A stretch of 64,000 nt of DNA from positions 206,994 through 270,993 of IMG/VR virus record IMGVR_UViG_3300045988_139374, one strand, 5' to 3'. The translations under genes and the position numbers were made by a program. The notes beneath the pieces were generated by a model. The model was not told the origin of the DNA and ran no database searches. It saw only the letters and a program-made list of their open reading frames with translations. This document shows, in pieces, positions 1 through 64,000 of the stretch. This stretch comes from a virus. Numbering within the stretch: position 1 is the first letter of the stretch; the number at the start of each line of letters is the position of its first letter.

Positions 1-126
1 TATAAATTGGAATCCTTCGCTTAAATCATTATTACCAATAATAGTATTAATTAAAATTTTATCTAGTGATATTGTATATCCATTTATAGAACTAATAGCT
101 GTCATCATTTTAATAGAAGCGTCAGA
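1..126 (-). other. start-less DAS cassette X0 (partial, runs off left edge)
   Basis: The minus strand opens at a reverse copy of TGACGCTTCTA (core 114-124). It reads SDASIKMMTAISSINGYTISLDKILINTIIGNNDLSEGFQFI for all 42 codons to the window edge, with no start codon or RBS. Confidence 0.6.
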
Positions 127-153
127 CTTATTTATAAAGGAGGTAAATTTATT

Positions 154-807
154 ATGGGAATTATTATAAATGAAAAGTGTGTTACTTATAATAAAATTTA
201 TGATATTAAGAATACTAAAATAGATAAATATAAATTGGTTATCATTGGTGAAATACATGGATCTTCTATGATTGGGGTTTATGATAAACTTCTTAAATCT
301 TCTCATTATGATTACTTTCTTGCTGAATTTGCTTATGATGATAAAGCTCTTACTAGAGAAGATATTAAATATAAAATGGATCATGCTACTAATGGTGGAA
401 TGGGTCCGTGTGATTATCAATATAATTATTGGCTTTATGAATTAGCATATAAATATAATATTCCTTTGATTGGTATTGATAGAGGAGATACTAATAGTTT
501 TAAATCTAGAGAAGAAGAATTTAAAACTAGAGAATCTATTATGATCAATACTATTCAACAATATTCAGGAAAAGGAAGATGCTTAGTGCAAATAGGAGAT
601 GCTCATGTAAGAAATATTCCTATTAGTAAAGAATATATTAAGCAATATAATTATGATGATGAATTCTACGAAGGAAATATTGATAATCAAACAGTATCTT
701 TTGCAAGTCCAATATATGAAAAATATGTAAATGATCCAAATGCAATTATATTTAGAAATAAAAAAGAATATGAAGATGAACAAAAATTTTTAAAAGAAAA
801 TTCATAA
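154..807 (+). CDS. hypothetical protein
   Basis: 217-codon ORF with AAGGAGGT at 137-144 and a terminator hairpin after the stop. The EIHGS...GDAHV motifs only vaguely recall ChaN/Tiki-type folds, so no function is assigned. Confidence 0.8.
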   Translation: MGIIINEKCVTYNKIYDIKNTKIDKYKLVIIGEIHGSSMIGVYDKLLKSSHYDYFLAEFAYDDKALTREDIKYKMDHATNGGMGPCDYQYNYWLYELAYKYNIPLIGIDRGDTNSFKSREEEFKTRESIMINTIQQYSGKGRCLVQIGDAHVRNIPISKEYIKQYNYDDEFYEGNIDNQTVSFASPIYEKYVNDPNAIIFRNKKEYEDEQKFLKENS

Positions 808-810
808 AGA

Positions 811-848
811 TAGAGGTAGAGTATTTTTACTCTACCTCTATTATATTT
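811..848 (+). terminator. rho-independent terminator
   Basis: TAGAGGTAGAG (811-821) pairs with CTCTACCTCTA (830-840) and is followed by a T-rich run. Confidence 0.75.
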
Positions 849-870
849 TAATTATTGTACTAAATAAATA

Positions 871-913
871 TATAATATAATAATGAGATAGAAGGAAGAA
901 AGAGTACTTCTAT
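871..913 (+). promoter_or_regulatory. promoter-like -10 block plus conserved 5' hairpin (variant copy)
   Basis: TATAATATAATAATGA is followed by the stem ATAGAAG (888-894) / CTTCTAT (907-913). The hairpin sequence is the same as at 35097-35122 and 40176-40199. Confidence 0.55.
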
Positions 914-943
914 TGGCCTGTAAATAAAAGTGGAGGTATTAAA

Positions 944-1756
944 ATGATTGATGGATTAAAGATGCTTACAGAAGACGATGTAAAAATCGAATTCTTAGAA
1001 TCAGCAAACAATGGAATATGCTATATTGCAATGGTTGAGTATTCGATTAGTTATGGCAAAATCGAATATAAGATGTATTCCGTAAGAACTGTTGTAAAAA
1101 TACCAATTTTTAGAACTCGTCGTTGTATTATTGTAGATAATATTCCTGATAATGAATATATCGATGCTAATTACGATAATGTCAAATGCCGTTATGATAA
1201 TATGGCTAAAACATTATTTGAAAATAATAGAATAGTATATGATGGTGTCGAAACCATTGATCAAAATGCGTTTGTATCTAAGATTTGCTTGGATGCATGT
1301 GTAAAAAAGATCAATCGCGCTACAGCAAAATTATATTTCCAAAATATGAACATCAGTTTTTTAAACATTGATGTGAATAAAAAACTTCCGACTCAGTTGG
1401 ATATGACTATATTTATCAATGGTAATCAGGAAACTATTAGCATTATGAATGTGAACAAAATTAAAAAGCATGGCGCTTCTCGTGCAAGGTCTAATAGTTT
1501 TTATATCATTGATAAGAAAGTTCATAAATCTATAATTTATTGCATGCTAGATGCAATAAGAGAGATATATGGATATGGACTATACGAATATGGTCTTGAC
1601 AGATGCGATTTAAAATCTATTAATGATATTCTCAATAAATATAACATTGAATATGGCGATGATATATTTATTGATATTGAATCTAAATACGAATATATCA
1701 TTAATATGATAGATAATCATATTAATGATAATACTGATGAAATGGTATATCAATAA
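944..1756 (+). CDS. hypothetical protein
   Basis: 270-codon ORF with a GGAGG RBS (931-935) and a strong terminator after the stop. Confidence 0.85.
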   Translation: MIDGLKMLTEDDVKIEFLESANNGICYIAMVEYSISYGKIEYKMYSVRTVVKIPIFRTRRCIIVDNIPDNEYIDANYDNVKCRYDNMAKTLFENNRIVYDGVETIDQNAFVSKICLDACVKKINRATAKLYFQNMNISFLNIDVNKKLPTQLDMTIFINGNQETISIMNVNKIKKHGASRARSNSFYIIDKKVHKSIIYCMLDAIREIYGYGLYEYGLDRCDLKSINDILNKYNIEYGDDIFIDIESKYEYIINMIDNHINDNTDEMVYQ

Positions 1757-1763
1757 TATAAAA

Positions 1764-1803
1764 GGAGTGGGTTCCATTCGCCCACTCCTTTTATTTTTTT
1801 TTT
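1764..1803 (+). terminator. rho-independent terminator
   Basis: GGAGTGGG (1764-1771) pairs with CCCACTCC (1781-1788), followed by a long T-run. It is nearly identical to the terminator at 58162-58198. Confidence 0.85.
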
Positions 1804-1828
1804 CAAAAAGTAGATTAAAATACAATAA

Positions 1829-2122
1829 TCTGACGCTTCTATTAAGTACATAGATATTTCATTACATCTAAAGAGTAGTATATCATATGAACATAACATA
1901 TCATCAAATCCTATTATATCTATTATAGGAGTTTTTACAAATATTAGTAATTGTATTCCAATACTTAATAATCTATCTTTTGAAGAAAAAATTGATTCTA
2001 ATGATAACTTAGTCGAATTCCAAGTAATTGACTATAATTTATATACTATAAGTAGTGGAAAATTAATATTAACAAAAGTATCTGGATATGTTACTATATT
2101 TTATATTGAACCTTCCAATTAA
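1829..2122 (+). other. start-less DAS cassette X1 (97 codons)
   Basis: Motif core at 1831-1841, with TAA (1826-1828) in the same frame directly upstream. The ORF runs SDASIKYIDISL...GYVTIFYIEPSN-stop and has no ATG or RBS. Confidence 0.65.
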
Positions 2123-2126
2123 ATAA

Positions 2127-2633
2127 TCTGACGCTTCTAAGAATTTTGGAAATGGAAGTTTTATTAAATCCATTACTTATGAAGGATATTATACAATTAG
2201 TGATAAATATATAAACCATATGAGTTCAGATACTTGTATTAGAACTACTGTATCTAAAATGTATGATGTTGTGTTATTCGCTGAATTAGAAACTACAAAC
2301 AATACTTTATTAGCTGAGCAAAATCCATATGTTAAAGTATTTCAAAATATTATCAAAGGTTCATTTGCTGGATATGTATTTATGAATTTAATGCCTACAT
2401 CTTGGAAGATTTTATATAATAATACTTCTAGCAATGATTTTATTGGGCCATATGTTGAATATGATCATTGTCCTACAAGTGGTGTAGTAGCTAGAAGAAA
2501 TAGATTATCCATAGAAAGATACTGTGCAAAGTATACTAACAATATGGATTATCAATTATTAGCTAGACAAGGCATTAGATATGATGTATATGGTCTAATG
2601 CTTAGAGATGAAATTGCTAATCTATTTAGATAA
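2127..2633 (+). other. start-less DAS cassette X2 (168 codons)
   Basis: Motif core at 2129-2139, with in-frame TAA at 2124-2126. The frame SDASKNFGNGSF... continues into track ORF 2220-2633, which is in frame (93 nt offset). Confidence 0.65.
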
Positions 2634-2634
2634 G

Positions 2635-2820
2635 TATGACGCTTCTATCAAGCGAACTGTTGTTACTCTTAAATATAATAATACCGAAGTAGGATGTAAA
2701 TTTACATTAGGAGCTCCAGTTGGAGGATATATACTTACAGAAATTAATAGCTGGATTGTAATACGTATGGATAAAAATATGAATATTCTATATTTGGAAT
2801 TTATGTTCGTACTTGGTTAG
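2635..2820 (+). other. start-less DAS cassette C4 (61 codons, family C)
   Basis: Motif core at 2637-2647. The ORF reads YDASIKRTVVTLKYNNTEVGCKFTLGAPVGG..., and KFTLGAPV matches QFTLGIPISV of cassettes C1 and C3. Confidence 0.6.
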
Positions 2821-2888
2821 GTGACGGATTAATTGAAAAAATTCAATATATAGATAATTATTATAAAGCTACTATATTTTACATTTAA
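2820..2888 (+). pseudogene. decayed cassette remnant
   Basis: Degenerate motif TGACGgaTTaA (2822-2832, 8 of 11 matches) is followed by 22 codons ending KATIFYI-stop, which is the family 3' tail. Confidence 0.45.
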
Positions 2889-2893
2889 AAGTA

Positions 2894-2929
2894 TCCCTAT
2901 GGATTAAAAGTCCATAGGGACTTTATTTT
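2894..2929 (+). terminator. rho-independent terminator
   Basis: TCCCTATGGA (2894-2903) pairs with TCCATAGGGA (2911-2920), followed by a T-run. Confidence 0.8.
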
Positions 2930-2994
2930 GAAAACTTTATAATAAAATCGTATCGAAATCGATACTCTCACTCTAGAAAGGAGCGTATAATATT

Positions 2995-5451
2995 ATGGGA
3001 CTTAATATGAACTATCATTTTTTCCTTGAAGGATATCAGTCTCATTGCCATATTCCTGATTATATTAGGGCTAATAATTCTCAGATTCCAGTAGATGAAT
3101 CCATTCTGAAGGCTACACTAGAATTTGCTAATACTTGTAGAAATTCTGTTTCCACTATTACTTCTGTTTCTGAAGCAGATGCTGGTACTGTTCAATTTGA
3201 GCAAATTTATTCTTCTCTATCCACTGCTATTAGATCTGTAGATTCTGTAAAAGCTACTATGCTTAAGACAATAGAAGATGCAAGAATGAATGTAGATAGA
3301 TCTAGAGATCATAAAAACGATCAAATTGAATCTCAATATAATATTGCAGAGAGAGTAAAGTATCTAGATAAAGCTATTCATTTTGCTAGCACATCTAATC
3401 CTGATGATCTAATGTATAATTCTACTGCTAAGCTTTCTGCAGATATTACAGTTAAAGATCAATCATTCCCCAATCTGAATGCTATTAAAGATATTCTTCA
3501 TGGAAAGTCGATTGCTATTCCTGATAATATCACTGCTTCTTCTGATTATACTACTGGTATGATCATGGATAAAGATTCTGTTCTTTATACTCTGCTTGGT
3601 AAGTATTATTCTCCTGTAGAATCTGCTAGTATTATGCAATTTGCAGTGAACTTCACTAATGATTTTATGGATAATACTAAAATAGATCATAAGATTGAAG
3701 TACAGGATTATCTAACCGCATTCTCTAATATCAATGCAGTAGATGATATGATCAAGTATCTAGATAATCTTAAAGCAACTACAGAGTCTGCTTTTAATGA
3801 TTGTCTAAAAACTATGTATGATTACTGTGATCATCTTAAGGGAGAAGCTTCTACTAATTATAAAGAAAATTATGGTACTGTAATTAGTGCATTGATTAAC
3901 AATGTACAGAATATTATCTGTGCTGCTAATATTGTCACTACTAGAAAAGTAAATATTATTTCTAATCTATATGGTGCAAATGGAGATAGTTGGAAGACTA
4001 TTGAATTTGCCCATTCTCTGATTGGTAAATACTATGATAAGATCATTACTCCTAATGTAATGGCACAAGATGCTGGAAAAGATATTCCTAATAATGCTAT
4101 TGTATTCAATGGAGCAGATCAAGTTCAAGAATTTTATAATATTCAGAGCCAGTCTAATATTCTAGATATGCTTATTGAGAATGCTTATAATGAATATATG
4201 TATGACGATGCTCTAGAAAAGGTTTTGCAAGAAGCTACTGCTTTGCATGAAAATGATAATAACGGTGGAAATGCTACTCCTGCAAATGGTGGACAATCTG
4301 TAGGCTCTGGTGGTGATCAAGGATCTACTGGACAAGCTGGTCAGCAAGCTGCTCCTGCACAACAGCAAAATGCTAATAATGGCCAGCAACAGCAACAATC
4401 CGGAACTCAGAATTCTGCCAATAATACAAATGATAAGACTAAGAAGAATAAGTTTGGTATTCTTAATTGGCTGAAGCAAATGATGGGCAGACTCGGTGAA
4501 GCTATCAACAAGTTTAAACTTCGTGTTGAGGAAATGATTACTAAAGGCCCTGATAAAAAGTTCTGGGCTGATAATAAAGATAAGATTAGAAATATTGATA
4601 TTTCTGGTACTGAAGTTAATCAGTGGTATCAATATAAGTTTGATATCTTTAAGAATTCTACTTATATCAAATTCAATCCTACTGATAATACTCTTAAGTC
4701 TGATACTGATCTACAAGATGCTATTCTTTCTAAGATTAATGGCGGTACAAAACCCAATATTAATACTGATGAAAAGGATACATTTGCTACCAAGATCAAT
4801 AAAGTATATCAGGGTGAATATATTAATATTGAAAATGGTAATGGCAAGACTCTAGGAGATATTCAATACAATAAGGATGCTGCATTTACCTTTGTTGATC
4901 AATTTATCAATAAAGGATTTAATAGTGAATCTCTAGGCTCTATTACTGAAGATTATCGTAAGATTGATGAAGACTATAAAGATGCTGCTAAGAGATATGA
5001 TGAATATGCTAATCAGTTTAAGCAGACTCAATCTCAGAATCAAGCATCTAATAATTCTGGTGAACCTAAATCTAATGGTAACACTTCTGGAAACTCTGGC
5101 AATCAAAGTGGTAATACACAACAGCAGCAAGCAAATGCTGAATCTGCATTCTCTGATTTTTCCTCTGGATTTAATCTGGCTGAATGCCTTGGATTGATGA
5201 ACTGTGGAAACGCTATTAATGAAGCAGATATTAAGCCTGATCAATCTACTGCACAATCTGCAGATCAAGCTAACGGTACTATTGATAATGCTGAGCTTGA
5301 TAAGATGATTCATCGTTGCTTCTCTATGAATATTTCTGCTATTACTGCTAAACTTACTAATGCTATGGCAGCATATAAACAGAATATGCAACTCTTTAAA
5401 GCAGTTACTAAAGCATCTGCTGTAAAGAATAAGGATAATAATAAAAAGTAA
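2995..5451 (+). CDS. large hypothetical protein with Q/N/G-rich low-complexity linkers (possibly virion-associated)
   Basis: 818-codon ORF with an AAGGAG RBS. Two low-complexity stretches are present (NGGNATPANGGQS...QQQQQSGTQN and SNGNTSGNSGNQSGNTQQQQ). Confidence 0.85.
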   Translation: MGLNMNYHFFLEGYQSHCHIPDYIRANNSQIPVDESILKATLEFANTCRNSVSTITSVSEADAGTVQFEQIYSSLSTAIRSVDSVKATMLKTIEDARMNVDRSRDHKNDQIESQYNIAERVKYLDKAIHFASTSNPDDLMYNSTAKLSADITVKDQSFPNLNAIKDILHGKSIAIPDNITASSDYTTGMIMDKDSVLYTLLGKYYSPVESASIMQFAVNFTNDFMDNTKIDHKIEVQDYLTAFSNINAVDDMIKYLDNLKATTESAFNDCLKTMYDYCDHLKGEASTNYKENYGTVISALINNVQNIICAANIVTTRKVNIISNLYGANGDSWKTIEFAHSLIGKYYDKIITPNVMAQDAGKDIPNNAIVFNGADQVQEFYNIQSQSNILDMLIENAYNEYMYDDALEKVLQEATALHENDNNGGNATPANGGQSVGSGGDQGSTGQAGQQAAPAQQQNANNGQQQQQSGTQNSANNTNDKTKKNKFGILNWLKQMMGRLGEAINKFKLRVEEMITKGPDKKFWADNKDKIRNIDISGTEVNQWYQYKFDIFKNSTYIKFNPTDNTLKSDTDLQDAILSKINGGTKPNINTDEKDTFATKINKVYQGEYINIENGNGKTLGDIQYNKDAAFTFVDQFINKGFNSESLGSITEDYRKIDEDYKDAAKRYDEYANQFKQTQSQNQASNNSGEPKSNGNTSGNSGNQSGNTQQQQANAESAFSDFSSGFNLAECLGLMNCGNAINEADIKPDQSTAQSADQANGTIDNAELDKMIHRCFSMNISAITAKLTNAMAAYKQNMQLFKAVTKASAVKNKDNNKK

Positions 5452-5462
5452 AAAAAAATAAA

Positions 5463-5491
5463 GAGGAGTAGAGAATCAAACTCTACTCCTC
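5463..5491. terminator. bidirectional terminator hairpin
   Basis: GAGGAGTAGAG pairs with CTCTACTCCTC, between convergent genes 2995-5451 (+) and 5520-5795 (-). Confidence 0.75.
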
Positions 5492-5519
5492 TTATTACAT
5501 TATTATAATGCAGATTCAA

Positions 5520-5795
5520 TTAGATTGGAGCAAGTGAATTTTTAGCAATAGCCGCTTTAAGTTTGGTATTGAATTCTTTATCTGCTTTACATAGTCGGTC
5601 AAAGATATTTGGTTTCGATTTCTTCGGAACCTCAATAACTTTCTTATCAAGTGTTGGGAATAGATTTGCTACATTTTCAGGAACTCCAGCAGGGATTGTT
5701 TTCATAGTAACAATGTTTGTAGATCCATCATCATTATGTACAATGAATTCATTTTCCTTGTAAAAATCAAAAGCTTTGTAAGTATTGTTAGACAT
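5520..5795 (-). CDS. hypothetical protein
   Basis: 91-codon ORF with an AAAGGA RBS on the minus strand upstream of the ATG at 5795. Confidence 0.75.
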   Translation of the reverse strand: MSNNTYKAFDFYKENEFIVHNDDGSTNIVTMKTIPAGVPENVANLFPTLDKKVIEVPKKSKPNIFDRLCKADKEFNTKLKAAIAKNSLAPI

Positions 5796-5913
5796 AATGT
5801 CATCCTTTCTTCTATCATACGATAGAGCTAAAATTGTTAATAAATATTGAAACTTTGGTACCTCTAATACTATTATTTCATATTTATAATATCTAATTGA
5901 ATCTGCATTTTAT

Positions 5914-5957
5914 TAAAAATAATCCGGGTAGAGGTTAATCCTCTACCCGGTTTTTAT
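5914..5957. terminator. terminator hairpin
   Basis: CCGGGTAGAGG (5924-5934) pairs with CCTCTACCCGG (5940-5950) and is flanked by A- and T-runs. It lies immediately downstream of the minus-strand gene that ends at 5958. Confidence 0.8.
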
Positions 5958-8900
5958 TTATTGAATATTATACCTATCTAATGGTAATGTAGGAATAATT
6001 TTTCTACACATGTTATCGATCTTCTTAGAACTATAAACTCCAATACCACCGATAAACATACTGAACAATCTATCATCAATGCTTTTATCAAGATCTCCAG
6101 GACTTACTAAACTGGCATCTTTAGTAACTCTAAGTTTCAAATTAGCAATTGCTAGGATAGTATAGACGAATTGGCTACACACCATCTCAGTTTTGTTCTT
6201 AAATTCATTTCCAAAGTCAGAAGCTTTCTTAAAGAAAATATTAATGATAGTCTTCATAGAATATTTGGTATCATCTTGATGCTTAATATACCAATCTACA
6301 GCATCTCTCATCATATCTCTCTGAGCTGCAGTGACAAACAATGCATGAACTTTGAATTTAATACTAGGATCAATTTTCCAATACTTCTCAATGGATTCAA
6401 TAGTGAATCCTGCAGACTTACCATCTGCAAAGACATTATTATTTGCATTGAAAGTATACATTTGTTTCATAGAAGAATCAAAGCTCATTGCTGCATGAGA
6501 CCATTCTGTATGAGTATACCATTCAATTGCTCTACTATGTAATGCTTTACCACTGAATAGGCAAATATACACAGGAACAATTTTATCCTTTAATTCTTCA
6601 TAAGTAGCTTTATTAAAAGAATGGATACTTTTGATATAATCTTCAGCATCAACTTCTCTAAAGATATGCATTGTATGCTTACTATTTCTAACTCTTTCCA
6701 ATGCTTCTTCATTAAATGGTATTTCAGGATTCCAACCAAGTATAGAGATTTCACTCTTGATTGCATTTTTTTGTTCAGAGTCACTAGTATTCTTCATTCT
6801 TACACAAAGTTCACTAATAACTCTTTTCCAAGAAGTTTCATCTACTACTTCTTCATGAGAAACATTTACATCAGAACTAAAATAATCAATTTTATCAGTA
6901 GGAGAATAATATTGATCAATAGGAGCAATAACCATATTAGAATTATCACTAGTATATCCATCTTGATTATTCATATATTTGGATAATAGTCTTGAATACA
7001 TAGTATCATTATCATATCCAAAGATATTATATGCAGTTCTGTTAGATAGAGTTCTCTTATCCTGATTAAGAGCAAGGTATTGATTATACTTTGTTTTCAA
7101 TCTATCAATATCTTCTTTACCTTTATTAGAAACAATATTATCTGGATAGATAAGTACTAGTCCATAATTCTTTTCTGCTTCCTCTGCTTGTTTAATTTTT
7201 GCTACATAAGTTGTAGCATCATCAGAAAAGACAGTATCATGGCTACTAGAAGTAGAAGCTTCATGAAGAGTATTTAGATTTGCTAGATTAGAAACCTGTT
7301 CTTCTAGTCTAGTAATAGGATCACCAAGAATAAAGGATCTTACCCCTTCACAGATATCTTGAATCTGTTCATCAAAACTCTGTACCTGCTCAAACCTAGT
7401 ATCATATTTAATTTGATCATCGGATAGAAGTTTAGAACCTTCTGTAAGCCTTCTATAGATATAGTCTCTAGAAACTTCTCCTGCAAAGAAAATCTTTCCA
7501 TAAGCTTCACACATTGCTAGCTCGTCATATAGCTCTTTTGCTGTTTGCTTATCTTTGATCTTAAACGTGGTATATTTTTTAGAGATTTTAGATTTATCAG
7601 TTTTAAAGACTTTATAGAATCCATGTTCCTCAGGATCTACAGAGTACATTGTATATTGTACAGGATCTTTAGTAATAGAATAATTAAATACATTATTTTG
7701 CATATGCTGGATAATATAATAATTATCTTTATCACATTCATAAGGAATAGGATTCGGAGTTAGAGGAATAGCAGATCCAATAGCACCAGACATAGACTCT
7801 GTAATCTTGCTATTAGTAATAAAAGGCTTAATCATTTTTTCATCTTCAGGAAGGCAAGCATTTACATAATCATTTAGATTCATACCATTCTTAATTTTAG
7901 AGCTATTTACAGAGCCAACATATAGATTTTTATAATTACCCCAAATCCATGCATTTGCAATAGCAATTTTAAGATCGAAAATACTATTATAAGGACCATG
8001 AATTCCAGTTTGTCCATACCAAGCATTTTCAATCCAATAATATTTTCCATTCTGCTTATAATAAGCAGCAGTATGAGTTTTTCCTCCAGGAGAATTTAGA
8101 TTATTATATTCAATTACAAATAATCTTCCATTAGAAATATCTTTAGTAGACAATTTACTATGAATATAATTTGCTTGATCGTGACAATCTCCATATCCAT
8201 ATTCTTCTACCTCTTCAGGAGATAGAAGAATTCCAGTAGATTTATATCTAATATTTGTATTCATCCAACTATAAAGCTCTTTAGGATAATTACTATTAGA
8301 TACAAATTCTAGCAAAGTAGATTCATTTACTTTAACAGGATTTGCTTCTAGGGTCATATAGTACAAATCATCGTCTTCATAATAGACTTTAAATCCATAT
8401 TCATCATAAATCATTTTAGCAAGTTTATTATTCTTATCCACAGAGAGATACTTGCAGTTCATAGTTTTAGTAGCGAAATCAAGAATCTGCTTACTCAAAC
8501 CATGACCCTTATAATCTTTCATAATATCTAAACTTACAATCCATTTAGTACCATCATCTAGATATTCGCAAGATCCTACTTGAGCTACTAGATTCTCTTT
8601 ATCAAACCACATGTAGCCGTCACATTTATAAGTATCAGTATCTTTACATCTAACATGGCGTAGATCAGGATACTGCTTTTTATACTTTTCAATGATAGTT
8701 TCAGTAATATGAACCCTCTTTAGAGAAGATAACTCAATTCTATCCTTAGGTTTAAAATTTCTATCTACGGTACTAGCAGTTTCTAGAAGCATACTTTCAT
8801 TAACTTTAATAACAGGATCCTTATATCTATGAGCCATGTTATACTTTAGTACTGCCATGATGCTCAATACCTGACTAAAGTCATTATTAACTACTCTTAC

Positions 8901-9617
8901 ATAGCTAAATTCATTAAGCTGCCTAATAGCTTCTTCCTTTGCTCTAAGCTTCAGCTCATCTTCTCCAGTACGATGAGGATGATTATTTGGATTACTTCCA
9001 CCATCTTTAATCTCAATAATAAGATTATAAGGAATATAATAGAAATCAGGAATATAAAGATGAGTCTTTCCTTCATATTGATATTTAATACTAGGAGCAG
9101 GAGCTAGAATATCTTCAGATTCACAATGCATTACTTGATCCATAAACTGAAGAAACTTTCTCTCATAGCTGCCAAAATACTCAATTTTTCCACCATCGGC
9201 GAAAGTATATTCTCCATGCATTTTACGTCCAGCTAGTGCTTTTCTCTGGACATATTCTGCATACTCAGGATCAGTCTGAAGACGTTCAGTACCATATTTC
9301 TTTTTTGTTCTTTCTGCAACCATCTTCTTATATGCTTCATGACATTTAGGATCATTACAGAGTCTTTCGTATCTTCCTTTATCTTCATTCCAATCAGTAA
9401 CATTGCCGCACATGATGCAATGTCCTTCAGTTTTATTATTAATAGTATTAAAAGCAACTCTAAGCGCAGTATATCCTTCAGGAATTAAATCTTCATGTTT
9501 TTCTTGAATATGAATATGAAGCTTTGCTCTTGTGAATCGTCCTTCACAATAAGGACACTTATATTTTTTCTGGTAAGTGCTCTTAGTAGCATTGGAAACC
9601 ATAGCTTCTGATTGCAT
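5958..9617 (-). CDS. multi-domain polyvalent protein: Zn-finger plus PD-(D/E)xK-like N-terminus, GNAT acetyltransferase, transglutaminase-like Cys protease, permuted papain-like (YiiX/NlpC-P60-type) C-terminus
   Basis: 1219-codon ORF with an AAGGAGG RBS. Motifs seen: CPYCEGRF...HIHIQEKH; YIPDF...IIEIKDGG; KDYKGHGLSKQILDF (GNAT Q/RxxGxG/A); GYGDCHDQANY...THTAAYY (Cys-His); SRAIEWYTHTEWSHAAMSF...VCSQFVY (permuted papain-like). Confidence 0.6.
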   Translation of the reverse strand: MQSEAMVSNATKSTYQKKYKCPYCEGRFTRAKLHIHIQEKHEDLIPEGYTALRVAFNTINNKTEGHCIMCGNVTDWNEDKGRYERLCNDPKCHEAYKKMVAERTKKKYGTERLQTDPEYAEYVQRKALAGRKMHGEYTFADGGKIEYFGSYERKFLQFMDQVMHCESEDILAPAPSIKYQYEGKTHLYIPDFYYIPYNLIIEIKDGGSNPNNHPHRTGEDELKLRAKEEAIRQLNEFSYVRVVNNDFSQVLSIMAVLKYNMAHRYKDPVIKVNESMLLETASTVDRNFKPKDRIELSSLKRVHITETIIEKYKKQYPDLRHVRCKDTDTYKCDGYMWFDKENLVAQVGSCEYLDDGTKWIVSLDIMKDYKGHGLSKQILDFATKTMNCKYLSVDKNNKLAKMIYDEYGFKVYYEDDDLYYMTLEANPVKVNESTLLEFVSNSNYPKELYSWMNTNIRYKSTGILLSPEEVEEYGYGDCHDQANYIHSKLSTKDISNGRLFVIEYNNLNSPGGKTHTAAYYKQNGKYYWIENAWYGQTGIHGPYNSIFDLKIAIANAWIWGNYKNLYVGSVNSSKIKNGMNLNDYVNACLPEDEKMIKPFITNSKITESMSGAIGSAIPLTPNPIPYECDKDNYYIIQHMQNNVFNYSITKDPVQYTMYSVDPEEHGFYKVFKTDKSKISKKYTTFKIKDKQTAKELYDELAMCEAYGKIFFAGEVSRDYIYRRLTEGSKLLSDDQIKYDTRFEQVQSFDEQIQDICEGVRSFILGDPITRLEEQVSNLANLNTLHEASTSSSHDTVFSDDATTYVAKIKQAEEAEKNYGLVLIYPDNIVSNKGKEDIDRLKTKYNQYLALNQDKRTLSNRTAYNIFGYDNDTMYSRLLSKYMNNQDGYTSDNSNMVIAPIDQYYSPTDKIDYFSSDVNVSHEEVVDETSWKRVISELCVRMKNTSDSEQKNAIKSEISILGWNPEIPFNEEALERVRNSKHTMHIFREVDAEDYIKSIHSFNKATYEELKDKIVPVYICLFSGKALHSRAIEWYTHTEWSHAAMSFDSSMKQMYTFNANNNVFADGKSAGFTIESIEKYWKIDPSIKFKVHALFVTAAQRDMMRDAVDWYIKHQDDTKYSMKTIINIFFKKASDFGNEFKNKTEMVCSQFVYTILAIANLKLRVTKDASLVSPGDLDKSIDDRLFSMFIGGIGVYSSKKIDNMCRKIIPTLPLDRYNIQ

Positions 9618-9745
9618 ATTTATTCCTCCTTAAATGATATAATCAGTGAATTATTGTGATGTTTTAGAGGTCCTATTTTCACTGACTTACTATTAATATT
9701 TGATATTTAATACAATTATATAATTAGGTAAAGGTGGTAATTCAT

Positions 9746-10120
9746 ATGGTAGAACATTTGCTAACTACAAATGAGTATCTTGAACCTAAAACTCTAAAAG
9801 GAGCAGATGCTTATGGAACATTGCTTTTTCGTCTATTAATTTTACAACCTGGAGAGAATCCATTACATCCTAGAATGGGTGTTGGATTAGGTCCAAAATA
9901 TAGATTTATTTCTGAAGACGATCTTGAAATGCTAAGATCTAGAATTCAAAATCAAATTGAGACTTATCTTCCTGGTGAATTTCTAACATTGGATGTAAAT
10001 CTGAACCTAAAAGAGAATAGTAAGTATTTGCAAATAATTATTATCACTGATGAAACAAAATTTGTATATGATACAGAGAGTAGTTCTACTCCTATAGAGT
10101 TGAGTGATCTTGTATCATAA
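9746..10120 (+). CDS. baseplate wedge protein, GPW/gp25-like
   Basis: The ATG at 9746 follows AAGGTGG, whereas the track ORF starts at GTG 9734. LQPGENPLHPRMGVGL fits the gp25/GPW family signature (from memory), and the gene sits in a tail context. Confidence 0.45.
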   Translation: MVEHLLTTNEYLEPKTLKGADAYGTLLFRLLILQPGENPLHPRMGVGLGPKYRFISEDDLEMLRSRIQNQIETYLPGEFLTLDVNLNLKENSKYLQIIIITDETKFVYDTESSSTPIELSDLVS

Positions 10121-10153
10121 CATTGAAATCTTTTAAAGAAGGAGAATCAACAA

Positions 10154-12100
10154 ATGAACGTAAACGATCTAAATCGTACAGATACTCAAAGAGTGGTAAT
10201 TTCTCAGCCTGGTGTATCTAATAATAATGCTACACAAAATATTAGTATTTCTGCTGTTAAGCCTGAAAACGCTCCTATTTCCATTAATGCAACCAATGGA
10301 GCTTCTGGAATTGAAGAAGATACTAATGGAAATCGACCCGTGATTAGAATTAATCCTAATCGTAGAAAGGGTCATCGCTCTGTTGGTGCTAATGAGACTA
10401 TTGAGACTGTGAATCCTGATGATTATATCCAGACTCAGACTAAGAAGGTAGATCCTAAGTTCTTCCAGGATAAGTATATGACTGAGCTAGATGCTGCAGT
10501 TGCTCGTAAGCAGCAGGAATATGTAGATGCTGTTGAAAGTATGAGCGCTCAAGATGCTGCTAATAGAGAAAAGGTTGAAGCAGGCCTAGAAGATGTCGGT
10601 GGCGAAATTCAGTATATGCCCGATCCTCTGCACCATCCTATGAGTGAAGATGAAAAGGTTAAGACTACTGCTCCTATTAATCCTAATCGTGGCATTGTTA
10701 CTGAAGATCTAGAAGATGAAGTTCTAGATAATGATGATGAGGAAGAAGAGATTTCTTCTCCTGTGAGAATTCAGGGTAGTGACTATCAGCCTATTAATGA
10801 TCCTTTCAATACTCCTGCACATCAGGCAGAGCCTACTTATGGTTCTGGACCTGAGTCTGATGAGGTAGATGAAGATATCGTTGATGATGAGCCTGTAGAA
10901 GAGGAAGAGATTATTCCTGAGGCTCATCCTTCTAAGGTTGAGGATCTTGACACTAAAGTTATTAGTGTTACTTCTGATGATCTAGAAGATATTGATGATT
11001 CTGACTTTGATGAAGAAGATGATGAAGATACAACTTACGATGATGATGAGGAGCAACAGAAGCTGTCTGAAGCTGCTGCTAATAATCTTCGTAATGATAT
11101 TATTACTAAGATTATTAATGCTGGCCGTAAGATGAATACTTCTCAGCTAGTTGTTTCTAATAAGGTCATTAATATTAAGGACGCTATGAAGAATATGAAG
11201 ACTACTACTGCTAAGACTGCAGTATGGCCTCTAATGTTTGCAAATCGTCCTTATATTGCATCTGCTCTTAAGGGTGCTGAGCTTGCTATGCTTAATGAGG
11301 ATAGTAATAATAATGGTATTATGACTGTGCCTCAGATGCAGATTCTCTTTGAGCACGATGTTAATCCAAATCGTCCTTCTACTGTTGAAGCTTGGGCTAA
11401 GACTATCCCTTATGCAGATTTGGACAATGTCTTTGCTGCACTATTTATGGCATCTCTTGACGGAGCTAATTTTATGCCTTGCAATTGCTCCAATGATAAG
11501 TGTCTGAATTCTTGGCTGTCTGATGATGTACCTATGGAGAAGCTCATGCACTTTACAGATGATGATACTAAGAAGAAGTTTGAAAAGATTAAGAAAATGG
11601 AACTAACTCCTGAAAACTCTGGAGCATATGAGTCCGTGGTTACTGTTATTAATAATAATCTAGCCGTTGGCGTTAAGATTCCTTCTCTGTATACAATTAT
11701 GTATGAAATTGGAGCTCTTGATGATGCATTCGTAAATAAGTATGAATCTATCATCAATATTACTCGCTTCATTGATCGTCTATATATGATTGATGAAAAT
11801 GGTAATATGTATCCCATTGGATGGAAAAAGTATCCTGGCGATCATGCTAAGTCTTTCAAGTCTAAGATTATCACTTATGCTAAGATTCTTAAGAATCTAG
11901 ATCCTGTTGAATTTGGCGTCGTATCTACTCTGATTATTACTATGATGAATAATATGCATGCCAATATTACTTATAGTATTCCTAAGTATACTTGTCCTAA
12001 GTGTGGCCATAGTAGCAACGAGGTTGAAGTGAGTCCTCGTAACCTACTTTTTTTGCGCCAGCAGTTGGTCCGTATAGCAACTTCTCTTGGAACAAAATAA
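10154..12100 (+). CDS. structural-module protein with acidic D/E-rich linker and C-terminal CPKCGH zinc-ribbon-like motif (zero-frame product)
   Basis: 648-codon ORF with a GAAGGAGA RBS. It carries a -1 slippery site 15 codons before its stop. Confidence 0.85.
   Translation: MNVNDLNRTDTQRVVISQPGVSNNNATQNISISAVKPENAPISINATNGASGIEEDTNGNRPVIRINPNRRKGHRSVGANETIETVNPDDYIQTQTKKVDPKFFQDKYMTELDAAVARKQQEYVDAVESMSAQDAANREKVEAGLEDVGGEIQYMPDPLHHPMSEDEKVKTTAPINPNRGIVTEDLEDEVLDNDDEEEEISSPVRIQGSDYQPINDPFNTPAHQAEPTYGSGPESDEVDEDIVDDEPVEEEEIIPEAHPSKVEDLDTKVISVTSDDLEDIDDSDFDEEDDEDTTYDDDEEQQKLSEAAANNLRNDIITKIINAGRKMNTSQLVVSNKVINIKDAMKNMKTTTAKTAVWPLMFANRPYIASALKGAELAMLNEDSNNNGIMTVPQMQILFEHDVNPNRPSTVEAWAKTIPYADLDNVFAALFMASLDGANFMPCNCSNDKCLNSWLSDDVPMEKLMHFTDDDTKKKFEKIKKMELTPENSGAYESVVTVINNNLAVGVKIPSLYTIMYEIGALDDAFVNKYESIINITRFIDRLYMIDENGNMYPIGWKKYPGDHAKSFKSKIITYAKILKNLDPVEFGVVSTLIITMMNNMHANITYSIPKYTCPKCGHSSNEVEVSPRNLLFLRQQLVRIATSLGTK
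12049..12055 (+). promoter_or_regulatory. candidate -1 programmed ribosomal frameshift heptamer T_TTT_TTG
   Basis: The zero-frame codons are ctT TTT TTG, which fits the X_XXY_YYZ pattern. The -1 frame opens at 12043 (after TAA 12040-12042) and stays open to 12279. Confidence 0.5.
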
Positions 12101-12279
12101 TTCTAGCACGACATTTTAAAGGTGCTACATCTATATCAGAACTGAATGATCTTCCTGTATATGAACTTCAAATGCTTAATTATATTTGTAATAAAGAAAG
12201 AGAAGAGGAAGCTAAACTTTCTGATAAAGAAAAAGGAGCTAGACAATTTGGTAGAATGATAGAAGACAATCTATCTTAA
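12055..12279 (+). CDS. -1 frame C-terminal extension of 10154-12100 (frameshift product)
   Basis: 74 sense codons plus stop in the -1 frame (APAVGPYSNFSWNKIILARHFKGATSISELNDLPVYELQMLNYICNKEREEEAKLSDKEKGARQFGRMIEDNLS). They fill an otherwise unannotated 190-nt gap and end just before the RBS of gene 12294. Confidence 0.5.
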   Translation, partial: APAVGPYSNFSWNKIILARHFKGATSISELNDLPVYELQMLNYICNKEREEEAKLSDKEKGARQFGRMIEDNLS

Positions 12280-12293
12280 AGGAGTAGCTTCTA

Positions 12294-12617
12294 ATGAATA
12301 TGCCTGATTTCATTGGACAGACATATCAAGCATCTGTTTATCCTATAGATGATATACTTAGATTCTTTGACCATTCTATGGCTATATATGACATCATTAA
12401 GAGCTATAATGTGACTGGTGTGTATGGTATCACAGATAACAACCATTATTCTCTTCAAATGCAAATTATGGCTGCTAATCCTGCCGATTTAGATAGTATG
12501 GTAAACTATATTAATTGTACTATTCATAATCGTAAGGATATGTATGGCAAAACATTTCAAGTAAATGCTCAATCTATAGGAACCTGTGCTAGTCTGTCTG
12601 TACAAGAGTGTCGCTAA
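12294..12617 (+). CDS. hypothetical protein
   Basis: 107-codon ORF with an AAAGGAG RBS and a downstream terminator. Confidence 0.8.
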   Translation: MNMPDFIGQTYQASVYPIDDILRFFDHSMAIYDIIKSYNVTGVYGITDNNHYSLQMQIMAANPADLDSMVNYINCTIHNRKDMYGKTFQVNAQSIGTCASLSVQECR

Positions 12618-12648
12618 ACTTCCAATTGCTTAGATATTATAAAAATGA

Positions 12649-12680
12649 GACCAATAGGAGAAATCCTATTGGTCTTTTAT
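12649..12680 (+). terminator. rho-independent terminator
   Basis: GACCAATAGGA pairs with TCCTATTGGTC, followed by TTTT. The hairpin resembles the one at 17339-17362. Confidence 0.8.
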
Positions 12681-12738
12681 TGTTTTATTACAATAAAAAC
12701 TGTACAATAACAAGTATAAAGAAAAGGAGTAGCAAAAT

Positions 12739-13794
12739 ATGGAAGACCAGATTAAGACTAATATCGGTAAAATCTTTACTAAGTATAATAAGGATACAGA
12801 TTCATTTGATATGATTCGTATTGTTCATACTGATAATGATAGTATTTTCTATAGAAAATTAAATGAAGATTATAATTTTGGGCAGAATAGAATTGAGTTT
12901 CTTAAGATTAACGAATTCAAAGAAACCTTTAAGGATTGGGATGTATTGTCTCCTGATGGTATTTTGTCTTTGACAAATGCTGTTGTTACAGAAACAGAAA
13001 ATGGATCTCCTATTAGAGATATCATCATGATGTTTTTCATTAGAGATAATACTACTCATACCTTTAATCCTCAGAAGCCTTGCGTAATTGCGCGTCAGGC
13101 TATCAATAATATTTATAAGATGGCATTTGATGACCATGCTGATGATGTAGGAGTTTCTGTTACTGAAGATTGTATGCCTCCTGAATATACATTTGCAGAT
13201 TTTACAGCTGCTGAAAAATGTATTAATTCTTATCTTACTTGTGTTTATAAAATTGACACTCCTAAAACTCTAGCAGCAATTCTTAATAATGAAACCACTA
13301 CTGATATTCTTCACACTCTTTATCAGAGTGCCATTGATTATGATAAGAATACTATCATTAATTTCAATAAGGCAATTGAAGACGATTGCTATAAAGGATA
13401 TTGTAATACTCTATCTGCATTCATTGGTAATTCTGGATTGATTATTGATATCTATTCTAAACTTGGAATCGTAAAGGTAGATTTCGAATTGAAATCTAAT
13501 GAACCTATCAATGATGAGAATAAAGTATTTCTTTCTATGCTTTATGGTGGAATTACTATTGTAAAAGCAATTCCTCTTAAGTTTGGATTTGATATTAATC
13601 TATCTTGTATTAAGATGAAATATATGCTGGTAATGGATTCTACCAGTACTCTTTGGATTGTTCCTTTTACTTCTACAAAGGATGAGTTTAGCCCTGTAGA
13701 ATTTTACAAAATTACTGCAGAGCAAACTAATAAAATACAGGAAAGATTGAAGAAGTGTATTGAGTCGTATGATGCCATTCAAAATAATACCTAA
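12739..13794 (+). CDS. hypothetical protein
   Basis: 351-codon ORF with an AAAAGGAG RBS. Confidence 0.85.
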   Translation: MEDQIKTNIGKIFTKYNKDTDSFDMIRIVHTDNDSIFYRKLNEDYNFGQNRIEFLKINEFKETFKDWDVLSPDGILSLTNAVVTETENGSPIRDIIMMFFIRDNTTHTFNPQKPCVIARQAINNIYKMAFDDHADDVGVSVTEDCMPPEYTFADFTAAEKCINSYLTCVYKIDTPKTLAAILNNETTTDILHTLYQSAIDYDKNTIINFNKAIEDDCYKGYCNTLSAFIGNSGLIIDIYSKLGIVKVDFELKSNEPINDENKVFLSMLYGGITIVKAIPLKFGFDINLSCIKMKYMLVMDSTSTLWIVPFTSTKDEFSPVEFYKITAEQTNKIQERLKKCIESYDAIQNNT

Positions 13795-13823
13795 AAATGG
13801 GATGTTAAAATTAAGAATGGCAA

Positions 13824-13866
13824 GATATTATAATAGTGATAGAAAGGTATGAAAATATCTTTTTAT
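13824..13866 (+). promoter_or_regulatory. conserved promoter (-10 GATATTATAATAGTGA) plus 5' hairpin
   Basis: Same architecture as the other copies. The stem is ATAGAAAG (13839-13846) / CTTTTTAT (13859-13866) with one G-U pair. Confidence 0.55.
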
Positions 13867-13926
13867 TGATAGCACCAAAGTACACGGTGTATCTAACAAT
13901 CTATTTTATTTTAGGAGGCATTTTCC

Positions 13927-14775
13927 ATGGAAAACAACATCAACAAAATCACTGGCGCTCACATCAATGACAAGCTCACTCTTAGTGAAAGCGGTGTCAA
14001 GAACATTGACAACGATTGCAATGTCAAGCGTGTCATGACCACTACGTATGAGCTTGGCCCTATCATCACCGATATCTTTAAGAAGACTTTCGCTGATTAT
14101 TGTGGCACCGTGATCGAGGTCGCAACTGTTAACAATGTTCAGACTGTTGTTAACGTCCGTATGGTCTTTAACATCTTTAAGCCCAATGAGTATCGCGATG
14201 ATGCTTATTATGCATTCAAGCCTGAAGGTGCTAACATCGCTAGCACTGGCAGCCTGGATAGCAAGACTATTGTTGAGAACATTGTTCGCAAGAGTTCTTC
14301 TGTTCAGCGTAGCACTCGTAGTATGTACAATGTTGACATCACTCAGGATGGCAAGGATGTTCTGTCCGACTTCCTGTACACCACTAATCAGGCTGTTGAA
14401 TGGGGTAAGCTGTTCAAAGCTTTTGATATTGCTGATTATTACAATCAGTATCGTGGTACTAAGGTTATCCTCAGTGGCATGGATATTACTAAGATCCTGA
14501 ACCAGATCTATAATACCCGTGATGATGAAGGTAATCAGATCGGTAAGCACAGCTATGCTGTTATTCCTCTGCGTCCTCTGGTTGATACCAATTCTCAGTT
14601 CAACTATCAGCAGGCTATGTATCAGCAGCAGTTCCCGATGATCCAGACTAACAATAGTCCTAAGGATAACTGGCTGATCGCTATCGATGAGTACGATGAG
14701 AAGAACATCGCTAAGGTCTTCAGAAATGTTTATCACATCCAGCCGCAGACCGACAACGATATTTGGTATCTGTAA
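13927..14775 (+). CDS. abundant-protein candidate (strongly biased C/G-ending codons), function unknown
   Basis: 282-codon ORF with a TAGGAGG RBS. Codon choice (atc, aac, aag, ctg, ggc) is unlike its neighbours, and the antisense 276-aa ORF is a shadow of this gene. Confidence 0.85.
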   Translation: MENNINKITGAHINDKLTLSESGVKNIDNDCNVKRVMTTTYELGPIITDIFKKTFADYCGTVIEVATVNNVQTVVNVRMVFNIFKPNEYRDDAYYAFKPEGANIASTGSLDSKTIVENIVRKSSSVQRSTRSMYNVDITQDGKDVLSDFLYTTNQAVEWGKLFKAFDIADYYNQYRGTKVILSGMDITKILNQIYNTRDDEGNQIGKHSYAVIPLRPLVDTNSQFNYQQAMYQQQFPMIQTNNSPKDNWLIAIDEYDEKNIAKVFRNVYHIQPQTDNDIWYL

Positions 14776-14809
14776 TTCTCAATTCTCTTAAGCAATAAAA
14801 TAGGTAAAG

Positions 14810-14850
14810 GGTCTGGGGAACTTAAGGTCTCCCCAGACCTTTTATTTTTT
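14810..14850 (+). terminator. rho-independent terminator
   Basis: GGTCTGGGGA pairs with TCCCCAGACC, followed by a T-run. Confidence 0.85.
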
Positions 14851-14878
14851 AAAGGATAAAAGAAAGAAGGAAATAATT

Positions 14879-15274
14879 ATGGCTTTCCGTAATAATGCAG
14901 AATTTAAATACTCTATTCGTGGCATCAATCGTATCGTTGATGAAAAGAATAATCAGTTTATTCGTCTTGCAGAGATTGCATGGGCTGGAGCAGATGAAGA
15001 GGTTGATCCTAGTAAGATTAAGCTTGACATTCGTAAATATACTACAGATGCAGATGGAAATGAGAGAATGCTTAAGGGTTGTAGTTTCTTGACAGAAGAT
15101 GGTCCTCATGAGCTTACTCATGCTCTTGTAGAAGAAGGATTCGGCAATACTGAAAAGATTCTTACTGCTATTAAGCAGCGTAGTGATTTTCCTGATGCTG
15201 TAAAGTCTTGCTATGGTGAGAAAGCAGCTGATGCTACAGATGATACATTTGATCTGCGTAATATCATTGATTAA
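14879..15274 (+). CDS. PC4/YdbC-like ssDNA-binding protein (tentative)
   Basis: 131 codons. The pattern AEIAWAGADEE...KLDIRKYT...MLKGCSFLTEDGPHEL resembles the YdbC/PC4 family pattern (SWNG..PKxDIRxW..GKGItL), recalled from memory. Confidence 0.45.
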   Translation: MAFRNNAEFKYSIRGINRIVDEKNNQFIRLAEIAWAGADEEVDPSKIKLDIRKYTTDADGNERMLKGCSFLTEDGPHELTHALVEEGFGNTEKILTAIKQRSDFPDAVKSCYGEKAADATDDTFDLRNIID

Positions 15275-15282
15275 ATAAATAC

Positions 15283-15313
15283 GGAGTAGAGAATAATATC
15301 TCTACTCCTTTTA
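15283..15313 (+). terminator. rho-independent terminator
   Basis: GGAGTAGAG (15283-15291) pairs with CTCTACTCC (15300-15308), followed by TTTT. Confidence 0.8.
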
Positions 15314-15315
15314 AT

Positions 15316-15687
15316 TTGGAGGATTATAAAATGGGATGCGTAAAAACTACTACGTATGAATCTGTAGAACAGGCTTTACTGACTACTGAAGTTAAATGGA
15401 ATCTTATTGAGAAGATTAAAGAAATTAGAAAAGAGAAAGATATTTCTCAAGACGAATTAGCAAAAAGAGTAGGAGTATCTCATGCTACTATTAGTAAAAT
15501 TGAATCTAGACATCAAGTAGGATTGGATACATTGATTCTAATTTATGAAGCTCTTGATCTCGATTTTGATTTGCTAAAAGAGACTAAAAAAGCTAAAGAG
15601 AAACTTGAACTTAAACTTCCATCAGATATGGAACATCGTCATACAGGAAAGTACAATCCAAATAGAAAGGAAGATATTAATGGTTGA
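15316..15687 (+). CDS. XRE-family helix-turn-helix regulator
   Basis: ISQDELAKRVGVSHATISKIESRHQVGLDTL is a typical Cro/C1 HTH. The likely true start is ATG 15331, after TGGAGGA. Confidence 0.75.
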   Translation: MEDYKMGCVKTTTYESVEQALLTTEVKWNLIEKIKEIRKEKDISQDELAKRVGVSHATISKIESRHQVGLDTLILIYEALDLDFDLLKETKKAKEKLELKLPSDMEHRHTGKYNPNRKEDING

Positions 15688-16756
15688 TGAAAAGTATACA
15701 CTTGAGCAATTGCTAACTGGACACTTTATAAAATATAATAGACTATCTGAATTGATTAGTGCATCGTATGCTGGATCCAATTGCACTAAAATTAATTTAT
15801 TTATAGATTTAAATTCTCTTGTAAAAGGTTTATATAGCATTGATGCTTGGGGATATAAATCTGTAAGTAGATATGAAATGACCGCCATTATTTTAAACAT
15901 GTGCGGGCATTATAGACAGTTCTTCAGAAACCTTGGAGTGTCTACCAATATCTATCTTATATATGGATTAAATTGTCCGAAGAGTAATGAAACTTATGTA
16001 TTCGGATATAATAATTCTTTTGTAAGATCGTTTCAGAAGAAGCCTTCTGTCACTAATCTTATTGATGATAATATGGCAGCATTAAGTATTATCACTCAGT
16101 ATCTTCCGAATATATTTTTCTTTAATGTAGGATTATGTGAAGTATCTTCTATGATTGCTCATATTCTCAGAAAGTCTAATGCTGTACAGAATGGATTTGA
16201 GAATATTGTAATTAGTAAAGATATTCTGATGCTTCAATTGGTACCAGAATATAATGTCAGAGTTCTTAGACCTATTAAGACTAAGAATGGTGATGAATCT
16301 ATCATTGTAGACAACAATAATCTTTGGCAGCAATTCTATGCTACCTATAGAAAATTGAAGTCTCCTCCTGATAGTATTCCTACTACTTTTATCTCTAATA
16401 TTCTAGCAATGACAAACGTAAGAGAAAGAAGTATTAGTACAATCTTTACTATTCCTAAAGCTATGAAATATATTAATATTGCTATAGCTAGTGGATTCCT
16501 AGAACCTAATAAGTTTTATACTCAAGCATCTATGAATACTGCATTGGAAATTATGGATGTAGCAGCATATAATCCAGTAGAATTTGATATGCGATATAAA
16601 GCAATATCTACTCAATTTCAATCTATGTATATTCTTCCAATTGAAAGACCTGATCTTGTAGATTATCAGTTAGTAAATTTGGAAGATGTACAAGGACTTC
16701 AGATGGTTATCTCTAAGTATTTATACAAAACTCCGATTGACTTAGACAGGTTGTGA
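15680..16756 (+). CDS. FEN/5'-3' exonuclease-like (PIN plus H3TH) protein, catalytic acidic residues apparently degenerate
   Basis: The ATG at 15680 overlaps the upstream stop (ATGGTTGA). NLFIDLNSL, IVISKDILMLQLV and ILAMTNVRERSI are colinear with FEN motifs, but the EADD-type motif reads CEVSS. Confidence 0.35.
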   Translation: MVDEKYTLEQLLTGHFIKYNRLSELISASYAGSNCTKINLFIDLNSLVKGLYSIDAWGYKSVSRYEMTAIILNMCGHYRQFFRNLGVSTNIYLIYGLNCPKSNETYVFGYNNSFVRSFQKKPSVTNLIDDNMAALSIITQYLPNIFFFNVGLCEVSSMIAHILRKSNAVQNGFENIVISKDILMLQLVPEYNVRVLRPIKTKNGDESIIVDNNNLWQQFYATYRKLKSPPDSIPTTFISNILAMTNVRERSISTIFTIPKAMKYINIAIASGFLEPNKFYTQASMNTALEIMDVAAYNPVEFDMRYKAISTQFQSMYILPIERPDLVDYQLVNLEDVQGLQMVISKYLYKTPIDLDRL

Positions 16757-16762
16757 TAATAA

Positions 16763-17005
16763 ATGAATTTTAAAGAAACTTATGATGACTATCAGGTTGG
16801 CAATCTAATTACCAAAACAAGAATTGAGGAAGGAATTCCTCAGAAAGAATTAGCAGAGCAATTGGGAATTGCAGCTTCTACAATTTCTAAGATCGAAAAT
16901 GGTCATAGAGATTGTAGAATTAAAGAGCTTAGAAAAATTGCCCATGCTCTTGGGAAAGAATTGAAAATTTCTTTTGTAGATCCTGAAGAGGAGAATGATA
17001 AATGA
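16763..17005 (+). CDS. XRE-family helix-turn-helix regulator
   Basis: IPQKELAEQLGIAASTISKIENGHRDCRIKEL is a canonical HTH_XRE motif. The ORF is 80 codons. Confidence 0.8.
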   Translation: MNFKETYDDYQVGNLITKTRIEEGIPQKELAEQLGIAASTISKIENGHRDCRIKELRKIAHALGKELKISFVDPEEENDK

Positions 17006-17328
17006 AATTAATTACAACCGATATTGCAATTGAAGCTGTAGTAAGATTCATGAAAAGAAATTATCATAAATTCTCCAGATTAGAGATTTTATTTGTAGAG
17101 CTCTATAAAGAGCATGTTGTAATTGTAGCTTCTGTAAAACATAGTAAGGATAATCTTAAATACTATGTGTTTGAATATGTGATGTGTCAATGTACCGAGC
17201 TTCCTGTAAATCTTCTACAGTTTGCAATTGCTAATAATAATGCATTGCAATACCATACAATTGGATTTTCTACTGAAGAAGATGCAAGAGAAACTGCTGA
17301 ACAGATTATTCAAAAGCTAAAAGAATAA
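17002..17328 (+). CDS. hypothetical protein translationally coupled to the XRE gene
   Basis: ATGA start/stop overlap with 16763-17005. 108 codons. Confidence 0.75.
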   Translation: MKLITTDIAIEAVVRFMKRNYHKFSRLEILFVELYKEHVVIVASVKHSKDNLKYYVFEYVMCQCTELPVNLLQFAIANNNALQYHTIGFSTEEDARETAEQIIQKLKE

Positions 17329-17338
17329 TAAATAAAAG

Positions 17339-17374
17339 GCCAATAGGAGTAATCCTATTGGCTTTATTTTTTTT
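17339..17374 (+). terminator. rho-independent terminator
   Basis: GCCAATAGGA pairs with TCCTATTGGC, followed by a long T-run. Confidence 0.8.
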
Positions 17375-17438
17375 AATTATTCAAAATTTCACTTGTATAG
17401 TATAAAATTGAAATAGAAGGTTAGATAATACCTTTTAT
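17371..17438 (+). promoter_or_regulatory. conserved promoter block TTTTAATTATTC..TTTCACTTGTATAGTATAAAATTGA plus 5' hairpin
   Basis: Differs by 4 mismatches from the 37-nt block at 21293, 35055 and 63963. The stem is ATAGAAGGT (17413-17421) / ACCTTTTAT (17430-17438). Confidence 0.6.
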
Positions 17439-17483
17439 TGGTGTATTAACAAAATATAATTGACATATGTGGAGGTAAATACT

Positions 17484-17792
17484 ATGTCGTTCAATAAGAA
17501 GCATTTCGAAACTCGTAAAGCTGCTAAAATTGAAGAGGCAGTCGAATTTGATGGTTTCATGCCTTGGAGTCCTGAAAATGGTCTCATGCCTTGGGGATCT
17601 AAAGTTACTGAGGAGAACAACGATGATACTGATGATGGTCTCATGCCTTGGGATCCTGAAAATGGTTGTCATCTTGAAAATGAAGTTACCGAGACCAGCA
17701 ACGATGATACTGATGATGGTCTCATGCCTTGGGGAACTCCTGCTCAGCGTGAAGCAGCTGAGCAAGCACTTGTCCGTCATTTCACCTACTAA
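17484..17792 (+). CDS. small acidic protein with four (F/L)MPW repeats
   Basis: The ATG at 17484 follows GGAGGT. The protein contains FMPWSPENGLMPWGS...DDTDDGLMPWDPENG...DDTDDGLMPWGTP, and the repeat is also visible at nucleotide level. Confidence 0.8.
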   Translation: MSFNKKHFETRKAAKIEEAVEFDGFMPWSPENGLMPWGSKVTEENNDDTDDGLMPWDPENGCHLENEVTETSNDDTDDGLMPWGTPAQREAAEQALVRHFTY

Positions 17793-17821
17793 TTAAAAAA
17801 AGAATAAAAGGAGATATAATT

Positions 17822-18238
17822 ATGCTTATTAATTTTGAAAATTCTATGTTCGTCATCAAGAATGCTACTGGTACCGTTGAGCAGGGTCTCATCGGTTTCC
17901 AGGAATGTTCTGGCCATGCAGACCTTGATATTCTTGACTGCAACACTGATGAGAAACTCGGCACCGCAACTGTTGATATCGAGTGTTCTGGCATGGATGC
18001 TACTGGATATGATGGCCAGAGCATCTTCTCTATCTTCAATGGTGAAGAAGAGATTTTCCATGCCACGTTCAACAGCACGAATGGACTCGATGGATATAAC
18101 AAGTTCATCGAATCTATTGCCCTTGTGACTTGCAAGACAAATGCAAATGTCAAAGAAATGCTGGCTAATGCTGGTGAAGCTGTTAGCCGCAACACCAAAG
18201 TTCACAAGGAAACTTGGAGCTTTGGTAGCAAGCACTAA
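17822..18238 (+). CDS. hypothetical protein (G+C-rich codon usage)
   Basis: 138 codons with an AAAGGAGA RBS. Several overlapping ORFs in other frames and on the other strand are shadows. Confidence 0.8.
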   Translation: MLINFENSMFVIKNATGTVEQGLIGFQECSGHADLDILDCNTDEKLGTATVDIECSGMDATGYDGQSIFSIFNGEEEIFHATFNSTNGLDGYNKFIESIALVTCKTNANVKEMLANAGEAVSRNTKVHKETWSFGSKH

Positions 18239-18245
18239 AATAAAA

Positions 18246-18282
18246 GGGAGTGGAGAAATCTACTCCCTTTTATTTTTTTTTT
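18246..18282 (+). terminator. rho-independent terminator
   Basis: GGGAGT pairs with ACTCCC, followed by a run of about 14 T. Confidence 0.7.
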
Positions 18283-18339
18283 GATTTATTATGATCTCCG
18301 AAACTCACTAATAAAATTAGTCTAGGAGGTTATTTACTT

Positions 18340-18510
18340 ATGGATGATAAATCTAAATTTGATTGCATTTATTCTTCTATTAATGAAGATGGAAATAGAT
18401 TCTGTTTATTAACCTTCTCTGAGTGTATCCATTCTTGTGAGTTTAATAACGACTGTAAATATTGTAACGCAAAATTTAAGAAATGCAATGAGTGCGATCT
18501 TAAACTTTAA
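18340..18510 (+). CDS. 56-aa cysteine-rich small protein (not in ORF track)
   Basis: TAGGAGGT sits 9 nt before the ATG. The sequence is MDDKSKFDCIYSSINEDGNRFCLLTFSECIHSCEFNNDCKYCNAKFKKCNECDLKL, with 8 Cys arranged partly as CxxC pairs. Confidence 0.65.
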   Translation: MDDKSKFDCIYSSINEDGNRFCLLTFSECIHSCEFNNDCKYCNAKFKKCNECDLKL

Positions 18511-18543
18511 TATAATGATCTCTACAGTGAAAGGAGCTTATAT

Positions 18544-20034
18544 ATGCCAGGCGATATTAATTCAAGAGAGCAGATTAGCGAGGATGAAATCATTGATCTT
18601 ATAAATATTGATAGATTTAGACCTTCTCTAAAATGTGATCTATTTATTCCCTCTTATGTGCACTCCTTATCTGTAGCGACTGAGTTTGTGTATAACTACG
18701 TTTTGAGTAGATTTCCTCAAAATTATTTTCAGACTATTCATATTGCAGGTAAGCATCCATACGAGGATTTTCGTAGACTCCAGAAGGGTAATATACAAGT
18801 CAGAGAAAACCCTGCTGTCGCAATTTCTTACACTATTCAATATGATTATAATGATAATAATATTGATCTAAATCTACTAAGTACCAATAAGTATCTAAAA
18901 AGATCTCAGTGGCAGAGAAGCTTTTTTAAATGTCCTCATAAGGGACTATACTTAGGTATGGATCTTGAAGCTATGATGATTAATTATAACTTTAGATTCA
19001 GAGTTAATACAAAAGCTCAACAACTAGATTTGTTTAACAGGATGCGTAAAGTATTTCGTTTAGGATGCACGGAAACTATTGACATTGATTGCGACTTTCA
19101 TCTTGATAAATATCTTATTGCAGAAATGGCTAAAGAAGCTGGATTTGCGATAGATAAAGAAAATGATGAAGTTGTAGATCCTTGGAATTTTACAAGATTT
19201 TTGAATCAATATTCTCAGATGCCGATTCTCTATAAGCTAAGAGAAATTAATCAAAAATATGAGTATTTTCTAAGGATGAGAAATCTTCCTGTTCATTTGG
19301 ATTTCCAAGATGGCCTAGATGTAGATGAAGGAAATCAAATCGGAATGGTATCCAAAGATTATATTGTAGAATTCCAGATAGCTATGCGTTTTCCTGCACC
19401 ACGTACATTTGCTCTCTATAACGAGGGACACAATCGTCAGTGGATTAAGATTGAAAACGATGATGCTGTTAAGGTATTCTCTATGAAGGTCTTTGATATA
19501 CCTGAAGAGAATTATAAGCATTGGCCAATTTATGGTCATAGTAATTATCTTGCAGATGAATCTGAGAATATAGTAGAAAAAATTGATATTACAGAGCTTT
19601 TCAAAGCTCCTGTGGATATTAAAGTTGGAACTTGCTTAGATGATCTGATCCAAGATGCTATTGATCAATTTATTGATCCTAGTACATTTATTGAAATTGC
19701 TGTGTATACCAATGAACTAGCCATAGATGGAACTGGAAGATTACCTATCCAAATGGATTGGAAAAATAGAACTATTCTTTTACCAGACAATACTCCTAAC
19801 ATATATTTTTATATTGCTATCTATATCGATCGTGGTTATGTAAATAGTAAAGTAATAGAGAAAACACATGCACAGAGCAATAGAATTGTAGAAAGTAGGA
19901 TTGATTCCGATGATGAATTGGAACAGAAAGTCAGAAAGGCATATGCTCAAGATCATATAATTGAAGAAGTAAATCCTCAAACAACTACAATTCTAAAAAA
20001 AGGAAGCAAAGCTAGATTCATTGTAAATAGGTAA
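18544..20034 (+). CDS. hypothetical protein
   Basis: 496-codon ORF with an AAAGGAG RBS. Confidence 0.85.
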   Translation: MPGDINSREQISEDEIIDLINIDRFRPSLKCDLFIPSYVHSLSVATEFVYNYVLSRFPQNYFQTIHIAGKHPYEDFRRLQKGNIQVRENPAVAISYTIQYDYNDNNIDLNLLSTNKYLKRSQWQRSFFKCPHKGLYLGMDLEAMMINYNFRFRVNTKAQQLDLFNRMRKVFRLGCTETIDIDCDFHLDKYLIAEMAKEAGFAIDKENDEVVDPWNFTRFLNQYSQMPILYKLREINQKYEYFLRMRNLPVHLDFQDGLDVDEGNQIGMVSKDYIVEFQIAMRFPAPRTFALYNEGHNRQWIKIENDDAVKVFSMKVFDIPEENYKHWPIYGHSNYLADESENIVEKIDITELFKAPVDIKVGTCLDDLIQDAIDQFIDPSTFIEIAVYTNELAIDGTGRLPIQMDWKNRTILLPDNTPNIYFYIAIYIDRGYVNSKVIEKTHAQSNRIVESRIDSDDELEQKVRKAYAQDHIIEEVNPQTTTILKKGSKARFIVNR

Positions 20035-20099
20035 ACGCTTCTCATTTATTAGCTCTGGAAGAAAGCACCAATATTTTAAATATAAGGAGATTGTTCCAG

Positions 20100-20609
20100 A
20101 TGTCTATATATGAGATTTATCAACTGATTGTTGCGAATCCAGGGCGACTTGGTATTTGTATAGCTTGCATTATTGCTGTAACTAAGCTTATTAAAATAAA
20201 TCCTTTTAATGTTCAGAATCCTTTTGCTTTGCTGGGTCATGCTATTGGTACAGCTATTACTAAGGATATATCTGATCAAATAAAGGAAATGAATAAGAAA
20301 ATAGATGACAATAATAATGCAATGAAAGATCACCTTAATGCCGTGGAAAAGAAAGTTGATAAAATCGATTATCAGTTTCATGAGAATAATGCTGTTGAAG
20401 CAAGAACCAGGATTTTAAGATTTGGTGATGAAGTTAGTCATGGGAAAAATCATTCCCGTGATCATTTTCAACAAGTATTACTCGATATAACAAATTATAA
20501 TCAGTATTGTGCTGATCATAAAGAGTTTAAAAACGATATGACAAAAATTACTGCTGAAAGAATTAAAGAAGACTATATGATCAAAGATAGAGATAATAGT
20601 TTTCTTTGA
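20100..20609 (+). CDS. hypothetical protein with hydrophobic N-terminal segment
   Basis: The ATG at 20100 lies 9 nt after AAGGAGA, whereas the track ORF starts at TTG 20091. The N-terminus LIVANPGRLGICIACIIAVTKLI looks like a transmembrane helix. Confidence 0.75.
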   Translation: MSIYEIYQLIVANPGRLGICIACIIAVTKLIKINPFNVQNPFALLGHAIGTAITKDISDQIKEMNKKIDDNNNAMKDHLNAVEKKVDKIDYQFHENNAVEARTRILRFGDEVSHGKNHSRDHFQQVLLDITNYNQYCADHKEFKNDMTKITAERIKEDYMIKDRDNSFL

Positions 20610-20633
20610 GTCTTTTATAAGGAGAGATTTATT

Positions 20634-21254
20634 ATGGCTATCTTTACAAAAGAATTCATTCTTCATGAAAAGTATGTGTCTAAGTATGCTAAGTATTTGG
20701 ATGACGACGATGATAAAATGGAAGACGAAGAAGATGACAATGATGAAGAAGAGGAAGATGATGACGAAAAATCTGATTCTAACAAATCTAAGGATACTAA
20801 ATCTTCTAATAATGTAAAGAATCAGTCTAATAATAATTCATCTTCCGAAGAAAAGAAAACTCCTCAGCATTTATCCAAAGAAGAGATTCGTAGAATTATG
20901 ACTATTGCTACGTCTATCCTAATGGATTTTCCTAAACTAAAAAAGTGTTGTGATTATGTTGATCTTAACGATAAAGATCATATCAATGATGATGGTGTAC
21001 GAGAATCTTCTTTTGGTAAATATTATAATAGCTCTGCTAAAGCATTTATCGAATTAATGAATGGAGATATTTATAGTGGATATCCTGACTTTAAGGATAA
21101 AGGTAGCGAAGCATATGAAAAAGATGCTCATGCTTTTATAAAAGCTGTAAATGAAACACTTGAAAGTAGACATATTCAAGCTAAATTTTCTATTGGTTCT
21201 GATAAAGAAGACGATGCTATTAGTTTTGGAGTTAAAAGTACTAAAGAAAAATAA
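20634..21254 (+). CDS. hypothetical protein with poly-acidic and S/N-rich N-terminal half
   Basis: 206 codons with an AAGGAGAG RBS. The N-terminal half contains DDDDDKMEDEEDDNDEEEEDDDEKSDSNKS. Confidence 0.8.
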   Translation: MAIFTKEFILHEKYVSKYAKYLDDDDDKMEDEEDDNDEEEEDDDEKSDSNKSKDTKSSNNVKNQSNNNSSSEEKKTPQHLSKEEIRRIMTIATSILMDFPKLKKCCDYVDLNDKDHINDDGVRESSFGKYYNSSAKAFIELMNGDIYSGYPDFKDKGSEAYEKDAHAFIKAVNETLESRHIQAKFSIGSDKEDDAISFGVKSTKEK

Positions 21255-21262
21255 GAAAATAT

Positions 21263-21296
21263 CGGAGTAGGATTTCAATATCCTACTCCGTTTTTT
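21263..21296 (+). terminator. rho-independent terminator
   Basis: CGGAGTAGGA pairs with TCCTACTCCG, followed by TTTTTT. Confidence 0.85.
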
Positions 21297-21361
21297 AATT
21301 ATTCTTATTTTCACTTGTATAGTATAAAAGTGATAAGAAGGATAAATATATTCCTTCTTAT
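21293..21361 (+). promoter_or_regulatory. conserved promoter block plus 5' hairpin
   Basis: TTTTAATTATTCTTATTTTCACTTGTATAGTATAAAA is identical to the blocks at 35055 and 63963. The stem is ATAAGAAGGA (21333-21342) / TCCTTCTTAT (21352-21361). Confidence 0.65.
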
Positions 21362-21408
21362 AAAGAATTTTATTATATTGAAAGGTACAATATTGGAGGT
21401 ACTTTACT

Positions 21409-21771
21409 ATGTCTATTAGTAATGAGGAGTGGGAAAGATTTTGTGAAGGCATTGATAGTGGCAGTGCTCATCACGTTTACGAAATTGAAAAGCATGATTA
21501 TAATATGATTTTTACTCGTAAGGGTAAAAAATATTCTGCCATGCTTCATCGTATGATTAATCATGGCAATGCAAAATCTGGCAAGACCATGCGCCAGATT
21601 TATAGGTACTGCTATCAGTACTTGTTTGATATAGGCTTGACGCAATTTTATCCTCCTATCTTTAACCCTAGAGCGAGATACATCGTTGAGTTAGGCGATG
21701 ACAATTATTTATATATTAAGAATGTAACAAAGGATAAGAGGTATAGGACATTGTCCAATAATGAGAAATAA
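21409..21771 (+). CDS. hypothetical protein
   Basis: 120 codons with a TGGAGGT RBS. Confidence 0.8.
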   Translation: MSISNEEWERFCEGIDSGSAHHVYEIEKHDYNMIFTRKGKKYSAMLHRMINHGNAKSGKTMRQIYRYCYQYLFDIGLTQFYPPIFNPRARYIVELGDDNYLYIKNVTKDKRYRTLSNNEK

Positions 21772-21779
21772 CTGAAAAA

Positions 21780-21819
21780 GGAGTGAAGAGTAAAATCTTC
21801 ACTTCCTTTTATTTTTTTA
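21780..21819 (+). terminator. rho-independent terminator
   Basis: GTGAAG pairs with CTTCAC within GGAGTGAAGAGTAAAATCTTCACTTCC, followed by a T-run. Confidence 0.7.
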
Positions 21820-21822
21820 TAA

Positions 21823-22066
21823 TCTGACGCTTCTACTAATATTAAAAAACTTGATAATGTATATATATATATATTCAAAAGGATATGAATTAGCAGGTAC
21901 AATGATAGGATGTAATATACTAGACAGGCCAAGTATAGCCAAGAATGATTTTGTCTACATGGCATATCAAATTGAAGGTATAGTATATGCCGTATATGGA
22001 CCATATAAGTCTTCTTCGATTAACTTTACAGTGTATGGTACTAATGCAAATATACTATACATTTAA
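21823..22066 (+). pseudogene. DAS cassette A1 (family A), frame broken in an (AT)7 run
   Basis: Motif core at 21825-21835 with in-frame TAA at 21820-21822. SDASTNIKKLDNVYIYI then shifts frame inside ATATATATATATAT (21861-21874). The remainder, SKGYELAGTMIGCNIL...ANILYI-stop, aligns with A2 and A3. Confidence 0.6.
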
Positions 22067-22069
22067 TAC

Positions 22070-22402
22070 ACTGACGCTTCTAATAAAATTTTTAAAATGG
22101 ATATTAAGTCTGATACAATAATATTCGATGGATTATTTGATTATAAAAGAATATTTCTTTGGCCAGATTGCGATTTTGTTATATTATCAATTTATGATGA
22201 TAATGCTGTTATACGGCCTTTTAATGTTAATAATAATCATAAGGTACTTCTTTGGTATTCTTGGTATCATGATCATTATATGAATAATGGTGAAGATGCA
22301 ATAGGCACTGCAATAGATCTTTTATTTTCACAAAATTATGAAAATTATTCTCATACATTTCAAGAAATCAATACAATTATTTATTATAAGAACAAGAATT
22401 AA
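22070..22402 (+). other. start-less DAS cassette B1 (family B)
   Basis: Motif core at 22072-22082. TDASNKIFKMDIKS...LLWYSWYHDHY...INTIIYYKNKN-stop is in the same frame as A1, separated by the TAA at 22064-22066. Confidence 0.6.
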
Positions 22403-22408
22403 GATTAG

Positions 22409-22714
22409 TATGACGCTTCTAATAAAATCTATAAAACGGAAATTAGTTGTGGATATAAATCATTTAAGCAAGTAGTAGATTATATAAAGATAGGCGATAT
22501 AAGTGATTTTGTTATTCCAATATCAATATATAAAAAATCTGCAGATATACGTCCTATGAGTAATTCTACTGGAGCAGATGCACTTCTTTGGTATTCTTGG
22601 TATTATACTGAAAATAAAACTAGTATATTTCTTTTATATACTACCAAAGCTACTTCTACGAATTATTCATTTCAAGAACTTAATACGATTGTATATTATA
22701 TTCTACCAATCTGA
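22409..22714 (+). other. start-less DAS cassette B2 (family B, 101 codons)
   Basis: Motif core at 22411-22421. YDASNKIYKTEISCG...ISDFVIPISIYKKSADI...LLWYSWYY...NTIVYYILPI ends on the TGA that is part of the next motif copy (22712-22714). Confidence 0.65.
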
Positions 22715-22955
22715 CGCTTCTATAAAGAAGCTTAATAATATTTATATTGCTTATGATGTTGGGTATGAATTAAATGGTACAATGATAGGATATAATATAT
22801 TAACAGTTCCAAATAATTTTGTCATCAATGACAAATATAATTATATTGGAGCGTTTCAGTATAAAGATAAAATATATGCTATATATGGATACACTGTGAT
22901 CAACGGATTTACTCTTACCAGATATAATAGCTATGCTAATATAGTATATATTTAA
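22710..22955 (+). other. start-less DAS cassette A2 (family A, 81 codons)
   Basis: Motif core at 22712-22722. The ORF reads SDASIKKLNNIYIAYDVGYELNGTMIGYNIL...YANIVYI-stop. Confidence 0.65.
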
Positions 22956-22956
22956 G

Positions 22957-23247
22957 TCTAATGACGCTTCTATTAAACATCTTAGTTTTGCCTGTGATAC
23001 TGTTACATTTGTTGCTATGATAGGTTTTAGAAAGATATATAATACATATAATAGTATTATATATCCGATATCTATATATACTACAGATCGTATACTTCCT
23101 GCTACTGATGGAGAAGACATAATTGTCCCAATATTTGCATGGTATAATTATAGTAACAATACTAGCATTTATCTATGCTTATTTCAGACAGAGCTGCATA
23201 CAACTGTAATGAATAATTTTACAACACATGTTTATTATATAAAATAA
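22957..23247 (+). other. start-less DAS cassette B3 (family B, divergent)
   Basis: Motif core at 22962-22972. The ORF reads SNDASIKHLSFACDTV...YPISIYTTDR...IFAWYNYSNNTSIY...THVYYIK-stop. Confidence 0.6.
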
Positions 23248-23251
23248 TTAA

Positions 23252-23476
23252 TCTAATGACGCTTCTATAAAAAAGCTTAGTAATATTTATATTAATACTT
23301 TTAATGGATATCCATTAAATGGCACAATGATAGGATGCGATATATTAGATAGTCCAAATTGGATGTTTAATTATATTACAGCATATCAATATAAAGGTAA
23401 AATATATGTTACATCATGGGCATCTGGCAGCGATTTTCAAAGTTTTAATAGCCATGCAAATATTGTATATATTTAA
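23252..23476 (+). other. start-less DAS cassette A3 (family A, 74 codons)
   Basis: Motif core at 23257-23267. The ORF reads SNDASIKKLSNIYINTFNGYPLNGTMIGCDIL...HANIVYI-stop. Confidence 0.65.
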
Positions 23477-23607
23477 TTTATTTACACATCTGGTGCATTA
23501 AAGCTAAAATAACATCTCAGTAAGGTATCCAATTTTGGTGCTGATTGGATATCTGTCCAATATCACTTAGGCGATGTTGGTAGGCATAATATTTTCTCCA
23601 AAAAGAT

Positions 23608-23643
23608 CGGTAGGAAGTTTAAACTTCCTACCGGTTTTTATTT
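23608..23643. terminator. bidirectional terminator hairpin
   Basis: CGGTAGGAAGT pairs with ACTTCCTACCG and is flanked by AAAA and TTTTT. It sits just downstream of the minus-strand gene ending at 23644. Confidence 0.85.
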
Positions 23644-24390
23644 TTAGTTATCTCGTTCTATTCTCTTAGCATGCTTTTCAAGCGTATAAGGATTATAGTA
23701 ATTTTCATCAATTAGATTACTATGAATATTAGCACCAATTAGATATACGTTCATAGCATTCTTAGGAATACTATCTGTCTTTTCAGAATCAATGTCATCA
23801 AAGCTAACTTCACCTTTGACATTGATAGTATTATAAGCTTCAGCTTTAGCTTTCATAGCAGCAGCTTTAACACGAGCATACTCAGCAGTAGTGTTCTCTA
23901 GATTCAACGCCATCGCACCCTCGAATTCTTTATTTGACTCTAGGCCACCTTTATCGGTACTCTGAAGGCGTCCTGTTAGTTTCATATCGCGTTTAGCAAT
24001 TTCAATAGCAGTATTATTCTTCTTAGTAAGCATCTGCTTTAGACGCTTAATATTTAGATACCCTACTAGACATTCTTTACTCTCGATAGGTTTGCCAGTT
24101 ACAGGATCTGTAGCTAGATAAGGAAGCTTAACTTTTTCCATTAGAGGCTTATTAAGAACTTTAAAAGCCTTAAATATATCAGGCATCTTAGGCTCGTTAT
24201 CAAAAGGAGCCACATGGTATCTAAAAGGAAGTCTACCAGAAATTAGCTTAGTAAATTCTGCATCAGACATATCTGCAAATAGCTTCTGATAATACTCAGT
24301 ATTAGCACCAGTAGGATCAATTGCAGAAAATGTTTTATAAATAAGCTCTTCACATTTTTGACGAGTTTCAGGAGTTATAGTTTTAGGCAT
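23644..24390 (-). CDS. possible RNAP beta-subunit C-terminal fragment (very divergent)
   Basis: 248 codons. ECLVGYLNIKRLKQMLTKK...GGLESNKEFEGAMAL is colinear with bacterial beta IGYMYMLKLNHLVDDK...GGQRFGEMEVWAL. The E. coli sequence is recalled from memory and the similarity is weak. Confidence 0.3.
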   Translation of the reverse strand: MPKTITPETRQKCEELIYKTFSAIDPTGANTEYYQKLFADMSDAEFTKLISGRLPFRYHVAPFDNEPKMPDIFKAFKVLNKPLMEKVKLPYLATDPVTGKPIESKECLVGYLNIKRLKQMLTKKNNTAIEIAKRDMKLTGRLQSTDKGGLESNKEFEGAMALNLENTTAEYARVKAAAMKAKAEAYNTINVKGEVSFDDIDSEKTDSIPKNAMNVYLIGANIHSNLIDENYYNPYTLEKHAKRIERDN

Positions 24391-24403
24391 AATTCATTAC
24401 TCC

Positions 24404-25600
24404 TTAAGATTGTTTATTGGCTACATTAACAGTGATTGCAATATAGCCAAGAATGGATTTATAATAATTATTTTTTGTAGCTTGCGTTTTAATATTTTGG
24501 TATCTTTCACTAGTATTAAGCCAATTAAGAATAATATTTTTCATTTCAATAATATTCTTATCTTTAGTATTGGGTTTCATAGCAATACTATTAGCAATAA
24601 ATTTAGGTCCAGTCATATCCTTTTCATCTGGATATTTAGTATGGAAATCTGTTAGTAGAGTATTGATAACAGTTCTAAGATCATTTAGCCGTGCATTACT
24701 ATTAAGAATATTTTCCATGATAGCTTTGATTTCATAAGGATCTACTCCTGTACTAGATACACTATAACAGACATTAATACTAATTTGAGTACTAGTAAAA
24801 TATGTCATCGCTTTTTCTGTAATAGCAGATATTACAGTAGAATCATTATTAGCAATTCTATAATCTTCTTTATCATAATTATCAGATTCTTTATTTAGAT
24901 AAAGCTTATTATCATATGCTTTATAATAAGGAACCGAAATATTCTTTAGAAATGCTAGAATTCTATTATGCAGCTGATGAATAATATAGCAAACTCTTTC
25001 ATCTGTAATGTCAGACATTAGTTCATCTTTATATGCTTCTAACCAAGTCATAGTCAGACTTCTAATAGCACCAAATACACTCTTCTGTTTAATAAGATCA
25101 TATTTCTGAGAAAGCATATAATTGATGACATAATCCATAACTTCTCGCTTAGGTAAGCTATGAGGCCATAGTTTATAATGGCATGATGCATAGAATTTAC
25201 CAGAGAAAGAAATATATACAGCACATAGTTCAATAAGTTTTTGATCTTTTTTATTGCTCAATAACCATCTTAGAACCATAAAAGCTGTAAGAGAAAATTC
25301 ATCTTTACATGCTTGGAGTTCATCATCTTTCCAATAATATAACTGAGGTAGAATATTAGTAACAGTTTTTTGATTTACATTAATACTCTTAAAGAAATCA
25401 TTAACGTCACTCTTCTTAAAGAAAATTCTATCTACAGGAGCATAATCATATAGACTAGCTTGTCTACTATGAATAAATCTTTCAATACAAGATTTTAATG
25501 CACTACATTTACTACCCATAGTAGCTTCTACAAGAGGATAAATTTGATCTATAATAACAGTATCTTCTATGAGATATTGCTTTTTGGAAACTTTAGCCAT
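24404..25600 (-). CDS. hypothetical protein (same operon as 23644-24390)
   Basis: 398-codon ORF with an AGGAGGAG RBS. Confidence 0.85.
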   Translation of the reverse strand: MAKVSKKQYLIEDTVIIDQIYPLVEATMGSKCSALKSCIERFIHSRQASLYDYAPVDRIFFKKSDVNDFFKSINVNQKTVTNILPQLYYWKDDELQACKDEFSLTAFMVLRWLLSNKKDQKLIELCAVYISFSGKFYASCHYKLWPHSLPKREVMDYVINYMLSQKYDLIKQKSVFGAIRSLTMTWLEAYKDELMSDITDERVCYIIHQLHNRILAFLKNISVPYYKAYDNKLYLNKESDNYDKEDYRIANNDSTVISAITEKAMTYFTSTQISINVCYSVSSTGVDPYEIKAIMENILNSNARLNDLRTVINTLLTDFHTKYPDEKDMTGPKFIANSIAMKPNTKDKNIIEMKNIILNWLNTSERYQNIKTQATKNNYYKSILGYIAITVNVANKQS

Positions 25601-25603
25601 CTT

Positions 25604-25684
25604 CTATCTCCTCCTTATAATTTTATAAGGATGTTTTGGTAAGTCAAAACATATAGATAAAATGGTAGATAAGATTTTCATCAT
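25604..25684 (-). CDS. candidate 26-aa upstream small ORF / leader peptide
   Basis: AAGGAGAG lies 10 nt before the ATG at 25684. The peptide is MMKILSTILSICFDLPKHPYKIIRRR, and its stop falls inside the RBS of the 24404-25600 gene. Confidence 0.3.
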   Translation of the reverse strand: MMKILSTILSICFDLPKHPYKIIRRR

Positions 25685-25754
25685 TGTGATTATACTCTCC
25701 TTAAAGATATTGGTTGCATTTCATAACAGCTTACGGTATCTTATCTACCATTTT
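25659..25754. repeat. 17-bp perfect inverted repeat, arms 62 nt apart
   Basis: AAAATGGTAGATAAGAT (25659-25675) pairs with ATCTTATCTACCATTTT (25738-25754), in the divergent intergenic region between 25600 (-) and 25774 (+). Confidence 0.8.
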
Positions 25755-25773
25755 TATTTATTGAGGTAATCTT

Positions 25774-26172
25774 ATGAATAATATGAATATTAGAATCTAT
25801 TATAATCATCTTTATGATGATTATAAGAAATATTGTTTTCTGCTTTATATTGAAGAACTAGGAATATTTGTTTCAACTACCAATGACTTATTCACTTCTA
25901 TTGAAAAACCTGATGTAGTTATTGATAATGAAATAATTGATGCTTATGCTATGTCCAGAGGATTTACTAAGCTACTAGAAACATATTTTAGAGAAGATAA
26001 TATTTCTTGGATTAATGATGCATATGATAGGAAAAATGATTTGATAAGTACTCTTAATAATGCTAAGGATAGTATTAAGGACCATTATAAATACACGGTT
26101 AATGGAAGAGTACCCAAACTTTCTTATACTCTATATGCAGTCATTAATAGTCTGCTAAATAAAATTAAATAA
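25774..26172 (+). CDS. hypothetical protein
   Basis: 132 codons with a TGAGGTAA RBS-like run. Confidence 0.7.
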   Translation: MNNMNIRIYYNHLYDDYKKYCFLLYIEELGIFVSTTNDLFTSIEKPDVVIDNEIIDAYAMSRGFTKLLETYFREDNISWINDAYDRKNDLISTLNNAKDSIKDHYKYTVNGRVPKLSYTLYAVINSLLNKIK

Positions 26173-26178
26173 TAAAAC

Positions 26179-26209
26179 GGGAGTAGGATTTAATCCTACT
26201 CCCAATATT
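26179..26209. terminator. bidirectional terminator hairpin
   Basis: GGGAGTAGGAT pairs with ATCCTACTCCC, between convergent genes. Confidence 0.85.
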
Positions 26210-27520
26210 TTAATCCTTTTTAACGCCGAATTCACGAGAAGAAAATACTTCGATAATATTCAACTTGCCACTCTTAATACCAGAAATAGTAATCGTATGA
26301 GCATTTGTTCCACTTTCCAATTTGGTCTTAATATTAATATTTCCGAATGTATAAGTCTTTTCAGTCTGATCTTTCCAATTCATTATGACCATAGTACTCA
26401 GAGGAGTATTATTACCATTGATATCAATAAGATTACTAAATACTAGATTGTATATATTCAGAGTAGCATTATCATGCCAGTTATCGACATATATCTTAAC
26501 AGTAGCAGTATTATTACTTACATTCAGTGTATAATTAGAGATATCATTATTCTTAGAATCCTTGACAACAGAATTGGGGAATTGATAATTAAGTGCATCT
26601 ACACCAGAAATAGTAATATTACTATTCATGTAGAATCCACCACATTTGATAGTCTGTGCTTCTTTTGCAGGAGCTACAGTCTGTCCATCCATATCAGGAA
26701 CATTTTGAATGATATATCCATTTCCTGTATGATATCCCTTAGGAATATAATACTTACTATTCATTTTGAAGTTAATAACTTCAGGTTCTACTTTCTTAAC
26801 GCTACCTACAACCTGTTCACCATTAACCCAAGCCGTATAACCTTCAACAATAACTTCAGAATATGCTGTACCATTAGTTTGTCCTGCTAGATTTGCAGCG
26901 TTGACTACACCTCTGCCATCATGATATCCTTCAGGAATTGTATAACTACCACCTGCAACTAGTGTATTAGTAGTAGATTTATTTACAGTCATTGTACCAT
27001 CTACTCTTTTACCATTAGCCCAGCAATAGCTACCTTTCTTAATATCTGCAGCAACGATAGATGCCTTTGTTTGGCTCATTAGATCTTTTGCTACAATAAT
27101 TCCATTGCCATCGTGATATCCTTTAGAAATTCTATGAGAAGCACCACATAGCAGAGTATCATTTTCGGAACCATTATCAGGCATTGCACCTGTAACTTTT
27201 ACACCATTAACCCAAGCAGTTCTATTAATTAGAATATCATCAGCAGTAGCATTAGAAGGCGTAAGATTAGATAGATCTTGAGCCTTTACTGTATATGCTT
27301 TAGGGTTAATGCCGTAAGGAATATTTAGTGTAGATCCTGCAGTCAGAGTAATTGTACCAGTTCTAGTACTATTAACAGGAATAGTACCAGATTCCATATG
27401 CTGAGTAGAGCCAATAAATTGCTTGCCTTGAGCAACATCAGCAGGAGTAGCATTTAGCAAATTTCTATCTGCAACTACAACATCTACGATATTAATAGAA
27501 TCAGTAAATGGCATAACCAA
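26210..27520 (-). CDS. tail fibre-like protein with AWVNG repeat units
   Basis: 436 codons with a TAGGAGGT RBS. TAWVNGVKVTGAM, YCWANGKRVDGTM and TAWVNGEQVVGSV units are interleaved with GYHDGxG units, the same repeat family as in 27619-30729. Confidence 0.6.
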   Translation of the reverse strand: MVMPFTDSINIVDVVVADRNLLNATPADVAQGKQFIGSTQHMESGTIPVNSTRTGTITLTAGSTLNIPYGINPKAYTVKAQDLSNLTPSNATADDILINRTAWVNGVKVTGAMPDNGSENDTLLCGASHRISKGYHDGNGIIVAKDLMSQTKASIVAADIKKGSYCWANGKRVDGTMTVNKSTTNTLVAGGSYTIPEGYHDGRGVVNAANLAGQTNGTAYSEVIVEGYTAWVNGEQVVGSVKKVEPEVINFKMNSKYYIPKGYHTGNGYIIQNVPDMDGQTVAPAKEAQTIKCGGFYMNSNITISGVDALNYQFPNSVVKDSKNNDISNYTLNVSNNTATVKIYVDNWHDNATLNIYNLVFSNLIDINGNNTPLSTMVIMNWKDQTEKTYTFGNINIKTKLESGTNAHTITISGIKSGKLNIIEVFSSREFGVKKD

Positions 27521-27618
27521 AACCTCCTATTTTGTTACTATAAATTACTATGAAGTTGAACTTTCGAGCTTTCGCACATTATATTAATATTAGTAAAGGA
27601 GAGGAGTTGGATCAATAT

Positions 27619-30600
27619 ATGGCTGATAAAGAAATGTATTTCGATACATCTAGTGCCAATAATCTTGGGACATTGGCACTAGAGCCTGACGAATCTATGG
27701 CTACTCCATCGTCAGTAAAAGATAAATATGCCTTTAAAGATGCAGTAACAAGAGATGTATTGATAGGTACAATGCCTCTTATTCCTGCTGCTAATACTAA
27801 GATTGACCCTAAATATGATGGCCATGTAAATAATACTTATAATATTCCAGAAGGCTATCATAATGGTAAAGGTACTGTTTATGTAGGAGATCTTAGCGAA
27901 TATACTCCTGGTACAGCTAAGCCAGAAGATGTTTCTGCATCTAAGACTTTCTGGGTAAATGGTAAAAAATATTCTGGTACCCTAGATGTAAAGCAAGCAA
28001 CCCAAGAAGCAGATGCTACACCTTGGGATATCGTTTCTCCTAAGACTGCTTGGGTAAATGGTAAGAAAGTTACTGGTTTGATTCCTTCTCTCCCTAGAAA
28101 AGATCAAAATTTACTTGCTGGAGAATCTTATACTTTTCCATATGGATTATCTGCTGGTACTACTGTAATTTCTGCTGCTGATCTAGCATCGCAAACTGTA
28201 GCTAATGCAAAGGCTAATCAGATTATAAAAGGACAAACAGCTTGGGTTAATGGTGTTAAAGTTACTGGTACATTTGATCTTGTAGAAAATACAAAAGAAT
28301 ATCTGAAAGAAACAAATGCTACTCAGAATCAAGTTCTGAGTAGTAAAAAATTCTATTCTTCTGTATATGGCCAAGTAATGTCTGGTACAATGCTTGACCA
28401 TAGCAATGATCCAGTTAGAACTCTTTTAAATGGAGTCACATTTACAATTCCTGAAGGATATTACTCTGGTAGAACATCTATCAAAGTTCAATCTCTTAGA
28501 GATGCTACTATATCTAATGCTACAGAAGATACAATTCTAGTTAATAGAACAGCTTGGGTTAATGGTGTTAAAGTCACCGGCACTATGCCTATGATAGATT
28601 CTAAGATTGTAGAACTTGGAGCTGGAGAATCTTTTGATATTAAGAAGGGTTTCCATACTGGTACTGGTAAAGTAAGAGCAAAAGATCTATCTGGAGAAAC
28701 TATAGGCACTGCTGAAGCTGGAGATCTACTAGTTGGAAAATCTATGTGGGTCAATGGTAAGAAGATAGTTGGTACAATGCCAGATATCGAAGCTTCTACT
28801 ACTAATCTTAAGCCTGGTGGAACATATCAAATTCCTGAAGGTCATCATAGTGGTAATGGATCTGTAACAGTAAAATCTCTTGCATATTATACTTCTGCAA
28901 ATGCTACTGCTAGTGATATTCTTACTACTAAGAATGCTTGGGTAAATGGAGTTAAAGTAGAAGGCACTATGGCAAATAATGGTGCTGTTTCTTCTATTCT
29001 TGCTGCTGGAGCATCTTATACAGTTCCTAAAGGATATCATAATGGATCTGGTGTTATTAAGGCACAAGATCTTGCATCTCAGACTTCTGCAAATGCTGCT
29101 GCAGATGATATTCTATCTCCCAAAACTGCATGGGTTAATGGTAAGAAAGTCACTGGCACACTAGCAATTGATGGATCTGCGTCTCAAGATGATGTAATTG
29201 CAGGTAAGACATTCTACAATAACGATCCTAAGGCTAAAAGAACTGGTACACTAACCCTTACTGGTAATGCTACTGAATCTGATGTAGTATCTGGAGTTAC
29301 TTATTATACTACAGATCCTAAGAGAAAGCATACTGGATCTTTAACTCTTAATGGCACTGCTAATACTGCACAAGTATTGTCTGGATATACTTTCTATAAG
29401 AATAATCCTAAAGCTAAAGTAACTGGCACCATGAAGAATAATGGTGGAATATCTGCCACTCTTAATGCAAATCAGTCCTTTACTATTCCTGAAGGATATC
29501 ATGATGGATCAGGTACAATTATTGCAAATGGTCTATCTGGACAAACTTCTGGTACTGCTACTGCTAGTGATATTGCAAAAGGAGCTACTGCTTGGATTAA
29601 TGGAGTCAAAGTAACTGGTACTTTGGAATTAACAGGCGATGCTACTCCTGAACAAGTTGTTGCTGGAGCCACTTTCTATAGTAATAATCTTAAGCAAAAA
29701 ATGATAGGCACTATGATTCAAGTGCCTACTAAAATCGTTTCCCTTCGTGCTGGTGAATCTTATACAATTCCTGCTGGCTATTATGATGGTACATCCAAAG
29801 TATTTGCTGTAGATCTTGCTTCTCAGACTCAAGCAACTGCTGATGTAAATAAAGTTCTAGAAGGATATACGGCATGGGTTAATGGTAAAAAGATTACTGG
29901 TAAGATGCTAAACCAAGGATCTAGATCTTTTAGAGATTTAGTAGCTGGTAGTAATATTAAGATTCCAGAAGGATATTATTCTGGATATGGATATATTACT
30001 ACTCTTGATCTTGCTACTCAAACCCAATCAGATGCTACGGCAAATGATATCCTGATAACTAAAACTGCATGGGTTAATGGAGTTAAGGTTACTGGATCTA
30101 TGCCAAATAATGGATCTTGGACTCAAGAAAATGTAAATGCTGGATCAAGTGTTACTATTCCTAAGGGATATCATAATGGTTCTGGTAAAATTACTATTAA
30201 AAGTCTAAGAGATCAAACTCAATCTAATGCTGTTCCTTATAATCTACTTATTGCTAAGACTGCATGGGTTAATGGATCTAAAATTACTGGTACTATGCCA
30301 GATAATACTGGATGGTCTTCTAAAGAAATGACCGCAGGATCTTCTGCTACCATTCCTGCTGGATTCCATGATGGTACAGGTGTTATAACTGCAAAGTCTC
30401 TTGCTTCTCAAACTCAAGCAACTGCAGGAGCTGCTGATATTCTATCTCCAAAGACTGCATGGGTTAATGGATCTAAAATTACTGGTACTATTCCTACTTA
30501 TACTACGTCTAAGTTGAGAATAGCTGCTGGCTACGATACTATTCTTCCTGCTGGATATTATGCAAATCCGATTCATATTTATAGCTTGTATGGAGATGAT

Positions 30601-30729
30601 GTTCTAGACCTAACAGGTACTAGTGCAGAATATGAGCAACCTACTGAATCTCTACTGCCTAATGATGATGGATATGTTGATACGGCAGAGACTAAGCTTG
30701 TTATCACTGCAGATCTAATAGGTGGATAA
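27619..30729 (+). CDS. large tail fibre protein, about 18 tandem units of a repeat of roughly 55-65 aa
   Basis: The likely start is ATG 27619, after GGAGAGGAG, although the track ORF starts at 27550. Repeat consensus: DIL..KTAWVNG.K(V/I)TGTMP..G......AG.SYTIP.GYH(N/D)GSG.V.AKDLASQT. Confidence 0.65.
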   Translation: MADKEMYFDTSSANNLGTLALEPDESMATPSSVKDKYAFKDAVTRDVLIGTMPLIPAANTKIDPKYDGHVNNTYNIPEGYHNGKGTVYVGDLSEYTPGTAKPEDVSASKTFWVNGKKYSGTLDVKQATQEADATPWDIVSPKTAWVNGKKVTGLIPSLPRKDQNLLAGESYTFPYGLSAGTTVISAADLASQTVANAKANQIIKGQTAWVNGVKVTGTFDLVENTKEYLKETNATQNQVLSSKKFYSSVYGQVMSGTMLDHSNDPVRTLLNGVTFTIPEGYYSGRTSIKVQSLRDATISNATEDTILVNRTAWVNGVKVTGTMPMIDSKIVELGAGESFDIKKGFHTGTGKVRAKDLSGETIGTAEAGDLLVGKSMWVNGKKIVGTMPDIEASTTNLKPGGTYQIPEGHHSGNGSVTVKSLAYYTSANATASDILTTKNAWVNGVKVEGTMANNGAVSSILAAGASYTVPKGYHNGSGVIKAQDLASQTSANAAADDILSPKTAWVNGKKVTGTLAIDGSASQDDVIAGKTFYNNDPKAKRTGTLTLTGNATESDVVSGVTYYTTDPKRKHTGSLTLNGTANTAQVLSGYTFYKNNPKAKVTGTMKNNGGISATLNANQSFTIPEGYHDGSGTIIANGLSGQTSGTATASDIAKGATAWINGVKVTGTLELTGDATPEQVVAGATFYSNNLKQKMIGTMIQVPTKIVSLRAGESYTIPAGYYDGTSKVFAVDLASQTQATADVNKVLEGYTAWVNGKKITGKMLNQGSRSFRDLVAGSNIKIPEGYYSGYGYITTLDLATQTQSDATANDILITKTAWVNGVKVTGSMPNNGSWTQENVNAGSSVTIPKGYHNGSGKITIKSLRDQTQSNAVPYNLLIAKTAWVNGSKITGTMPDNTGWSSKEMTAGSSATIPAGFHDGTGVITAKSLASQTQATAGAADILSPKTAWVNGSKITGTIPTYTTSKLRIAAGYDTILPAGYYANPIHIYSLYGDDVLDLTGTSAEYEQPTESLLPNDDGYVDTAETKLVITADLIGG

Positions 30730-30790
30730 TAGTAAGAAAAACATGATAATAAATAATTAGTAATTTCATAGATAAGGAGACGATTCATTT

Positions 30791-31408
30791 ATGGCTAAGA
30801 TTGAAAACCGTAAAGTTAGAATCGAAGACTGGCAGGGTAATAGATATTTCCCTATTGGTGCTTCAGCTGATTCTACTTCTGGTACAGTTAGTGACTCTAC
30901 ATCTGCATCTACAGATAAAAATGATAATACTTATACTGAAGGAACCAAGACATCTGATAGTTCTGCTAATAATGGCAGTTCTATTGTTCTAAGCTCTTCT
31001 TCTACTAGACGAGTTCTATACTCTACTATGATTTCTAATATTCCTTTTGGAAGCACTTCTATTACTTATAGAATTAAATCTTCTAAGGGATCTGGAACTA
31101 TTAATCTTCTAGAGGTTAACACTTACTTTGTAGATACTTCTGGCACTAATCCTAAGTCTACTAAGATTCATACCCAAACTATCAATGGAGATCAAATTGG
31201 TACTCCTAATCAATATGTAGGGCTTGGCCACGTTGTTGACTTTAAGGGAACTGCAACTGGATCTTATATGATGAAGATTGAGTTTATTGTTTTGCCCGAT
31301 ACAGGTGCAGCCATATACTTTGATAATATGGCTGTTGCTCTTGCTCCTATGTCTGCAAACTCTGCAAATAAAGCATTTGTAGATCAAACTACTGTTGTTC
31401 TTCCGTAA
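30791..31408 (+). CDS. hypothetical tail-module protein (S/T-rich N-terminus)
   Basis: 205 codons with an AAGGAGA RBS and a downstream terminator. Confidence 0.8.
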   Translation: MAKIENRKVRIEDWQGNRYFPIGASADSTSGTVSDSTSASTDKNDNTYTEGTKTSDSSANNGSSIVLSSSSTRRVLYSTMISNIPFGSTSITYRIKSSKGSGTINLLEVNTYFVDTSGTNPKSTKIHTQTINGDQIGTPNQYVGLGHVVDFKGTATGSYMMKIEFIVLPDTGAAIYFDNMAVALAPMSANSANKAFVDQTTVVLP

Positions 31409-31419
31409 AGAATTGAAAT

Positions 31420-31452
31420 CCACTACTTGGATTCACCAAGTAGTGGTTTATT
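31420..31452 (+). terminator. rho-independent terminator
   Basis: CCACTACTTGG pairs with CCAAGTAGTGG, followed by TTT. Confidence 0.8.
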
Positions 31453-31504
31453 CTTCAAAATTAAACATCCTTATAAAATATTTAGATAAGTGGAGGGCCA
31501 TGAT

Positions 31505-32482
31505 ATGAAGCTGATCTCTGACTCTTATCTGTACCAAACTGCAGACTATAATAAAGAACTGTTTAAGTACATTATGGAAGCAGAGCGTGTAGATAAGAAT
31601 TCTAAAGCATTTGATGACATTATATTTGCTGTGAAGCAACAAGCTACTGCGGTTCTTCTAAAAGTTTTGATGAGCAATAAGGTTGTTCTAATGATTAGAG
31701 ATCCTGGAGTCTCTAGAGCATTTAAAGTACTTTATCTAAGAGATATTAAGAACGATAGTAAAGATAAGAAGGTTTTTATTGACTGTTCTGGAGTCATTAA
31801 GAAAGCAGATAACGGATCGTATAAGCTTTCTAAAGTAGGAGCTTTGATTTCTTATCTCACTGCTGCTATGGTATATATTATCTACTATAATAATCCTAGA
31901 CTTATTACTAGTAGTGCTTCTCTTATGAAGAATGGAGCATCTGCATTTACTGATATGATGCTTTATACTCTTGGATATCTAAAAGTACCTGTTACTTATG
32001 CTGATAATAAAGAACGAATTTCTTTTGTTATGTCTGAATATTATCTTCTATGTGTAGAAGGTGTGTCTTCTAGTGGAGATACTGTATATAATATTGCAAA
32101 GCAAGTATCTGGTATTAAAGATAAGAAAATTTGCGATTATCTACATAGTCTATTCTCATTTACTTTTGATGATGGAGCAGCAGATTTCAATAAATTCCTT
32201 GCTAAATTTGCTGAAGTATTTCTAGATCAAAAGGAAGGCATGATTTCTCCTAAGAATAGAGCGAGACTTACTACAGATTCTTTTGTTCAGAGATGGATGT
32301 ATGTATTTGGTCCTGGCACTTTCCTAGGTCTAGAATGTTTTGTTCCTTTCTCTCAGATCATTACCGACTGCTATAATGGTGCATTTTTGAATCAGCAAAA
32401 TACAATCGAAAAGATTGTTGGTAGTAAGACAGTTGTTGCATTTACTAATGAGCTACTTAAAATCGGAGGGGAGAATGCATAA
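31505..32482 (+). CDS. hypothetical protein
   Basis: The ATG at 31505 lies 6 nt after GGAGGG, whereas the track ORF starts at GTG 31490. 325 codons. Confidence 0.8.
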   Translation: MKLISDSYLYQTADYNKELFKYIMEAERVDKNSKAFDDIIFAVKQQATAVLLKVLMSNKVVLMIRDPGVSRAFKVLYLRDIKNDSKDKKVFIDCSGVIKKADNGSYKLSKVGALISYLTAAMVYIIYYNNPRLITSSASLMKNGASAFTDMMLYTLGYLKVPVTYADNKERISFVMSEYYLLCVEGVSSSGDTVYNIAKQVSGIKDKKICDYLHSLFSFTFDDGAADFNKFLAKFAEVFLDQKEGMISPKNRARLTTDSFVQRWMYVFGPGTFLGLECFVPFSQIITDCYNGAFLNQQNTIEKIVGSKTVVAFTNELLKIGGENA

Positions 32483-35022
32483 TGATGGATCAAAAATTCA
32501 TTGATAAAATTGAAGAATTGAGACATCATACTTACTCTCGTATTACGGAACTGCAAAAAGATCTCTGTCCAATGGTTAGAAATATTTATATGAATCACCA
32601 ATATGAATATTGGTATGATGGGTATAAATATAATATTTGGGAAATAGATGTGCATCTATATGCAGTAAATGAAATTCCTTATTGCTATGATAATGAATTG
32701 AAGAATACTGTATTTAAAGATACACTAGATCATCTTGTAGAGCAAGATAAAGTCTGGCCATTTATTCTTTTTGTAGAAGGAGTTGCAATTCCGTGGAGTA
32801 AGATAACTATTATTCATGATTATGATTATAGTTATCTTAGAATTGATGGGCTCAAGAGAGATAGTCAACCATTTATGGCAAAAATGGTTGTATTTCCTAT
32901 TGCTTCTAAATATATTAGATATGGTGAAGATAGTAATGTTCTTTTGAATCACGATAGAAAAGGATTCTATTTTGATTTAAATGGAAGAAGACTAGAAGAT
33001 ACTGATTTTGTTAGAATTGGTATGCGTTTAGAAATTCTAGATCCTAATATCTATTATAAAGAAATTAATCTATTTGAAACTCCTTATCAGATGATGGAAT
33101 TAGAAGATCTTCCTGTTGGATATATTCCCACTATTGATAATATCATCACTTTTAATGATACTGGCCTATTCAATGAATCCGGATCTGAGAAAAAAATTGA
33201 TGATATTTATAATGGCACATTTGGATTGTTCAAAGTTCTTCAAACTACTACTCCTATTAAATGGGCAATTTGTATGTATAATACTAAGCATGCAAATATT
33301 CAACAATCATCGATGATTAATAGAGAAGATGTAGATAAAGATCTTGTAAAATCTATCATTACAGCAAATAAGAATAATACTTCTAGTACCGATTGGAATA
33401 CCATTATTGCTCCACTTATCAAGCCTTTTGATTTCGATCATTCTAGAGATCTTACATATGAAAAGAATATTGAGAATTCTGCAAAATACATCACTCAATA
33501 TGATTTTAATCTGTGGAAAGATGTATTTGCAAAAGAATCTAATGTAAGATCTATTTGTTATGAAGGAAACGATTTTAAAGCTCTCGCAGACACAGATGGA
33601 TATGTTCATCTATCTAGAAAATTTGGTGATACTATTGAATCTAGCATTATAATGTTTGTCAATAATAGACTCTATCAATATATGATTGATGTAGTATATA
33701 CTACTAATACAATCAATGTTCCTATCTTTGGAATACTAGATGGAGATCATGTAGAGATTCTTATGTTTACTATCTGTAATAATAAGATTCTTGAATTAAC
33801 TGTACCAAATGCTAAGACTGATATCTATCTCCATGATGAGTATAATCTAGATGATTGCTATTTAATGTCTGAATATTGCCCAAATTCTGTGTATGAAGTT
33901 CCTGACTCTGCAGAAGATAGAAAGAATTATATTGTAGATTTTACCTATAGTTCTGTTAAAGCTAATTATTATCGTATTCAGTTTACTAATATTGAATATT
34001 ATGGTAGAAAGCTTAAACTAGTTCCTAAGAAGCAATTCAGATATTATAGATTTAAGCAAAAGGATAATCAGTATAAAGTAATTCTTCCTACTCAGTTTAA
34101 TTACTGCCATAACCCTGATCAATATATGATCTTTATTAATGGCCAAAAGATTGACAAGACTGAGTATACTATTACATTCATGAATAAATATCGTCCTTTT
34201 GATAAATTGGTTCTATATTTTACTACTATTCTTGATAAAGGAGATTATATTGATATCTTCTATATCCCTGAAGTATTTGTAGAAAAATATAAACAATCTA
34301 CTATTCCTAAGAGCGGTATGCTTGCTCTTACAGATACTCCTACTGATGTAAATTATCCGACTACTTATCCTCTATCTAAAGATACTTCCCTTGTTTTTAT
34401 TAATGGTCTTAAGGTTAATCCTCTTGATATTAAAGATATTGATCTTAATACTTTGCTTATCAATATGGATAAGTATAATAGAGATAAAGATGGAAATATT
34501 GTTATAGATGGTACAGGTAAGCAATCTGTTAATAAACATTATGTAGACTCTGTAAACAATATTACTATTATGGAATATATTGTAGGAGATAATAGTGTAG
34601 CACAATACTTAATTAAGAATGGAAAATCTGTTTCTGATTCTTGGAAAGTATTTATCACTAATCTGCTTGCAAAATATGCTACTAGTGATAAACCTTATAA
34701 TGGACTTCAGAAAATCTTTGGCGCTATTAATGAACTTGAGACTCCTGCTGCTAATTATAAGGATAACTTTGCTAGTCTTAAGACCATTCTCTATGACGTT
34801 ATTATCGACTTCTATCTTGGTCGTAATGATGTCACTACTGGAAATAGATTTGTCTACGATTTCCATCCTGAATACTTTGATAACGAAGCAGCAGGAAGTA
34901 ATACTAAGATTGTACGTCTATTCCCCGATAAGGATAAACTACTTAATTATATTGCTACAGATCTTGTTGCTGATACAGATGATGTCAAGGATGGAAAGAA
35001 GTTTATTCCTGTTAATCAATAA
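32482..35022 (+). CDS. large hypothetical structural-region protein
   Basis: 846 codons. The ATG overlaps the upstream stop (TAATG), suggesting translational coupling. Confidence 0.85.
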   Translation: MMDQKFIDKIEELRHHTYSRITELQKDLCPMVRNIYMNHQYEYWYDGYKYNIWEIDVHLYAVNEIPYCYDNELKNTVFKDTLDHLVEQDKVWPFILFVEGVAIPWSKITIIHDYDYSYLRIDGLKRDSQPFMAKMVVFPIASKYIRYGEDSNVLLNHDRKGFYFDLNGRRLEDTDFVRIGMRLEILDPNIYYKEINLFETPYQMMELEDLPVGYIPTIDNIITFNDTGLFNESGSEKKIDDIYNGTFGLFKVLQTTTPIKWAICMYNTKHANIQQSSMINREDVDKDLVKSIITANKNNTSSTDWNTIIAPLIKPFDFDHSRDLTYEKNIENSAKYITQYDFNLWKDVFAKESNVRSICYEGNDFKALADTDGYVHLSRKFGDTIESSIIMFVNNRLYQYMIDVVYTTNTINVPIFGILDGDHVEILMFTICNNKILELTVPNAKTDIYLHDEYNLDDCYLMSEYCPNSVYEVPDSAEDRKNYIVDFTYSSVKANYYRIQFTNIEYYGRKLKLVPKKQFRYYRFKQKDNQYKVILPTQFNYCHNPDQYMIFINGQKIDKTEYTITFMNKYRPFDKLVLYFTTILDKGDYIDIFYIPEVFVEKYKQSTIPKSGMLALTDTPTDVNYPTTYPLSKDTSLVFINGLKVNPLDIKDIDLNTLLINMDKYNRDKDGNIVIDGTGKQSVNKHYVDSVNNITIMEYIVGDNSVAQYLIKNGKSVSDSWKVFITNLLAKYATSDKPYNGLQKIFGAINELETPAANYKDNFASLKTILYDVIIDFYLGRNDVTTGNRFVYDFHPEYFDNEAAGSNTKIVRLFPDKDKLLNYIATDLVADTDDVKDGKKFIPVNQ

Positions 35023-35027
35023 TAATA

Positions 35028-35060
35028 GCGGAAGGGAACTAAATCCCTTCCGCATTTTAA
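35028..35060 (+). terminator. rho-independent terminator
   Basis: GCGGAAGGGA pairs with TCCCTTCCGC, followed by ATTTT. Confidence 0.8.
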
Positions 35061-35122
35061 TTATTCTTATTTTCACTTGTATAGTATAAAATTGAAATAG
35101 AAGGAAGAAAGAGTACTTCTAT
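35055..35122 (+). promoter_or_regulatory. conserved promoter block plus 5' hairpin
   Basis: The 37-nt block is identical to those at 21293 and 63963. The stem is ATAGAAG (35097-35103) / CTTCTAT (35116-35122). Confidence 0.65.
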
Positions 35123-35163
35123 TGGTCGTATAAAAAGATGTAAAATAAAAGGAGAAGTTTAAT

Positions 35164-35487
35164 ATGAAAAAGTCTAGCAAGTTCGTCCGTATCAATAAGC
35201 TGTTCCTGGCTACTCTGTTCGTCCTGGTTACATTGGTTGCTTTCTGGCTTGGTGGCAAGTTCACTATGATGAAGAACACTGAACTCGTAGTTGATCACTA
35301 TGTCAGCTACAAAGTCAGTGCACAGGATACTCTTTCTGAAATCGCATCAAAGTATAAGATGGATGGCGAGAAAGACTATCGCCGTCAGCTTCATGCTATT
35401 CGCGAAGCTAATGATATCAACGCCGACTGTGATATCCATAGCGGTGAAGTACTTCAGATCCCTGTGTTCATCAGGGTTGTGAAGTAA
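35164..35487 (+). CDS. membrane-anchored LysM-domain protein
   Basis: An N-terminal hydrophobic helix (LFLATLFVLVTLVAFWLGG) is followed by YKVSAQDTLSEIASKY...IREANDI...SGEVLQIPV, which fits the LysM consensus. Codon usage is G+C-rich. Confidence 0.6.
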   Translation: MKKSSKFVRINKLFLATLFVLVTLVAFWLGGKFTMMKNTELVVDHYVSYKVSAQDTLSEIASKYKMDGEKDYRRQLHAIREANDINADCDIHSGEVLQIPVFIRVVK

Positions 35488-35637
35488 ACAAGAATTAAGA
35501 GGAAAGTACGAGGATCATATGATCCTCAATGCAACTCCTTTTAATTTTTTATTTAGCTAGATATTATAATTATGAATAGAATACCAGAAGTGATATTTTA
35601 TTATTCAGATTACCAATTAATAAATGGAGGTTGCATT

Positions 35638-35862
35638 ATGGGTATAGGCAAGAATCATGATTATTATATCAATCAATGTACTAAAAGAAATACATTAAAG
35701 TCAGATTTTCTAACAAATAAAGAAAAGCTTCAAATGATCTTTGATATTGATAAAGAAGCTTTAAAGAAACAATTTCCTGAATTGTATTATTGTATACTAG
35801 CGGTATTGGATGAAGATAAGATCAGTACTCCAGGAGATTATTTTAAAACTGATAATTCCTGA
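35638..35862 (+). CDS. hypothetical small protein
   Basis: The ATG at 35638 follows TGGAGGT (in-frame Met 23 of the track ORF). 74 codons. Confidence 0.6.
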   Translation: MGIGKNHDYYINQCTKRNTLKSDFLTNKEKLQMIFDIDKEALKKQFPELYYCILAVLDEDKISTPGDYFKTDNS

Positions 35863-35911
35863 AACTCAATATTACTGGTATAACTAATTTGTTTTATAAG
35901 GAGATAAACAA

Positions 35912-38035
35912 ATGGTAACGTATTATGAAAACTATGGTCCGTATGTCCAATTGGCAAAAACAGGATATCAGGAGATTGAGTCTACTTCCTTGACTCCTGA
36001 TAATTATATGAGCAATTTTAATGGTATTCTTAATATCATGAAAGATGGCATTGAACAGCCTGATGTTCAAGCATATATGATTGGTGTACAATTTCCTCAT
36101 GACGATTTGTTGGGGCTTAATCGTAGTGATGAATTTGTAAAATTTACTCTTGTTGATTATTGGTATAATCTTCTGTTTTGGACATTTCCTATTTGTGCTG
36201 GAAATGTAATTACTGTAAGATATATTTTTGATACAAGAGCAATTACTAAAGGAGCTATTGTTTCGTTCTTTAATAAGCTTATTAAGAGCTATCGTAAGGA
36301 TATGAACTTTATGCTTCTTAATAATCTCCTTGATGATAGTATTTCTAAAATGAAAGAAATCGATACATTTGCATTGTATCTTGCAAATACTGTCAATTTT
36401 AAAGATACTATTAATCTAATGGAGAAATATCCTGAATTCAACGCATCTATGCATGCAGATCTTTCTGATACTCCTATCGAGGATGTCAAGTCTATCGGTA
36501 TGGATTATACAAACATGCAGATTAGATATATTAAGGATAATGATCATTGTTTGAGAGATTCTTTTGTATCTGGTGAGGCTATTTCTCCGAAACAGTTTAA
36601 GGAAGTGTCTGTCAACGTCGGTACTAAACCTGATGGTCAGGGAGGAATTTTTCCATATATCATCAATAATTCTTTTATGAATGGTGGTGTGGCAAATCCT
36701 GAATCCTATGTCATTGACTCTTCTGTTGGTAGAATTGCACAGATCTTGCAGAAGATGAATGTCGGTACCTCTGGTGCATTTGCACGATTGCTTGAAACTA
36801 ATAATTTGGATACATTCTTAAACGATGATCCTAATTATACTTGTAATACTGCAAACTTCATTGAAATTACTATTAAGGATGCTAAATTCCTGAGGCTTTA
36901 TGATAAGAGATACTATAAGATCAATCCTCATGGCGTTGATTATCTATTGGATGCGGATAGAGACACTCATCTGATTGGTAAAACTTTGTATTTCAGATCT
37001 CCTATCACTTGTCAATCTTATGCTAGAGGCACTGGTATTTGCCATAAGTGTTATGGAGATCTGTATTATACAAATAGGGATATCAATCCTGGTAAGTTGG
37101 CTGCTGAGTTATTGTCCGAAAAATATACTCAAATGCTATTGTCTGCAAAACATCTATTGGAATCTGCTGTAGTTGAAATGAAGTGGAATCCGGAATTCTT
37201 TGATATCTTTAATATCGAATTGAATACTATCAATATTGATGAAGATACCGATGTATCTGGATTCTTTATGATTCTTGATTCTTCTAAATTCGATTCAGAT
37301 GATGATGATGACTCTGATGGTATCATTTATGAAGAATTTACCCCTTCTTTTGATATTAGATATCCTGATGGTCATGTAGTTACTTTCCATACTGTAGATG
37401 AGGATAATATTTATCTTACTGAAGATTTAAATAGAGTCCTTAAATCTAAGAAAGCAAAAGAAGATGATGGAATCTATACTATTCCTTTGGATGCGGTTAA
37501 ATCTCTTCCTAGTATTTTTACAGTAAAGATTCAGAATAAGGAGCTTCAGAGAACTCTGGAAAGATCTAAGCATATTATTGATAGAGAGAAAGATACTTCC
37601 TCTTTCAATAAGAATACTATCGTCAGTGAATTTATCAATGCAAACCTTGAAGGTGGATTGGTAATTTCTGCTGTGCATCTGGAAGTTCTTCTGTCTAATC
37701 AGATGAGAGATCCTGATAATATTCTTGAAATGCCTAACTGGGCTATTGAGAATGCTCCTTATAAGATTCTTACTCTTAGCTCTGCATTGAACTATTCTCC
37801 GAGTATTACCGTTAACTTTGAATATCAGAGAGTAGGTAAGACTCTAGTTTCTCCGCTATCTACAAAGAAGCATAAACCTTCTATCTTCGATCTTTACTTT
37901 ATGGAAAAGCCTCAGGACTTTATGGTTAACACTGAAATGGTTTCTGATAAGTTCCATGAGAAAGATGAGTATGATATGAAGGGTAATAAAGATGCTATCT
38001 ATTTTGTTACGCCTGACAAAGGTAGCAAAGATTAA
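35912..38035 (+). CDS. multisubunit RNA polymerase beta-prime C-terminal-half homologue
   Basis: SSVGRIAQILQKMNVGTSGAFARLLE (bridge-helix-like) is followed by RSPITCQSYARGTGICHKCYGDLYY..GKLAAELLSEKYTQMLLSAKH. This is colinear with E. coli RpoC [47 protein letters not shown] (recalled from memory). Confidence 0.6.
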   Translation: MVTYYENYGPYVQLAKTGYQEIESTSLTPDNYMSNFNGILNIMKDGIEQPDVQAYMIGVQFPHDDLLGLNRSDEFVKFTLVDYWYNLLFWTFPICAGNVITVRYIFDTRAITKGAIVSFFNKLIKSYRKDMNFMLLNNLLDDSISKMKEIDTFALYLANTVNFKDTINLMEKYPEFNASMHADLSDTPIEDVKSIGMDYTNMQIRYIKDNDHCLRDSFVSGEAISPKQFKEVSVNVGTKPDGQGGIFPYIINNSFMNGGVANPESYVIDSSVGRIAQILQKMNVGTSGAFARLLETNNLDTFLNDDPNYTCNTANFIEITIKDAKFLRLYDKRYYKINPHGVDYLLDADRDTHLIGKTLYFRSPITCQSYARGTGICHKCYGDLYYTNRDINPGKLAAELLSEKYTQMLLSAKHLLESAVVEMKWNPEFFDIFNIELNTINIDEDTDVSGFFMILDSSKFDSDDDDDSDGIIYEEFTPSFDIRYPDGHVVTFHTVDEDNIYLTEDLNRVLKSKKAKEDDGIYTIPLDAVKSLPSIFTVKIQNKELQRTLERSKHIIDREKDTSSFNKNTIVSEFINANLEGGLVISAVHLEVLLSNQMRDPDNILEMPNWAIENAPYKILTLSSALNYSPSITVNFEYQRVGKTLVSPLSTKKHKPSIFDLYFMEKPQDFMVNTEMVSDKFHEKDEYDMKGNKDAIYFVTPDKGSKD

Positions 38036-38046
38036 TTAAAAAGAGA

Positions 38047-38082
38047 CCGGAGAGAACTTAAACTCTCCGGCCTTTTATTTTT
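38047..38082 (+). terminator. rho-independent terminator
   Basis: CCGGAGAG pairs with CTCTCCGG, followed by a T-run. Confidence 0.8.
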
Positions 38083-38097
38083 AGAAAGTGTGATCAT

Positions 38098-39747
38098 ATG
38101 GTATATAAATCTATTGATGATTATAAAATGGTAGTCCATAATTCATCAATTGTTATTAATCATTGTAAACTAACTGATTTTCCTACACTGATTAGACAAT
38201 TTGGGGTATGGGATAAAGTTTGCCATCGAGTAAATTATATAGGAATTCATTATGATCCAGAAAAACAGAGACTCTTTTTACCAAGAGGAATTGATGTAGA
38301 TTATGTAAGGCGTAAAGTAGAATCTACAATGGATCCAGATGAATTCTCTTCTTATATTGCTCGATATAATCACTATGATAAAGTATCTAAGAGAATTAAA
38401 ATGAAGATGCTTCCTAGGGATGATGTTCAAAAAGAAGCATTAAATTTTGGTCTCTGTAAAGGAAAGTACTATTGCAATAGTGGTAAGACTCAATTTGCTA
38501 TAAATCTTACTACTGGTAAAGGAAAGACTTATATTGCATCTTGTATTATGAGTTATCTAGGAATCAGATCTATTGTAATTACTTCTCAGTCTGGTATTCT
38601 AGACCAATGGAGAGAAAAGGTTAAAGAATATACTGATATTGATGATTCTGAAATCGTAAAGATTGAAGGAGGGCCAATGATTGGTAGAATTCTTAATGAT
38701 TCTTCTATGATGACTAATAAGTCTTTATATCTTTGCACACATTCTACTTTACAGACTTATGGCTCTACTCATGGTTGGGATAAAGTAGGTTTATTATTTG
38801 AAAAACTTGGTATTGGAATTAAGTTTTTTGATGAAGCACATCAGAATTTCCAAAACATGGCGTTGATAGATTTTGCAACTAGAGATGTTTGGAGAACTTA
38901 TTATATTACTGCTACTCCTTCTAGATCTGATAGACAAGAGGATATTATTTATAAACTTTATATGAAGAATGTCCCATCCATTAATCTATTCAATCCAGAA
39001 GTGGATGCCCATACTAGCTATATTGCAATTAAGTATAATTCGTATCCTACACCTTCTGATGTAAATGCTTGTAAGAATAATGTATATGGTTTAAGCAATC
39101 CATTATATATTGATTATCTGATGAGAAACAATAGATTTTGGATTATGTTTGATTATATCTTCTCTCTGATTTATAGATCTGGTGGTAAAGCATTATTCTA
39201 TATTGGTACTAATTCAGCAATTGAAAAAGTATATGAAAGGATTATGTTTAATTATCCTGAATTATGGAATGATGTTGGAATCTATACTTCTATTAGTGAA
39301 GATAAACAGCAAGCAAAAACCAAGAAATATATTCTTACAACTACTAAGTCTGCAGGTGCTGGTGAAGATATTCCTGACTTAAAATATTCTGTAGTTTTGG
39401 CAGAACCTTTTAAATCTGAAGTCATCACTAGACAGACTCTAGGAAGAACTAGAAATCCTAATACTTCCTATATAGAACTCGTAGATGTCGGTTTTAGACA
39501 GCTTCAGGGATTCTTCAATGCTAAGAGACACATTTTCAATAAATATGCCTCAAAATCAAAAGTCATGTTCGTAGATAATCCTAAATTGGCTAATATAGAC
39601 GAAGAGACTAGGATTCAGATGCGTGATAGATTCAAATATCAACTAGAATTCAATGTTCCTAATAATATTGAAGCTATTAGCTTCATTAAGGAAAAGAATA
39701 TTCCTGCTGTATATTTTGCATCTGAGATTCAAGAGAGAAAGGAGTAA
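38098..39747 (+). CDS. superfamily 2 (DEAH-type) DNA/RNA helicase
   Basis: Motifs present: Walker A TGKGKTY, DEAH box FFDEAHQ, motif III TATPSR, motif V TTTKSAGAGEDIP, motif VI QTLGRTRN. Confidence 0.75.
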   Translation: MVYKSIDDYKMVVHNSSIVINHCKLTDFPTLIRQFGVWDKVCHRVNYIGIHYDPEKQRLFLPRGIDVDYVRRKVESTMDPDEFSSYIARYNHYDKVSKRIKMKMLPRDDVQKEALNFGLCKGKYYCNSGKTQFAINLTTGKGKTYIASCIMSYLGIRSIVITSQSGILDQWREKVKEYTDIDDSEIVKIEGGPMIGRILNDSSMMTNKSLYLCTHSTLQTYGSTHGWDKVGLLFEKLGIGIKFFDEAHQNFQNMALIDFATRDVWRTYYITATPSRSDRQEDIIYKLYMKNVPSINLFNPEVDAHTSYIAIKYNSYPTPSDVNACKNNVYGLSNPLYIDYLMRNNRFWIMFDYIFSLIYRSGGKALFYIGTNSAIEKVYERIMFNYPELWNDVGIYTSISEDKQQAKTKKYILTTTKSAGAGEDIPDLKYSVVLAEPFKSEVITRQTLGRTRNPNTSYIELVDVGFRQLQGFFNAKRHIFNKYASKSKVMFVDNPKLANIDEETRIQMRDRFKYQLEFNVPNNIEAISFIKEKNIPAVYFASEIQERKE

Positions 39748-39751
39748 TAAT

Positions 39752-40093
39752 ATGAAATGTATTTATCAGCTCACTAGCCAGAATGTAAAAGTATCAGTTA
39801 CTAATAGTGAAAGTCCTATTAAAGTAGAAGGATGCTTTAATGCTTTACAAGATGCAATCTTTTACCTTGGAGTAAAGTGTGGTAAGATTGCTAAGCAATA
39901 TGAAAAGATTGGAGAAGTAATTACTACTATCTTTAATGAAAATAGCTTAGATGAAATCGATAAAGAACGTGATATTGTATATGTGGCATTTATCAATATT
40001 AAGACAAATAAGAATAAAACTAAGCTCGAAAATGAAGAGTTTAAATTTCTTATCTATCAATATCCTTTCTATGAAAATACAATGAGTATCTAA
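39752..40093 (+). CDS. hypothetical protein
   Basis: The ATG at 39752 follows AAAGGAG (internal Met 34 of the track ORF). 113 codons. Confidence 0.7.
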   Translation: MKCIYQLTSQNVKVSVTNSESPIKVEGCFNALQDAIFYLGVKCGKIAKQYEKIGEVITTIFNENSLDEIDKERDIVYVAFINIKTNKNKTKLENEEFKFLIYQYPFYENTMSI

Positions 40094-40099
40094 ATAACC

Positions 40100-40136
40100 G
40101 GGTAAGGAAGTAAAATTCCTTACCCATATTTTATTT
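40100..40136 (+). terminator. rho-independent terminator
   Basis: GGGTAAGGAA pairs with TTCCTTACCC, followed by a T-rich run. Confidence 0.8.
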
Positions 40137-40160
40137 AAAAAGTCATTGAAATAGATTAGA

Positions 40161-40199
40161 TAATATAATAATGAAATAGAAGCGAAAGAGTACTTCTAT
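40161..40199 (+). promoter_or_regulatory. promoter-like -10 block plus conserved 5' hairpin (variant copy)
   Basis: TAATATAATAATGAA is followed by the stem ATAGAAG (40176-40182) / CTTCTAT (40193-40199). Confidence 0.55.
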
Positions 40200-40241
40200 T
40201 TTAGTCGTTTAATTAATCACAATATATCTGGAGGTATAACT

Positions 40242-40484
40242 ATGTTTTACAAGACTCTTTACTACTGGTATTTCTCTGAGTTTCTTCCTAAGAAGAACAA
40301 GACAACTCAGGACTTCAAAGATTTGACCGCCTACTTTGCAGAGCTGGCAGTCATCGGCGCATTGATGGGTTTGGGAGTTTCCAAACTCATCGATGCATTC
40401 TGTGAGATCAAGGAAGCCAAGGATAAGATGGCTTCTCTGAAGCAGCAGAATCAGTCTGAGGCAACTGAGTCTCAGGCTGAGTAA
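40242..40484 (+). CDS. small membrane protein (G+C-rich codons)
   Basis: 80 codons with a TGGAGGT RBS. The hydrophobic core is LTAYFAELAVIGALMGLGVSKLI. Confidence 0.8.
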   Translation: MFYKTLYYWYFSEFLPKKNKTTQDFKDLTAYFAELAVIGALMGLGVSKLIDAFCEIKEAKDKMASLKQQNQSEATESQAE

Positions 40485-40497
40485 GTAACCTACAACC

Positions 40498-40526
40498 GGC
40501 CTGGGATATCCCAGGCCTTTATTTTT
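40498..40526 (+). terminator. terminator or attenuator hairpin
   Basis: GGCCTGGGA pairs with TCCCAGGCC, followed by TTTATTTTT. Confidence 0.75.
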
Positions 40527-40551
40527 ACGAACATAAATGGAGGTATAAGTT

Positions 40552-42573
40552 ATGTTCTATATTAACCAGTTTGTCGAGTCTATCAGCAATGACTGGAGGA
40601 ATCGTAAGATCAACTCCAGCTATGTCAACGAAGAGGAGATCAATAACCGGGTCACCTCTAAGAAGAAGGGGTATACCAACCAGAGCCCCTTTAAGATGAT
40701 TGGCGTAAAGGAGGGCTATAAGTTCTCCCGCACCTGCTATGATGCTGGTAAGGACCAGCACTTCTTCGAGGCTCTGAAGAAGTACTCTGATGAGTATATC
40801 AAGAGCTTTGAACAAGGCAAGATCCGTACTCCGTTCACTCATGCTGACGGAGACATCTATGGCTTTACCAAGCCTTTCTACGATATGCCCAAATTAGATA
40901 GCAGCGAAGGCTTTAAGGGAATCTGCAATTACTATGATTCCCTTACTCGTGCCCTCGTTCAGAGGGGCACTAAGGAGGATATTGAGAAAGTTGAGTCCAG
41001 TCTTCACTATCTGTATGATACCGCAAATGCCAATTTCTTCAAGAAACTGGCATGGGGCGTCCTTCATGGATTCGTCTGTGGATGGATGGATGAGGAGCAG
41101 TTAACAAATCTGATTCCTGCGTTCAGTGCACGCAAGAAGTACACTGATCTCAGGCACATTAAAACCTGGAATATGAGTATTGAAGCAAATATTGATATTC
41201 CTATCGAAATTCGTAGGATGTTCATGAGCAACTCCGATGGCCAGGTTGCAGCTCTGTTCTTCTTAGTCCCAGAAGCAGAGCTGGAGCATCCTGAGGACGA
41301 AGCCGATGACCCTCTGAGTGCCATCGGCAACAATGCAGAGGTTGTCGATATTGATCCTGATAATATCAAAGAGACTCCGAAGCCTCAGAAGAATCCCCAG
41401 CCTCAGCCTGTAGCACAGGCACCTAAGCCGGATGATATCAAAAAGGCTCCTATTCAGGAACTGCATGTTGTAGTTCCTCAGGAGCCTTCTCCTGCAGAGG
41501 TTGCTCCGAAGGTTACCAAGGATGGTAAGGCAGTAATTCCTGATCCTCCGGTAAAACCTGATACCCCCATTGAGGTTCCTCCTCAGGACTCTGTAAATCC
41601 TCAGGCATCTGCGGTTCCCAACTTTGATAATCTCAAAGCTGAGAATAATACAGAGTTGAAGGATGCTGTCTCTTTTGGCGATCCGAAAGAGAAGTATGAC
41701 TTCAACGATATCCTGAAGCAGGCACGTGAGGTTCTGCTGAAGGAGCAGGAGATGCACAAACAGCAGGAACCTGTTCAGCAGTCTCAGCCTGTAGCACAGG
41801 CACCTGCTGATGTTCCTCTTGATTGGAATTGGGACGTAAATTCCATCGACAAAGAGAACAATGAGGAATATCATAAGCGGGTGATCGGTATTGATCGGTT
41901 CACCAAGATGGTCCATGATCAGAATAAGATCGTGAATTATTCTGATCTTGACAACTATCCTGGCCTGATTAAGGCTACCATTTTTGATGTCACGAAGGCC
42001 AATAATGACATCAACAATCCTGAAGCAATGCGGGGTTACGTTGTAATTGATCCTCGTGTCATCTATGGTGACACGATTCGAGTCTATCAGTTCTATGATA
42101 GAATTGATATCCGCAAACAGTGGTCTGTGCCTCTCTATAACGAGACGATGGTTAAGAAGATGATTGCGGAAACTTATTCTGCAGCCGATGATCGATATAT
42201 TCGTGCTCAAACCCCTCAGGAGCTGCAGAATAACTTAACTGGAAAGTATTGGTTCATCGACCGAATTGATATGTCCGGTATCTATGATGAAGTCGGTGAT
42301 CTGACCAATGAGAACTGGCGTAAGTTGGTTGCCAATATTTGCAAGGTTCTGAAGGCTGATAAGACTCTTGCCGGTATCCGCTTCCGCATCTACGATTATG
42401 AGAGTCCCAGCAAATTCAAGATGATCGCTGATGAGAAAGTGAAATATCCGTTCTCCAGCAACATTCTGAACACCATTCAGAACCAGGATGCTATCCGTGT
42501 TGGCCGCAAGATTGTTGTGACTACCAACAAGGATGGCAAACTTGTTTGGAATTTACAGACCACTAAGATCTAA
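40552..42573 (+). CDS. abundant-protein candidate with central Pro/Gln-rich linker, function unknown
   Basis: 673 codons with a TGGAGGT RBS. This is the most G+C-rich gene in the window, and the 315-aa antisense ORF is a shadow. Confidence 0.85.
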   Translation: MFYINQFVESISNDWRNRKINSSYVNEEEINNRVTSKKKGYTNQSPFKMIGVKEGYKFSRTCYDAGKDQHFFEALKKYSDEYIKSFEQGKIRTPFTHADGDIYGFTKPFYDMPKLDSSEGFKGICNYYDSLTRALVQRGTKEDIEKVESSLHYLYDTANANFFKKLAWGVLHGFVCGWMDEEQLTNLIPAFSARKKYTDLRHIKTWNMSIEANIDIPIEIRRMFMSNSDGQVAALFFLVPEAELEHPEDEADDPLSAIGNNAEVVDIDPDNIKETPKPQKNPQPQPVAQAPKPDDIKKAPIQELHVVVPQEPSPAEVAPKVTKDGKAVIPDPPVKPDTPIEVPPQDSVNPQASAVPNFDNLKAENNTELKDAVSFGDPKEKYDFNDILKQAREVLLKEQEMHKQQEPVQQSQPVAQAPADVPLDWNWDVNSIDKENNEEYHKRVIGIDRFTKMVHDQNKIVNYSDLDNYPGLIKATIFDVTKANNDINNPEAMRGYVVIDPRVIYGDTIRVYQFYDRIDIRKQWSVPLYNETMVKKMIAETYSAADDRYIRAQTPQELQNNLTGKYWFIDRIDMSGIYDEVGDLTNENWRKLVANICKVLKADKTLAGIRFRIYDYESPSKFKMIADEKVKYPFSSNILNTIQNQDAIRVGRKIVVTTNKDGKLVWNLQTTKI

Positions 42574-42584
42574 AATATAATAAA

Positions 42585-42632
42585 AGTCTAGTAGAAAAGG
42601 AGGTGATCATCTCTACTAGACTTTTATTTTTT
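42585..42632 (+). terminator. rho-independent terminator
   Basis: AGTCTAGTAG pairs with CTACTAGACT, followed by a T-run. Confidence 0.8.
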
Positions 42633-42677
42633 CTTTGACTTCTTATTATAATACACCCTCTAGGAGATAAATCTATT

Positions 42678-43514
42678 ATGACACAAGAAGAAAGAAAACG
42701 GTTAGAACTATTATTCGAATTAGAAAACATTAAAGCAAATTTAATGTGTATTGCACCTAGGGTAAATCTTAAAGCGGTAACAGATTTATCCTATAAAGAT
42801 CCTGATGGAAGAAAACATAGATTTTATGAAGAAATAAGATATAGATCTAATAAGTATAAAAATATTGATCATCTTATTACTGCAAGTTTTCATTTAAACA
42901 CTTATCTTACGATTGATTATCCAAATCCTAGATATACACCTAATAATGGAGAATTAAAGAGTTCTATTATTAATATCAGAGGATATAATTTGGATGAATT
43001 AGTCGCTAAGATGAAATTGTTTAATGATAGAATTCTTAATCATTGTTTTGGAGAGAGAAATGGTGAATATATCATTTATTCTGATAAAGTAAGATCTCTT
43101 AATGTAGTGATATATCAATATAGAGATAAGGATAATGATATAATTACTTTTTCTCCTGACATTTATTCCTTCGTATCTGAGAAAAAAGATAAGATTAATA
43201 TTCCTGGAGTTATGATAACCTTTAATAATGAATATCAATGCATTATTGATGTAGATTCTACTTGGATGGAATTAATCTATAGATTAAGTCATTGTGATCT
43301 TAGCACTTTAGGATTTCAGATGATTCAACCTTTTATTGGATTACTTCCAGGCAATGCAGTTTCTGATATTGGAGGTAATTATAACTCATCGTCTAGATAT
43401 GCTCCGTATTATGCAGTAGAAGATCCAGATGATATTGCTAATAATGAGAACTCTGTATCAGTAAATCAATCTAAAAGGTCTAACGAATATAAGAAGCATA
43501 TTTTTGACATTTAA
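42678..43514 (+). CDS. hypothetical protein
   Basis: 278 codons with a TAGGAGA RBS. Confidence 0.8.
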   Translation: MTQEERKRLELLFELENIKANLMCIAPRVNLKAVTDLSYKDPDGRKHRFYEEIRYRSNKYKNIDHLITASFHLNTYLTIDYPNPRYTPNNGELKSSIINIRGYNLDELVAKMKLFNDRILNHCFGERNGEYIIYSDKVRSLNVVIYQYRDKDNDIITFSPDIYSFVSEKKDKINIPGVMITFNNEYQCIIDVDSTWMELIYRLSHCDLSTLGFQMIQPFIGLLPGNAVSDIGGNYNSSSRYAPYYAVEDPDDIANNENSVSVNQSKRSNEYKKHIFDI

Positions 43515-43586
43515 AACTCATAAGTAATATACTAAACGTATATTACTTATTTTTTTTACAAAAATTTATAGAAAGAGGTAATACTA

Positions 43587-44066
43587 ATGCTGAATCAAGA
43601 TGTGTACACAAAAGCCATGATTAATATTCTTTCTGAACGGCTAAAGTTTAACAACCTTAAATATAAGGTTATTCTTTATTCATCTAGCCTTGGATATGAA
43701 TATAATTATCAAACATTAAGAATTAGACCGATTAATTCAGTATTTTGGTTTAATATTGATAATGCAAATGCATTCAACTTTATGGAATTTCTCAATAATC
43801 AAATTAATAAGGTAATCAGCCAAGATAATAATTCTGGATGGATTAAAGATTTTCCATTTGGAGATTGTGAGAATGGAAATATCACTATTGATATGGATAC
43901 TATTAATCTGGAAAATATTATGCTGATTGTAGAAGATCCTGAGCAAGCAGAAACCATCTGGAACGAGTATTATTATCTATGCGTATTCTTATCCAAGATA
44001 TATAATGATTCCGATAAAGCATTTAAGAATATTATCTCTGATATGGATTTTACTGATATTGAATAA
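43587..44066 (+). CDS. hypothetical protein
   Basis: 159 codons with an AGAGGTAA RBS. Confidence 0.8.
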   Translation: MLNQDVYTKAMINILSERLKFNNLKYKVILYSSSLGYEYNYQTLRIRPINSVFWFNIDNANAFNFMEFLNNQINKVISQDNNSGWIKDFPFGDCENGNITIDMDTINLENIMLIVEDPEQAETIWNEYYYLCVFLSKIYNDSDKAFKNIISDMDFTDIE

Positions 44067-44082
44067 TTAAGGAGAAAGTAAA

Positions 44083-44595
44083 ATGAACGCAGCTATTAAG
44101 AAGATTAATGATCAAATCGAAGATTATAAGAAAGAAACTGGAAATTCTGCAGATGATATTTCTGATGGATATCATTCTTTTGGTGATCTTTATAAGCATC
44201 GTACATATTTATTAGCACTTGCTATGATTCATATGCCTTATGCATGGAAATCTAGAGTACATGAAGATGGTACTATGTATGATGGTATGTTTGTTGTAGG
44301 ATTTCCTACTCCTAATGGAATGGTGACTTATCACTGTGACAATGAATACTGGGAAGATTTTAAGATTCCTGTAATTCCTCATGCACCCCATTTTGATGGT
44401 TATACAGATAAAGATGTTCTAGATAGAGAAAAAGCTTTCCTTGATAGTGCTAATACACGTCTTGTGAATAACAATAATATTGTGCAGATTAGTAGAATCT
44501 TCAAAGATGAGATTCTACCGGTATTTGATAATCCTGTTCAATCAGCTTCTTTTATCAATTTCTATACACATGCACCCGCAACCGGTAGCATCTGA
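44083..44595 (+). CDS. hypothetical protein
   Basis: 170 codons with an AAGGAGAA RBS. Confidence 0.8.
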   Translation: MNAAIKKINDQIEDYKKETGNSADDISDGYHSFGDLYKHRTYLLALAMIHMPYAWKSRVHEDGTMYDGMFVVGFPTPNGMVTYHCDNEYWEDFKIPVIPHAPHFDGYTDKDVLDREKAFLDSANTRLVNNNNIVQISRIFKDEILPVFDNPVQSASFINFYTHAPATGSI

Positions 44596-44633
44596 AAACA
44601 TCCTTATAATTATTTAAATGGAGGTAGATAACT

Positions 44634-45899
44634 GTGGGATTACTTAATGTAAGTCATTCTACTATGACGCAATCCGTCATTGATCTACAGGAAGATCTAC
44701 TGAAAAATCCATTTTATTTGTTCAACGACAAAAAGGCTCTTCCTGTAGACTACTATAATATCAATAATAATCAATCTACTCTTGATAAAGGTCTTAAGAT
44801 CAATTATGATAATGATGGAAAAGATACTCCATTTAGATATAATCTAATTCATGATATGTATCTTTATGGAATTGATAGAGTAGCGACTTCACTAGAATCT
44901 GGAGAATTTGGTATTTCTGGAAGTGAAATTTCTGGAGATGCATATATTCTACCTGATACTATTACTCCTTATCCTGGAGATCATTTTGTGATCAATATGA
45001 TTAAACAGAGATATCAATTTATTGTTTCTTCTGTTTCTACTGATACTTTTGATAATGGCGGTAATTACTATAAGATAGAATATTCTCTTATTCATAATGA
45101 TGATTCTAGACTTTCTGGAAATGTAATAGAAGAGTTTAAGTTTGTATCTGGAAACATTGGTACAGAGTTTACTCCGATTCTTCAGAGTCAAAAATATGAT
45201 GTATGTAAGAATCTAGATGATGTATGCGTAAATTTAAAGCAGTTGTTTAAGGGACTTTATTTTAACAATAAAGTCCAGACTTACACGTTTGTTCATCTAT
45301 ATTACGTTTGCCAAGCAGGAATGAATTCTGATTTCTTTTATGATCCATATATGATTGAATTTTGTATTCGGAATAAAATTCTTTATAATTCTGGAGATAA
45401 ATATGACTATGTAGATCATAAGACTAATCTAAAACCTGATTTCAATATCAAGTATAATAAATCTATTTGGAAAGTTATTGAAAACAGAGAAAAGAATTTA
45501 CTTCCTGAATGTAAACATAGTTCCACTGCATTGTTCATTGATGATCCTGGAACTATTTTTAGTACAAGATATGAAAAGTATTTTGAACTTACATATGCTG
45601 CTCATGATACTGCACTAGAAACTTATGCTTCTGTATTAAATATTCTAGATCCTCAGATTATAGGGCATATTCTAGAAAATCAACTATTTCCTAGTGATAG
45701 TAAATATGCTAAATATAATCTATTAATCAAATACTTTAATTTCGATGATCATATCGGAACTGAAGATATTTTACCTTTGGAAAGAATCATTGAAACTGAG
45801 AATACTATGGAAAACTATTTCTTGATTCCGATGATTATTTATATTATTGAATTTAACATTAAAAATACTATGGCAAGAATTCCTAAAAGTAGTAAATAA
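44634..45899 (+). CDS. hypothetical protein (GTG start)
   Basis: 421 codons. GGAGGT sits 8 nt before the GTG. Confidence 0.8.
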   Translation: MGLLNVSHSTMTQSVIDLQEDLLKNPFYLFNDKKALPVDYYNINNNQSTLDKGLKINYDNDGKDTPFRYNLIHDMYLYGIDRVATSLESGEFGISGSEISGDAYILPDTITPYPGDHFVINMIKQRYQFIVSSVSTDTFDNGGNYYKIEYSLIHNDDSRLSGNVIEEFKFVSGNIGTEFTPILQSQKYDVCKNLDDVCVNLKQLFKGLYFNNKVQTYTFVHLYYVCQAGMNSDFFYDPYMIEFCIRNKILYNSGDKYDYVDHKTNLKPDFNIKYNKSIWKVIENREKNLLPECKHSSTALFIDDPGTIFSTRYEKYFELTYAAHDTALETYASVLNILDPQIIGHILENQLFPSDSKYAKYNLLIKYFNFDDHIGTEDILPLERIIETENTMENYFLIPMIIYIIEFNIKNTMARIPKSSK

Positions 45900-45919
45900 A
45901 GAAAAGGAGGGATAATCGA

Positions 45920-46201
45920 ATGAATAGACTTACTTCTCTCTTTGAAGACGATATTGAGATGCAAGATGAACTAGAATCTGCTATTGGAGATATCGCTGGT
46001 GAATCTGAAGAAATGATTGCTGGTGTTATTGAAGATAGAATTTCTCCTTCTGAAGATAAGATTCACCTGTTTGAAAGTTCTCAAGAAGATGTGAATGATG
46101 ATGGATTGACTGCAGATGAAGAGCGAGAGATTGCTATTGCTCTAATGAATGAGCCTGATTCTGAAATCAGTGATCTTCTTGATGACGAAGATGATATTTA
46201 A
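45920..46201 (+). CDS. highly acidic small protein
   Basis: 93 codons with an AAGGAGGG RBS. D and E residues dominate throughout. Confidence 0.8.
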   Translation: MNRLTSLFEDDIEMQDELESAIGDIAGESEEMIAGVIEDRISPSEDKIHLFESSQEDVNDDGLTADEEREIAIALMNEPDSEISDLLDDEDDI

Positions 46202-46214
46202 AAGAAAGGAGAAT

Positions 46215-46565
46215 ATGAATATGAATCGACTAAATGAAGATGTAATCGATTGTATTAATTCTATTGAAGATCCTGAAGATTGTGCTATTCTTGGGGATGA
46301 AGATATGGAAAATGCTCTAATCGATTCTGATACTGAAGAGCTTCCTGATGATGACGATTATGAAGATACAGATGATGATATTGATCTGAATCAAGACTTC
46401 ACTGGAGATATTGCTGATCTTGATATTGAGGGTATAGATGCAGATGATATCATCGCTGCAGAAAGAGATATTGCTCATGATCCCTTTGAGGATGATGAAC
46501 TAATCGATACCGCTACTAATGGTGGAGATGACGATGATATTTTCCTAGATGATGATGAAGATTAA
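46215..46565 (+). CDS. highly acidic small protein
   Basis: The ATG at 46215 follows AAAGGAGA. 116 codons, with long D/E runs (DDDDYEDTDDDID...GGDDDDIFLDDDED). Confidence 0.75.
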   Translation: MNMNRLNEDVIDCINSIEDPEDCAILGDEDMENALIDSDTEELPDDDDYEDTDDDIDLNQDFTGDIADLDIEGIDADDIIAAERDIAHDPFEDDELIDTATNGGDDDDIFLDDDED

Positions 46566-46580
46566 GGAGGAAATACTACA

Positions 46581-48236
46581 ATGAGTGTACGTATTGCTAT
46601 TAAGCCGAAGTATCCTACTCGTAGAGCAACTGATAAAGTGCTATTCAATGAAGGTAACTTTATTGATACCATTGATGAGCATTCTACTAGACATATTCTA
46701 TCTATTCTAGATACTGCTCATGTTGCTCTCGTCTCTGAAGATGGTAAATATTATCCTGTCGATAAGGATAATTATGAGGAACAGTATAAGCTTGCCAATG
46801 CTGGTGAAACTCCTACTGTTGAAGCAGATGAAAAGTTTGGCGTTAAGAAGCTAGAAGAGTTTATTACCGCTACTGTGTCTGATGATGCAGCTAAGATTCA
46901 AAATTGTGCTATTTACAATGGTATTATTGTTGGACAGCTGCTAAAGGTTTCTAATTATCTGACTATCGATGATGAGCGTTTTACCAAGAATGGCTATTAT
47001 CTGATGTTCGATTACGATAAGACTGCTGCTGAAGCTGAAGGCTATTCTAATGCTAAGCTTCTTATGGGCGAAGAGCTTGTCGATGGTAGCAATCTGATAT
47101 ACTTTGGAGAAGATGCATCTCTTATTAGCAATACTATTATTGCTATTGAGAGTACTCTTACAGTAGATGGTAAGGCTGGTAGCTATATGGCTACTTTCAA
47201 TAATTCTCTGACTGGTAAGGTCCTTATTGCCTCTGATGATCTACCTTATGTTGCAATCGGCAATAATTCGTATGATAGTCTTGCATCTGCTATCGCAAGT
47301 GCTACTGCAGGCGATATTATTGAAATTAATAAGTCTATTCCTGTACCTAAGACTATTGCTATCACTAAGGATGTCACTATTAATATTAATAATGATGCCG
47401 TGGTTACTGTTTCTGGATATATTTGTGTCAAGAGTGGCGGTAAGCTTACTGTTACTGGCAATGGCACTATTAAGGAATCTACTCCTTATCTAGCTCCTAT
47501 CATTCTTATGAATGAGGATGAGAATAATAGTGTTAATGCTTATATTGCTGCTGGCATTACTCTATGGGGTTGGGCAGGTCTTATGTTTGATAAGAAGTCT
47601 GTCAATATCAATGCTACTTGCCATGGTACTCTAGTTGGTAACAACGATGGTTCTGATGACGGCGCAGGATTCTACTGCAATGGCAATGTTAAGGAAGGTA
47701 CCTTTAACTTTACTGGCAGCACTAAGGGAACTGTTGGACATGGTATGTATATTGCTAGTAATCTGAATAATACTATTACTGGTGCATACATTGAGGGTAC
47801 TCAAGTTGGTATTGAGGTTCGTGCTGGAAGCCTTGATATTAGTAACTCTACTGTTAAGTCTCTAAGTTCTGCTGAACCTGCTATGGCTGCTAATGGAAAC
47901 GGAACCACTGCAACTGCAGTTGGTCTGGCTGTTGCTCAGCATACTACTAAGAGAGATATGAAGGTCTCTGTTAATAATTGTACTCTGACTGGTTCTGCAG
48001 CATTTATGGAAGGTAATCCTCAGAAGAATCCTGATTGTACTAAGCAGATGAACATTGCTATTGGTGGTGAATCTGTCATGAACGGTAAGATTCTGACTCT
48101 GGATCCTGAAAATGATTGCAAGAACTTTGTATATGAGTCTCGTTGCTCTGAGAAGCCTGATGACAAGTATATTGCTAAGGGATACGAAGCAACTGAAACT
48201 TTCACTGGAACCTTTGACATTGCTAAGAAGCAGTAA
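46581..48236 (+). CDS. parallel beta-helix repeat protein (tail spike or decoration candidate)
   Basis: 551 codons with an AAGGAGGA RBS. The C-terminal half shows periodic G/N/T-rich turns (GNGTIKEST, CNGNVKEGTFNFTGSTKGTVGHGMYIASNLNNTITGAYIEGTQVGIEVRAGSLDISNSTV). Confidence 0.45.
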   Translation: MSVRIAIKPKYPTRRATDKVLFNEGNFIDTIDEHSTRHILSILDTAHVALVSEDGKYYPVDKDNYEEQYKLANAGETPTVEADEKFGVKKLEEFITATVSDDAAKIQNCAIYNGIIVGQLLKVSNYLTIDDERFTKNGYYLMFDYDKTAAEAEGYSNAKLLMGEELVDGSNLIYFGEDASLISNTIIAIESTLTVDGKAGSYMATFNNSLTGKVLIASDDLPYVAIGNNSYDSLASAIASATAGDIIEINKSIPVPKTIAITKDVTININNDAVVTVSGYICVKSGGKLTVTGNGTIKESTPYLAPIILMNEDENNSVNAYIAAGITLWGWAGLMFDKKSVNINATCHGTLVGNNDGSDDGAGFYCNGNVKEGTFNFTGSTKGTVGHGMYIASNLNNTITGAYIEGTQVGIEVRAGSLDISNSTVKSLSSAEPAMAANGNGTTATAVGLAVAQHTTKRDMKVSVNNCTLTGSAAFMEGNPQKNPDCTKQMNIAIGGESVMNGKILTLDPENDCKNFVYESRCSEKPDDKYIAKGYEATETFTGTFDIAKKQ

Positions 48237-48252
48237 TTAAGTTATAAATTTA

Positions 48253-48286
48253 AGTCATAGAGAATTGCTTCTCTATGACTTTTCTT
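48253..48286 (+). terminator. rho-independent terminator
   Basis: AGTCATAGAG pairs with CTCTATGACT, followed by TTTTCTTT. Confidence 0.8.
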
Positions 48287-48339
48287 TGTTATAGCGATAA
48301 CCTTGTAATAATCTAAAAAAAAATAAAGGAGACCTTTTA

Positions 48340-48993
48340 ATGTATAAGACTAATCTACGTGATATTAGATTTCCTACTGAGAATGCTCCTATTATTCTAC
48401 AAAAGGGTCTAATCACTAAAGACGATTTTACTCACTCTGACTGTAATGTTACGCTATATAACACTCCTTATGCAATTGCTAAGAGAATCTTTGTATGGAC
48501 TGATATTGAAGTTCTTACTAGCAAATGGACTCTGGTTGGTAATGGAGACTATAAGGCGCTTGAGAATGCATATTCCAATTTTGATATTGTAACTACAGAT
48601 GATAATACAAGTCAAGACACTCCTTCTATGGATTGCTTTACTAAGGTTGAGGAAACTGTATATGCAGAGTCTAGTGTACCTGAATCTACTCCTGAGGCTG
48701 TTGAAGAACCTATTTCTGAAGAAATTGAAGAAGCAGTAGTGGATGAACCTTCTGAAGAAATCAAGCCTGAAGCTCAGGAAGAAGAAATTGTAGAAGATTC
48801 TGTTGAAAATGAAGATACTTCTGCAGAAGAAATCATCGATCAACCTGCAGAAGAGGTAGTTGAAGAGTCTAAGCCTGTAGTTGAGGAGCAATCTACAGAG
48901 AATACTCCTGTTGCAGTTCCTGTAAATGCTCAGTTCAATAGCCAGAATTATACTCGTATTAACAATAAGAGAAATAAGCATAATCGTCGTTAA
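48340..48993 (+). CDS. hypothetical protein with acidic E/P/V-rich C-terminal half
   Basis: 217 codons with an AAAGGAGA RBS. Confidence 0.8.
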   Translation: MYKTNLRDIRFPTENAPIILQKGLITKDDFTHSDCNVTLYNTPYAIAKRIFVWTDIEVLTSKWTLVGNGDYKALENAYSNFDIVTTDDNTSQDTPSMDCFTKVEETVYAESSVPESTPEAVEEPISEEIEEAVVDEPSEEIKPEAQEEEIVEDSVENEDTSAEEIIDQPAEEVVEESKPVVEEQSTENTPVAVPVNAQFNSQNYTRINNKRNKHNRR

Positions 48994-49001
48994 AAAAATA
49001 A

Positions 49002-49038
49002 ATATCTGAGGAGCTTCATAGCCCTCAGATATTTTTAT
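49002..49038 (+). terminator. rho-independent terminator
   Basis: ATATCTGAGG pairs with CCTCAGATAT, followed by a T-run. Confidence 0.8.
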
Positions 49039-49137
49039 TGTCTTATGATATAATAATAATGATATAAATTATAATAAATAATTTAATAATTGTCATCGTA
49101 GTTTCCTTTTTATAGATTTATACTATTTATCTTATGT

Positions 49138-49323
49138 TTAATATAGATCATTTCTACTATCCTCCTCATGATAATCATCTTCTATGTCCTTTAAATAGTC
49201 ATTGTACTCTTCTCGCTGTGGTTTCAATCCTGGATACTCCTTTCCATACGTTGTCGTATCTTCACCTCCTTTCTCGTAAAAACTATTAGAAGAAAAGAGA
49301 TCAAAGAATCCGAACAAACTCAT
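49138..49323 (-). CDS. hypothetical small acidic protein
   Basis: 61 codons with an AAAGGAAG RBS on the minus strand. Confidence 0.6.
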   Translation of the reverse strand: MSLFGFFDLFSSNSFYEKGGEDTTTYGKEYPGLKPQREEYNDYLKDIEDDYHEEDSRNDLY

Positions 49324-49454
49324 TTTGCATATACTTCCTTTATTTTATTAAGATAGATTTCAACTTCTATCTCATAATTATAATATCTTATTATATAATA
49401 TAAAAATAAAACTATGGGCAAAACATCCTTATAAATTATTAAGGAGGTACTATT

Positions 49455-50519
49455 ATGGGAAATATTACAGAAGAACAAAAGATATTTTTTGATTCTATCA
49501 AGAATGCATGTATTAATGCAGGTAATAAAGCTAATATTCTTCCATCTATAATTGGTGGTATCGCTGCTCTCATTTCTAATTATGGTAACTCTGAATTCTA
49601 TAGAGAGACAAATAATCTATTCTCTATGACAGTAGATGATAGTTGGTTTGGTACATGCTATTCTGTAGATAGTAAAATTACATATGAGAATCCTCAATCA
49701 TGTGATGAAAAGAATTTTATTCTTCTTAAAGCATTTACCTCTGCAGATGAATGCATTAATCACTTCGTGGATTTTCTTACTACTGCTAGAAGATCTAAAG
49801 ATGGTCCTTTTAAGTATTCTAATATCATTGGAGATACTGACTATAAAAACGTGATTAATAAACTAAGTAGACTAGGATTTAATCATGAATTTACATACAC
49901 AACTACATCTTATTTCTTCAATACTTGCGTAGCAATTATTGAAAATAGTGGTATTTATGAATGGGATAACGAGGTTAAAGATATGTCTAGAAAGAGAATT
50001 AGAAGCAATAGAATTAATACAGAGAATGCTCAGAATAATGAAATGATTGAAGAACAGTCTCTTGAGCAAGAAGAAGCTGTTGAAGAGCAGATTTCTCATA
50101 TGTATCGTGTAAGACTGGCATGGGAAAAACCTGATACTCAGATTTTTGCAAGCCCTGATTATGAAGCTGCTAAGACTAAGGCTCTTGCACATGAAGGATA
50201 TAAGATCTACATTGATGACGATGGAGAGCTATTTGAAGATCCATGGATGAAAAAGGAAGAAGTAAAGCCTGTTGCAGTTCCTACTCCTATTCCTGGTGTA
50301 AAGGAAGTTATTCATCCTTATGAAGGTAAGATTATTAATCTTCATGATACTCCTGTTTATAGAAATGCTACTGATGAAATGTATTTCAGATGTATTTCCG
50401 GTAGATTCTATTTCTATGATTCTACTATTGTAAATGGTAGAGCAAAGATTACTGCTACACAGCATATGCCTAAGAAGAATCCTAGCTGTATTCTTGGATA
50501 TATTAATATCAATGAATAA
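49455..50519 (+). CDS. cell-wall hydrolase-like protein (GH73/FlgJ-like N-terminus, SH3-like C-terminus); endolysin candidate
   Basis: 354 codons. ILPSIIGGIAALISNYGNSEFYRETNNLFSM parallels the glucosaminidase signature AQAALESGWG.S.LA...NNLFGIK, but the catalytic Glu position reads Ser/Asn. Confidence 0.35.
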   Translation: MGNITEEQKIFFDSIKNACINAGNKANILPSIIGGIAALISNYGNSEFYRETNNLFSMTVDDSWFGTCYSVDSKITYENPQSCDEKNFILLKAFTSADECINHFVDFLTTARRSKDGPFKYSNIIGDTDYKNVINKLSRLGFNHEFTYTTTSYFFNTCVAIIENSGIYEWDNEVKDMSRKRIRSNRINTENAQNNEMIEEQSLEQEEAVEEQISHMYRVRLAWEKPDTQIFASPDYEAAKTKALAHEGYKIYIDDDGELFEDPWMKKEEVKPVAVPTPIPGVKEVIHPYEGKIINLHDTPVYRNATDEMYFRCISGRFYFYDSTIVNGRAKITATQHMPKKNPSCILGYININE

Positions 50520-50534
50520 TAGAAAGGAATTGTT

Positions 50535-51161
50535 ATGAAAAGAATTTGCTTTTATAATAACTATACAAATTTAATTCTTCCTAATAAGATTGATGTATAT
50601 CCTGTAAGTAATCTTCTTGGAGATACTGTAGAAGATATTAAATCTAAGATTAAATCCTGCGACCTATTTTGTGTATTTACACATATCCAAGATGCAGATA
50701 TTGTGGTTCCTACAGATGAAGACAAGGATATTATCCAAATGATTCTAAATAGATCTGGAAGAAAAGAAGTTGTAGATACTAGAAAAGATAGTATCTGGTA
50801 TAGTGATAACTCTGAAAAGAATATTATTATTTCTGATACATGTAATTTTCTTGCAGCAGATATTAATTCTATTCTATACAATTTTCTTAGAATGACAGAT
50901 GCTCTTAACCAGAGAAATATTAAGCCTGTAGAAATGTATATCGTGCAGAATACTAGAAATAGTGAAGTTCTTATTAAGACTCCTAATAAAGAAGAAGCTA
51001 TTTCTGTATGTGATAGGCATCCTTGCTGTGTAATTAAAACAAGAGATGGTACTATCATTTATACTTCTCGATATGGTAGAACTTCTCTTGCATCTTCTAT
51101 TCGTAGAGCAAAAGCTAAAAACTCTCAATCTAATGGAGTATTTCATATTAAGATTAGTTAA
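50535..51161 (+). CDS. hypothetical protein
   Basis: 208 codons with an AAAGGAA RBS. Confidence 0.75.
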   Translation: MKRICFYNNYTNLILPNKIDVYPVSNLLGDTVEDIKSKIKSCDLFCVFTHIQDADIVVPTDEDKDIIQMILNRSGRKEVVDTRKDSIWYSDNSEKNIIISDTCNFLAADINSILYNFLRMTDALNQRNIKPVEMYIVQNTRNSEVLIKTPNKEEAISVCDRHPCCVIKTRDGTIIYTSRYGRTSLASSIRRAKAKNSQSNGVFHIKIS

Positions 51162-51166
51162 AAATT

Positions 51167-51198
51167 TGGAGAAGGAATTAATTCCTTCTCCATTTTAT
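51167..51198. terminator. bidirectional terminator hairpin
   Basis: TGGAGAAGGAAT pairs with ATTCCTTCTCCA, between convergent genes. Confidence 0.85.
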
Positions 51199-51200
51199 AT

Positions 51201-51506
51201 TTAATTTTCTGTACTTCTACTCTGAATATTCATATACCAGTTATTCATTTTCCTCTGATCAATTGCAGGAGCTACAGATTCAGATCCTTCTTTATCAGAT
51301 TTACAAATATTAACTGTTACATTCTCTAGTTTAGACTTAATGATCTTATCATATATAGATCTTGCCAGTTTTACAGGCTTATTATTTTCTACAAAATAGA
51401 GATCATTAGTAGTGTAATCGAACATCAACTCATTATTTCTGGGTTTAGATGCTGTTTCATCTCTTAGTACTAGAGGATATCCTCCAAGTGGTTTAGGTAC
51501 ATGCAT
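51201..51506 (-). CDS. hypothetical protein
   Basis: 101 codons with an AAAGGAGGT RBS on the minus strand. Confidence 0.8.
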   Translation of the reverse strand: MHVPKPLGGYPLVLRDETASKPRNNELMFDYTTNDLYFVENNKPVKLARSIYDKIIKSKLENVTVNICKSDKEGSESVAPAIDQRKMNNWYMNIQSRSTEN

Positions 51507-51541
51507 ACTAATACCTCCTTTTATTATGAAGTTAAAATATA

Positions 51542-51580
51542 CCCCAGGAGGCGACCTATACCTCCTGGGGTTATAAAAAA
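51542..51580 (-). terminator. rho-independent terminator of 51613-52062
   Basis: CCCCAGGAGG pairs with CCTCCTGGGG. Confidence 0.8.
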
Positions 51581-51612
51581 GAGAGAAAAAGAATTAGAGA
51601 ATAGCTTGGTAA

Positions 51613-52062
51613 TTAGCGATTGGGATCATCAGTAATGAAGCTGGTATTAGTCAGGTTAACACCACGCATATTCTTCATATACTGCTTCTGAGCAACCATA
51701 GCTGCACGAGCTGCTCTGTTGCCATACTTTTCCACAATCTTAGCACGAGTCTGCTTACGAAGCAGCTGATACTTAACCAGCTTATTATACAGAGGATCCT
51801 TCTTAGCACGTGCCATCATGATTGCCGCAATAGTCTTACGGCGATTCAGGTCAGTTGCCTTAGACAGACGAACCATAGTACGCTTATTAGACAGAACCTT
51901 TGCCTCAAGCAGAGACTCGCCAACACCATTAGGAGCGCAGAACTCACGAACAGTGTTCTCACTATAATGGTGAGTCAGATCATCGACCAGGAATGCTTCA
52001 ACAAGAGCATCCATATCAATGCCGAATTCTTCATTGTAATTATTTTCAGAATAAATGCCCAT
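51613..52062 (-). CDS. basic protein with G+C-rich codon usage (abundant-protein candidate)
   Basis: 149 codons with a GAAAGGA RBS. The C-terminal half is K/R/A-rich. Confidence 0.8.
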   Translation of the reverse strand: MGIYSENNYNEEFGIDMDALVEAFLVDDLTHHYSENTVREFCAPNGVGESLLEAKVLSNKRTMVRLSKATDLNRRKTIAAIMMARAKKDPLYNKLVKYQLLRKQTRAKIVEKYGNRAARAAMVAQKQYMKNMRGVNLTNTSFITDDPNR

Positions 52063-52110
52063 GATATTAAGTCCTTTCTACATGTAGAGTTTAAATTTCA
52101 TAATGGTTAT

Positions 52111-52157
52111 GTATTATAAAAGTGATGAAATGAAATCGAGCTCTCTATTTCATTCAT
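52111..52157 (+). promoter_or_regulatory. conserved promoter (-10 GTATTATAAAAGTGA) plus 5' hairpin
   Basis: Same architecture as the other copies. The stem is TGAAATGAAAT (52126-52136) / ATTTCATTCA (52147-52156), with one bulge. Confidence 0.5.
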
Positions 52158-52275
52158 TTCCCATTATGAGTTATTATAAAATAGTTCAATTGTAATTGAT
52201 AATTTTGCATACTTTATAATAATCAATGGGAGAATATTTATCTCTCAATATACATATCTAGAAAGGACTTTTATT

Positions 52276-52761
52276 ATGAACAATTACAACGGTAAGAACA
52301 AGAACTTCAGCAACAAGCCCCGTATGACTGATGAAGCGTATGCAGCTCGTAAGGCTCAGCTCATTGAGAAGCAGACTAAGAGTCTGGACGTTATCAATGA
52401 TGCTTGCACTTTCCTGGAGAAGGCAATTGCAGATACCAATGTCCATCGTGTTTCCATGAAGTATGTTCTTGCATATCTGAATGGTGAGAAGAATTATACT
52501 GTAGATGAAACCAAGGCTATTTCTAAGACCAACGATATTCTGATTGAGCTTGCAAATGCTCGTATGAATCGTTATATTACTGATGATCGCAACAATATTC
52601 GTGTTCTGTATGTTCATGAGCGCATGAAGACCTCTTTCAAGAAGGAGCTCCATGATCGTATTGACCAGCTTCTGAAGGATCATCCTGTTCTGCTGAAGTG
52701 GAGTGATACCACTGGCGAGAACTACAAGACTGTCATGGAAGAGAAGAAGGACAATGGCTAA
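52276..52761 (+). CDS. hypothetical protein (G+C-rich codon usage)
   Basis: 161 codons with a GAAAGGA RBS. Confidence 0.8.
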   Translation: MNNYNGKNKNFSNKPRMTDEAYAARKAQLIEKQTKSLDVINDACTFLEKAIADTNVHRVSMKYVLAYLNGEKNYTVDETKAISKTNDILIELANARMNRYITDDRNNIRVLYVHERMKTSFKKELHDRIDQLLKDHPVLLKWSDTTGENYKTVMEEKKDNG

Positions 52762-53257
52762 TTATATTGAACGAGAAGATGATAATCTATCTTCTACTAA
52801 CGATACCGTTGTAAATGATTCTACAAATACAGAAGAATCTGAGTTTCTTAATAGATGGGATTGGCTACTTAGTGGATGGGATATTATGACCATTGCTGAA
52901 AAGATGCAGATCTTTATGCCATATCTCCATTATATTAATCTCAGAGACTTTCCTAAAACTGAATTTGATGCGCAGCTTAATAAAGATATTGCAGAAAATT
53001 CTTTTAAGTTGTGCAGATCTTTCAGTGGAACTTTTAAGTTCGATCCTGACCAGCAAGGTATTCCGAATATGATCATTGTCTATAATCCCGTAGACGTTGA
53101 TGCTATTCCTTATCCTTCTCTAAAGGTAAAGGTTAAAGCTTGGGGTAGAAAGTATGGCTTTTACAAGGAAACTCCTGTAATTGATAATACTATTAACTCT
53201 GGCTGTAACTGCAATCCTAAGCATGATCATTATGGTTGCTGTAACTGTAATAATTAA
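52754..53257 (+). CDS. hypothetical protein with Cys/Asn-rich C-terminal tail
   Basis: The ATG at 52754 overlaps the end of the upstream gene. 167 codons ending SGCNCNPKHDHYGCCNCNN. Confidence 0.7.
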   Translation: MANYIEREDDNLSSTNDTVVNDSTNTEESEFLNRWDWLLSGWDIMTIAEKMQIFMPYLHYINLRDFPKTEFDAQLNKDIAENSFKLCRSFSGTFKFDPDQQGIPNMIIVYNPVDVDAIPYPSLKVKVKAWGRKYGFYKETPVIDNTINSGCNCNPKHDHYGCCNCNN

Positions 53258-53270
53258 CTTGATTTGAATA

Positions 53271-53312
53271 TTAGCCCAGAGGTATAAAGTTACCTCTGGG
53301 CTAATATTTTAG
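53271..53312 (+). terminator. rho-independent terminator
   Basis: TTAGCCCAGAGGTA pairs with TACCTCTGGGCTAA. Confidence 0.85.
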
Positions 53313-53343
53313 TAATAGAAACTGAAAGGAGATATTAAATGGA

Positions 53344-53781
53344 ATGGTAAAAATGAATCAAACTGTTAATCCAAAAGAGCATAAAATCTTGATGAAGTAT
53401 CGAGATACAATGTCCAGAATAATTAAATCAGCACATCCAGAAATGGATATACGAGACATTTATGCTGGAGTTGAATATTCGATATCTAAGAGGTTCAAGA
53501 ATTTCGATCTCGTAGTACAGAATAATTACACTGGTTCTAATCCTAAGATTAGTATGCTAGAACTGGTGGATTATATTGCAAAACGAGAACCAATTCTAAC
53601 AAGTTATGGAACTATGTTTAGAAGACATGATGTAGTTCCAAATCCTATGGCAAAGGTTATTCAAAACTTCCTAGACCTCAGAAAACTTCACAAGAAAGAA
53701 ATGTTTAAATATCCTAAAGGATCAGAACAATTTGAGAAATATAATCTACTCCAGGCACTTGATAAGATAGATGTAAATGGT
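53344..53781 (+). CDS. family B DNA polymerase fragment, exon 1 (fingers, ends inside motif B)
   Basis: The exon ends ...FEKYNLLQALDKIDVNG. A GAAAGGAG RBS is upstream, and the TAA at 53782 is read here as the first three intron nucleotides. Confidence 0.65.
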
Positions 53782-54159
53782 TAACTGTATAGCCCCATTA
53801 GGCTGGAAACGGTCAAATGGTAACACCAAGAAATTGCTGGAAAGTCTTAAAGCCTAATTGCTAATATGTGTAGATATTAGAGCGAAAGCAGAAATAATAA
53901 TTAGGATGATATATGGTGATAGTAAGCCTAAGTATCTTCAACTAAAATAGATAATCAGCATCCAGCTTAGAGAAGTAATTCTCTAATAGGTTCAACGACT
54001 AATTGTAGAGCTCAAGTGAGTCTCGAAATCTGGTGTACCTAAGTCATAGAAATATGATATGGTAGTGATATAGTCTAGTATCCTAGAGATAATCTAGGGA
54101 AGTTCATTAGAGAACTGTATAAGTGAGAGATAGTATCAACGACTTATATGAATATTACG
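53782..54159 (+). other. group-I-like self-splicing intron, no ORF (boundaries inferred)
   Basis: 378 nt that split motif B, with no ORF and no RBS before 54148. Exon 1 ends in T and the intron ends in G. ATTAGGCT (53797-53804) pairs with AGCCTAAT (53851-53858), and the region is less AT-rich than its flanks. Confidence 0.55.
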
Positions 54160-55995
54160 ATATATGGCCTTGTTGGTTTGTACGTGTCGATTCTGTTCGA
54201 CCTCAACATTGCACCGTCTGTAACATCTATCGGTAGATCTCTAATTAGTTCTGCAATCCTTTGTTTTGAAGGTTTCTTAGGGAACAATGTTAAGTTTGGA
54301 AGTCTTAATGATGTTCTCATTTTCATTGATAATGTAAGAATGGAGTATCATGATTGGAAATATAATGATTATGAAGTTCTTGGTTTCAATGGATTTATCT
54401 CTCCCGAAGAGTGTTTCAATAAAATCATGATGAATTGTGGTTTTAAATATATTCCTACAGATCAAGATATGGATACTGTATGGAGAATTATTCAAAACTG
54501 TAATCAGATTGAATTGAATAGACTCTTCTACAAGAATAATCTTTATTGTTTTATGGATCTTCCTATTGCCAGAGATCTAATGGTAAATATTATTACTGAA
54601 ATGAAAGTTCCTTATATTGAACCTGCAAATCCTCCAAAAGAAATTGTTAATGATCTTAATGCTCTTCGAGATTTACTGTTGGAATATGTCTTCTATCGCC
54701 ATCAGTATATGGATAGAATGATCAGAAATAAAGAGATGGTTAAGACTGTTTCTATTGTTTCCGATACGGATTCTTCGTTTATCTCTTTGGATGCTTGGTA
54801 CAATTATAATATACAGTATCTGAAGGATTATGATTGCCTTATTATGCATCAGCAAATCGATGTATATAAATTCCTCGAAGAAGAGAAAAAGAGAAAAGAT
54901 TATTTCTGGGCTGATACTGAAACTCCTGAGTGGTATAATGCAACAGATAATCGATTAGCCACTAAAACTTTGAAAGTAGATAGCTTTGGAGATATTGTAG
55001 ATCAATCGGAACTTGCTGCTATTGAATTCTTAGATGATAAAAAGGATTATGATTTCTTTAGCGAAGAGATCATTAATCAAAGAAGAGCTATTGATGCAAC
55101 TAAGATTATTCCTCAAGACAATGTAAAATTTGCTTTGATCAATATCATGTGCTATATTCTATCTTCTGTGATTAACAAGTATATGATTGATTTTACTAAG
55201 GAATCTGGATCTTATCGGGGCGATGCTAAGTGTAAGATTAACATGAAGAACGAGTTTTATATGTCTCGAATCATGTTGACTGATGCTAAGAAACATTATG
55301 CTAGTTTGCAGATTCTACAGGAAGGTAATTATCTAGGAAATGGTGTTTTGGACGTTAAGGGTATTGACTGTCTTACTAAGTCTTCTACTTCTAAGGACAC
55401 ACAGAAGGCATTGAAAAAGATTCTTCTTGAAGATATGCTAACTGGAAATTCTGTAGATCAATTGAAACTTATTAAAGATATTGCAATACTGGAGAAGACT
55501 ATTTATAATGATCTTCTTTCCGGATCTAAGAAATATTACAAGCCTGCAACTATTAAATCTATGGATAGTTATGAAAATCAAGGAGCTAGAATTCAGGGAG
55601 TTAAAGCAGCTATTGCATGGAATTATGTAAAATGCGATCTTCCTGGGTTTGATCTCGGAGATAGAAATGCTATCGATGTGATTAAGGTTAATGTAAATAA
55701 AGATACTCTAGAATCTATTAAGGATGAGTATCCTGAACAGTATCAAAAACTCTGTGAATTAACAGATCCTAAAAATCAGAATCTCGCTGATGGATTAAAA
55801 GTCTGTGATCTATTCAAGGGTAAACTTGATACTATTGCATTGCCTAAAGATCTTCCTGTTCCAGAATGGTTGAGAAAACTGATTGATTATCAAGAGATTA
55901 TTACTGATAACCTTGGTAATTTTCCTGTATCTTCTGCTGGAATCGGCCAATTTGGCGCAAAGAAAGCAAACTACTCTAATGTAGTAAGAATCTAA
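54160..55995 (+). CDS. family B DNA polymerase fragment, exon 2 (rest of motif B, palm motif C, thumb)
   Basis: The exon begins IYGLVGLYVSILFDLNIAPSVTSIGRSLI and carries motif C as IVSDTDSSFISLD. The splice product KIDVNG|IYG matches Kx3N(S/G)xYG. Confidence 0.7.
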   Translation: MYGLVGLYVSILFDLNIAPSVTSIGRSLISSAILCFEGFLGNNVKFGSLNDVLIFIDNVRMEYHDWKYNDYEVLGFNGFISPEECFNKIMMNCGFKYIPTDQDMDTVWRIIQNCNQIELNRLFYKNNLYCFMDLPIARDLMVNIITEMKVPYIEPANPPKEIVNDLNALRDLLLEYVFYRHQYMDRMIRNKEMVKTVSIVSDTDSSFISLDAWYNYNIQYLKDYDCLIMHQQIDVYKFLEEEKKRKDYFWADTETPEWYNATDNRLATKTLKVDSFGDIVDQSELAAIEFLDDKKDYDFFSEEIINQRRAIDATKIIPQDNVKFALINIMCYILSSVINKYMIDFTKESGSYRGDAKCKINMKNEFYMSRIMLTDAKKHYASLQILQEGNYLGNGVLDVKGIDCLTKSSTSKDTQKALKKILLEDMLTGNSVDQLKLIKDIAILEKTIYNDLLSGSKKYYKPATIKSMDSYENQGARIQGVKAAIAWNYVKCDLPGFDLGDRNAIDVIKVNVNKDTLESIKDEYPEQYQKLCELTDPKNQNLADGLKVCDLFKGKLDTIALPKDLPVPEWLRKLIDYQEIITDNLGNFPVSSAGIGQFGAKKANYSNVVRI

Positions 55996-56005
55996 AAGCA
56001 AATAA

Positions 56006-56042
56006 TAGGATAGGTATAAAGCCTATCCTATTATTTTTTTTT
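56006..56042 (+). terminator. rho-independent terminator
   Basis: TAGGATAGG pairs with CCTATCCTA, followed by a long T-run. Confidence 0.8.
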
Positions 56043-56066
56043 ATTTATTGTTATTTATTTCAAATA

Positions 56067-56104
56067 GATATTATAACAGTGATAGAGACATGTACGTTCT
56101 CTAC
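56067..56104 (+). promoter_or_regulatory. conserved promoter (-10 GATATTATAACAGTGA) plus 5' hairpin
   Basis: The stem is TAGAGA (56083-56088) / TCTCTA (56098-56103). Architecture matches the other copies. Confidence 0.5.
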
Positions 56105-56139
56105 CAAGTCAAAAATATTTTATAGGAGGTCCAAAGATT

Positions 56140-56745
56140 ATGGATCACAAAGGTTTTATCGTAAGAGAAGATGCAGCAGCTGAATTTAAGAAGGATATCT
56201 CTGAAAAGAGAAAATCTCTTCCTAAACCAAAGAGAAACAGCAATCGTGGATTTGTTGTTCGCAATGACAGCAATCCCAGAAGCTTTCAGCTTGGAAAGAA
56301 AGTTGCTTACAAAACCTTCAGACTCTGGCCTGATGATGTTCAGGCTATGTATCTGAAAGACATCTTGAGCAAATATCCTGGGTTAACTTCTAGGAATATT
56401 GCCATCATGATGGGATGCTCTCCCATCACGATCAGAGAAATTAATCAGAAGCTTGGAAATATCATTCCTACTTTTGATAGGAAAAGTCCTCAGAAAGAGC
56501 ACGATGACATCGTGAATCGGTTTTACACTGATTACGATTGTCTGAAAGCTGCTGCAGAATATGCAGCTACCAAGCAAAGTATCAGGAAAAAATGGAGTAA
56601 GAAATCCAAATCCACAATCAGTATTCAGAATATGAGCATGACTGTCAGCTTCAATATTGATACTGACAATATTGCTCAATTTCTGAAAGAGCATGGGTTC
56701 AATGGTCAGGTAACTCTGACCATTAGTAAGAACATCAGCGAATAA
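56140..56745 (+). CDS. putative DNA-binding protein (HTH in central region)
   Basis: 201 codons with a TAGGAGGT RBS. LTSRNIAIMMGCSPITIREINQKLG looks like a helix-turn-helix, and codon usage is G+C-rich. Confidence 0.4.
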   Translation: MDHKGFIVREDAAAEFKKDISEKRKSLPKPKRNSNRGFVVRNDSNPRSFQLGKKVAYKTFRLWPDDVQAMYLKDILSKYPGLTSRNIAIMMGCSPITIREINQKLGNIIPTFDRKSPQKEHDDIVNRFYTDYDCLKAAAEYAATKQSIRKKWSKKSKSTISIQNMSMTVSFNIDTDNIAQFLKEHGFNGQVTLTISKNISE

Positions 56746-56774
56746 GAATAAAAAGAAAAAGGAGATAAAAAAAT

Positions 56775-57728
56775 ATGTTTAGCCTTAATAATGGTTCTAC
56801 CACTTCTACTCTTCGTGACAAGCTCATGAAGTATAAAAAGATTATCTTTCACTCCGGCGTATTTCACGCCGATGAGGTATATGCTACGGCATACCTCATG
56901 ATTTTGTATGACGTATTCGGCCTTCCGTTTCCTAAGTGGGAACGTAAGAATGTTATCTCTCCTGAGATGACCGAGGAGAACGGTTATCTCGTGTATGACG
57001 TTGGTGGTGGTCGTTTTGACCACCATTTTCCAGAAGAACAGAAGCAGCGTAGAGAAGATGGAACTCCTTATGCTGCATTTGGGTTGATTGTAAGAGAGTT
57101 CCATGAAGGATTCTTGACCCAGGAGGAATATGAAGCTTTCGACTCCTCTTGGGTCAAAGGTATCGATCTCAATGATAATACCGGATGTGGAAACCCGGCT
57201 GCATTTGAGATCAAATGCATGAATCCCACTTGGGATTCACCAAATAATAACACCGACATCAGAGTGTTTACTGCAATCAGCAAAGCAAGAGATACGCTCG
57301 AATATATCATTGAGCATATCTATGCTGATTGTCATGCACGTGAGTGTGCAGAGACTGCAGTAGACATTGCTGATGGGTGCGTGTACTTGGAGCATTATGC
57401 ACCTATCGGTAAATATATTGCGCCGAAAGATGGAATCGCATTTTTTGGTTTTCCGAGTAATCGGGAAATCGGAAAGTATTCCATTACTTCCGTTAAATGG
57501 AAGGGAGTTAATAAAGCTCTGTTCCCTCAGCAGTTTAGAGGACTGAGTGCAAAAACTCCTAATTTTGCTCAGATCAATTTCAACACTGGTCTGAGTTTCG
57601 TACACCCGAGTGGATTTATGGCCACTTTTGATAGTAAGGAATTGGCCAAGAAATTCATGCGGGATTATAAGAATCAGTTTGAGATTCCTGTACCTGTAGA
57701 AGATGATAAAGAGGAGGCGCAGGAATAA
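56775..57728 (+). CDS. MYG1/UPF0160-family metal-dependent hydrolase
   Basis: FHSGVFHADEVYA and YDVGGGRFDHHFPE match the MYG1 family signatures (HxGxFHxDE and DVGG..yDHH), recalled from memory. Confidence 0.65.
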   Translation: MFSLNNGSTTSTLRDKLMKYKKIIFHSGVFHADEVYATAYLMILYDVFGLPFPKWERKNVISPEMTEENGYLVYDVGGGRFDHHFPEEQKQRREDGTPYAAFGLIVREFHEGFLTQEEYEAFDSSWVKGIDLNDNTGCGNPAAFEIKCMNPTWDSPNNNTDIRVFTAISKARDTLEYIIEHIYADCHARECAETAVDIADGCVYLEHYAPIGKYIAPKDGIAFFGFPSNREIGKYSITSVKWKGVNKALFPQQFRGLSAKTPNFAQINFNTGLSFVHPSGFMATFDSKELAKKFMRDYKNQFEIPVPVEDDKEEAQE

Positions 57729-58147
57729 TGAACATGCTTATTGTGAATAATCTCAATAGAAGTGGAGATCTCCCAGAAATTGAGGTTAATATTTACAATG
57801 AGAAGAAAAGGGAAATTGTATACAGTTCTACTATGCAATTTTCTGGAACATGTTTTTTATGCTTCCGTAAATATAACGGAACCGTAACGTGTTCCGCTAT
57901 TGGCAAGTCTCCTAATATTGATTATATGGATCTTGTCAATAAAGGAGTAGATAAAGCAACCATAATCGGAATCATGAAAGGAGCGATTACTTATTCAATT
58001 TGTAATATGATTATCACAGCAAAGGTGTTTGATAAAGATATTCATGGAGAACCTATCCATGTAGAAGATGTGAATATCTTTCCAAATACTGAAAAAGAAA
58101 GGGAGATTGATAAGTTTATTGAGGATTGTTATTTCATGATCTCTTAA
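57728..58147 (+). CDS. hypothetical protein
   Basis: 139 codons. The ATG overlaps the upstream stop (TAATG). Confidence 0.7.
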   Translation: MNMLIVNNLNRSGDLPEIEVNIYNEKKREIVYSSTMQFSGTCFLCFRKYNGTVTCSAIGKSPNIDYMDLVNKGVDKATIIGIMKGAITYSICNMIITAKVFDKDIHGEPIHVEDVNIFPNTEKEREIDKFIEDCYFMIS

Positions 58148-58161
58148 TCATTAATATAAAA

Positions 58162-58198
58162 GGAGTGGGTTTCATTCGCCCACTCCTTTTATTTTTTA
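58162..58198 (+). terminator. rho-independent terminator
   Basis: GGAGTGGG pairs with CCCACTCC, followed by a T-run. It is a near-duplicate of 1764-1803. Confidence 0.85.
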
Positions 58199-58255
58199 TT
58201 ATATTATCGACTTTTATATAATTTAGCCCCATTATATATTAGGAGGATTTATATT

Positions 58256-59188
58256 ATGTCTCAGGCAGATATCATCTTTAAAAACACTTGCCTTGATATT
58301 ATCAATAATGGTATTGATACTACTGGTGAAAGTGTAAGAGCAACTTGGGCAGATACCAATGAGCCTGCTTATACTATTAAGAAATTTGGAGTTGTAAATC
58401 GTTATAATCTTCAAAAGGAATTTCCTGCTATTACTATGCGTCCTACTAGTATTAAAGCAGCTGCCGATGAACTTCTTTGGATTTGGCAAAAGAAGAGTAA
58501 TAATGTAAATGATTTGAATTCTCATATTTGGGATTCTTGGGCAGATGCTGAAGGGTCTATTGGTAAAGCATATGGATATCAAATCGGTAAAACTTATGCT
58601 CATCATCATTTGAATGATTATCCTACTGCTGAAGTATTTGCAGAGCTGAAGGAATATCCTTCTTCTAGGGTAGTATTTAAAGACGATAATTATTGGGTAT
58701 TGCTTGACCAAATTGATGGAGTAATTTGGGATCTTAAGCATAATCCTTTTTCTAGAAGAATCATGACTAATATTTATAACTTTGAAGATCTTCATGATAT
58801 GAATCTTTATCCTTGCGCATATTCCATGACCTTCAATGTTACTAGAGATAAAGAAGATGGTAGACTCACTCTAAATGGTATTCTTAATCAACGTTCTCAA
58901 GACATGCTTACCGCAGGCAATTGGAATGTTGTACAATATGCAATTCTTATTATGATGCTTGCTAAAGTTTGTGACATGTATCCTGGAGAATTGGTACATG
59001 TGATCGCTGATTGCCATATTTATGATCGTCATATTCCTATTGTAAAAGAACTTATTGAACGTCCTACTTTTGATGCTCCTAATGTATGGCTTGATAAAGT
59101 AGATAATTTCTATGACTTTAAAATCGATAATATTCATATCGATAATTATCAGCATAATTCTCAGATTAAATTCCCTGTTGCAATTTAA
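58256..59188 (+). CDS. thyA: thymidylate synthase (ThyA-type; a dUMP hydroxymethylase-type variant cannot be excluded)
   Basis: RRIMTNIYN..LYPCAYSMTFNV contains the active-site Cys, and LNQRSQDMLTAGNWNVVQYAIL matches the QRSxD..LG.PFNIASYALL signature. Confidence 0.75.
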   Translation: MSQADIIFKNTCLDIINNGIDTTGESVRATWADTNEPAYTIKKFGVVNRYNLQKEFPAITMRPTSIKAAADELLWIWQKKSNNVNDLNSHIWDSWADAEGSIGKAYGYQIGKTYAHHHLNDYPTAEVFAELKEYPSSRVVFKDDNYWVLLDQIDGVIWDLKHNPFSRRIMTNIYNFEDLHDMNLYPCAYSMTFNVTRDKEDGRLTLNGILNQRSQDMLTAGNWNVVQYAILIMMLAKVCDMYPGELVHVIADCHIYDRHIPIVKELIERPTFDAPNVWLDKVDNFYDFKIDNIHIDNYQHNSQIKFPVAI

Positions 59189-59214
59189 TATAATTAAAAG
59201 GAGAATAAATTAAA

Positions 59215-59493
59215 ATGGAAGAAAAGCTGGTTATTCGTGGAGCAAAGATTGGTTCTACTTATAGAGTAGATATTAGAAATTTAGAGCCTATAAATCCTTT
59301 TAACGTGATCACTGAGAGGATTATGCGAGTATTGTATATTGCTAGGCATAATACTACTGATGAATACCTTGTTGCTTGCTGTCCTTTTAATTATATAGAA
59401 GATGAATGTAAATCTAGTGATGTGACTGATAATGTAAAAATGATTCCTATTTCTGTATGGAGAAAAATTGCAACTAGAATCGATAGAGGATAA
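59215..59493 (+). CDS. hypothetical protein
   Basis: 92 codons with an AAAGGAGAA RBS. Confidence 0.7.
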   Translation: MEEKLVIRGAKIGSTYRVDIRNLEPINPFNVITERIMRVLYIARHNTTDEYLVACCPFNYIEDECKSSDVTDNVKMIPISVWRKIATRIDRG

Positions 59494-59497
59494 AATA

Positions 59498-59761
59498 ATG
59501 AAAGTTAAAGTTGGAGAAATTTATAAGCATCATAAAGGATCTTTTGTAAAAGTAGTTGCTCTATGTAAGCATACTGAAACGCTAGAAGATATGATTGCAT
59601 ATATTCATGTAAATAATACTTCTGCGAATAATACAGATCCTAATCTGTTCTTTGCCACAGATCATACTGTGTGGGTACGCCCTGCAAGTATGTGGTTTGA
59701 TAAAGTTAAAGATGGAACTACTACTAGATTTACTCTTGTTGAATTTAAGGAGAAAAAATGA
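59498..59761 (+). CDS. DUF1653-like protein
   Basis: The ATG at 59498 is internal Met 11 of the track ORF. IYKHHKGSFVKVVALCKHTETLEDMIAYIHV...WVRPASMWFDKV fits the DUF1653 pattern YxHYKG..Y.V...A.HTET.E..VVY...WVRP..MF. Confidence 0.55.
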   Translation: MKVKVGEIYKHHKGSFVKVVALCKHTETLEDMIAYIHVNNTSANNTDPNLFFATDHTVWVRPASMWFDKVKDGTTTRFTLVEFKEKK

Positions 59762-59762
59762 A

Positions 59763-60419
59763 ATGATGAAAGCAATTGTATGCGTAGACAACAATTGGGC
59801 TATCGGAAATCAGAATAATCTTCTTTTTAATATTAAAGAAGATATGGCTCGATTTAAAGATATTACAATGGGTAAAACTATTGTATACGGTCGTAAGACA
59901 CTAGAATCATTTCCTGGAATGAAACCTCTTCCTGGACGTAAGAATATTGTTATGACCAGAGATTTTAATCATCTTGAATCTAAATCTTTGTTTGCTGCTA
60001 AGTATGCAGGATTTTTCTTAGCTCCTCCTGAATCTGAAGGTAGAGGTAGAATTCGTAATCCTGATATAGATGAAGCAGAGTATAGATCTTCTTTTGCTGT
60101 TAGACGTAATCCTGAAGTTAAGACTCCTAATAATAGAACTATGATTTTCTGGGTAGAAAATCTTCGTGGCTTACTCGACGCAGTAGAAATTATTGGAGAC
60201 AGTGAAAATACTATAGTCTGTGGTGGAGAGCAGATTTATAGACTTCTACTTCCTTATTATGATACAGTATATGTAACTAAAGTAAATGCTGAAGCTCCTG
60301 CACATGATGCAACATTTCCTAATCTAGATCAAATGGATGATTGGAAAGTTGTTGAAGATGAAGATTGGAGATCTAATGGATCTTATAATTTTAAATTTAT
60401 GACTTATAAAAGGAAATAA
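59763..60419 (+). CDS. folA: dihydrofolate reductase with an internal insertion of about 55 aa
   Basis: The ATG at 59763 is internal Met 38 of the track ORF. VDNNWAIGNQNNLLFNIKEDMARFK..TIVYGRKTLESFP..PLPGRKNIVMTR...VCGGEQIY is colinear with bacterial DHFR. Confidence 0.7.
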   Translation: MMKAIVCVDNNWAIGNQNNLLFNIKEDMARFKDITMGKTIVYGRKTLESFPGMKPLPGRKNIVMTRDFNHLESKSLFAAKYAGFFLAPPESEGRGRIRNPDIDEAEYRSSFAVRRNPEVKTPNNRTMIFWVENLRGLLDAVEIIGDSENTIVCGGEQIYRLLLPYYDTVYVTKVNAEAPAHDATFPNLDQMDDWKVVEDEDWRSNGSYNFKFMTYKRK

Positions 60420-60424
60420 ATCTT

Positions 60425-61306
60425 ATGGATATGGTGAATGTGAATTTTGGATATCTTGTAAAGAATTTTACCGATAGAAATAGTGAAGGCGAACGCTACA
60501 CTATGTTTGAAAATCCTAATAAGATTTATGACAGATTTTCTGAAGTTAAAGGTAGAATTGTTTATGATGGATATAATAAGATGATAGAATATGTACAGCA
60601 GAATATTCTTACTTTATTATCATCCGCTGTGGATAAAAAACCTAAGGCTTTAAGAACTATTACAGATAAAGATTTTCTTGTAGCTTTGGATATGTCTGGT
60701 ATAGCTCTTGATAGAGAATATACTAATAGATTCAATAGAGTATATCGAGCTTATGTAATTAATCCTGCAAACAATGTTCTTTATAATGAAGAAAATGCTT
60801 GTTTGCTTGGAAAAATTGCTATAAGAATGAATCGAGAAATGATCAATAATCTTATGAGTCTTGGTCTTTCTGAGAGTTATGCTTTATGGATTGCAGTAAA
60901 TAGAAATTCTAGTACAGATGAACGTCGTAATATTAGAAGAATGGTTCGTGCTATGCAACACATGGATCCTGATATTATGACTGAGCAGATGGTAGTAAAT
61001 GTATTTTCTAAGACTTTTAGTGATCAGCTTACGAATCTTTTTATTTCTATCATGACAGATAGATTTGATGCCTTTGATGACGACAATGAAAAATATGTCT
61101 ACTCTGCTGTATCTAATGCTATCTTGGATATTCTAAATACTATGGATATTGATGAGATCAAAGATATTGTATTTGAGTATGAGAATGAATTAAAAAGATC
61201 TGGAGTTAAAGGAAGATTTTCCATGATGGCTATTAGTCCTGGGGAATATCCTGCAATTTGTAGAGCAATGGATGAAATTGAAGCTATGGGAATAAAGATT
61301 GAATAA
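60425..61306 (+). CDS. hypothetical protein
   Basis: 293 codons, followed by a terminator. Confidence 0.8.
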   Translation: MDMVNVNFGYLVKNFTDRNSEGERYTMFENPNKIYDRFSEVKGRIVYDGYNKMIEYVQQNILTLLSSAVDKKPKALRTITDKDFLVALDMSGIALDREYTNRFNRVYRAYVINPANNVLYNEENACLLGKIAIRMNREMINNLMSLGLSESYALWIAVNRNSSTDERRNIRRMVRAMQHMDPDIMTEQMVVNVFSKTFSDQLTNLFISIMTDRFDAFDDDNEKYVYSAVSNAILDILNTMDIDEIKDIVFEYENELKRSGVKGRFSMMAISPGEYPAICRAMDEIEAMGIKIE

Positions 61307-61314
61307 CTAATATT

Positions 61315-61353
61315 AGAGGAATGGAGTAAAATCCATTCCTCTATTTTATTTTA
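61315..61353 (+). terminator. rho-independent terminator
   Basis: AGAGGAATGGA pairs with TCCATTCCTCT, followed by a T-rich run. Confidence 0.85.
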
Positions 61354-61356
61354 TAA

Positions 61357-61566
61357 TCTGACGCTTCTAATAAGATTAAGAGTACAGATTTTACATCAGG
61401 GTATCAATTCACATTAGGTATTCCAATATCTGTTGCATGTAAAAGTGACCATAATTGTATTGCATATATAACTAAATCATATTGGATATATTGTATGTAT
61501 TTTAGTACGACTGGTAGTGCTGATTATAAAATATATAATAGGCCTTGTATAGTATATTATATTTAA
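61357..61566 (+). other. start-less DAS cassette C1 (family C, 69 codons)
   Basis: Motif core at 61359-61369 with in-frame TAA at 61354-61356. The ORF reads SDASNKIKSTDFTSGYQFTLGIPISVAC...NRPCIVYYI-stop. Confidence 0.65.
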
Positions 61567-61571
61567 TTATA

Positions 61572-61612
61572 AACCAATAGAGAGAAATCTCTATTGGTTT
61601 TATTTTTTTTTT
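61572..61612 (+). terminator. terminator hairpin inside the cassette array
   Basis: AACCAATAGAGA pairs with TCTCTATTGGTT, followed by a T-rich tract (TTTATTTTTTTTTT). Confidence 0.8.
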
Positions 61613-61636
61613 GAAAATATATTAAAATTATAATAA

Positions 61637-61849
61637 TTTGACGCTTCTACTAAAATTAGGCATCAAGATATAAATATTACAGATAGTAGTGGATATACTT
61701 TTAGAACTGGAACACCTATATCTGCAGTATATATAGGAGATACAAGTAGTAATTATGCTATTATAACTTTTTCAAATGTAATTATGATAAAAGGTTTCGG
61801 ATCATTAGGTTCTAGTACTACAGGTACTGCTAGAGTATATTATATCTAA
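61637..61849 (+). other. start-less DAS cassette C2 (family C, 70 codons)
   Basis: Motif core at 61639-61649 with in-frame TAA at 61634-61636. FDASTKIRHQDINITDSSGYTFRTGTPISAVY...GTARVYYI-stop is followed by the degenerate motif ATCTAATGAtatTTC. Confidence 0.65.
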
Positions 61850-61904
61850 TGATATTTCACATCATAATAATTCTCGAAAACTTTTCATAAAGGAGATAAT
61901 TATT

Positions 61905-62408
61905 ATGAATTTTAATATGAAGCAAATCCATACTATCTATGAATCTGGCGTCAATGATCAGACTGGAGCAAATCTAGATAATACTCTAAGATCTGCAGAC
62001 CTTATGGAAATTTTTGATAATATCTGCCCTATTACTGGTGGCGTATATAAGGCAATGAAGAATGCTGCTGCTGATCCGCAGAATCTTAAAGTTACAGTCT
62101 CTAAGAATGGTGAAGGTGAAAAGGCAAGTCTTTTCATTGAAGCTGTAGAATTTATGACTTATGTAGAAGCTTGCGGTAAGACTATCGGTGAAGCAGCAGA
62201 TGATATTGTAGATGCATATCAAACTGATATTCCTGGCATGGCAAGCGATGATATTCATATTGTATTTCCTAGTGATGCTCTTAATAAGAATGATCTTGGA
62301 AGTCAGAATTATGGCAGAGATGTTAAGAATGACTGGGCAATGCAATTGATGACTGGAATTCGCAGATATGGTCTAAAGGCTAATATTGGTGTAGAAGAAA
62401 GTAAGTAA
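61905..62408 (+). CDS. hypothetical protein
   Basis: 167 codons with an AAAGGAGA RBS. The gene lies between two convergent cassette arrays. Confidence 0.8.
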   Translation: MNFNMKQIHTIYESGVNDQTGANLDNTLRSADLMEIFDNICPITGGVYKAMKNAAADPQNLKVTVSKNGEGEKASLFIEAVEFMTYVEACGKTIGEAADDIVDAYQTDIPGMASDDIHIVFPSDALNKNDLGSQNYGRDVKNDWAMQLMTGIRRYGLKANIGVEESK

Positions 62409-62454
62409 GTATTTATTTCCAGGTATAATAGATAGTAAAACATATTTGAATTAA

Positions 62455-62497
62455 AATAATTCACTAGAGATCCTTCTCTAGTGAATTATTATTTGCT
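62455..62497. terminator. bidirectional terminator hairpin
   Basis: TTCACTAGAGA (62460-62470) pairs with TCTCTAGTGAA (62475-62485). Confidence 0.85.
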
Positions 62498-63409
62498 TTA
62501 TCTTATCATTATAAGTGGAAATATGCCAGGATTTTTATCTCCATTACCATAATTGTAAACATCTTTGTCTATTACAGATCCATTAGATACACACCATGGC
62601 ATATCATAATAAGAAGAATGAGCATTACCATACGAAGTTCCTCTTAATCCTCTTAGAAGCGAGTAATCTCCAAATTGCCAAGTATTAAAATTAAAATATG
62701 GTAGTTTATAATTAGCTTCACCATCATCATAAACTGTATTATTTACACCAAAAGTACCAGTAATTTGACCAGCACTCATAAGAGCACCATAACATACAGT
62801 CCATTCATATCCAGTGGTATTACTACCAACATTAGCGCTATTAGACAGTAGCATTCTTCTTTTTATTAAATGATCTTTTAATATAGAATCATTATTTACA
62901 AATGAAGATTGTAAATAATTGTTAATTTTTTTATGAACACCAGTATTCATATAACCATTGCTTAATGACATATTTCCATTATCATATGTAAAAAACGATG
63001 TTGTAGGAATCATAAATATACCATATCCATTATCATAAGTAGTTCCATCTGAAGCAGTTTTATTATGCTCACAATCAAATCCAACTATTACCCATGTCTT
63101 ATTATATGTACCATCTTTAATAGTTATTGTAGAACCAATAGAAGCGTCATAATAGCCAGTAGCATGATTACATGTACTAAGAAAATTATCTACATCGCTA
63201 ATACTAGACCAAGTACCAAGATTCTTAACTTCATATCTAGTATTAGGAGGAGTAGTATCATGATCCAAATTACTGCTATCACCTAGAATTTTGATAATAA
63301 TAGATTGTATAGATGTATCAGCACTAAAGGATGAACAATCAGGCAATCCTCCAACTTCATAAATTGTAACTATATCTTTACCTAAAGATACTTTATTAGA
63401 AGCGTCAGA
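62498..63409 (-). other. start-less DAS cassette D (303 codons, composite D1 plus D2; tail-fibre-tip-like)
   Basis: Reverse motif core at 63397-63407 with an in-frame TAA just upstream on the minus strand. The ORF reads SDASNKVSLGKDIVTIYEVGGLPDC...HATGYY|DASIGSTITIKDG... and has a second in-frame motif copy at 63139-63149. The sequence is G/N/Y/T-rich. Confidence 0.65.
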
Positions 63410-63428
63410 TTATTTAAAATAAATATAA

Positions 63429-63656
63429 TTAAATATAATATACTATACAAGAACAGGTACCAGTAGTATAAGTTGCATAGCTACCCAGAAAAAATCTAAT
63501 ACATCGTATATAATATGATTTATTGATATAAGTAATATATGGAATCGGAACACCATTATTACTACTTACATTACGTGTAACAGATATTGGTATACCTAAT
63601 GTAAATTGATCTTCTGATGCAAAATCTACACTCTTAATTTTAGTAGAAGCGTCAGA
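63429..63656 (-). other. start-less DAS cassette C3 (family C, 75 codons)
   Basis: Reverse motif core at 63644-63654. The ORF reads SDASTKIKSVDFASEDQFTLGIPISVTRN...CSCIVYYI-stop. Confidence 0.65.
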
Positions 63657-63957
63657 TTGGTAGAATATAATAAACAATTGTATGAAGTTCTTGAAATGAA
63701 TACCTTGCAGATGTATCTTTTGCAGCATATAAAACATATATGCTTGTTCCATTTTCTATATGATACCAAGAATACCAAAAAATTGCATCACTATTATTTG
63801 TATTGCTTCTAGGATACATATCTGCAGATTTTTTATATATAGATATTGGAATAATAAAATCGCTTATATCTTTTATCTTTATATAATCTATTCCAGCACT
63901 AAATGCTTTATATGCATAATTAATTTCCATCTTATAAATTTTAGTAGAAGCGTCATT
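63652..63957 (-). other. start-less DAS cassette B4 (family B, 101 codons)
   Basis: Reverse motif core at 63945-63955. NDASTKIYKMEINYA...ISDFIIPISIYKKSADM...IFWYSWYH...HTIVYYILPI ends on the TGA inside the next motif copy (63652-63654). Confidence 0.65.
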
Positions 63958-63961
63958 CCAC

Positions 63962-64000
63962 ATTTTAATTATTCTTATTTTCACTTGTATAGTATAAAAT
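63962..64000 (+). promoter_or_regulatory. conserved promoter block (cut by window end)
   Basis: TTTTAATTATTCTTATTTTCACTTGTATAGTATAAAAT is identical to the blocks at 21293 and 35055. It directly abuts the minus-strand cassette array. Confidence 0.6.

Follow-up and report, generated by a model that had tools for sequence, protein, structure and literature searches.

The six tandem units of array 2 are likely a bank of silent 3′ gene segments that encode alternative C-terminal domains of one modular protein. They lie in a 64-kb stretch of DNA, analysed here as a whole and called the window, from a human-gut jumbo phage of ∼260–276 kb. In related assemblies, units of this class are joined in frame to a constant 137-aa part that is carried on a 944-bp module. 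The analysis shows that these fusions are in frame and diverse, that their breakpoints are exact, and that the module occurs at many sites and in circular form.

The phage has split genes for a multisubunit RNA polymerase (matches to the PHROG 'RNA polymerase beta subunit'), and its family B DNA polymerase is divergent. It is very common in human-gut metagenomes, and one of its proteins was found in 810 blocks of the collection; samples that contain it include ERZ27287079, ERZ27287044, ERZ1304311 and ERZ1304729. A blastn search of window positions 23644–27000 (3.4 kb) against GenBank phages gave no match.

Sites and cassettes in the window

An 11-mer, TGACGCTTCTA, occurs in the window in 16 exact copies and one copy with a single mismatch, against 0.72 copies on average, and never more than 3, in shuffled sequences when up to one mismatch was allowed. 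The motif always has the orientation of its open reading frame and heads only this class of frame. Downstream of 15 of the 16 window copies, a long open frame reads x-GAC-GCT-TCT-A ('DAS'), and a TAA usually lies one codon 5′ of the DAS frame. Related IMG/VR contigs (190–259 kb) carry the same motif at many loci, and one relative has 14 further cassettes in a single 13-kb stretch. Nothing relevant to the motif turned up in the literature searched. In the window, cassettes occur in array 2 and at several other places (Table 1).

Table 1. Cassettes, sites and array borders in the window (positions are those of the window)
Feature	Position	Strand	Site	Codons	Remarks
Motif-led cassette running off the window start	1..124	-	114-124		57% identity to C-terminal part of fusion P0142
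Array 1, three motif-led cassettes	1831-2122, 2129-2633, 2637-2820	+			
Left context of first site of array 2 (terminator hairpin, T-run, ATAATC)	21780..21824	+			terminator scan; terminator-like hairpin at 21780-21805
Cassette A1	21825..22066	+	21825-21835		body frameshifted relative to site; 49% identity to C-terminal part of fusion protein P0103
Cassette B1	22072..22402	+	22072-22082	109 (from DAS)	no fused homologue found among 65 fusions
Cassette B2	22411..22714	+	22411-22421	100	stop codon is the TGA of the following site; 68% identity to cassette at 63945(-)
Cassette A2	22712..22955	+	22712-22722	80	58% identity to C-terminal part of fusion protein P0131
Cassette B3	22962..23247	+	22962-22972	94	divergent B type
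Cassette A3	23257..23476	+	23257-23267	72	63% identity to C-terminal part of fusion protein P0131
Right border of variable island (non-coding spacer and bidirectional terminator)	23477..23639	+			non-coding 23477-23601 (125 nt); terminator 23602-23639
Two cassettes	61359-61566, 61639-61849	+			
Three cassettes	within 62498..63955	-			at 63945 (B type), 63644 (C type) and 63397; the last has 302 codons and an internal fourth site copy at 63139

All six sites of array 2 are exact plus-strand copies of TGACGCTTCTA and form direct repeats, with motif-to-motif distances of 247, 339, 301, 250 and 295 nt; the units themselves are 0–9 nt apart. The left context of the first site (hairpin, T-run and ATAATC) is also found 5′ of the first sites in other arrays and, in L130, 5′ of the left boundary of the expression module. 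Identity within family A is 49–60% and within family B 26–44%, with B3 very divergent. The frames of array 2 span 72–109 codons at a stop frequency of 0.075 per codon (P ∼4e-3 to 2e-4 each). As 7.5% of codons would be stops, frames of this length are not due to chance.

We then compared these results with the initial annotation, which had been made from the sequence alone. Its motif copies and spacing, the order A1-B1-B2-A2-B3-A3 with its junction frames, the two flanking terminators, the absence of any Shine–Dalgarno (SD) sequence, start or promoter block inside the array, and the conclusion that this is a cassette array and not a polyprotein all held. The claim that the 11-mer is untouched held as well (45 distinct copies), and the conserved site proved to be longer than 11 nt. 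Two claims held in part: the array was said to fill the space between the terminators, but it ends at 23476 and is followed by a non-coding stretch and then the terminator; and the paralogues, judged half to two-thirds identical, match that estimate in family A better than in family B. The treatment of A1 as an ordinary A unit failed, since its body is not in frame with the motif that heads it. In A1, the DAS frame meets a stop after 20 codons, and the A-type body resumes in another frame past a (TA)8 tract (21860–21875). A frameshift of the same type is present in the independent contig L005. A1 is thus probably defective, unless slippage corrects the frame.

The 11-mer is identical in 45 distinct copies from the window and its relatives, without a single synonymous change. 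In these copies the consensus extends beyond 11 nt, with a T-rich stretch and ATAATC before TGACGCTTCTA and N-T-A-A after it. At codons 4–5 after the motif (I/T/N, K), synonymous variation is present, and likewise at the C-terminal ..YYI. That the 11-mer is invariant while codons 4–5 vary synonymously indicates a constraint at the DNA level on a translated junction. Bases 1–7 of the 11-mer make up a 7-bp core, TGACGCT, which codes for (N)-D-A and is common to the junctions described below. Degenerate sites also occur (TGACGCTTTTG and TGACGCTTCTC).

The units of array 2 contain no in-frame ATG, GTG or TTG with an SD sequence, and no promoter was identified for them, while the ordinary genes of the window have GGAGG and ATG. 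One related unit lacks Met altogether; a few have an ATG near the start (MWN-DAS at 63945, M at codon 9 of B1 and MNDAS in P0001). At the unit ends we found no attC-like palindromes or conserved inverted repeats, and in the window no known RNA families or tRNAs.

Several other readings of the motif were tried and rejected. A sigma-70-type promoter with TGACG as the −35 element lacks a conserved −10 element at the right spacing. A start at an NTG overlapping the motif (C/A/T-TG) combined with a frameshift would put translation in the wrong frame; no slippery sequence is present, and frame 2 encodes peptides of only 5–25 aa. A read-through or recoded polyprotein, with a +1 shift at stops or TGA read as Trp, is ruled out by inconsistent junction frames and by stops that come at once. 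A special initiator tRNA was dismissed because the tRNA-Leu(TAG) and tRNA-Met(CAT) beside cassettes have ordinary anticodon loops; judged from reading its sequence, the phage tRNA-Met(CAT) has no initiator features. In addition, Pfam and PHROGs scans of the larger ORFs, which were not aimed at DGRs, gave no match to a reverse transcriptase.

A typical cassette encodes a domain of ∼70–110 residues that begins DAS-x-K and usually ends ..YYI, and an alignment of the small units gives the shared scheme DAS.K .. F..G.PIS .. Y .. I.YYI. AlphaFold predicted a six-stranded all-beta domain (pLDDT 90). Foldseek searches with this fold against PDB and BFVD gave nothing significant, nor did searches of the cassettes against Pfam, PHROGs and PDB sequences, and a search with a cassette-only profile returned only ORFs of 53–122 aa. 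The pN/pS ratio between related unit pairs was mostly 0.5–1.5 and reached 2.9 in one pair; these proteins evolve fast, and purifying selection on single cassettes is weak.

Could the units be decaying pseudogene fragments of a duplicated fibre-gene 3′ end, with no function now? The A1 frameshift, pN/pS values near 1 and the degenerate sites would fit this reading. Against it, 44 of the 45 distinct units retain long open frames (most of 60–110 codons) in DNA where stops make up 7.5% of codons, and the 11-mer never varies. The protein motifs at the N and C termini persist although their codons vary synonymously, and the units are confidently predicted to share a common fold. We consider decay all but excluded.

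The fusion gene and its 944-bp module

In L124, which was found by fetching the neighbourhood of the window's right end, an SD sequence, an ATG, 137 codons and the motif lead in frame into the cassette that stands without a start at 63397(-) in the window; this is the cassette joined to the expression module there. The constant part (MAIIDKIKVGSTTYDV…IPTSALIYSMNQTLTSLN, including …ATGAATCAGACTCTAACTTCGC) ends in ..SMNQTLTSLN and is joined through N-DAS at the motif. It is absent from the window and from the array 2 loci (L001–L006). The constant part on its module beyond the window, the 7-base core and the A1 frameshift were all outside the view of the initial annotation.

A search with the constant part yielded 78 homologues, most of them 205–244 aa long, a length that matches the constant part with a single small cassette added. 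Constant parts that are 97–99% identical are followed by unrelated C-terminal cassettes, and 65 fusions fell into 29 cassette clusters. Some of the alternative C-terminal parts begin with ..GGTMTG... The A units of array 2 (A1–A3) have fused homologues at 49–63% identity, while the B units have none among the 65 fusions. A homologue of the array 1 unit at 2129 is fused to the constant part in another genome; among genomes of ∼275 kb, it is fused in 3 contigs (P0183) and unfused in 23. In L129, the expression module is fused to a homologue of the 61639–61849 cassette. In more distant phages (L130–L132), the constant part is 79–83% identical. Many fusion genes lie on very short contigs.

What the protein does is inferred, not shown. 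In a low-confidence model, the constant part has a beta hairpin and helices; its final helix runs up to the junction, and the beta head comes after it. The alternative C-terminal parts that begin ..GGTMTG.. gave only sub-threshold matches (PHROG tail fibre, 1e-3; Gp53-like_C, 5e-4; Peptidase_G2 (IMC), 1e-4). From these and from general knowledge we take the product to be a fibre-like protein, an assignment that rests on weak evidence and is no more than possible.

Measured from core to core, the module is 944 bp long and has TGACGCT at both ends as a direct 7-bp repeat, in the order flank, TGACGCT, ATTACGAAG … CTTCGCTAAA, TGACGCT, TCT-cassette. It contains a terminator-like hairpin, the sequence TTGTGAAGnC..TTTAAGA in four or five copies, an inverted site in its interior (TGACGCTACTA), and an SD sequence and ATG with the 137 constant codons, preceded by ∼530 bp of upstream sequence. 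When four contexts were aligned, homology began at TGACGCT/ATTACGAAGTAG… and stopped at …CTTCGCTAAA/TGACGCT, and the flanks were unrelated. Identical module boundaries were found in eight contexts at no fewer than four loci, and the core was the same at both ends in all eight. The module lies on either strand and at different sites of the DHFR/167-aa locus (L124, L128 and L129), between a 258-aa gene and an RNase H-like gene (L130 and L132), next to a dCMP deaminase gene (L131), at the array 1 locus 5′ of an 818-aa gene (L140, on the same contig as L003) and at the end of an IMG/VR contig (L102). It was not found inside the array 2 locus (L001–L006). Each stretch examined had one constant module together with many silent cassettes, although this refers to stretches only and to no complete genome.

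L123 and L124 differ by 1 mismatch in 11,503 bp, and their homology is lost at the last base of the motif. The right-hand junction of L124 is joined to a cassette whose left neighbours differ. Moreover, L138, a contig of 1085 bp (MEGAHIT k141), repeats 141 bp at its two ends and so implies a circle of 944 bp; the only junction of this circle is CTAACTTCGCTAAA-TGACGCT-ATTACGAAGTAG. A second contig has the same circle junction. A tandem duplication remains a possible alternative explanation of the circular assembly. The arms of the circle junction form an imperfect inverted repeat that scores only within the top ∼2–3% of random positions.

These fusions bear on a further alternative, that each unit is an independent small gene, the motif being a promoter or 5′ leader and translation starting at a non-canonical codon near it. 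In its favour, the motif stands behind terminators and AT-rich ATAATC sequence and always points the same way as its ORF, an ATG occurs near the start of a few units (63945, B1 and P0001), and the phage has other strongly conserved promoter-like motifs. However, most units have neither a start codon nor an SD sequence, both of which ordinary genes possess, and the motif heads this class of ORF alone. In addition, the fusions account for the fixed frame and for the translated N-DAS junction, and the module boundaries lie inside the motif. We therefore regard independent genes as very unlikely and retain the reading of array 2 as a cassette bank.

Proposed switch and candidate recombinase

We propose that recombination at the TGACGCT core would bring one cassette into frame behind the constant part; this would then be the sole cassette expressed, the others remaining silent. 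Unjoined cassettes are considered silent because they have no start codon and no SD sequence. The reaction is inferred to be conservative site-specific recombination: the module may be excised and integrated, sites may recombine so as to invert or delete the DNA between them, or both may occur. The direct repeats at the module ends, its many positions and the circle favour excision and integration. Head-to-head pairs of sites and both site orientations exist elsewhere, and these together with the arrangement in L124 make inversion or deletion between sites possible as well.

The enzyme would be the conserved Xer-like tyrosine recombinase of the phage. In L131, 4.1 kb from the module, a 325-aa tyrosine recombinase is encoded at 4445–5419 (Phage_integrase, 5e-40), and its closest models are XerA, XerC and XerD. 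It scored 103 and 65 bits against integron-integrase models, whose cut-offs are 265 and 435. It is 92–98% conserved in four related IMG/VR contigs, in three of which it lies 1.3 kb upstream of a cassette array, and its 90% cluster has 292 members on contigs of up to 272 kb. The recombinase is absent from the 64-kb window. Its role in the switch is inferred from proximity, its activity and specificity are likewise inferred, and there is no link to the window's own contig.

At the array 2 locus itself, we compared six contigs (L001–L006), one of which is identical to the window. The flanks are 91–97% identical between strains up to ∼21300 and again from ∼23506, within the spacer 3′ of the array. 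Between them the number of units differs by strain (6, 3, 2–4, 2 and 1) and the families are partly different. The suggestion in the initial annotation that the array is liable to unit loss, gain or reshuffling is thus supported between strains. All our evidence of rearrangement consists of differences between assemblies, and there is none of switching at the level of reads within one population.

This limit gives weight to a rival explanation, in which short identical sequences recombined by ordinary means in the course of evolution and produced the junctions, leaving a mosaic without an active switch and a constant part fixed at a different position in each lineage. Differences have been seen only between samples, the module loci in the distant L130–L132 could be lineage-specific, and the recombinase is tied to the system by proximity only. 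Several observations speak against a mosaic: the exact breakpoint beside 11.5 kb with 1 mismatch, the circular 944-bp form, the identical 7-bp core at both module ends in all eight contexts, and the same cassette found fused and unfused among near-identical genomes. Moreover, fusion genes on very short contigs are expected if assemblies break at heterogeneous junctions, and this phage of virulent type nevertheless keeps a tyrosine recombinase. A passive mosaic thus seems unlikely, and we prefer an active switch.

The protein is inferred to be a trimeric fibre or receptor-binding protein, and swaps of its tip would diversify host recognition within a phage population; this too is inferred. A bolder reading is that a jumbo phage of virulent type carries a 'reverse integron', in which a 944-bp mini-circle is moved by an Xer-like enzyme among dozens of cassettes over 270 kb, and progeny may bear any of dozens of tips. 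On the present data, this reading is slightly more likely to be wrong than right.

Relation to known systems and significance

Of the systems described, the Rin shufflon of Bifidobacterium prophages comes nearest by analogy, with constant (Rc) and variable (Rv) parts, a predicted tyrosine invertase and an 11-bp asymmetric repeat, TTCCCTAACCC (PMC6109161). The tail-fibre inversion systems Min (p15B), Gin (Mu) and Cin (P1), described in the same paper, are also close. As in these four systems, a constant N-terminal part of a receptor-binding or tail-fibre gene (a role that is inferred here) is accompanied by several start-less C-terminal segments, and the variable parts are very dissimilar among themselves. 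As in Rin, a short asymmetric 11-bp repeat heads every variable segment; here it lies inside the reading frame. In contrast, Rin, Min, Gin and Cin occupy a compact single locus of 2–6 segments in an inversion layout, with the recombinase adjacent and the constant part fixed. Here, at least 16 cassettes lie in 64 kb, mostly in direct tandem arrays, and the several loci (at least four) are separated by tens of kb; the phage has a genome of ∼270 kb and encodes RNA polymerases of its own. The 944-bp module that carries the constant part occurs at many sites and in circular form. A shufflon has inverted sites in one compact locus, which the gut-phage system does not.

The R64/IncI shufflon (Rci, PilV tips) uses a tyrosine recombinase at asymmetric sites with a conserved 7-bp core and one conserved arm; the sites lie inside the reading frame and a C-terminal adhesin tip is switched. 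Unlike the gut-phage system, it works by inversion only, at a single locus with 4 segments, and has no excisable 5′ module. In Mycoplasma agalactiae, an expression site is moved among silent vpma genes by the Xer-like tyrosine recombinase Xer1 (PMC2268961, PMC5634654), and vsa/HvsR of M. pulmonis is the same kind of expression-site switching. The use of a single 5′ region for a family of silent cassettes is shared with our system in the stretches examined. However, the Mycoplasma genes encode bacterial surface lipoproteins at one locus and are switched by inversions, whereas here we find a viral gene of structural type, dispersed cassettes and apparent excision and integration of the 5′ module.

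Integrons are direct arrays of promoterless cassettes with a conserved boundary core, a tyrosine recombinase and circular intermediates. Their cassettes are mobile circles and the promoter and attI are fixed, whereas here the 5′ module is apparently mobile and the cassettes stay; moreover, the cassettes here are partial genes fused in frame. Since the expressed 5′ part sits at different sites, there is no fixed platform of the integron type, and the system does not meet the integron criteria of IntI, attI and attC. In PeSL-like mobile promoter cassettes of T4-type phages, each small ORF has its own start and ribosome-binding site, a criterion that the array units do not meet. The system is thus likely a variant of cassette switching by site-specific recombination, unusual in its scale, in its dispersal over a jumbo phage and in its mobile 5′ gene part.

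If this is true, it would be the largest cassette repertoire yet seen for a phage protein of the receptor-binding type. Its organisation would be without a described precedent, with a mobile 5′ module serving silent partial genes that lie in scattered direct arrays. With a 7-bp core, an 11–16-bp site and one recombinase, it would also be a compact natural tool for programmable in-frame domain swapping, and it would explain why assemblies of these phages break at cassette loci. For annotation, it is a warning that dozens of 'hypothetical small ORFs' here are not genes in their own right. For the phage itself, an uncultured jumbo phage, it would be a concrete mechanism by which host range could be broad or shift rapidly.

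Promoter-like elements in the window

Two recurrent promoter-like sequences were located in the window (see the table). Downstream of three of the four copies of the 37-bp element TTTTAATTATTCTTATTTTCACTTGTATAGTATAAAA, at a distance of ∼80 nt, there is a hairpin leader followed by an SD and an ATG, and the element is likely to represent one promoter class of the phage. Its core, CTTGTATAGTATA, is also present in the ..CIVYYI* ends of the C-type cassettes (61544 and 63440), the cassettes being start-less units that are each headed by the shared 11-mer motif. The second sequence, AAACATCCTTATAA, lies ∼20–25 nt 5′ of the SD and start codon when read on the gene strand. It is similar to AACA-N6-TA, the late-promoter consensus of the non-virion RNA polymerase of Bacillus phage AR9.

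Coordinates of promoter-like elements and genes in the window and in related contigs (L numbers)
Feature	Position	Strand	Remarks
37-bp element TTTTAATTATTCTTATTTTCACTTGTATAGTATAAAA	window 17371, 21293, 35055, 63963	+	positioned after terminators
AAACATCCTTATAA	window 25623(+), 31465(−), 44598(−), 49423(−)	gene strand	four genes
Phage tRNA-Leu(TAG) and CAT-anticodon tRNA	L007 2459-2649, L032 7014-7204, L042 6119-6309		
Radical-SAM enzyme gene and small neighbours	L129 11286-14578; L140 309-3793		
Two large divergent ORFs	window 26210-30729	−; +	436 aa on −, 1059 aa on +

Genes beside the arrays and large repeat-bearing ORFs

In three related contigs, the two tRNA genes come immediately 3′ of cassette arrays. 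The CAT-anticodon tRNA does not resemble an initiator and is of either the elongator Met or the Ile-lysidine type. In some strains, but not in the window, the radical-SAM enzyme gene adjoins cassette arrays, and its small neighbours gave a faint match to tSAM_targ_Cxxx_rpt. The 436-aa and 1059-aa ORFs have internal repeats in common (e.g. GCATGGGTTAATGG every 195 nt at 29872-30457), and both match PHROG 13589 (function unknown), in many stretches.

Cassettes, expression module and the junction

In array 2, the body of the first cassette, A1, is out of frame with its motif owing to a (TA)8 run at 21860-21875, where slippage could turn the cassette's usability on or off. Between the last cassette and the terminator, a non-coding stretch (23477-23601) that includes the hairpin ggtatccaattttggtgctgattggatatc is mostly conserved across strains. 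A complete motif copy (63139-63149, −) is internal to the large D/E cassette (..GYY-DAS-IGS..), at a position that reads GYY-GAS/GAT in relatives. As the frame stays open across it, this copy might lie at the border between domains or represent a secondary site.

The 944-bp expression module, which encodes the 137-aa constant part, contains several further elements (e.g. L129 9467-10000). The sequence TTGTGAAGnC..TTTAAGA is present four or five times, a partial site in inverted orientation, TGACGCTACTA, is located internally at ∼360 bp from the left boundary, and there is a second copy of the 5′-UTR motif, CCyAAAATGGGyA.TTTTAAGA. Such elements may act as accessory binding sites; alternatively, they may constitute a sub-segment that can be inverted.

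Homologues whose constant part is more distantly related (database proteins P0165-P0180, 51–62% identical) retain ..SMNQTL(T/N)SLN-DA. and after the junction read DAL/DAI/DAY/DAW/DAM, followed by other C-terminal parts. Because ..SLN-DA. is kept but DAS is replaced, these protein junctions suggest that the junction at TGACGCT, the first 7 bases of the 11-mer, is older and wider in range than the 11-mer itself.

Follow-up and report, generated by a model that had tools for sequence, protein, structure and literature searches.

Start-less C-terminal cassettes in a phage genome and their probable use through site-specific joining to an expression module

Within the 64-kb stretch of phage DNA analysed here (the window), two short open frames, C1 and C2, are best understood as silent, promoterless, start-less alternative C-termini that are put to use by site-specific DNA joining to an expression (donor) module found in relatives. 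From the sequence comparisons set out below we place the probability of this reading at about 0.8. The locus has the following features (window coordinates).

61314-61353, plus strand: intrinsic-terminator-like hairpin (61314-61343, 12-pair stem) with T-run, ending the 293-residue gene at 60425-61306
61357-61566, plus strand: C1, predicted silent C-terminal cassette, 68 residues from Asp, stop at 61564-61566
61359-61369, plus strand: predicted C1 recombination site, 7-bp core TGACGCT (61359-61365) followed by TCTA
61571-61612, plus strand: terminator-like hairpin (61571-61600) with T-run to 61612, assigned to the C1 unit
61637-61849, plus strand: C2, predicted silent C-terminal cassette, 69 residues from Asp, stop at 61847-61849
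61639-61649, plus strand: predicted C2 recombination site, core TGACGCT (61639-61645) followed by TCTA
61844-61858, plus strand: stretch ATCTAATGATATTTC (ATCTAATGAtatTTC) with three mismatches to a 15-mer motif
61905-62408, plus strand: 167-residue gene with ribosome-binding site AAGGAG (61890-61895), directly 3′ of the C2-type cassette

The C1 and C2 units and the motif at which cassettes begin

Both cores lie where the first-pass annotation had placed them, at 61359 and 61639, each inside its open frame, and the two hairpins that it described, one behind the upstream gene and one with a T-rich tract between the units, are likewise present. C1 lacks an ATG, GTG or TTG and a ribosome-binding site, and an in-frame TAA stands before it at 61354-61356; C2 is an open frame similarly devoid of a start codon and a ribosome-binding site, with a terminator upstream. 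A TATAAT-like hexamer occurs by the C1 site, at 61352-61357. The encoded proteins follow the patterns S-DASNKIKSTDFTSGYQFTLGIPIS...CIVYYI-stop and F-DASTKIRHQDINITDSSGYTFRTGTPIS...ARVYYI-stop, respectively, and show distant homology (39% identity over 59 residues, E=1e-6), which upholds their earlier assignment to one family. The terminator at 61314-61353 is predicted to shield C1 from transcription arriving from upstream, and the hairpin at 61571-61612 is best read as C1's own 3′ terminator, travelling with the unit. Window segment 61558-61645 is 85% identical to a segment upstream of the expression module in the contig L131, and both L131 and a further contig, L121, carry homologous terminator-spacer segments 5′ of the module's left junction.

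No terminator separates C2 from the 167-residue gene in the window. Profile searches gave no family matches for this gene, and any function in assembly, or as an accessory, would be guesswork. The stretch at 61844-61858 had been taken for a decayed copy of the motif, an interpretation that did not survive: 2.7 matches with three mismatches to the 15-mer are expected per window by chance, unrelated ones occur at 7265 and 34374, and in five strains the stretch is kept as a non-motif leader of the 167-residue gene, with no working site in any of them. It is probably the stop region of C2 together with the leader of the next gene.

C1 and C2 both begin with TGACGCTTCTA, of which the window holds 16 exact copies. 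A search with GACGCTTCTA likewise gave 16 exact matches, and 20 when those with one mismatch were included versus 2.4 expected, a number reached by none of 100 shuffles of the window. Each of the 16 begins an ORF read as GAC-GCT-TCT, and in ten cases there is an in-frame stop one or two codons 5′ of the motif; TGACGCT is confined in the window to these 16 places. At 44 unique sites in relatives TGACGCTTCTA is invariant, upstream ORFs never exceed 106 codons and no start is obvious. The sequence TGACGCTTCT(A) is invariant at the same 44 sites, and at 91 once further loci are included, and synonymous codons for the Asp-Ala-Ser at the motif are never used at any of them. In the distant relative L139, whose donor is 54% identical, TGACGCT is kept although the cassettes begin with DA[IL]EEIE. 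Dyad symmetry of the cassette sites, suspected by eye, was rejected, with 3.9 complementary pairs of 12 versus 3.4 at random positions. When the collection was scanned with the 14-mer ATCTGACGCTTCTA, the matches listed were mostly due to chance; an 18-mer was specific.

The 16 sites in the window correspond to 15 cassettes, one site lying inside the 303-residue cassette, and the cassettes fall in at least three bays up to 60 kb apart. Those outside the C1 and C2 locus are:

114-2820: cassette bay 1, with sites at 114-124 (minus strand) and at 1831-1841, 2129-2139 and 2637-2647 (plus strand)
21825-23476, plus strand: cassette bay 2, six tandem cassettes with sites at 21825, 22072, 22411, 22712, 22962 and 23257
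62498-63409, minus strand: 303-residue predicted silent cassette, site 63397-63407, with a second in-frame exact motif at 63139-63149
63429-63656, minus strand: predicted silent cassette of the convergent array, site 63644-63654, a C1 homologue
63652-63957, minus strand: predicted silent cassette of the convergent array, site 63945-63955

The first cassette of bay 2 (site 21825) is cut down to 20 codons. The cassettes are mutually distinct sequences and not near-copies of a single template, and apart from the 10-11 nt at their 5′ ends they have no nucleotide blocks in common of a length that could prime conversion. Neither Pfam nor PHROG searches assigned a family to the cassettes or the adjoining genes, and a nucleotide search of GenBank phages returned nothing beyond remote matches to unannotated faecal contigs.

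The expression module and its junctions in other assemblies

The module measures 944 bp and consists of an upstream leader, presumed to be the promoter, a ribosome-binding site, an ATG and 136 codons ending in ...MNQTLTSLN; the donor 3′ end reads ..CTAAATGACGCT. TGACGCT bounds the module on both sides as direct repeats, with a variable outer left flank, and when four modules were aligned the flanks diverged exactly outside TGACGCT on the left as well as the right. An inverted copy of the motif lies inside the module. Homologues of the N-terminus number 78, and in 65 of these it is fused to 40 or more C-terminal residues. The fusions are in frame exactly at the motif and join one conserved 136-residue N-terminus to at least 65 different cassettes; their C-terminal parts, which start with DAS.K in most cases and end with VYYI in many, form 38 clusters at 50% identity.

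The C2 family is the biggest group among these C-termini, C2 itself being 72-78% identical to those of the 205-209-residue fusions P0044, P0021, P0009, P0048, P0032 and P0030. For C1, identity to the C-terminal parts of donor fusions P0046 and P0026 is 45-47%, and its homologue in the convergent array (site 63644) reaches 73% identity to the C-terminus of P0046. A silent C1 homologue at position 1914 of L081 is, by eye, closer to C1 than P0046 or P0026. Cassettes of one cluster, whose members have ≥90% identity, are silent on ~20 contigs and occur as fusions on 3, all from ~275-kb genomes. Across C2 orthologues dN/dS ranges from 0.3 to 0.98, which is compatible with diversifying selection and equally with relaxed constraint.

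Comparison with other assemblies places these junctions at the cassettes of the window. L131 is 100.000% identical to window positions 51905-63407 (11.5 kb) and then switches at the motif to an N-terminal module with ribosome-binding site and ATG, fused to the 303-residue cassette to give a 439-residue ORF. L129 diverges from the window at 61373, just past the C1 site, and identity returns exactly at 61639, the C1 unit having been exchanged for two other units between the two motifs; L135 has three units in place of the C1 unit. The 243-kb genome L136 presents, in order, a 292-residue gene, a terminator, TGACGCT, the module, TGACGCT with the C2 orthologue and the 167-residue gene. The flank upstream of the module's left junction is the same as at the C1 site, and the fusion, P0020, is the expressed-form orthologue of C2 at the same locus. 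L235 has the module in bay 1, joined to the orthologue of the cassette at site ~2130 (P0201, 307 residues), with flanks collinear with window positions 107-852 and 2886-4893. The flanks of the filled site in L136 are also collinear with the window on both sides, and this arrangement in the two genomes argues for insertion and excision. The C2 site is predicted to be the unfilled ('empty') state of the one occupied by the 944-bp module in L136. At least five module contexts were found, two of which match window positions 60 kb apart. Across all six strains compared, the 167-residue gene has the same orientation, and the cassette content varies on either side of it. In-frame fusions at the motif in independent assemblies, together with near-identical genomes that break at motifs, bear out the earlier preference for use of the units at the DNA level over read-through. 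Within-sample heterogeneity was looked for among contigs with a 282-residue ORF and none was seen.

One 1085-bp contig (L137), seen once, has a 141-nt terminal overlap and is equivalent to a 944-bp circle. The circle junction reads ..CTAAATGACGCTATTACG.. (CTAAATGACGCTATTACGAAG), an imperfect inverted repeat around the core. Alternatively the circle could be an assembly-graph cycle, because a genome with a second donor gene followed by the module (L138) has the same junction; a search for the circle junction in IMG/VR and the JGI metagenomes found it absent. The upstream gene of L138 was considered as a homologue of window 944-1756 and rejected, the terminator alone being in common.

We infer that the fusion product, of ~205-245 residues, is a tail-fibre-like protein that binds a host receptor. 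PHROG tail-fibre matches are weak (E = 1e-3 to 1e-6), and a donor version with its native C-terminus contains the motif 'LPIAGGTMTGTINF'. In an AlphaFold model the cassette part (~residues 141-205) has a pLDDT of ~82-92 and is built of beta strands. A structure search with this model returned nothing significant (best, resistin, E=0.6), the donor sequence matched no solved structure, and the only match in a protein search with the donor N-terminus was a weak one to Roseburia phage Jekyll.

Candidate recombinase, proposed mechanism and alternative explanations

A XerD-like tyrosine recombinase of the phage family is most likely the catalyst of joining. This candidate, a 325-residue protein of relatives, has Phage_integrase and SAM-like domains; its best matches in a structure-database search are a XerC-like protein and XerD, with IntI4 among the matches at a lower score, and the positions proposed as catalytic (Arg, His and Tyr, the Tyr predicted to be Y302) do not vary in the alignment. 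A 92-98% identical copy of the gene occurs in all four cassette-bearing IMG/VR genomes, with a cassette core 1.3 kb downstream in three of them and the module's left site ~3.9 kb downstream in the fourth; counting L140 with these four relatives, the gene always lies 1.3-4 kb from cassettes or module. Homologues with 62-69% identity are found in the related 274-288-kb phage contigs L141, L155 and L156, where the stretch fetched around the gene contains no cassette sites, so the enzyme may have another or an additional role. A Pfam scan of 66 ORFs from the window and the 8 kb to its right and of 32 ORFs from relatives detected no recombinase or transposase family, no Resolvase-family match and no reverse-transcriptase family. 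The module too is absent from the window and the 8 kb to its right, so that we infer the presence of module and recombinase in this genome from relatives. A 304-residue HTH_17 protein in L129 is a weak recombinase lead.

The mechanism that we propose would operate in a lytic jumbo phage from the human gut whose genome, of ~250 kb, carries many cassettes in several bays and one or a few expression modules. Every cassette begins with the site TGACGCT-TCT(A); C1 and C2 would each provide a beta-rich 'head' of ~70 residues for the ~205-245-residue tail-fibre-like protein. Crossover within the 7-bp TGACGCT, presumably catalysed by the XerD-like tyrosine recombinase, would join module to cassette, the frame running from ...SLN into DAS.K...., and switching would be frequent. 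The module would leave as a circle and then re-integrate. We regard as an even bet the corresponding 'reverse integron', in which the excised circle, with its inverted-repeat core site at the junction, is re-integrated by the Xer-like recombinase before any of dozens of dispersed silent cassettes; units that bring their own terminator, C1 for instance, may be exchanged by the same route. On the main reading, window positions 61307-61849 represent an unoccupied expression site. With the module at the C2 core, as in L136, a 207-residue protein would be produced and the 167-residue gene would lie in the same transcription unit, and with the module at the C1 core the transcript would be ended by the hairpin at 61571-61612.

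A shufflon working by inversion only (Rin, R64 or Min type), in which cassettes are inverted to a fixed donor and C1 or C2 is swapped with the array at 62498-63957, could account for several of these features: sites on both strands, arrays that face one another, the inverted motif copy in the module, the L131 junction, which one inversion between the donor site and the 303-residue cassette site would yield, and the asymmetry of the cassette sites, as in rix and sfx (PMC6109161). We nevertheless consider it unlikely. An inversion leaves one flank non-collinear, but the module occupies at least five contexts and the flanks in L136 and L235 are collinear on both sides; in the genomes available this also speaks against an exchange with the convergent array by inversion. 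The 167-residue gene, which lies between the facing arrays, is never reoriented in the six strains, and the second, directly repeated core at the module's left end with its variable outer flank and the circular contig L137 weigh in the same direction. Still less probable is a genome without programmed switching, where relic or reservoir cassettes undergo rare illegitimate or homologous shuffling between co-infecting phages and the motif is a linker code. The evidence does come entirely from comparisons between assemblies and not from within one clone, and the differences could be evolutionary accumulation; dN/dS is high, and truncation affects some cassettes, such as those at 21826 and at L121 4038. 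However, not one of the 10-11 nt varies over the 44 and later 91 sites, synonymous changes included, and breakpoints fall exactly at the core. Homologous recombination needs more than 7-11 bp, so that sites of this length are inadequate for it. L131 has another junction despite zero mismatches over 11.5 kb, a dedicated-looking recombinase adjoins cassettes, and members of one and the same cluster are found both silent and fused.

Expression in place would require a frameshift after an NTG start that overlaps the motif, read-through (at ATC-TGA-C) out of the cassette before, or a leader supplied by trans-splicing. It could draw on the invariable A/C/T-T-G at positions -2 to 0, the TGA inside the motif that is the upstream stop in two cassette pairs and the TATAAT-like hexamer before many sites, but the NTG frame is closed after ~11-20 codons, slippery sequences and ribosome-binding sites are lacking, and the joined product is present as DNA in many independent assemblies, which makes RNA-level joining unnecessary. 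A -1 shift after NTG, an RF2-like +1 shift at ATC-TGA-C, stop reassignment and trans-splicing or leader priming were dropped given the DNA fusions; no tRNA or suppressor tRNA is present. We attach next to no weight to this explanation, and just as little to gene conversion of the pilE/pilS or vlsE type, by which a fixed expression locus would receive copies of cassettes that themselves stay in place. The presence of numerous scattered partial genes that are silent, beside a single expressed one, does recall the logic of antigenic variation. Yet in L131, L136 and L235 the expressed cassette stands in the flanking context of the silent copy, so the module came to the cassette and not the reverse, and conversion would have no long nucleotide blocks beyond the 5′ 10-11 nt to work on.

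Relation to known switching systems

The system appears to resemble the Rin, Min and R64 shufflons and to differ from them by its dispersed cassettes and apparently mobile expression module. In Bifidobacterium prophages the Rin shufflon comprises a constant Rc receptor-binding-protein gene and several small start-less Rv, each preceded by a short asymmetric 11-bp repeat, together with an armless XerD-like tyrosine recombinase; it is compact, with few Rv flanked by rin and Rc, belongs to a temperate siphovirus and is presumed to work by inversion (Mavrich et al. 2018, PMC6109161). Like Rin, the present system is phage-encoded and combines a constant N-terminus, start-less variable C-termini and a short asymmetric site with a XerD-like enzyme, here a candidate. 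Unlike Rin, it has 15 cassettes per 64 kb in several bays of a ~250-kb lytic-type jumbo phage, with the recombinase not adjacent in the window, and a promoter and N-terminus module that appears mobile, its cores being direct repeats and its flanks collinear; crossover is at TGACGCT as opposed to TTCCCTAACCC in Rin. Among general shufflon features we found a constant 5′ part with alternative start-less 3′ segments (65 fusions, one N-terminus) and an asymmetric crossover repeat at the 5′ edges of the segments and the 3′ edge of the constant part, but not inversion within one compact locus, given at least three bays, collinear flanks and direct repeats.

The invertases Gin (Mu), Cin (P1) and Min (p15B) are serine recombinases that act on 26-bp dyad sites with an enhancer, by inversion only, on two to six segments per locus (PMC6109161, in part). 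They too swap alternative tail-fibre C-termini by site-specific DNA rearrangement, which in their case changes host range; in contrast, the sites described here are asymmetric and no resolvase-type protein was found among the 66 + 32 ORFs. The plasmid-borne R64/IncI shufflon uses the Rci tyrosine recombinase and sfx sites to vary the pilus adhesin PilV (pilV), and is compact and strictly inversional. Shared with R64 are asymmetric sites, a 7-bp core, one conserved and one variable arm and several C-terminal segments (PMC5430464, in part). Here, unlike in R64, the module edges and the circle are evidence that direct repeats recombine.

Integrons employ IntI and attI/attC hairpin sites and move complete promoterless genes to a fixed promoter. 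The likeness lies in promoterless units with a conserved core that are apparently exchangeable singly (L129, L135), in plausible circles and in a candidate tyrosine recombinase; the logic is reversed, however, in that a promoter and 5′ coding module would go to gene-fragment cassettes, the site is an 11-nt linear motif without attC hairpins, and the recombinase is nearer to Xer than to IntI. Mycoplasma switches (M. pulmonis vsa/HvsR, M. agalactiae vpma/Xer1) join one expression site, a promoter alone or together with the gene's 5′ end, by a Xer-like tyrosine recombinase to one of many silent genes lacking it, and act in cellular genomes on clustered loci, by inversions, in immune evasion. A single expression site with many silent genes is common to both, whereas viral host recognition would be at stake here. 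The fixed expression locus of pilE/pilS or vlsE has no counterpart in L131, L136 and L235, and diversity-generating retroelements, which combine a reverse transcriptase with template and variable repeats differing specifically at adenines, are not matched either, with no reverse transcriptase in the ORFs scanned and cassettes that are not template near-copies.

Fibre tips largely determine which hosts a phage can infect, and the phage switches known so far choose among two to about six alternatives at one compact invertible locus. The present lineage appears to hold dozens of ready tips, 15 in the 64-kb window and 38 clusters (50%) among public fusions. If this is true, it would exceed every programmed receptor-binding repertoire so far described in phages and be a new topological solution, a mobile expression site instead of inversions, by which the fibre tip could be changed without inverting or deleting the essential genes between bays. 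The system, with its 7-11 bp site and 944-bp module, would be usable for engineering phages of switchable host range. It may also help to explain fragmented assemblies, yet the one contig end examined proved to be a promoter repeat and not a cassette: it corresponds to window position 64000 and falls within a promoter-like repeat. Start-less cassettes would further explain why gene callers annotate such regions as intergenic or as short spurious ORFs.

The C1/C2 locus and its motif

The window has a G+C content of 32.8% and a phage-like gene content that includes thymidylate synthase, DHFR, a divergent family-B DNA polymerase and split multisubunit RNA-polymerase beta subunits, the last being typical of jumbo phages. 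The first-pass annotation had described a terminator followed by two units, C1 and C2, with a hairpin and T-run between them, and this layout was found within 61300-61900.

Features of the C1/C2 locus (window positions)
61314-61343: terminator 3' of a 293-residue gene
61357-61566: C1, open reading frame; core TGACGCT at 61359-61365
61571-61600: hairpin of 13 pairs, T-run to 61612
61637-61849: C2, open reading frame; core at 61639-61645

Homology between C1 and C2 is remote (39% identity, E=1e-6), and dN/dS among C2 orthologues was 0.3-0.98. The observation is real except for the decayed motif copy placed after C2: three-mismatch matches are expected 2.7 times per window, two unrelated ones are present, and the stretch is kept in five strains as the non-motif leader of the next gene.

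The motif GACGCTTCTA occurs in the window in 16 exact copies, or 20 when one-mismatch matches are included, compared with 2.4 expected; in 100 shuffles the count always stayed below 20. From each exact copy an ORF of 20-302 codons runs in the frame GAC-GCT-TCT ('DAS.K...'), with an in-frame stop one or two codons upstream at 10 of the 16. These ORFs have neither a start codon nor a Shine-Dalgarno sequence, which in ordinary genes here is AAGGAG, for example in the gene at 61905. TGACGCTTCTA was invariant at 44 unique sites (the window plus 11 loci from four IMG/VR jumbo contigs of 161-259 kb), with weakly conserved flanks and dissimilar cassettes. Alternative synonymous codons for Asp-Ala-Ser were never seen at the sites, and the motif is under selection at the nucleotide level. 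Cassette sites are asymmetric, as in rix and sfx, and are spread genome-wide on both strands, often immediately 3' of a terminator.

At each of the 44 sites an ATG, CTG or TTG triplet ends on the G of GAC (positions -2..0); the frame of this triplet runs for about 11-20 codons before closing. The TGA within the motif is the stop of the upstream cassette in two homologous cassette pairs (window 22712-22714 and 63652-63654), where the ATC-TGA-C context is reminiscent of the RF2 frameshift site. A 303-residue cassette holds a second exact motif copy in frame (window 63139-63149, minus strand, 'GYYDASIGST'). Recombination at this internal site would yield a shorter, 216-residue tail, and the sequence upstream of it differs between the window and L129, a contig from another assembly. 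Because some cassettes are cut by early stops (window 21826-21888, 20 codons; contig L121 4038-4157, 39 codons), the repertoire includes pseudo-cassettes.

Donor fusions and the 944-bp module

None of the 44 sites has a long upstream ORF, and recoding, RNA joining, gene conversion and site-specific recombination were therefore weighed. We gathered contigs encoding the 167-residue gene that follows C2 (window 61905-62408, plus strand). One of these, L130, is the window plus 8.4 kb further right. Another, L131, matches window 51905-63407 with 100.000% identity. It breaks away precisely at the motif 63397-63407, where a stretch of 136 codons that has its own RBS and ATG runs in frame into the 303-residue cassette, giving a 439-residue ORF (MAIIDKIKVGSTTYDV...MNQTLTSLN/DASNKVSLG..., junction at the slash). 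In L129 two other cassettes, of 118 and 102 residues, take the place of the C1 unit, and the breakpoints fall on the C1 and C2 motifs. Chimeric assembly is an unlikely source of these junctions, because the 11-bp repeat is far shorter than assembly k-mers. Such in-frame fusions in other assemblies support the earlier suggestion that the units are used at the DNA level.

Searching with the donor N-terminus returned 78 proteins, 65 of which fuse this conserved part to a C-terminal part of at least 40 residues. The C-terminal parts form 38 clusters at 50% identity; DAS[ILTNF]K opens most of them and (V/I)YYI closes many. The C2 type makes up the largest cluster (205-209 residues, 72-78% identical to C2), and C1 is 45-47% identical to the C-termini of the donor fusions P0046 and P0026. 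The orthologue of the cassette at window site 2130 sits in one cluster whose members share at least 90% identity; this cluster is found silent on about 20 contigs and donor-fused (protein P0201) on 3, all from genomes of about 275 kb.

An AlphaFold2 model of the homologue P0044 (alignment of 61 sequences) has helices in its N-terminal part, the last ending at the junction (residues 121-138), and a confident beta domain in the cassette (residues 141-205, pLDDT about 82-92). A structure search with this model gave no significant match. We assign the protein as tail-fibre-like with moderate confidence, because matches to PHROG tail-fibre families are weak but consistent (E=1e-3 to 1e-6) and the native C-terminus contains 'GGTMTG', a common fibre motif.

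The 242.7-kb contig L136 carries, in order, a 292-residue gene, a terminator, TGACGCT/ATTACGAAG... and the 944-bp module, followed on the right by ...CTAAATGACGCT/TCTACTAAAATT, a C2 orthologue (P0020, 207 residues) and the 167-residue gene. Since the left outer flank of this module is the one found upstream of C1, the window shows this site lacking the module, with a silent C2 and an extra unit (C1 and its own terminator) present; the C1/C2 locus is thus an empty expression site. In other strains the interval from the 293-residue gene to C2 is filled either by the module or by two or three different cassettes. When four modules were aligned, the flanks diverged exactly outside TGACGCT at both ends, leaving a common core of 7 bp, and the module behaves as a discrete unit. 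It was seen in at least five contexts.

Contexts of the module (contigs or loci from other assemblies)
C1/C2 locus: L136
Bay right of the 167-residue gene, either orientation: L135, L131
Window bay 1, fused to the site-2130 cassette orthologue, flanks collinear with window 107-852 and 2886-4893: L235
Near the recombinase: L140, L154
Upstream of the 'native' C-terminus DAYLPIAGGTMTGTINF...: L121

The flanks are collinear on both sides in L136 and L235, which argues for insertion/excision over inversion.

Within the module, about 370 bp from its left end, lies an inverted site copy (TCTGACGCTACTA or ..TTCTTA; L136 9826-9838, L131 12075-12087, L235 5826-5838, equivalents in L121 and L140). Recombination between it and the donor's own site would flip the segment with the RBS and N-terminus, the product being truncated after about 23 further codons; this could serve as an OFF switch. 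The module's first ~100 nt (ATTACGAAGTAGTCTGAGAAATCTGCC...; L136 9468-9570, equivalents in L131, L135, L121 and L137) contain a near-duplicate of the leader/RBS segment preceding the donor ATG and end in a terminator-like hairpin (AGGGTAAAATCGAGCGATTTTACCCT plus T-run); they could be a small RNA or regulatory leader.

Possible circular form and candidate recombinase

L137, a k141 contig of 1085 bp whose ends overlap by 141 nt, corresponds to a 944-bp circle with the junction CTAAATGACGCTATTACGAAG. The junction halves form an imperfect inverted repeat round the core (TCAGACT..ACTTCG.TAA / TGACGCT / TTA.CGAAGT.AGTCTGA), conserved in five modules and partly in the distant relative L139. The circle could be a graph cycle, because L138 has a second donor gene directly followed by the module, an arrangement that gives rise to this junction in linear DNA as well. 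The junction was absent from the IMG/VR and JGI contigs searched.

No recombinase was detectable among the 66 ORFs of the window and the 8 kb to its right, and a scan of 32 ORFs from relatives likewise gave none. In L140 a protein of 325 residues carries Phage_int_SAM and Phage_integrase domains; its gene lies upstream of the first cassette by about 3 kb and of the module's left site by 4.1 kb. Among solved structures the protein is closest to an XerC-like protein (5e-32), XerD (5e-27), XerA and IntI4, and Arg, His and Tyr at the candidate catalytic positions do not vary across 14 homologues. Copies 92-98% identical occur in all four cassette-bearing IMG/VR genomes, with a cassette core 1.3 kb downstream in three and the module's left site 3.9 kb downstream in the fourth. 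This Xer-like protein is the probable enzyme of the system, and only probable because related 274-288-kb phage contigs with 62-69% identical homologues showed no cassette sites within the stretch retrieved around the gene. If the genomes are collinear, comparison with contig _126218 would place the recombinase gene about 40 kb left of the window. A 1219-residue protein (window 5958-9617, minus strand) with an N-terminal endonuclease-like region (phrog_15137, 1.5e-42), a zinc finger and a GNAT acetyltransferase domain was considered as a nuclease of the cassette system; no link was found.

Relation to known shufflons and neighbouring elements

Gin, Cin and Min are the classic serine-recombinase systems. 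Among described systems, the Rin shufflon of Bifidobacterium prophages comes closest: a constant Rc is combined with start-less Rv genes, the rix site is asymmetric and 11 bp long, and the recombinase is XerD-like and armless (PMC6109161). A three-cassette shufflon has been reported in BV01-like phages. With known shufflons the present system has its logic and probably its enzyme class in common. Unlike them, it has 15 cassettes in 64 kb, dispersed across several bays of a jumbo genome, direct-repeat boundaries round an apparently mobile promoter and N-terminus module, and most bays without an adjacent recombinase. Literature searches found no account of this system, which we file as a phage shufflon of a new form; we give about even odds to its being a mobile expression module, or 'reverse integron'. 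In the distant relative L139 (ENA ERZ28614272 scaffold_366, 7534-11707; donor 54% identical, same 7-bp core TGACGCT) the cassettes begin DA[IL]EEIE and are all tightly clustered round the donor; this layout may be more compact and perhaps ancestral.

The window repeats a conserved promoter-like element (TTAATTATTCTTATTTTCACTTGTATAGTATAAAAT), usually directly 3' of a terminator (window 845-916, 17364-17441, 21286-21358, 35048-35125, 40133-40204 and 63956-64000), and in several copies a 5' hairpin follows (AATAGAAGG...CTTCTATT); the element probably represents a class of phage-specific promoters. The public contig ERZ919511 k127_73532 ends exactly at window 64000, within this repeat. In some strains a radical-SAM/Cxxx-repeat (RiPP-like) cluster lies inside a cassette bay (L136 11286-14578, L235 309-3793, L081 2222-5563), and it is absent at the corresponding place in the window. 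A 1059-residue protein (window 27550-30729, plus strand; about ten 64-residue repeats, motif TAWVNGxKVTG, phrog_13589) is possibly another fibre or decoration protein; its gene adjoins that of a divergently oriented 436-residue paralogue (26210-27520, minus strand), creating long inverted repeats (I2, I4-I6).

Follow-up and report, generated by a model that had tools for sequence, protein, structure and literature searches.

A probable genome-wide bank of silent tail-fibre tip cassettes, exchanged at an 11-bp coding core, in a human-gut jumbo phage

Introduction

One of the closest described counterparts of the system reported here is the R64/IncI shufflon (Rci, sfx, PilV), in which a constant adhesin N-terminal part is combined with alternative in-frame C-terminal segments by recombination at short repeats. 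Both systems have asymmetric sites made of a core and one arm without dyad, repeats in both orientations and breakpoints exactly at the repeat, and a tyrosine recombinase, which is the enzyme of the shufflon, is also the candidate here. However, the R64 shufflon is one compact 2-kb block beside its recombinase gene, whereas the present phage has dozens of cassettes, mostly head-to-tail and in clusters tens of kb apart, in a ~260-kb genome, and no recombinase was found in the window (the whole stretch of 64,000 nucleotides that was analysed). Rearrangements would here carry essential phage genes along, and in addition to inversion, the only reaction of the R64 system, direct-repeat recombination may occur, as hinted by contig L175. 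The recombinase is XerA/C/D-like by its model matches, which does not imply an assignment to the Rci orthologues.

The vsa locus of Mycoplasma pulmonis (HvsR, vrs) is alike by organisation, with no homology expected. A single expression site provides the promoter and the 5' coding region, silent genes lack the 5' end and promoter, fusion takes place at a recombination site within the coding sequence, and inversions bring a silent gene to the expression site, as is proposed here. In contrast, vsa encodes a bacterial surface lipoprotein and uses 34-bp sites at one locus, while the present sites are spread across a viral genome and would serve a virion fibre.

Tail-fibre C-termini of a constant N-terminal part are also switched, with a change of host range, by site-specific rearrangement in the Mu G segment and the P1 C segment (Gin, Cin), by a serine invertase with 26-bp dyad sites and an enhancer, on one segment with two states. 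Here, many states are proposed, the sites have no dyad, and no serine recombinase (resolvase/invertase domain) was found among the window ORFs or in the Pfam list of the relative L122. As in integrons, promoterless cassettes form direct-orientation arrays, would be mobilised to an expression point by a tyrosine recombinase and may recombine as direct repeats. Integron cassettes, however, are complete genes with a structured attC at the 3' end (served by IntI, attI and Pc), whereas the present ones are gene fragments without start codons, with an 11-bp core at the 5' end that is read in frame, and the expression unit rather than the cassette may be what moves.

The Rin shufflon of Bifidobacterium prophages is reportedly phage-encoded and diversifies a receptor-binding protein, in a small, local form and in temperate phages; the present system is genome-wide and belongs to a jumbo phage, distantly related to AR9/PBS1. 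To our knowledge, most described cases in which a phage exchanges receptor-binding tips by recombination are two-state systems (Mu, P1) or small, local shufflons. A full-text literature search, including the motif itself, found no description of the present system, and a 10-kb megablast against GenBank phages gave no match.

Distribution and sequence of the core

The 11-mer TGACGCTTCTA is present in 16 exact copies in the window, on both strands and in five clusters over 64 kb, and is its top over-represented non-trivial 11-mer. With at most one mismatch allowed, 20 matches were found in the window against 2.4 expected, and none of 100 shuffles reached 20. Four of the exact copies, reading GACGCTTCTA and always preceded by T, lie on the minus strand of array 4, as an earlier note on this DNA had reported: three head the cassettes B4 (63945-63955), C3 (63644-63654) and D (63397-63407), and the fourth lies inside D (63139-63149).

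Among 59 distinct sites from the window and its relatives, the core T-GACGCTTCT is invariant, including synonymous positions, except for two GCTACT variants, and A-A at +12/+13 is present in 95-98% of the real sites. The core encodes Asp-Ala-Ser (frame DAS-x-K...), and its Asp codon is GAC, which makes up only 10% of the Asp codons in this genome. No dyad symmetry was observed in the logo of the 59 sites, and the conserved stretch covers only ~11-15 bp, which is short for a tyrosine-recombinase site; the sfx sites of shufflons are similarly one-armed, the arm here being TCTAnTAAA. The variable bases +6 and +9 go with the cassette, whereas -2 and the bases further upstream go with the upstream flank, which places the exchange within T-GACGCT.

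A role of the motif as a promoter or transcription start was rejected, since conservation upstream ends after ~5 nt and the motif lies inside the coding frame of expressed fusions; sigma-70-like matches were no commoner than in shuffles. A scan of IMG/VR with the 14-mer gave mostly chance matches.

Silent cassettes at the locus and in the window

Each of the 16 motif copies in the window starts a stop-free frame without a start codon, and 14 of these frames are at least 60 codons long, a length with a chance of ~0.01 of being open at 33% GC. The cassette frames open at the core and run for 60-302 codons, and several are preceded by terminators. The cassettes have no promoter, as the earlier note had seen, and no functional start codon of their own.

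B4 (100 codons, minus strand, open from 63954 to 63655) has a fortuitous ATG two codons upstream of its frame, and its TGA stop (63652-63654) overlaps the core of C3. B4 shares 68% identity with the cassette at 22412 in array 2 and has five database homologues (92-109 aa); no B4-type cassette fused to the constant N-terminal domain described below was seen, though only five database clusters exist. C3 (74 codons, minus strand, open from 63653 to 63432), a small beta-sandwich tip, is 73% identical to the C-terminal part of protein P0123, itself a fusion with that constant domain, and the cassette part of the P0123 model is all-beta (pLDDT 84-91). D occupies 62501-63406 on the minus strand (302 codons, or 303 with the preceding Ser codon; stop 62498-62500). 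In-frame stops lie 1 and 34 codons upstream of C3 and D, respectively, with no ATG. Pfam and PHROG scans of B4, C3 and N-domain + D were empty.

The order B4-C3-D was reproduced in three other assemblies (L125/L131, L132 and L127). In the extension contig L125, the head of B4 abuts a divergent block of plus-strand genes, and at the other end the array converges on a plus-strand gene at 61905-62408, from which D is separated by a bidirectional terminator hairpin (62455-62490) that is also visible in the sequence; both flanks agree with the earlier note. The 167-aa product of this gene has no Pfam match and is identical on 9 contigs, and the gene is a fixed landmark adjoining the cassette locus in all related genomes.

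The other clusters were delimited by cores and open frames. Array 3 (61359-61849, plus strand) holds two silent cassettes of 68 and 69 codons (cores 61359-61369 and 61639-61649) with a terminator in front of each (61314-61343 and 61571-61600), and its cassette at 61640 is 78% identical to the tip of the N-domain fusion P0124. Array 2 (21825-23476, plus strand) contains six core-headed cassettes, the first of which is frameshifted, and array 1 (1831-2820, plus strand) contains three. On the minus strand, a core at 114-124 opens a cassette that runs off the window (1-124); it has 86 codons in L128 and is 57% identical to the tip of the N-domain fusion P0128. We regard B4, C3 and D as part of one genome-wide bank, with 16 members in the window in five clusters on both strands, and give the explanation of which this is a part a probability of about 0.8. 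Each silent cassette is mis-annotated by gene callers, which choose internal or fortuitous starts.

Fusion of cassettes to a constant N-terminal domain

In the fused state, one cassette continues, from the motif on, the reading frame of a constant 138-residue N-terminal domain (N-domain) whose end is ...TSLN. This architecture of N-domain, DAS and tip was found in 85 database proteins with at least 21 unrelated tip families, including homologues of C3, D, the cassettes at 61640, 23258, 22713 and 61360, and the cassette at 123, and four different tips occur on N-domain alleles that share at least 98.6% identity. The 11-mer is therefore the joining point of protein modules, as the earlier note had proposed. 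Of the junction ...YY + DAS... suggested there, the DAS side is real, and the natural partner is ...QTLTSLN|DAS... rather than ...YY|DAS.... The (V/I)YYI tails of the cassettes, to which that note likened the GYY end of D1, are the C-termini of finished proteins.

The expression unit is ~0.95 kb long and consists of a promoter, a Shine-Dalgarno site and the 138-codon N-domain, whose last residues are ...QTLTSLN, with the same core behind them. Other fibre genes share the first ~100 residues of the N-domain, indicating that this domain is probably the virion anchor. The gene that precedes the expression unit in L122 gave Phage_fiber_rpt and tail-fibre PHROG matches, and in one relative (L177) the N-domain is fused to a conventional fibre C-terminus via a decayed core. 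The DAS of the core is predicted to lie at the end of a helical neck, directly before the tip domain. Reference bacterial genomes contained no relative of the N-domain and thus gave no clue to the host. Neither the expression unit nor the recombinase lies within the 64-kb window; judged from near-identical contigs, both are presumably present in this exact genome.

The same fusions bear on the idea that the DNA is static and that the N-domain is joined by trans-splicing, discontinuous transcription, ribosome hopping, frameshifting or read-through under an alternative code. A motif before each body unit is superficially like the transcription-regulating sequences of nidoviruses, and at several sites the cassette before the core has the core's TGA in its reading frame. 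However, the junctions exist in DNA contigs, which refutes joining at the RNA or translation level and makes this explanation the least credible of those considered, with almost no probability left. Read-through and an alternative genetic code were also rejected because stops in all three frames lie between most cassettes and only 2 of the 5 array-2 junctions between consecutive cassettes are in frame. For frameshifting, there was no slippery sequence, and an RF2-like +1 shift at ATC-TGA-C would be blocked by upstream stops. A non-AUG start was rejected as well, since the base before TG (as an NTG codon) is A, C or T and that frame closes after 6-22 codons.

Cassette D as a single unit

The internal 11-mer copy of D (TGACGCTTCTATTGG) is in frame with no intervening stop, 87 codons into the cassette (...HATGYY|DASIGS...), as first noticed in the earlier note. 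There, D was taken for two cassettes, D1 and D2, fused at the motif, so that chaining through ...YY + DAS... would be possible and array 4 would display the fused junction. The perfect copy after GYY, similar to the YYI tails of other cassettes, agrees with such a fusion, and the rare GAC used for the internal Asp speaks mildly against random drift.

The comparison of homologues gave a different picture. In more than 50 homologues, D1 and D2 are conserved together as one unit, and the internal site reads YY-G-A-S/T-IGS (GGTGCTTCTA) with GGT for the glycine. In an alignment of 55 sequences (47-91% identity), Y85, Y86, A88, I90, G91 and S92 are invariant and position 87 is Gly in at least 90%. 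In three related genomes the internal site is TATGGTGCTTCTATT, and the perfect copy is a strain-specific two-base change (GGT to GAC, Gly87 to Asp) that lacks the A-A at +12/+13 of real sites. All observed expressed junctions are TSLN|DAS. The search for D1 or D2 alone or joined to other partners found neither among the D homologues, so that, as far as this can be checked, the two parts form one indivisible unit, and unrelated phage proteins align structurally across the whole of D. A composite D is thus largely refuted and very improbable: D is one cassette, and its internal copy arose by point mutation in a conserved structural motif (YYGAS) and marks no cassette boundary.

D has 467 homologues, among which the forms of ~425-442 aa are N-domain + D. 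The model of D (pTM 0.74) matches predicted phage receptor-binding, DUF6273 and tail-collar fibre proteins (E 1e-10 to 6e-4), with no PDB match in fold or sequence and no Pfam or PHROG match. By these model matches, D looks like a large receptor-binding-type tip, in line with the fibre-tip or adhesin character suggested earlier for D2.

Rearrangements between contigs

Within-population switching was judged from contigs of the same or related metagenome assemblies. The metagenome contig L126 is 100.000% identical to window positions 51905-63407 (11.5 kb), through the core of D, and upstream of this core it carries the promoter and N-domain in place of C3-B4, yielding an N-domain + D protein of 438 residues (439 codons with the stop). 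A contig with B4, C3 and a core (L133) comes from the same assembly. L124 is ~99% identical to the window with cassettes swapped and breaks at cores, the first array-3 cassette being replaced by two others. In total, breakpoints at the core were observed in L126, L124, L134, L172 and L173.

Copies of the expression unit from different genomes share 95-97% identity and occur in differing contexts and orientations. The unit stands at the present locus in plus orientation in L172 and inverted, fused to D, in L126; in L173 it is fused to array-2-type cassettes followed by the 248-aa gene of the window, in L174 it is fused to array-3-type cassettes, and in L122 it adjoins the recombinase gene.

These comparisons extend across metagenome assemblies and not over one clonal stock, and exchange of fibre modules at conserved motifs is known in phages. 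Co-infecting relatives might thus have shuffled the cassettes over evolutionary time, without any programme, through homologous or microhomology recombination at a coding motif conserved among them, as in the His-box exchanges of T-even tail-fibre genes. However, 11 bp is too short for efficient homologous recombination, the synonymous positions of the core are invariant despite the codon bias, and the breakpoint of L126 falls within a stretch that is otherwise completely identical. Dozens of start-less, promoter-less and terminator-insulated frames have also remained open, which requires regular expression and hence regular transfer to the expression unit. Unprogrammed shuffling is therefore considered improbable.

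A more serious alternative uses the same chemistry with a mobile expression unit: the ~0.95-kb promoter and N-domain would mainly be excised as a circle and integrate before any cassette, and large inversions would be unneeded. The unit is bounded by two direct cores, m' (TGACGCTATTACGAAGTAG, reading DAITK-stop) and m. In L126, L172, L173 and L174 the homology spans precisely from m' to m and both flanks vary, and proteins of N-domain + DAITK-stop are present in several data sets. L175, a 1085-nt contig with a 141-nt terminal repeat in which the N-domain is joined to m', corresponds to a 944-bp circle or to a collapsed tandem; it was downgraded as proof of an excised circle because a collapsed tandem duplication yields the same contig. 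Moreover, L176 has the junction of the N-domain with m' in a linear context, the unit is flipped between L172 and L126 at one and the same locus, which is what local inversion predicts, and L126 does not equal the window arrangement with the unit simply inserted. Overall, a mobile unit as the main route is possible but rather unlikely.

Candidate recombinase and proposed mechanism

All four IMG/VR relatives share a tyrosine recombinase of XerA/XerC/XerD-like type with 91-99% conservation; its gene lies at 5018-6007 in L122. Its best model matches are XerA, XerC and XerD, all below the cut-offs; tyrosine-type invertase models match weakly, and integron-integrase models lie far below the cut-offs. 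The expression unit is ~105 kb from the recombinase in contig 125976, and a recombinase gene near a cassette locus is not significant since such loci are frequent. A core-like repeat beside a 62%-identical recombinase in L138 was rejected as a cassette site, being a 190-bp tandem repeat in a 924-aa ORF.

Our preferred explanation, to which the probability of about 0.8 refers, is that silent cassettes are swapped onto a constant fibre stem by conservative site-specific recombination in TGACGCT. B4, C3 and D would each encode an alternative C-terminal tip of one tail-fibre-like protein. A crossover within TGACGCT would place a new cassette, with all DNA downstream of it, in frame behind the N-domain, and the previously joined cassette would return to the bank. 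Inversions of ~2 kb to tens of kb would result from sites in opposite orientation, and excision with re-integration may result from sites that point the same way. Judged from its conservation in this phage family, the XerC/D-like tyrosine recombinase is the likely enzyme. Within a single phage population, individual genomes would then display different receptor-binding tips, and adsorption specificity would vary accordingly.

A diversity-generating retroelement was also considered as an explanation of the cassettes and rejected. None is present in the window, and the one in the relative L122 (variable repeat 11170-11258, template repeat 12250-12338, with 17 of 22 mismatches at template adenines) affects no more than the 3' end of a D-type tip; an element of this type is absent from L134. 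As the variable repeat, the 3' end of the D-type tip is marked as a ligand-binding surface. If the mobile unit applies, the two processes may be combined in an "inverse integron" with mutagenic diversification, in which a circle of the ~0.95-kb unit (promoter and N-terminal anchor with two cores) inserts before any of dozens of scattered tips and the retroelement diversifies some of them. This combined reading is tentative and rather unlikely; if true, a 260-kb lytic jumbo phage would have two stacked layers of host-range diversification in one fibre gene.

Biological significance

The natural plug-in junction ...TSLN|DAS... and the compact recombination core of ~11 bp would be of use in engineering fibre libraries. 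Rearrangements at the core would reorder large parts of the genome, which would explain why such genomes break in assemblies. With cassettes genome-wide, the system would hold dozens of alternative tips in an uncultivated human-gut jumbo phage, the tip being probably used to grab the host, and one phage lineage could sample many receptors without mutation.

Start-Less Cassettes Opened by the Motif

The 11-mer TGACGCTTCTA, the core that heads each cassette, was found in 16 exact copies in the window. Four of these lie on the minus strand in array 4 (63945-63955, 63644-63654, 63397-63407, and 63139-63149), heading the cassettes B4, C3, and D and, in the last case, lying inside D. Another minus-strand copy is at 114-124, and plus-strand copies are present in array 1 (1831/2129/2637), array 2 (six copies between 21825 and 23267), and array 3 (61359/61639). 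With at most one mismatch, 20 matches were obtained against 2.4 expected, a number attained in 0 of 100 shuffles, and the 11-mer is the top over-represented non-trivial 11-mer of the window.

Each copy, read as GAC-GCT-TCT (Asp-Ala-Ser, DAS), starts a sustained open frame (100 codons in B4, 74 in C3, and 302 in D), and 14 of the 16 frames reach at least 60 codons, although a single open frame of that length has a probability of about 0.01 at the window's 33% GC. An in-frame stop lies 1-2 codons 5' of the core at 10 of the 16 copies; at the others it lies within a few tens of codons upstream, the exceptions being the copy inside D and the frame at 123, which is spurious. A functional start codon is absent from every cassette. 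The coordinates in the earlier note, and its description of frames opening from the motif, were correct. Intrinsic terminators ahead of cassettes in array 3 (61314-61343, 61571-61600) and a bidirectional terminator (62455-62490) between D and gene 61905-62408 are as expected of silent, insulated units. The first array-2 cassette (21826-22066) is frameshifted: its DAS frame ends after 20 codons and homology resumes in another frame, with 86% nucleotide identity to an intact cassette in the related contig L173.

Joining of cassettes by read-through, recoding, or frameshifting is ruled out, since most are separated by several all-frame stops and adjacent cassettes often lie in differing frames. 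The core does not act as an NTG start: together with the base before it, it does make an NTG codon, but the frame from there runs for just 6-22 codons. Nor is it a promoter, as conservation upstream of it extends over no more than about 5 nt and sigma-70-like matches do not exceed chance.

Expressed Fusions of a Constant N-Terminal Domain

Some D homologues of 423-442 aa carry a 138-residue N-terminal domain (N-domain; M-A/P-N/I-V/I-D...MNQTLTSLN) immediately ahead of DASNK.... A search with this domain returned 80 proteins, mostly of 205-244 aa, in which it is 78-96% identical to the query and is followed by DAS and highly varied tips of 66-108 residues ending in ...YYI. The tips of 85 fetched fusions were grouped at 30% identity into 21 clusters and at 50% into 31, and four different tips are carried by N-domain alleles at least 98.6% identical.

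N-fused counterparts were found among these database proteins (P-numbers) for D (P0010, 72% identity), C3 (P0123, 73%), and the cassettes at 61640 (P0124, 78%), 61360 (P0123, 45%), 23258 and 22713 (P0170, 63% and 58%), and 123 on the minus strand (P0128, 57%). No N-domain fusion of a B4-type cassette was found, this type comprising only five database clusters. In the structural model of P0123 (N-domain plus a C3-like tip), DAS ends a long helix (residues 121-139), and the beta-sandwich tip that directly follows it is modelled with confidence (pLDDT 84-91). Other fibre-like genes of these phages have the first ~100 N-domain residues in common with it, consistent with a putative role as virion anchor.

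In L177 (IMG/VR contig 125976, 10409-10940), a core that has decayed, GACGCTTATCT, links the N-domain to the C-terminal part of a conventional fibre (LPIAGGTMTG...), and the contig ends 635 nt past the start of that part; this fusion may represent a locked or ancestral state.

DNA Breakpoints and the Varying Context of the Expression Unit

The contig L126 (ENA ERZ1304729 NODE_684) is 100.000% identical to window 51905-63407, up to the final base of D's core. Past this base, the N-domain, a Shine-Dalgarno site, and a promoter region stand in place of C3-B4, giving an N+D gene of 438 residues (439 codons with stop). The same assembly contains a short contig with B4-C3-core (L133), and the window arrangement is reproduced in other assemblies (L125/L131, L132, L127). 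In L124, ~99% identical to the window, two other cassettes replace the first array-3 cassette, with breaks at the cores. Between L122 and L134, the switch from N-domain to silent flank falls precisely at the core. The general idea of the earlier note, in which the motif serves as the point where protein parts are joined in frame, is right.

In relatives, the promoter and N-domain form an expression unit of ~0.95 kb bounded by two direct core copies, m' and m, of which m' (TGACGCTATTACGAAGTAG) reads DAITK-stop. The unit is 95-97% identical among genomes, and its context is variable. In L172 (268 kb) it lies in plus orientation between the 167-aa gene (61905-62408 in the window) and the next gene block, followed by five cassettes; in L126 it is at the equivalent place, inverted and fused to D. 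This is the difference expected if ~2 kb were inverted by exchange between the core of the unit and a cassette core facing the other way. Elsewhere, the unit is fused to array-2-type cassettes followed by the window's 248-aa gene (23511-24410) (L173), is fused to array-3-type cassettes (L174), or lies ~4 kb downstream of a tyrosine recombinase gene (L122). Recombination and its breakpoints are shown by this comparative DNA evidence; the frequency of switching we infer.

The unit (L172 9468-10000; also L126, L173-L175) further contains five direct TGTGAAG(N)... copies upstream of the promoter, a leader-like element in duplicate (CC-AAAATGGG-A-TTTTAAGA), and a core copy that has diverged and in part decayed, GACGCTACTA; these may be regulatory or accessory-protein sites.

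Crossover Position and Candidate Recombinase

Six expression junctions share a constant ...GCTAAAT-GACGCT, after which the bases differ by tip (TCTA, TCTC, TCTG, or ACTA). The matching silent cassettes are headed by identical variants behind different upstream flanks, indicating that bases from +6 on travel with the cassette and those from -2 upstream with the upstream partner, which places the crossover within T-GACGCT. In size this segment would fit the overlap region of a tyrosine recombinase. Across 59 distinct sites, T-GACGCTTCT is invariant bar two GCTACT variants, followed downstream by A(78%)-n-T(80%)-A(98%)-A(95%) and preceded by a weak aaTcT; no dyad symmetry was found in this logo. 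Given codon usage in the window (GAC 0.10, GCT 0.52, TCT 0.59), the uniform codon choice at the core cannot be explained by protein-level selection alone.

No recombinase gene is encoded in the window. Relatives encode a 329-aa tyrosine recombinase (Pfam Phage_integrase and SAM-like N-terminal domains; best NCBIfam matches XerA, XerC, and XerD, all under cut-off), which is 91-99% conserved in every one of the four IMG/VR relatives; a phage of 288 kb that is more distant has a homologue 62% identical to it. It is the putative catalyst of the exchange; its proximity to cassettes is not statistically meaningful because cassette loci are frequent. Beside the 62%-identical homologue (L138 9226-12000), a 924-aa ORF has eight ~190-bp tandem repeats whose opposite strand, ATAATCTGATGCTTTACC, resembles the core context, a likeness judged coincidental.

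N+DAITK-stop proteins were found repeatedly in several data sets, and joining of N to m' needs direct-repeat recombination. Such recombination would allow a mode in which the unit itself moves. The 1085-nt MEGAHIT contig L175, with a 141-nt terminal direct repeat, corresponds to the expression unit with N joined to m', either as a circle of 944 bp or as a tandem that collapsed in assembly; a circle is not proven, since the N-m' junction of L176 has a linear context.

D Is a Single Cassette

The earlier note took D as two cassettes, D1 and D2, joined as YY+DAS at the internal motif, and this is wrong. Three related IMG/VR genomes have D homologues with the head core and 58-75% protein identity across all 302 residues, and they read TATGGTGCTTCTATT (Gly-Ala-Ser) at the internal position. 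Among 467 D homologues from a database search, neither D1 nor D2 was seen separately or with other partners in those examined. In a 55-sequence alignment, Y85, Y86, A88, I90, G91, and S92 are invariant, and position 87, Asp in the window, is Gly in at least 90%. Shorter entries all begin at an internal Met of D1, yet all hold ...GYYGA(S/T)IGS... and then D2; they are a gene-calling artefact of a start-less cassette.

The AlphaFold model of D (pLDDT 73, pTM 0.74) places residues 61-80 of D1 confidently (pLDDT 82-90), and unrelated predicted phage proteins (receptor-binding, DUF6273, tail-collar fibre) align structurally across nearly the whole of D. The A-A found at +12/+13 in 95-98% of genuine sites is also missing from the internal copy. 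The conserved Gly87, the undivided D1-D2, the whole-length alignments, and the missing A-A show that the perfect internal motif arose when two bases changed (GGT->GAC) within a structural motif that is otherwise conserved, a change confined to this strain cluster. The resulting codon, GAC, is rare (10% of Asp codons), which is mildly odd; speculatively, it could come from conversion by an abortive exchange. In L124 (11476-11560), B4, C3, and the first nine D codons, head core included, are deleted, and the D copy there is recruitable solely through its internal 11-mer.

Phage Context and Relation to Known Systems

The phage, which is uncultivated, derives from metagenomes of the human gut, as the name of one record states; related contigs are 160-288 kb long. 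Its genes are preceded by AGGAGG-type Shine-Dalgarno sites, and its RNA-polymerase beta'-like subunit is 28% identical to AR9/PBS1-type jumbo phage counterparts. A protein of a Roseburia phage shows 45% identity to N-domain residues 11-79; no N-domain relative was found in reference bacterial genomes.

Other features were observed in the window. TGGGTTAATGG (Trp-Val-Asn-Gly) occurs in nine copies (26820-30470), each lying in coding sense within one of a divergent pair of genes (26210-27520 minus, 27550-30729 plus), and four of the copies are spaced 195 nt; the products are repeat-domain proteins with a phrog_13589 match (10 matched stretches). The 390 nt at 53781-54172 correspond to ~1.2 kb with a 274-aa ORF in the otherwise ~97-99% identical L124 (661-1861), just upstream of a divergent family-B DNA polymerase ORF matching profile positions 422-681 only; a mobile insertion may explain the extra sequence, or the polymerase gene may be split. 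Residues 312-412 of a 1219-aa protein (5958-9617, minus) weakly match GNAT acetyltransferase, just under the Pfam cut-off.

In its logic the system is like shufflons and the Mycoplasma vsa locus, with a single site of expression, silent genes truncated at the 5' end, and a site read in frame; the biological purpose is like that of Mu Gin and P1 Cin. The compact block of shufflons is not seen here, nor are the features that define serine-invertase switches, integrons, or diversity-generating retroelements. Full-text literature searches, including for the motif itself, found no published description of this system.

In L122, a genuine diversity-generating retroelement (variable repeat 11170-11258, template repeat 12250-12338, reverse transcriptase 12388-13779) targets the 3' end of the D-type tip occupying the expression site, and 17 of 22 mismatches between the repeats are at template adenines; L134, which is collinear in other respects, has no reverse-transcriptase block. 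A single fibre gene of L122 thus combines cassette switching with mutagenic retrohoming. The window itself contains silent cassettes for tail-fibre tips, a bank that a recombinational expression system serves, and we infer that switching among them would have a consequence for host range.
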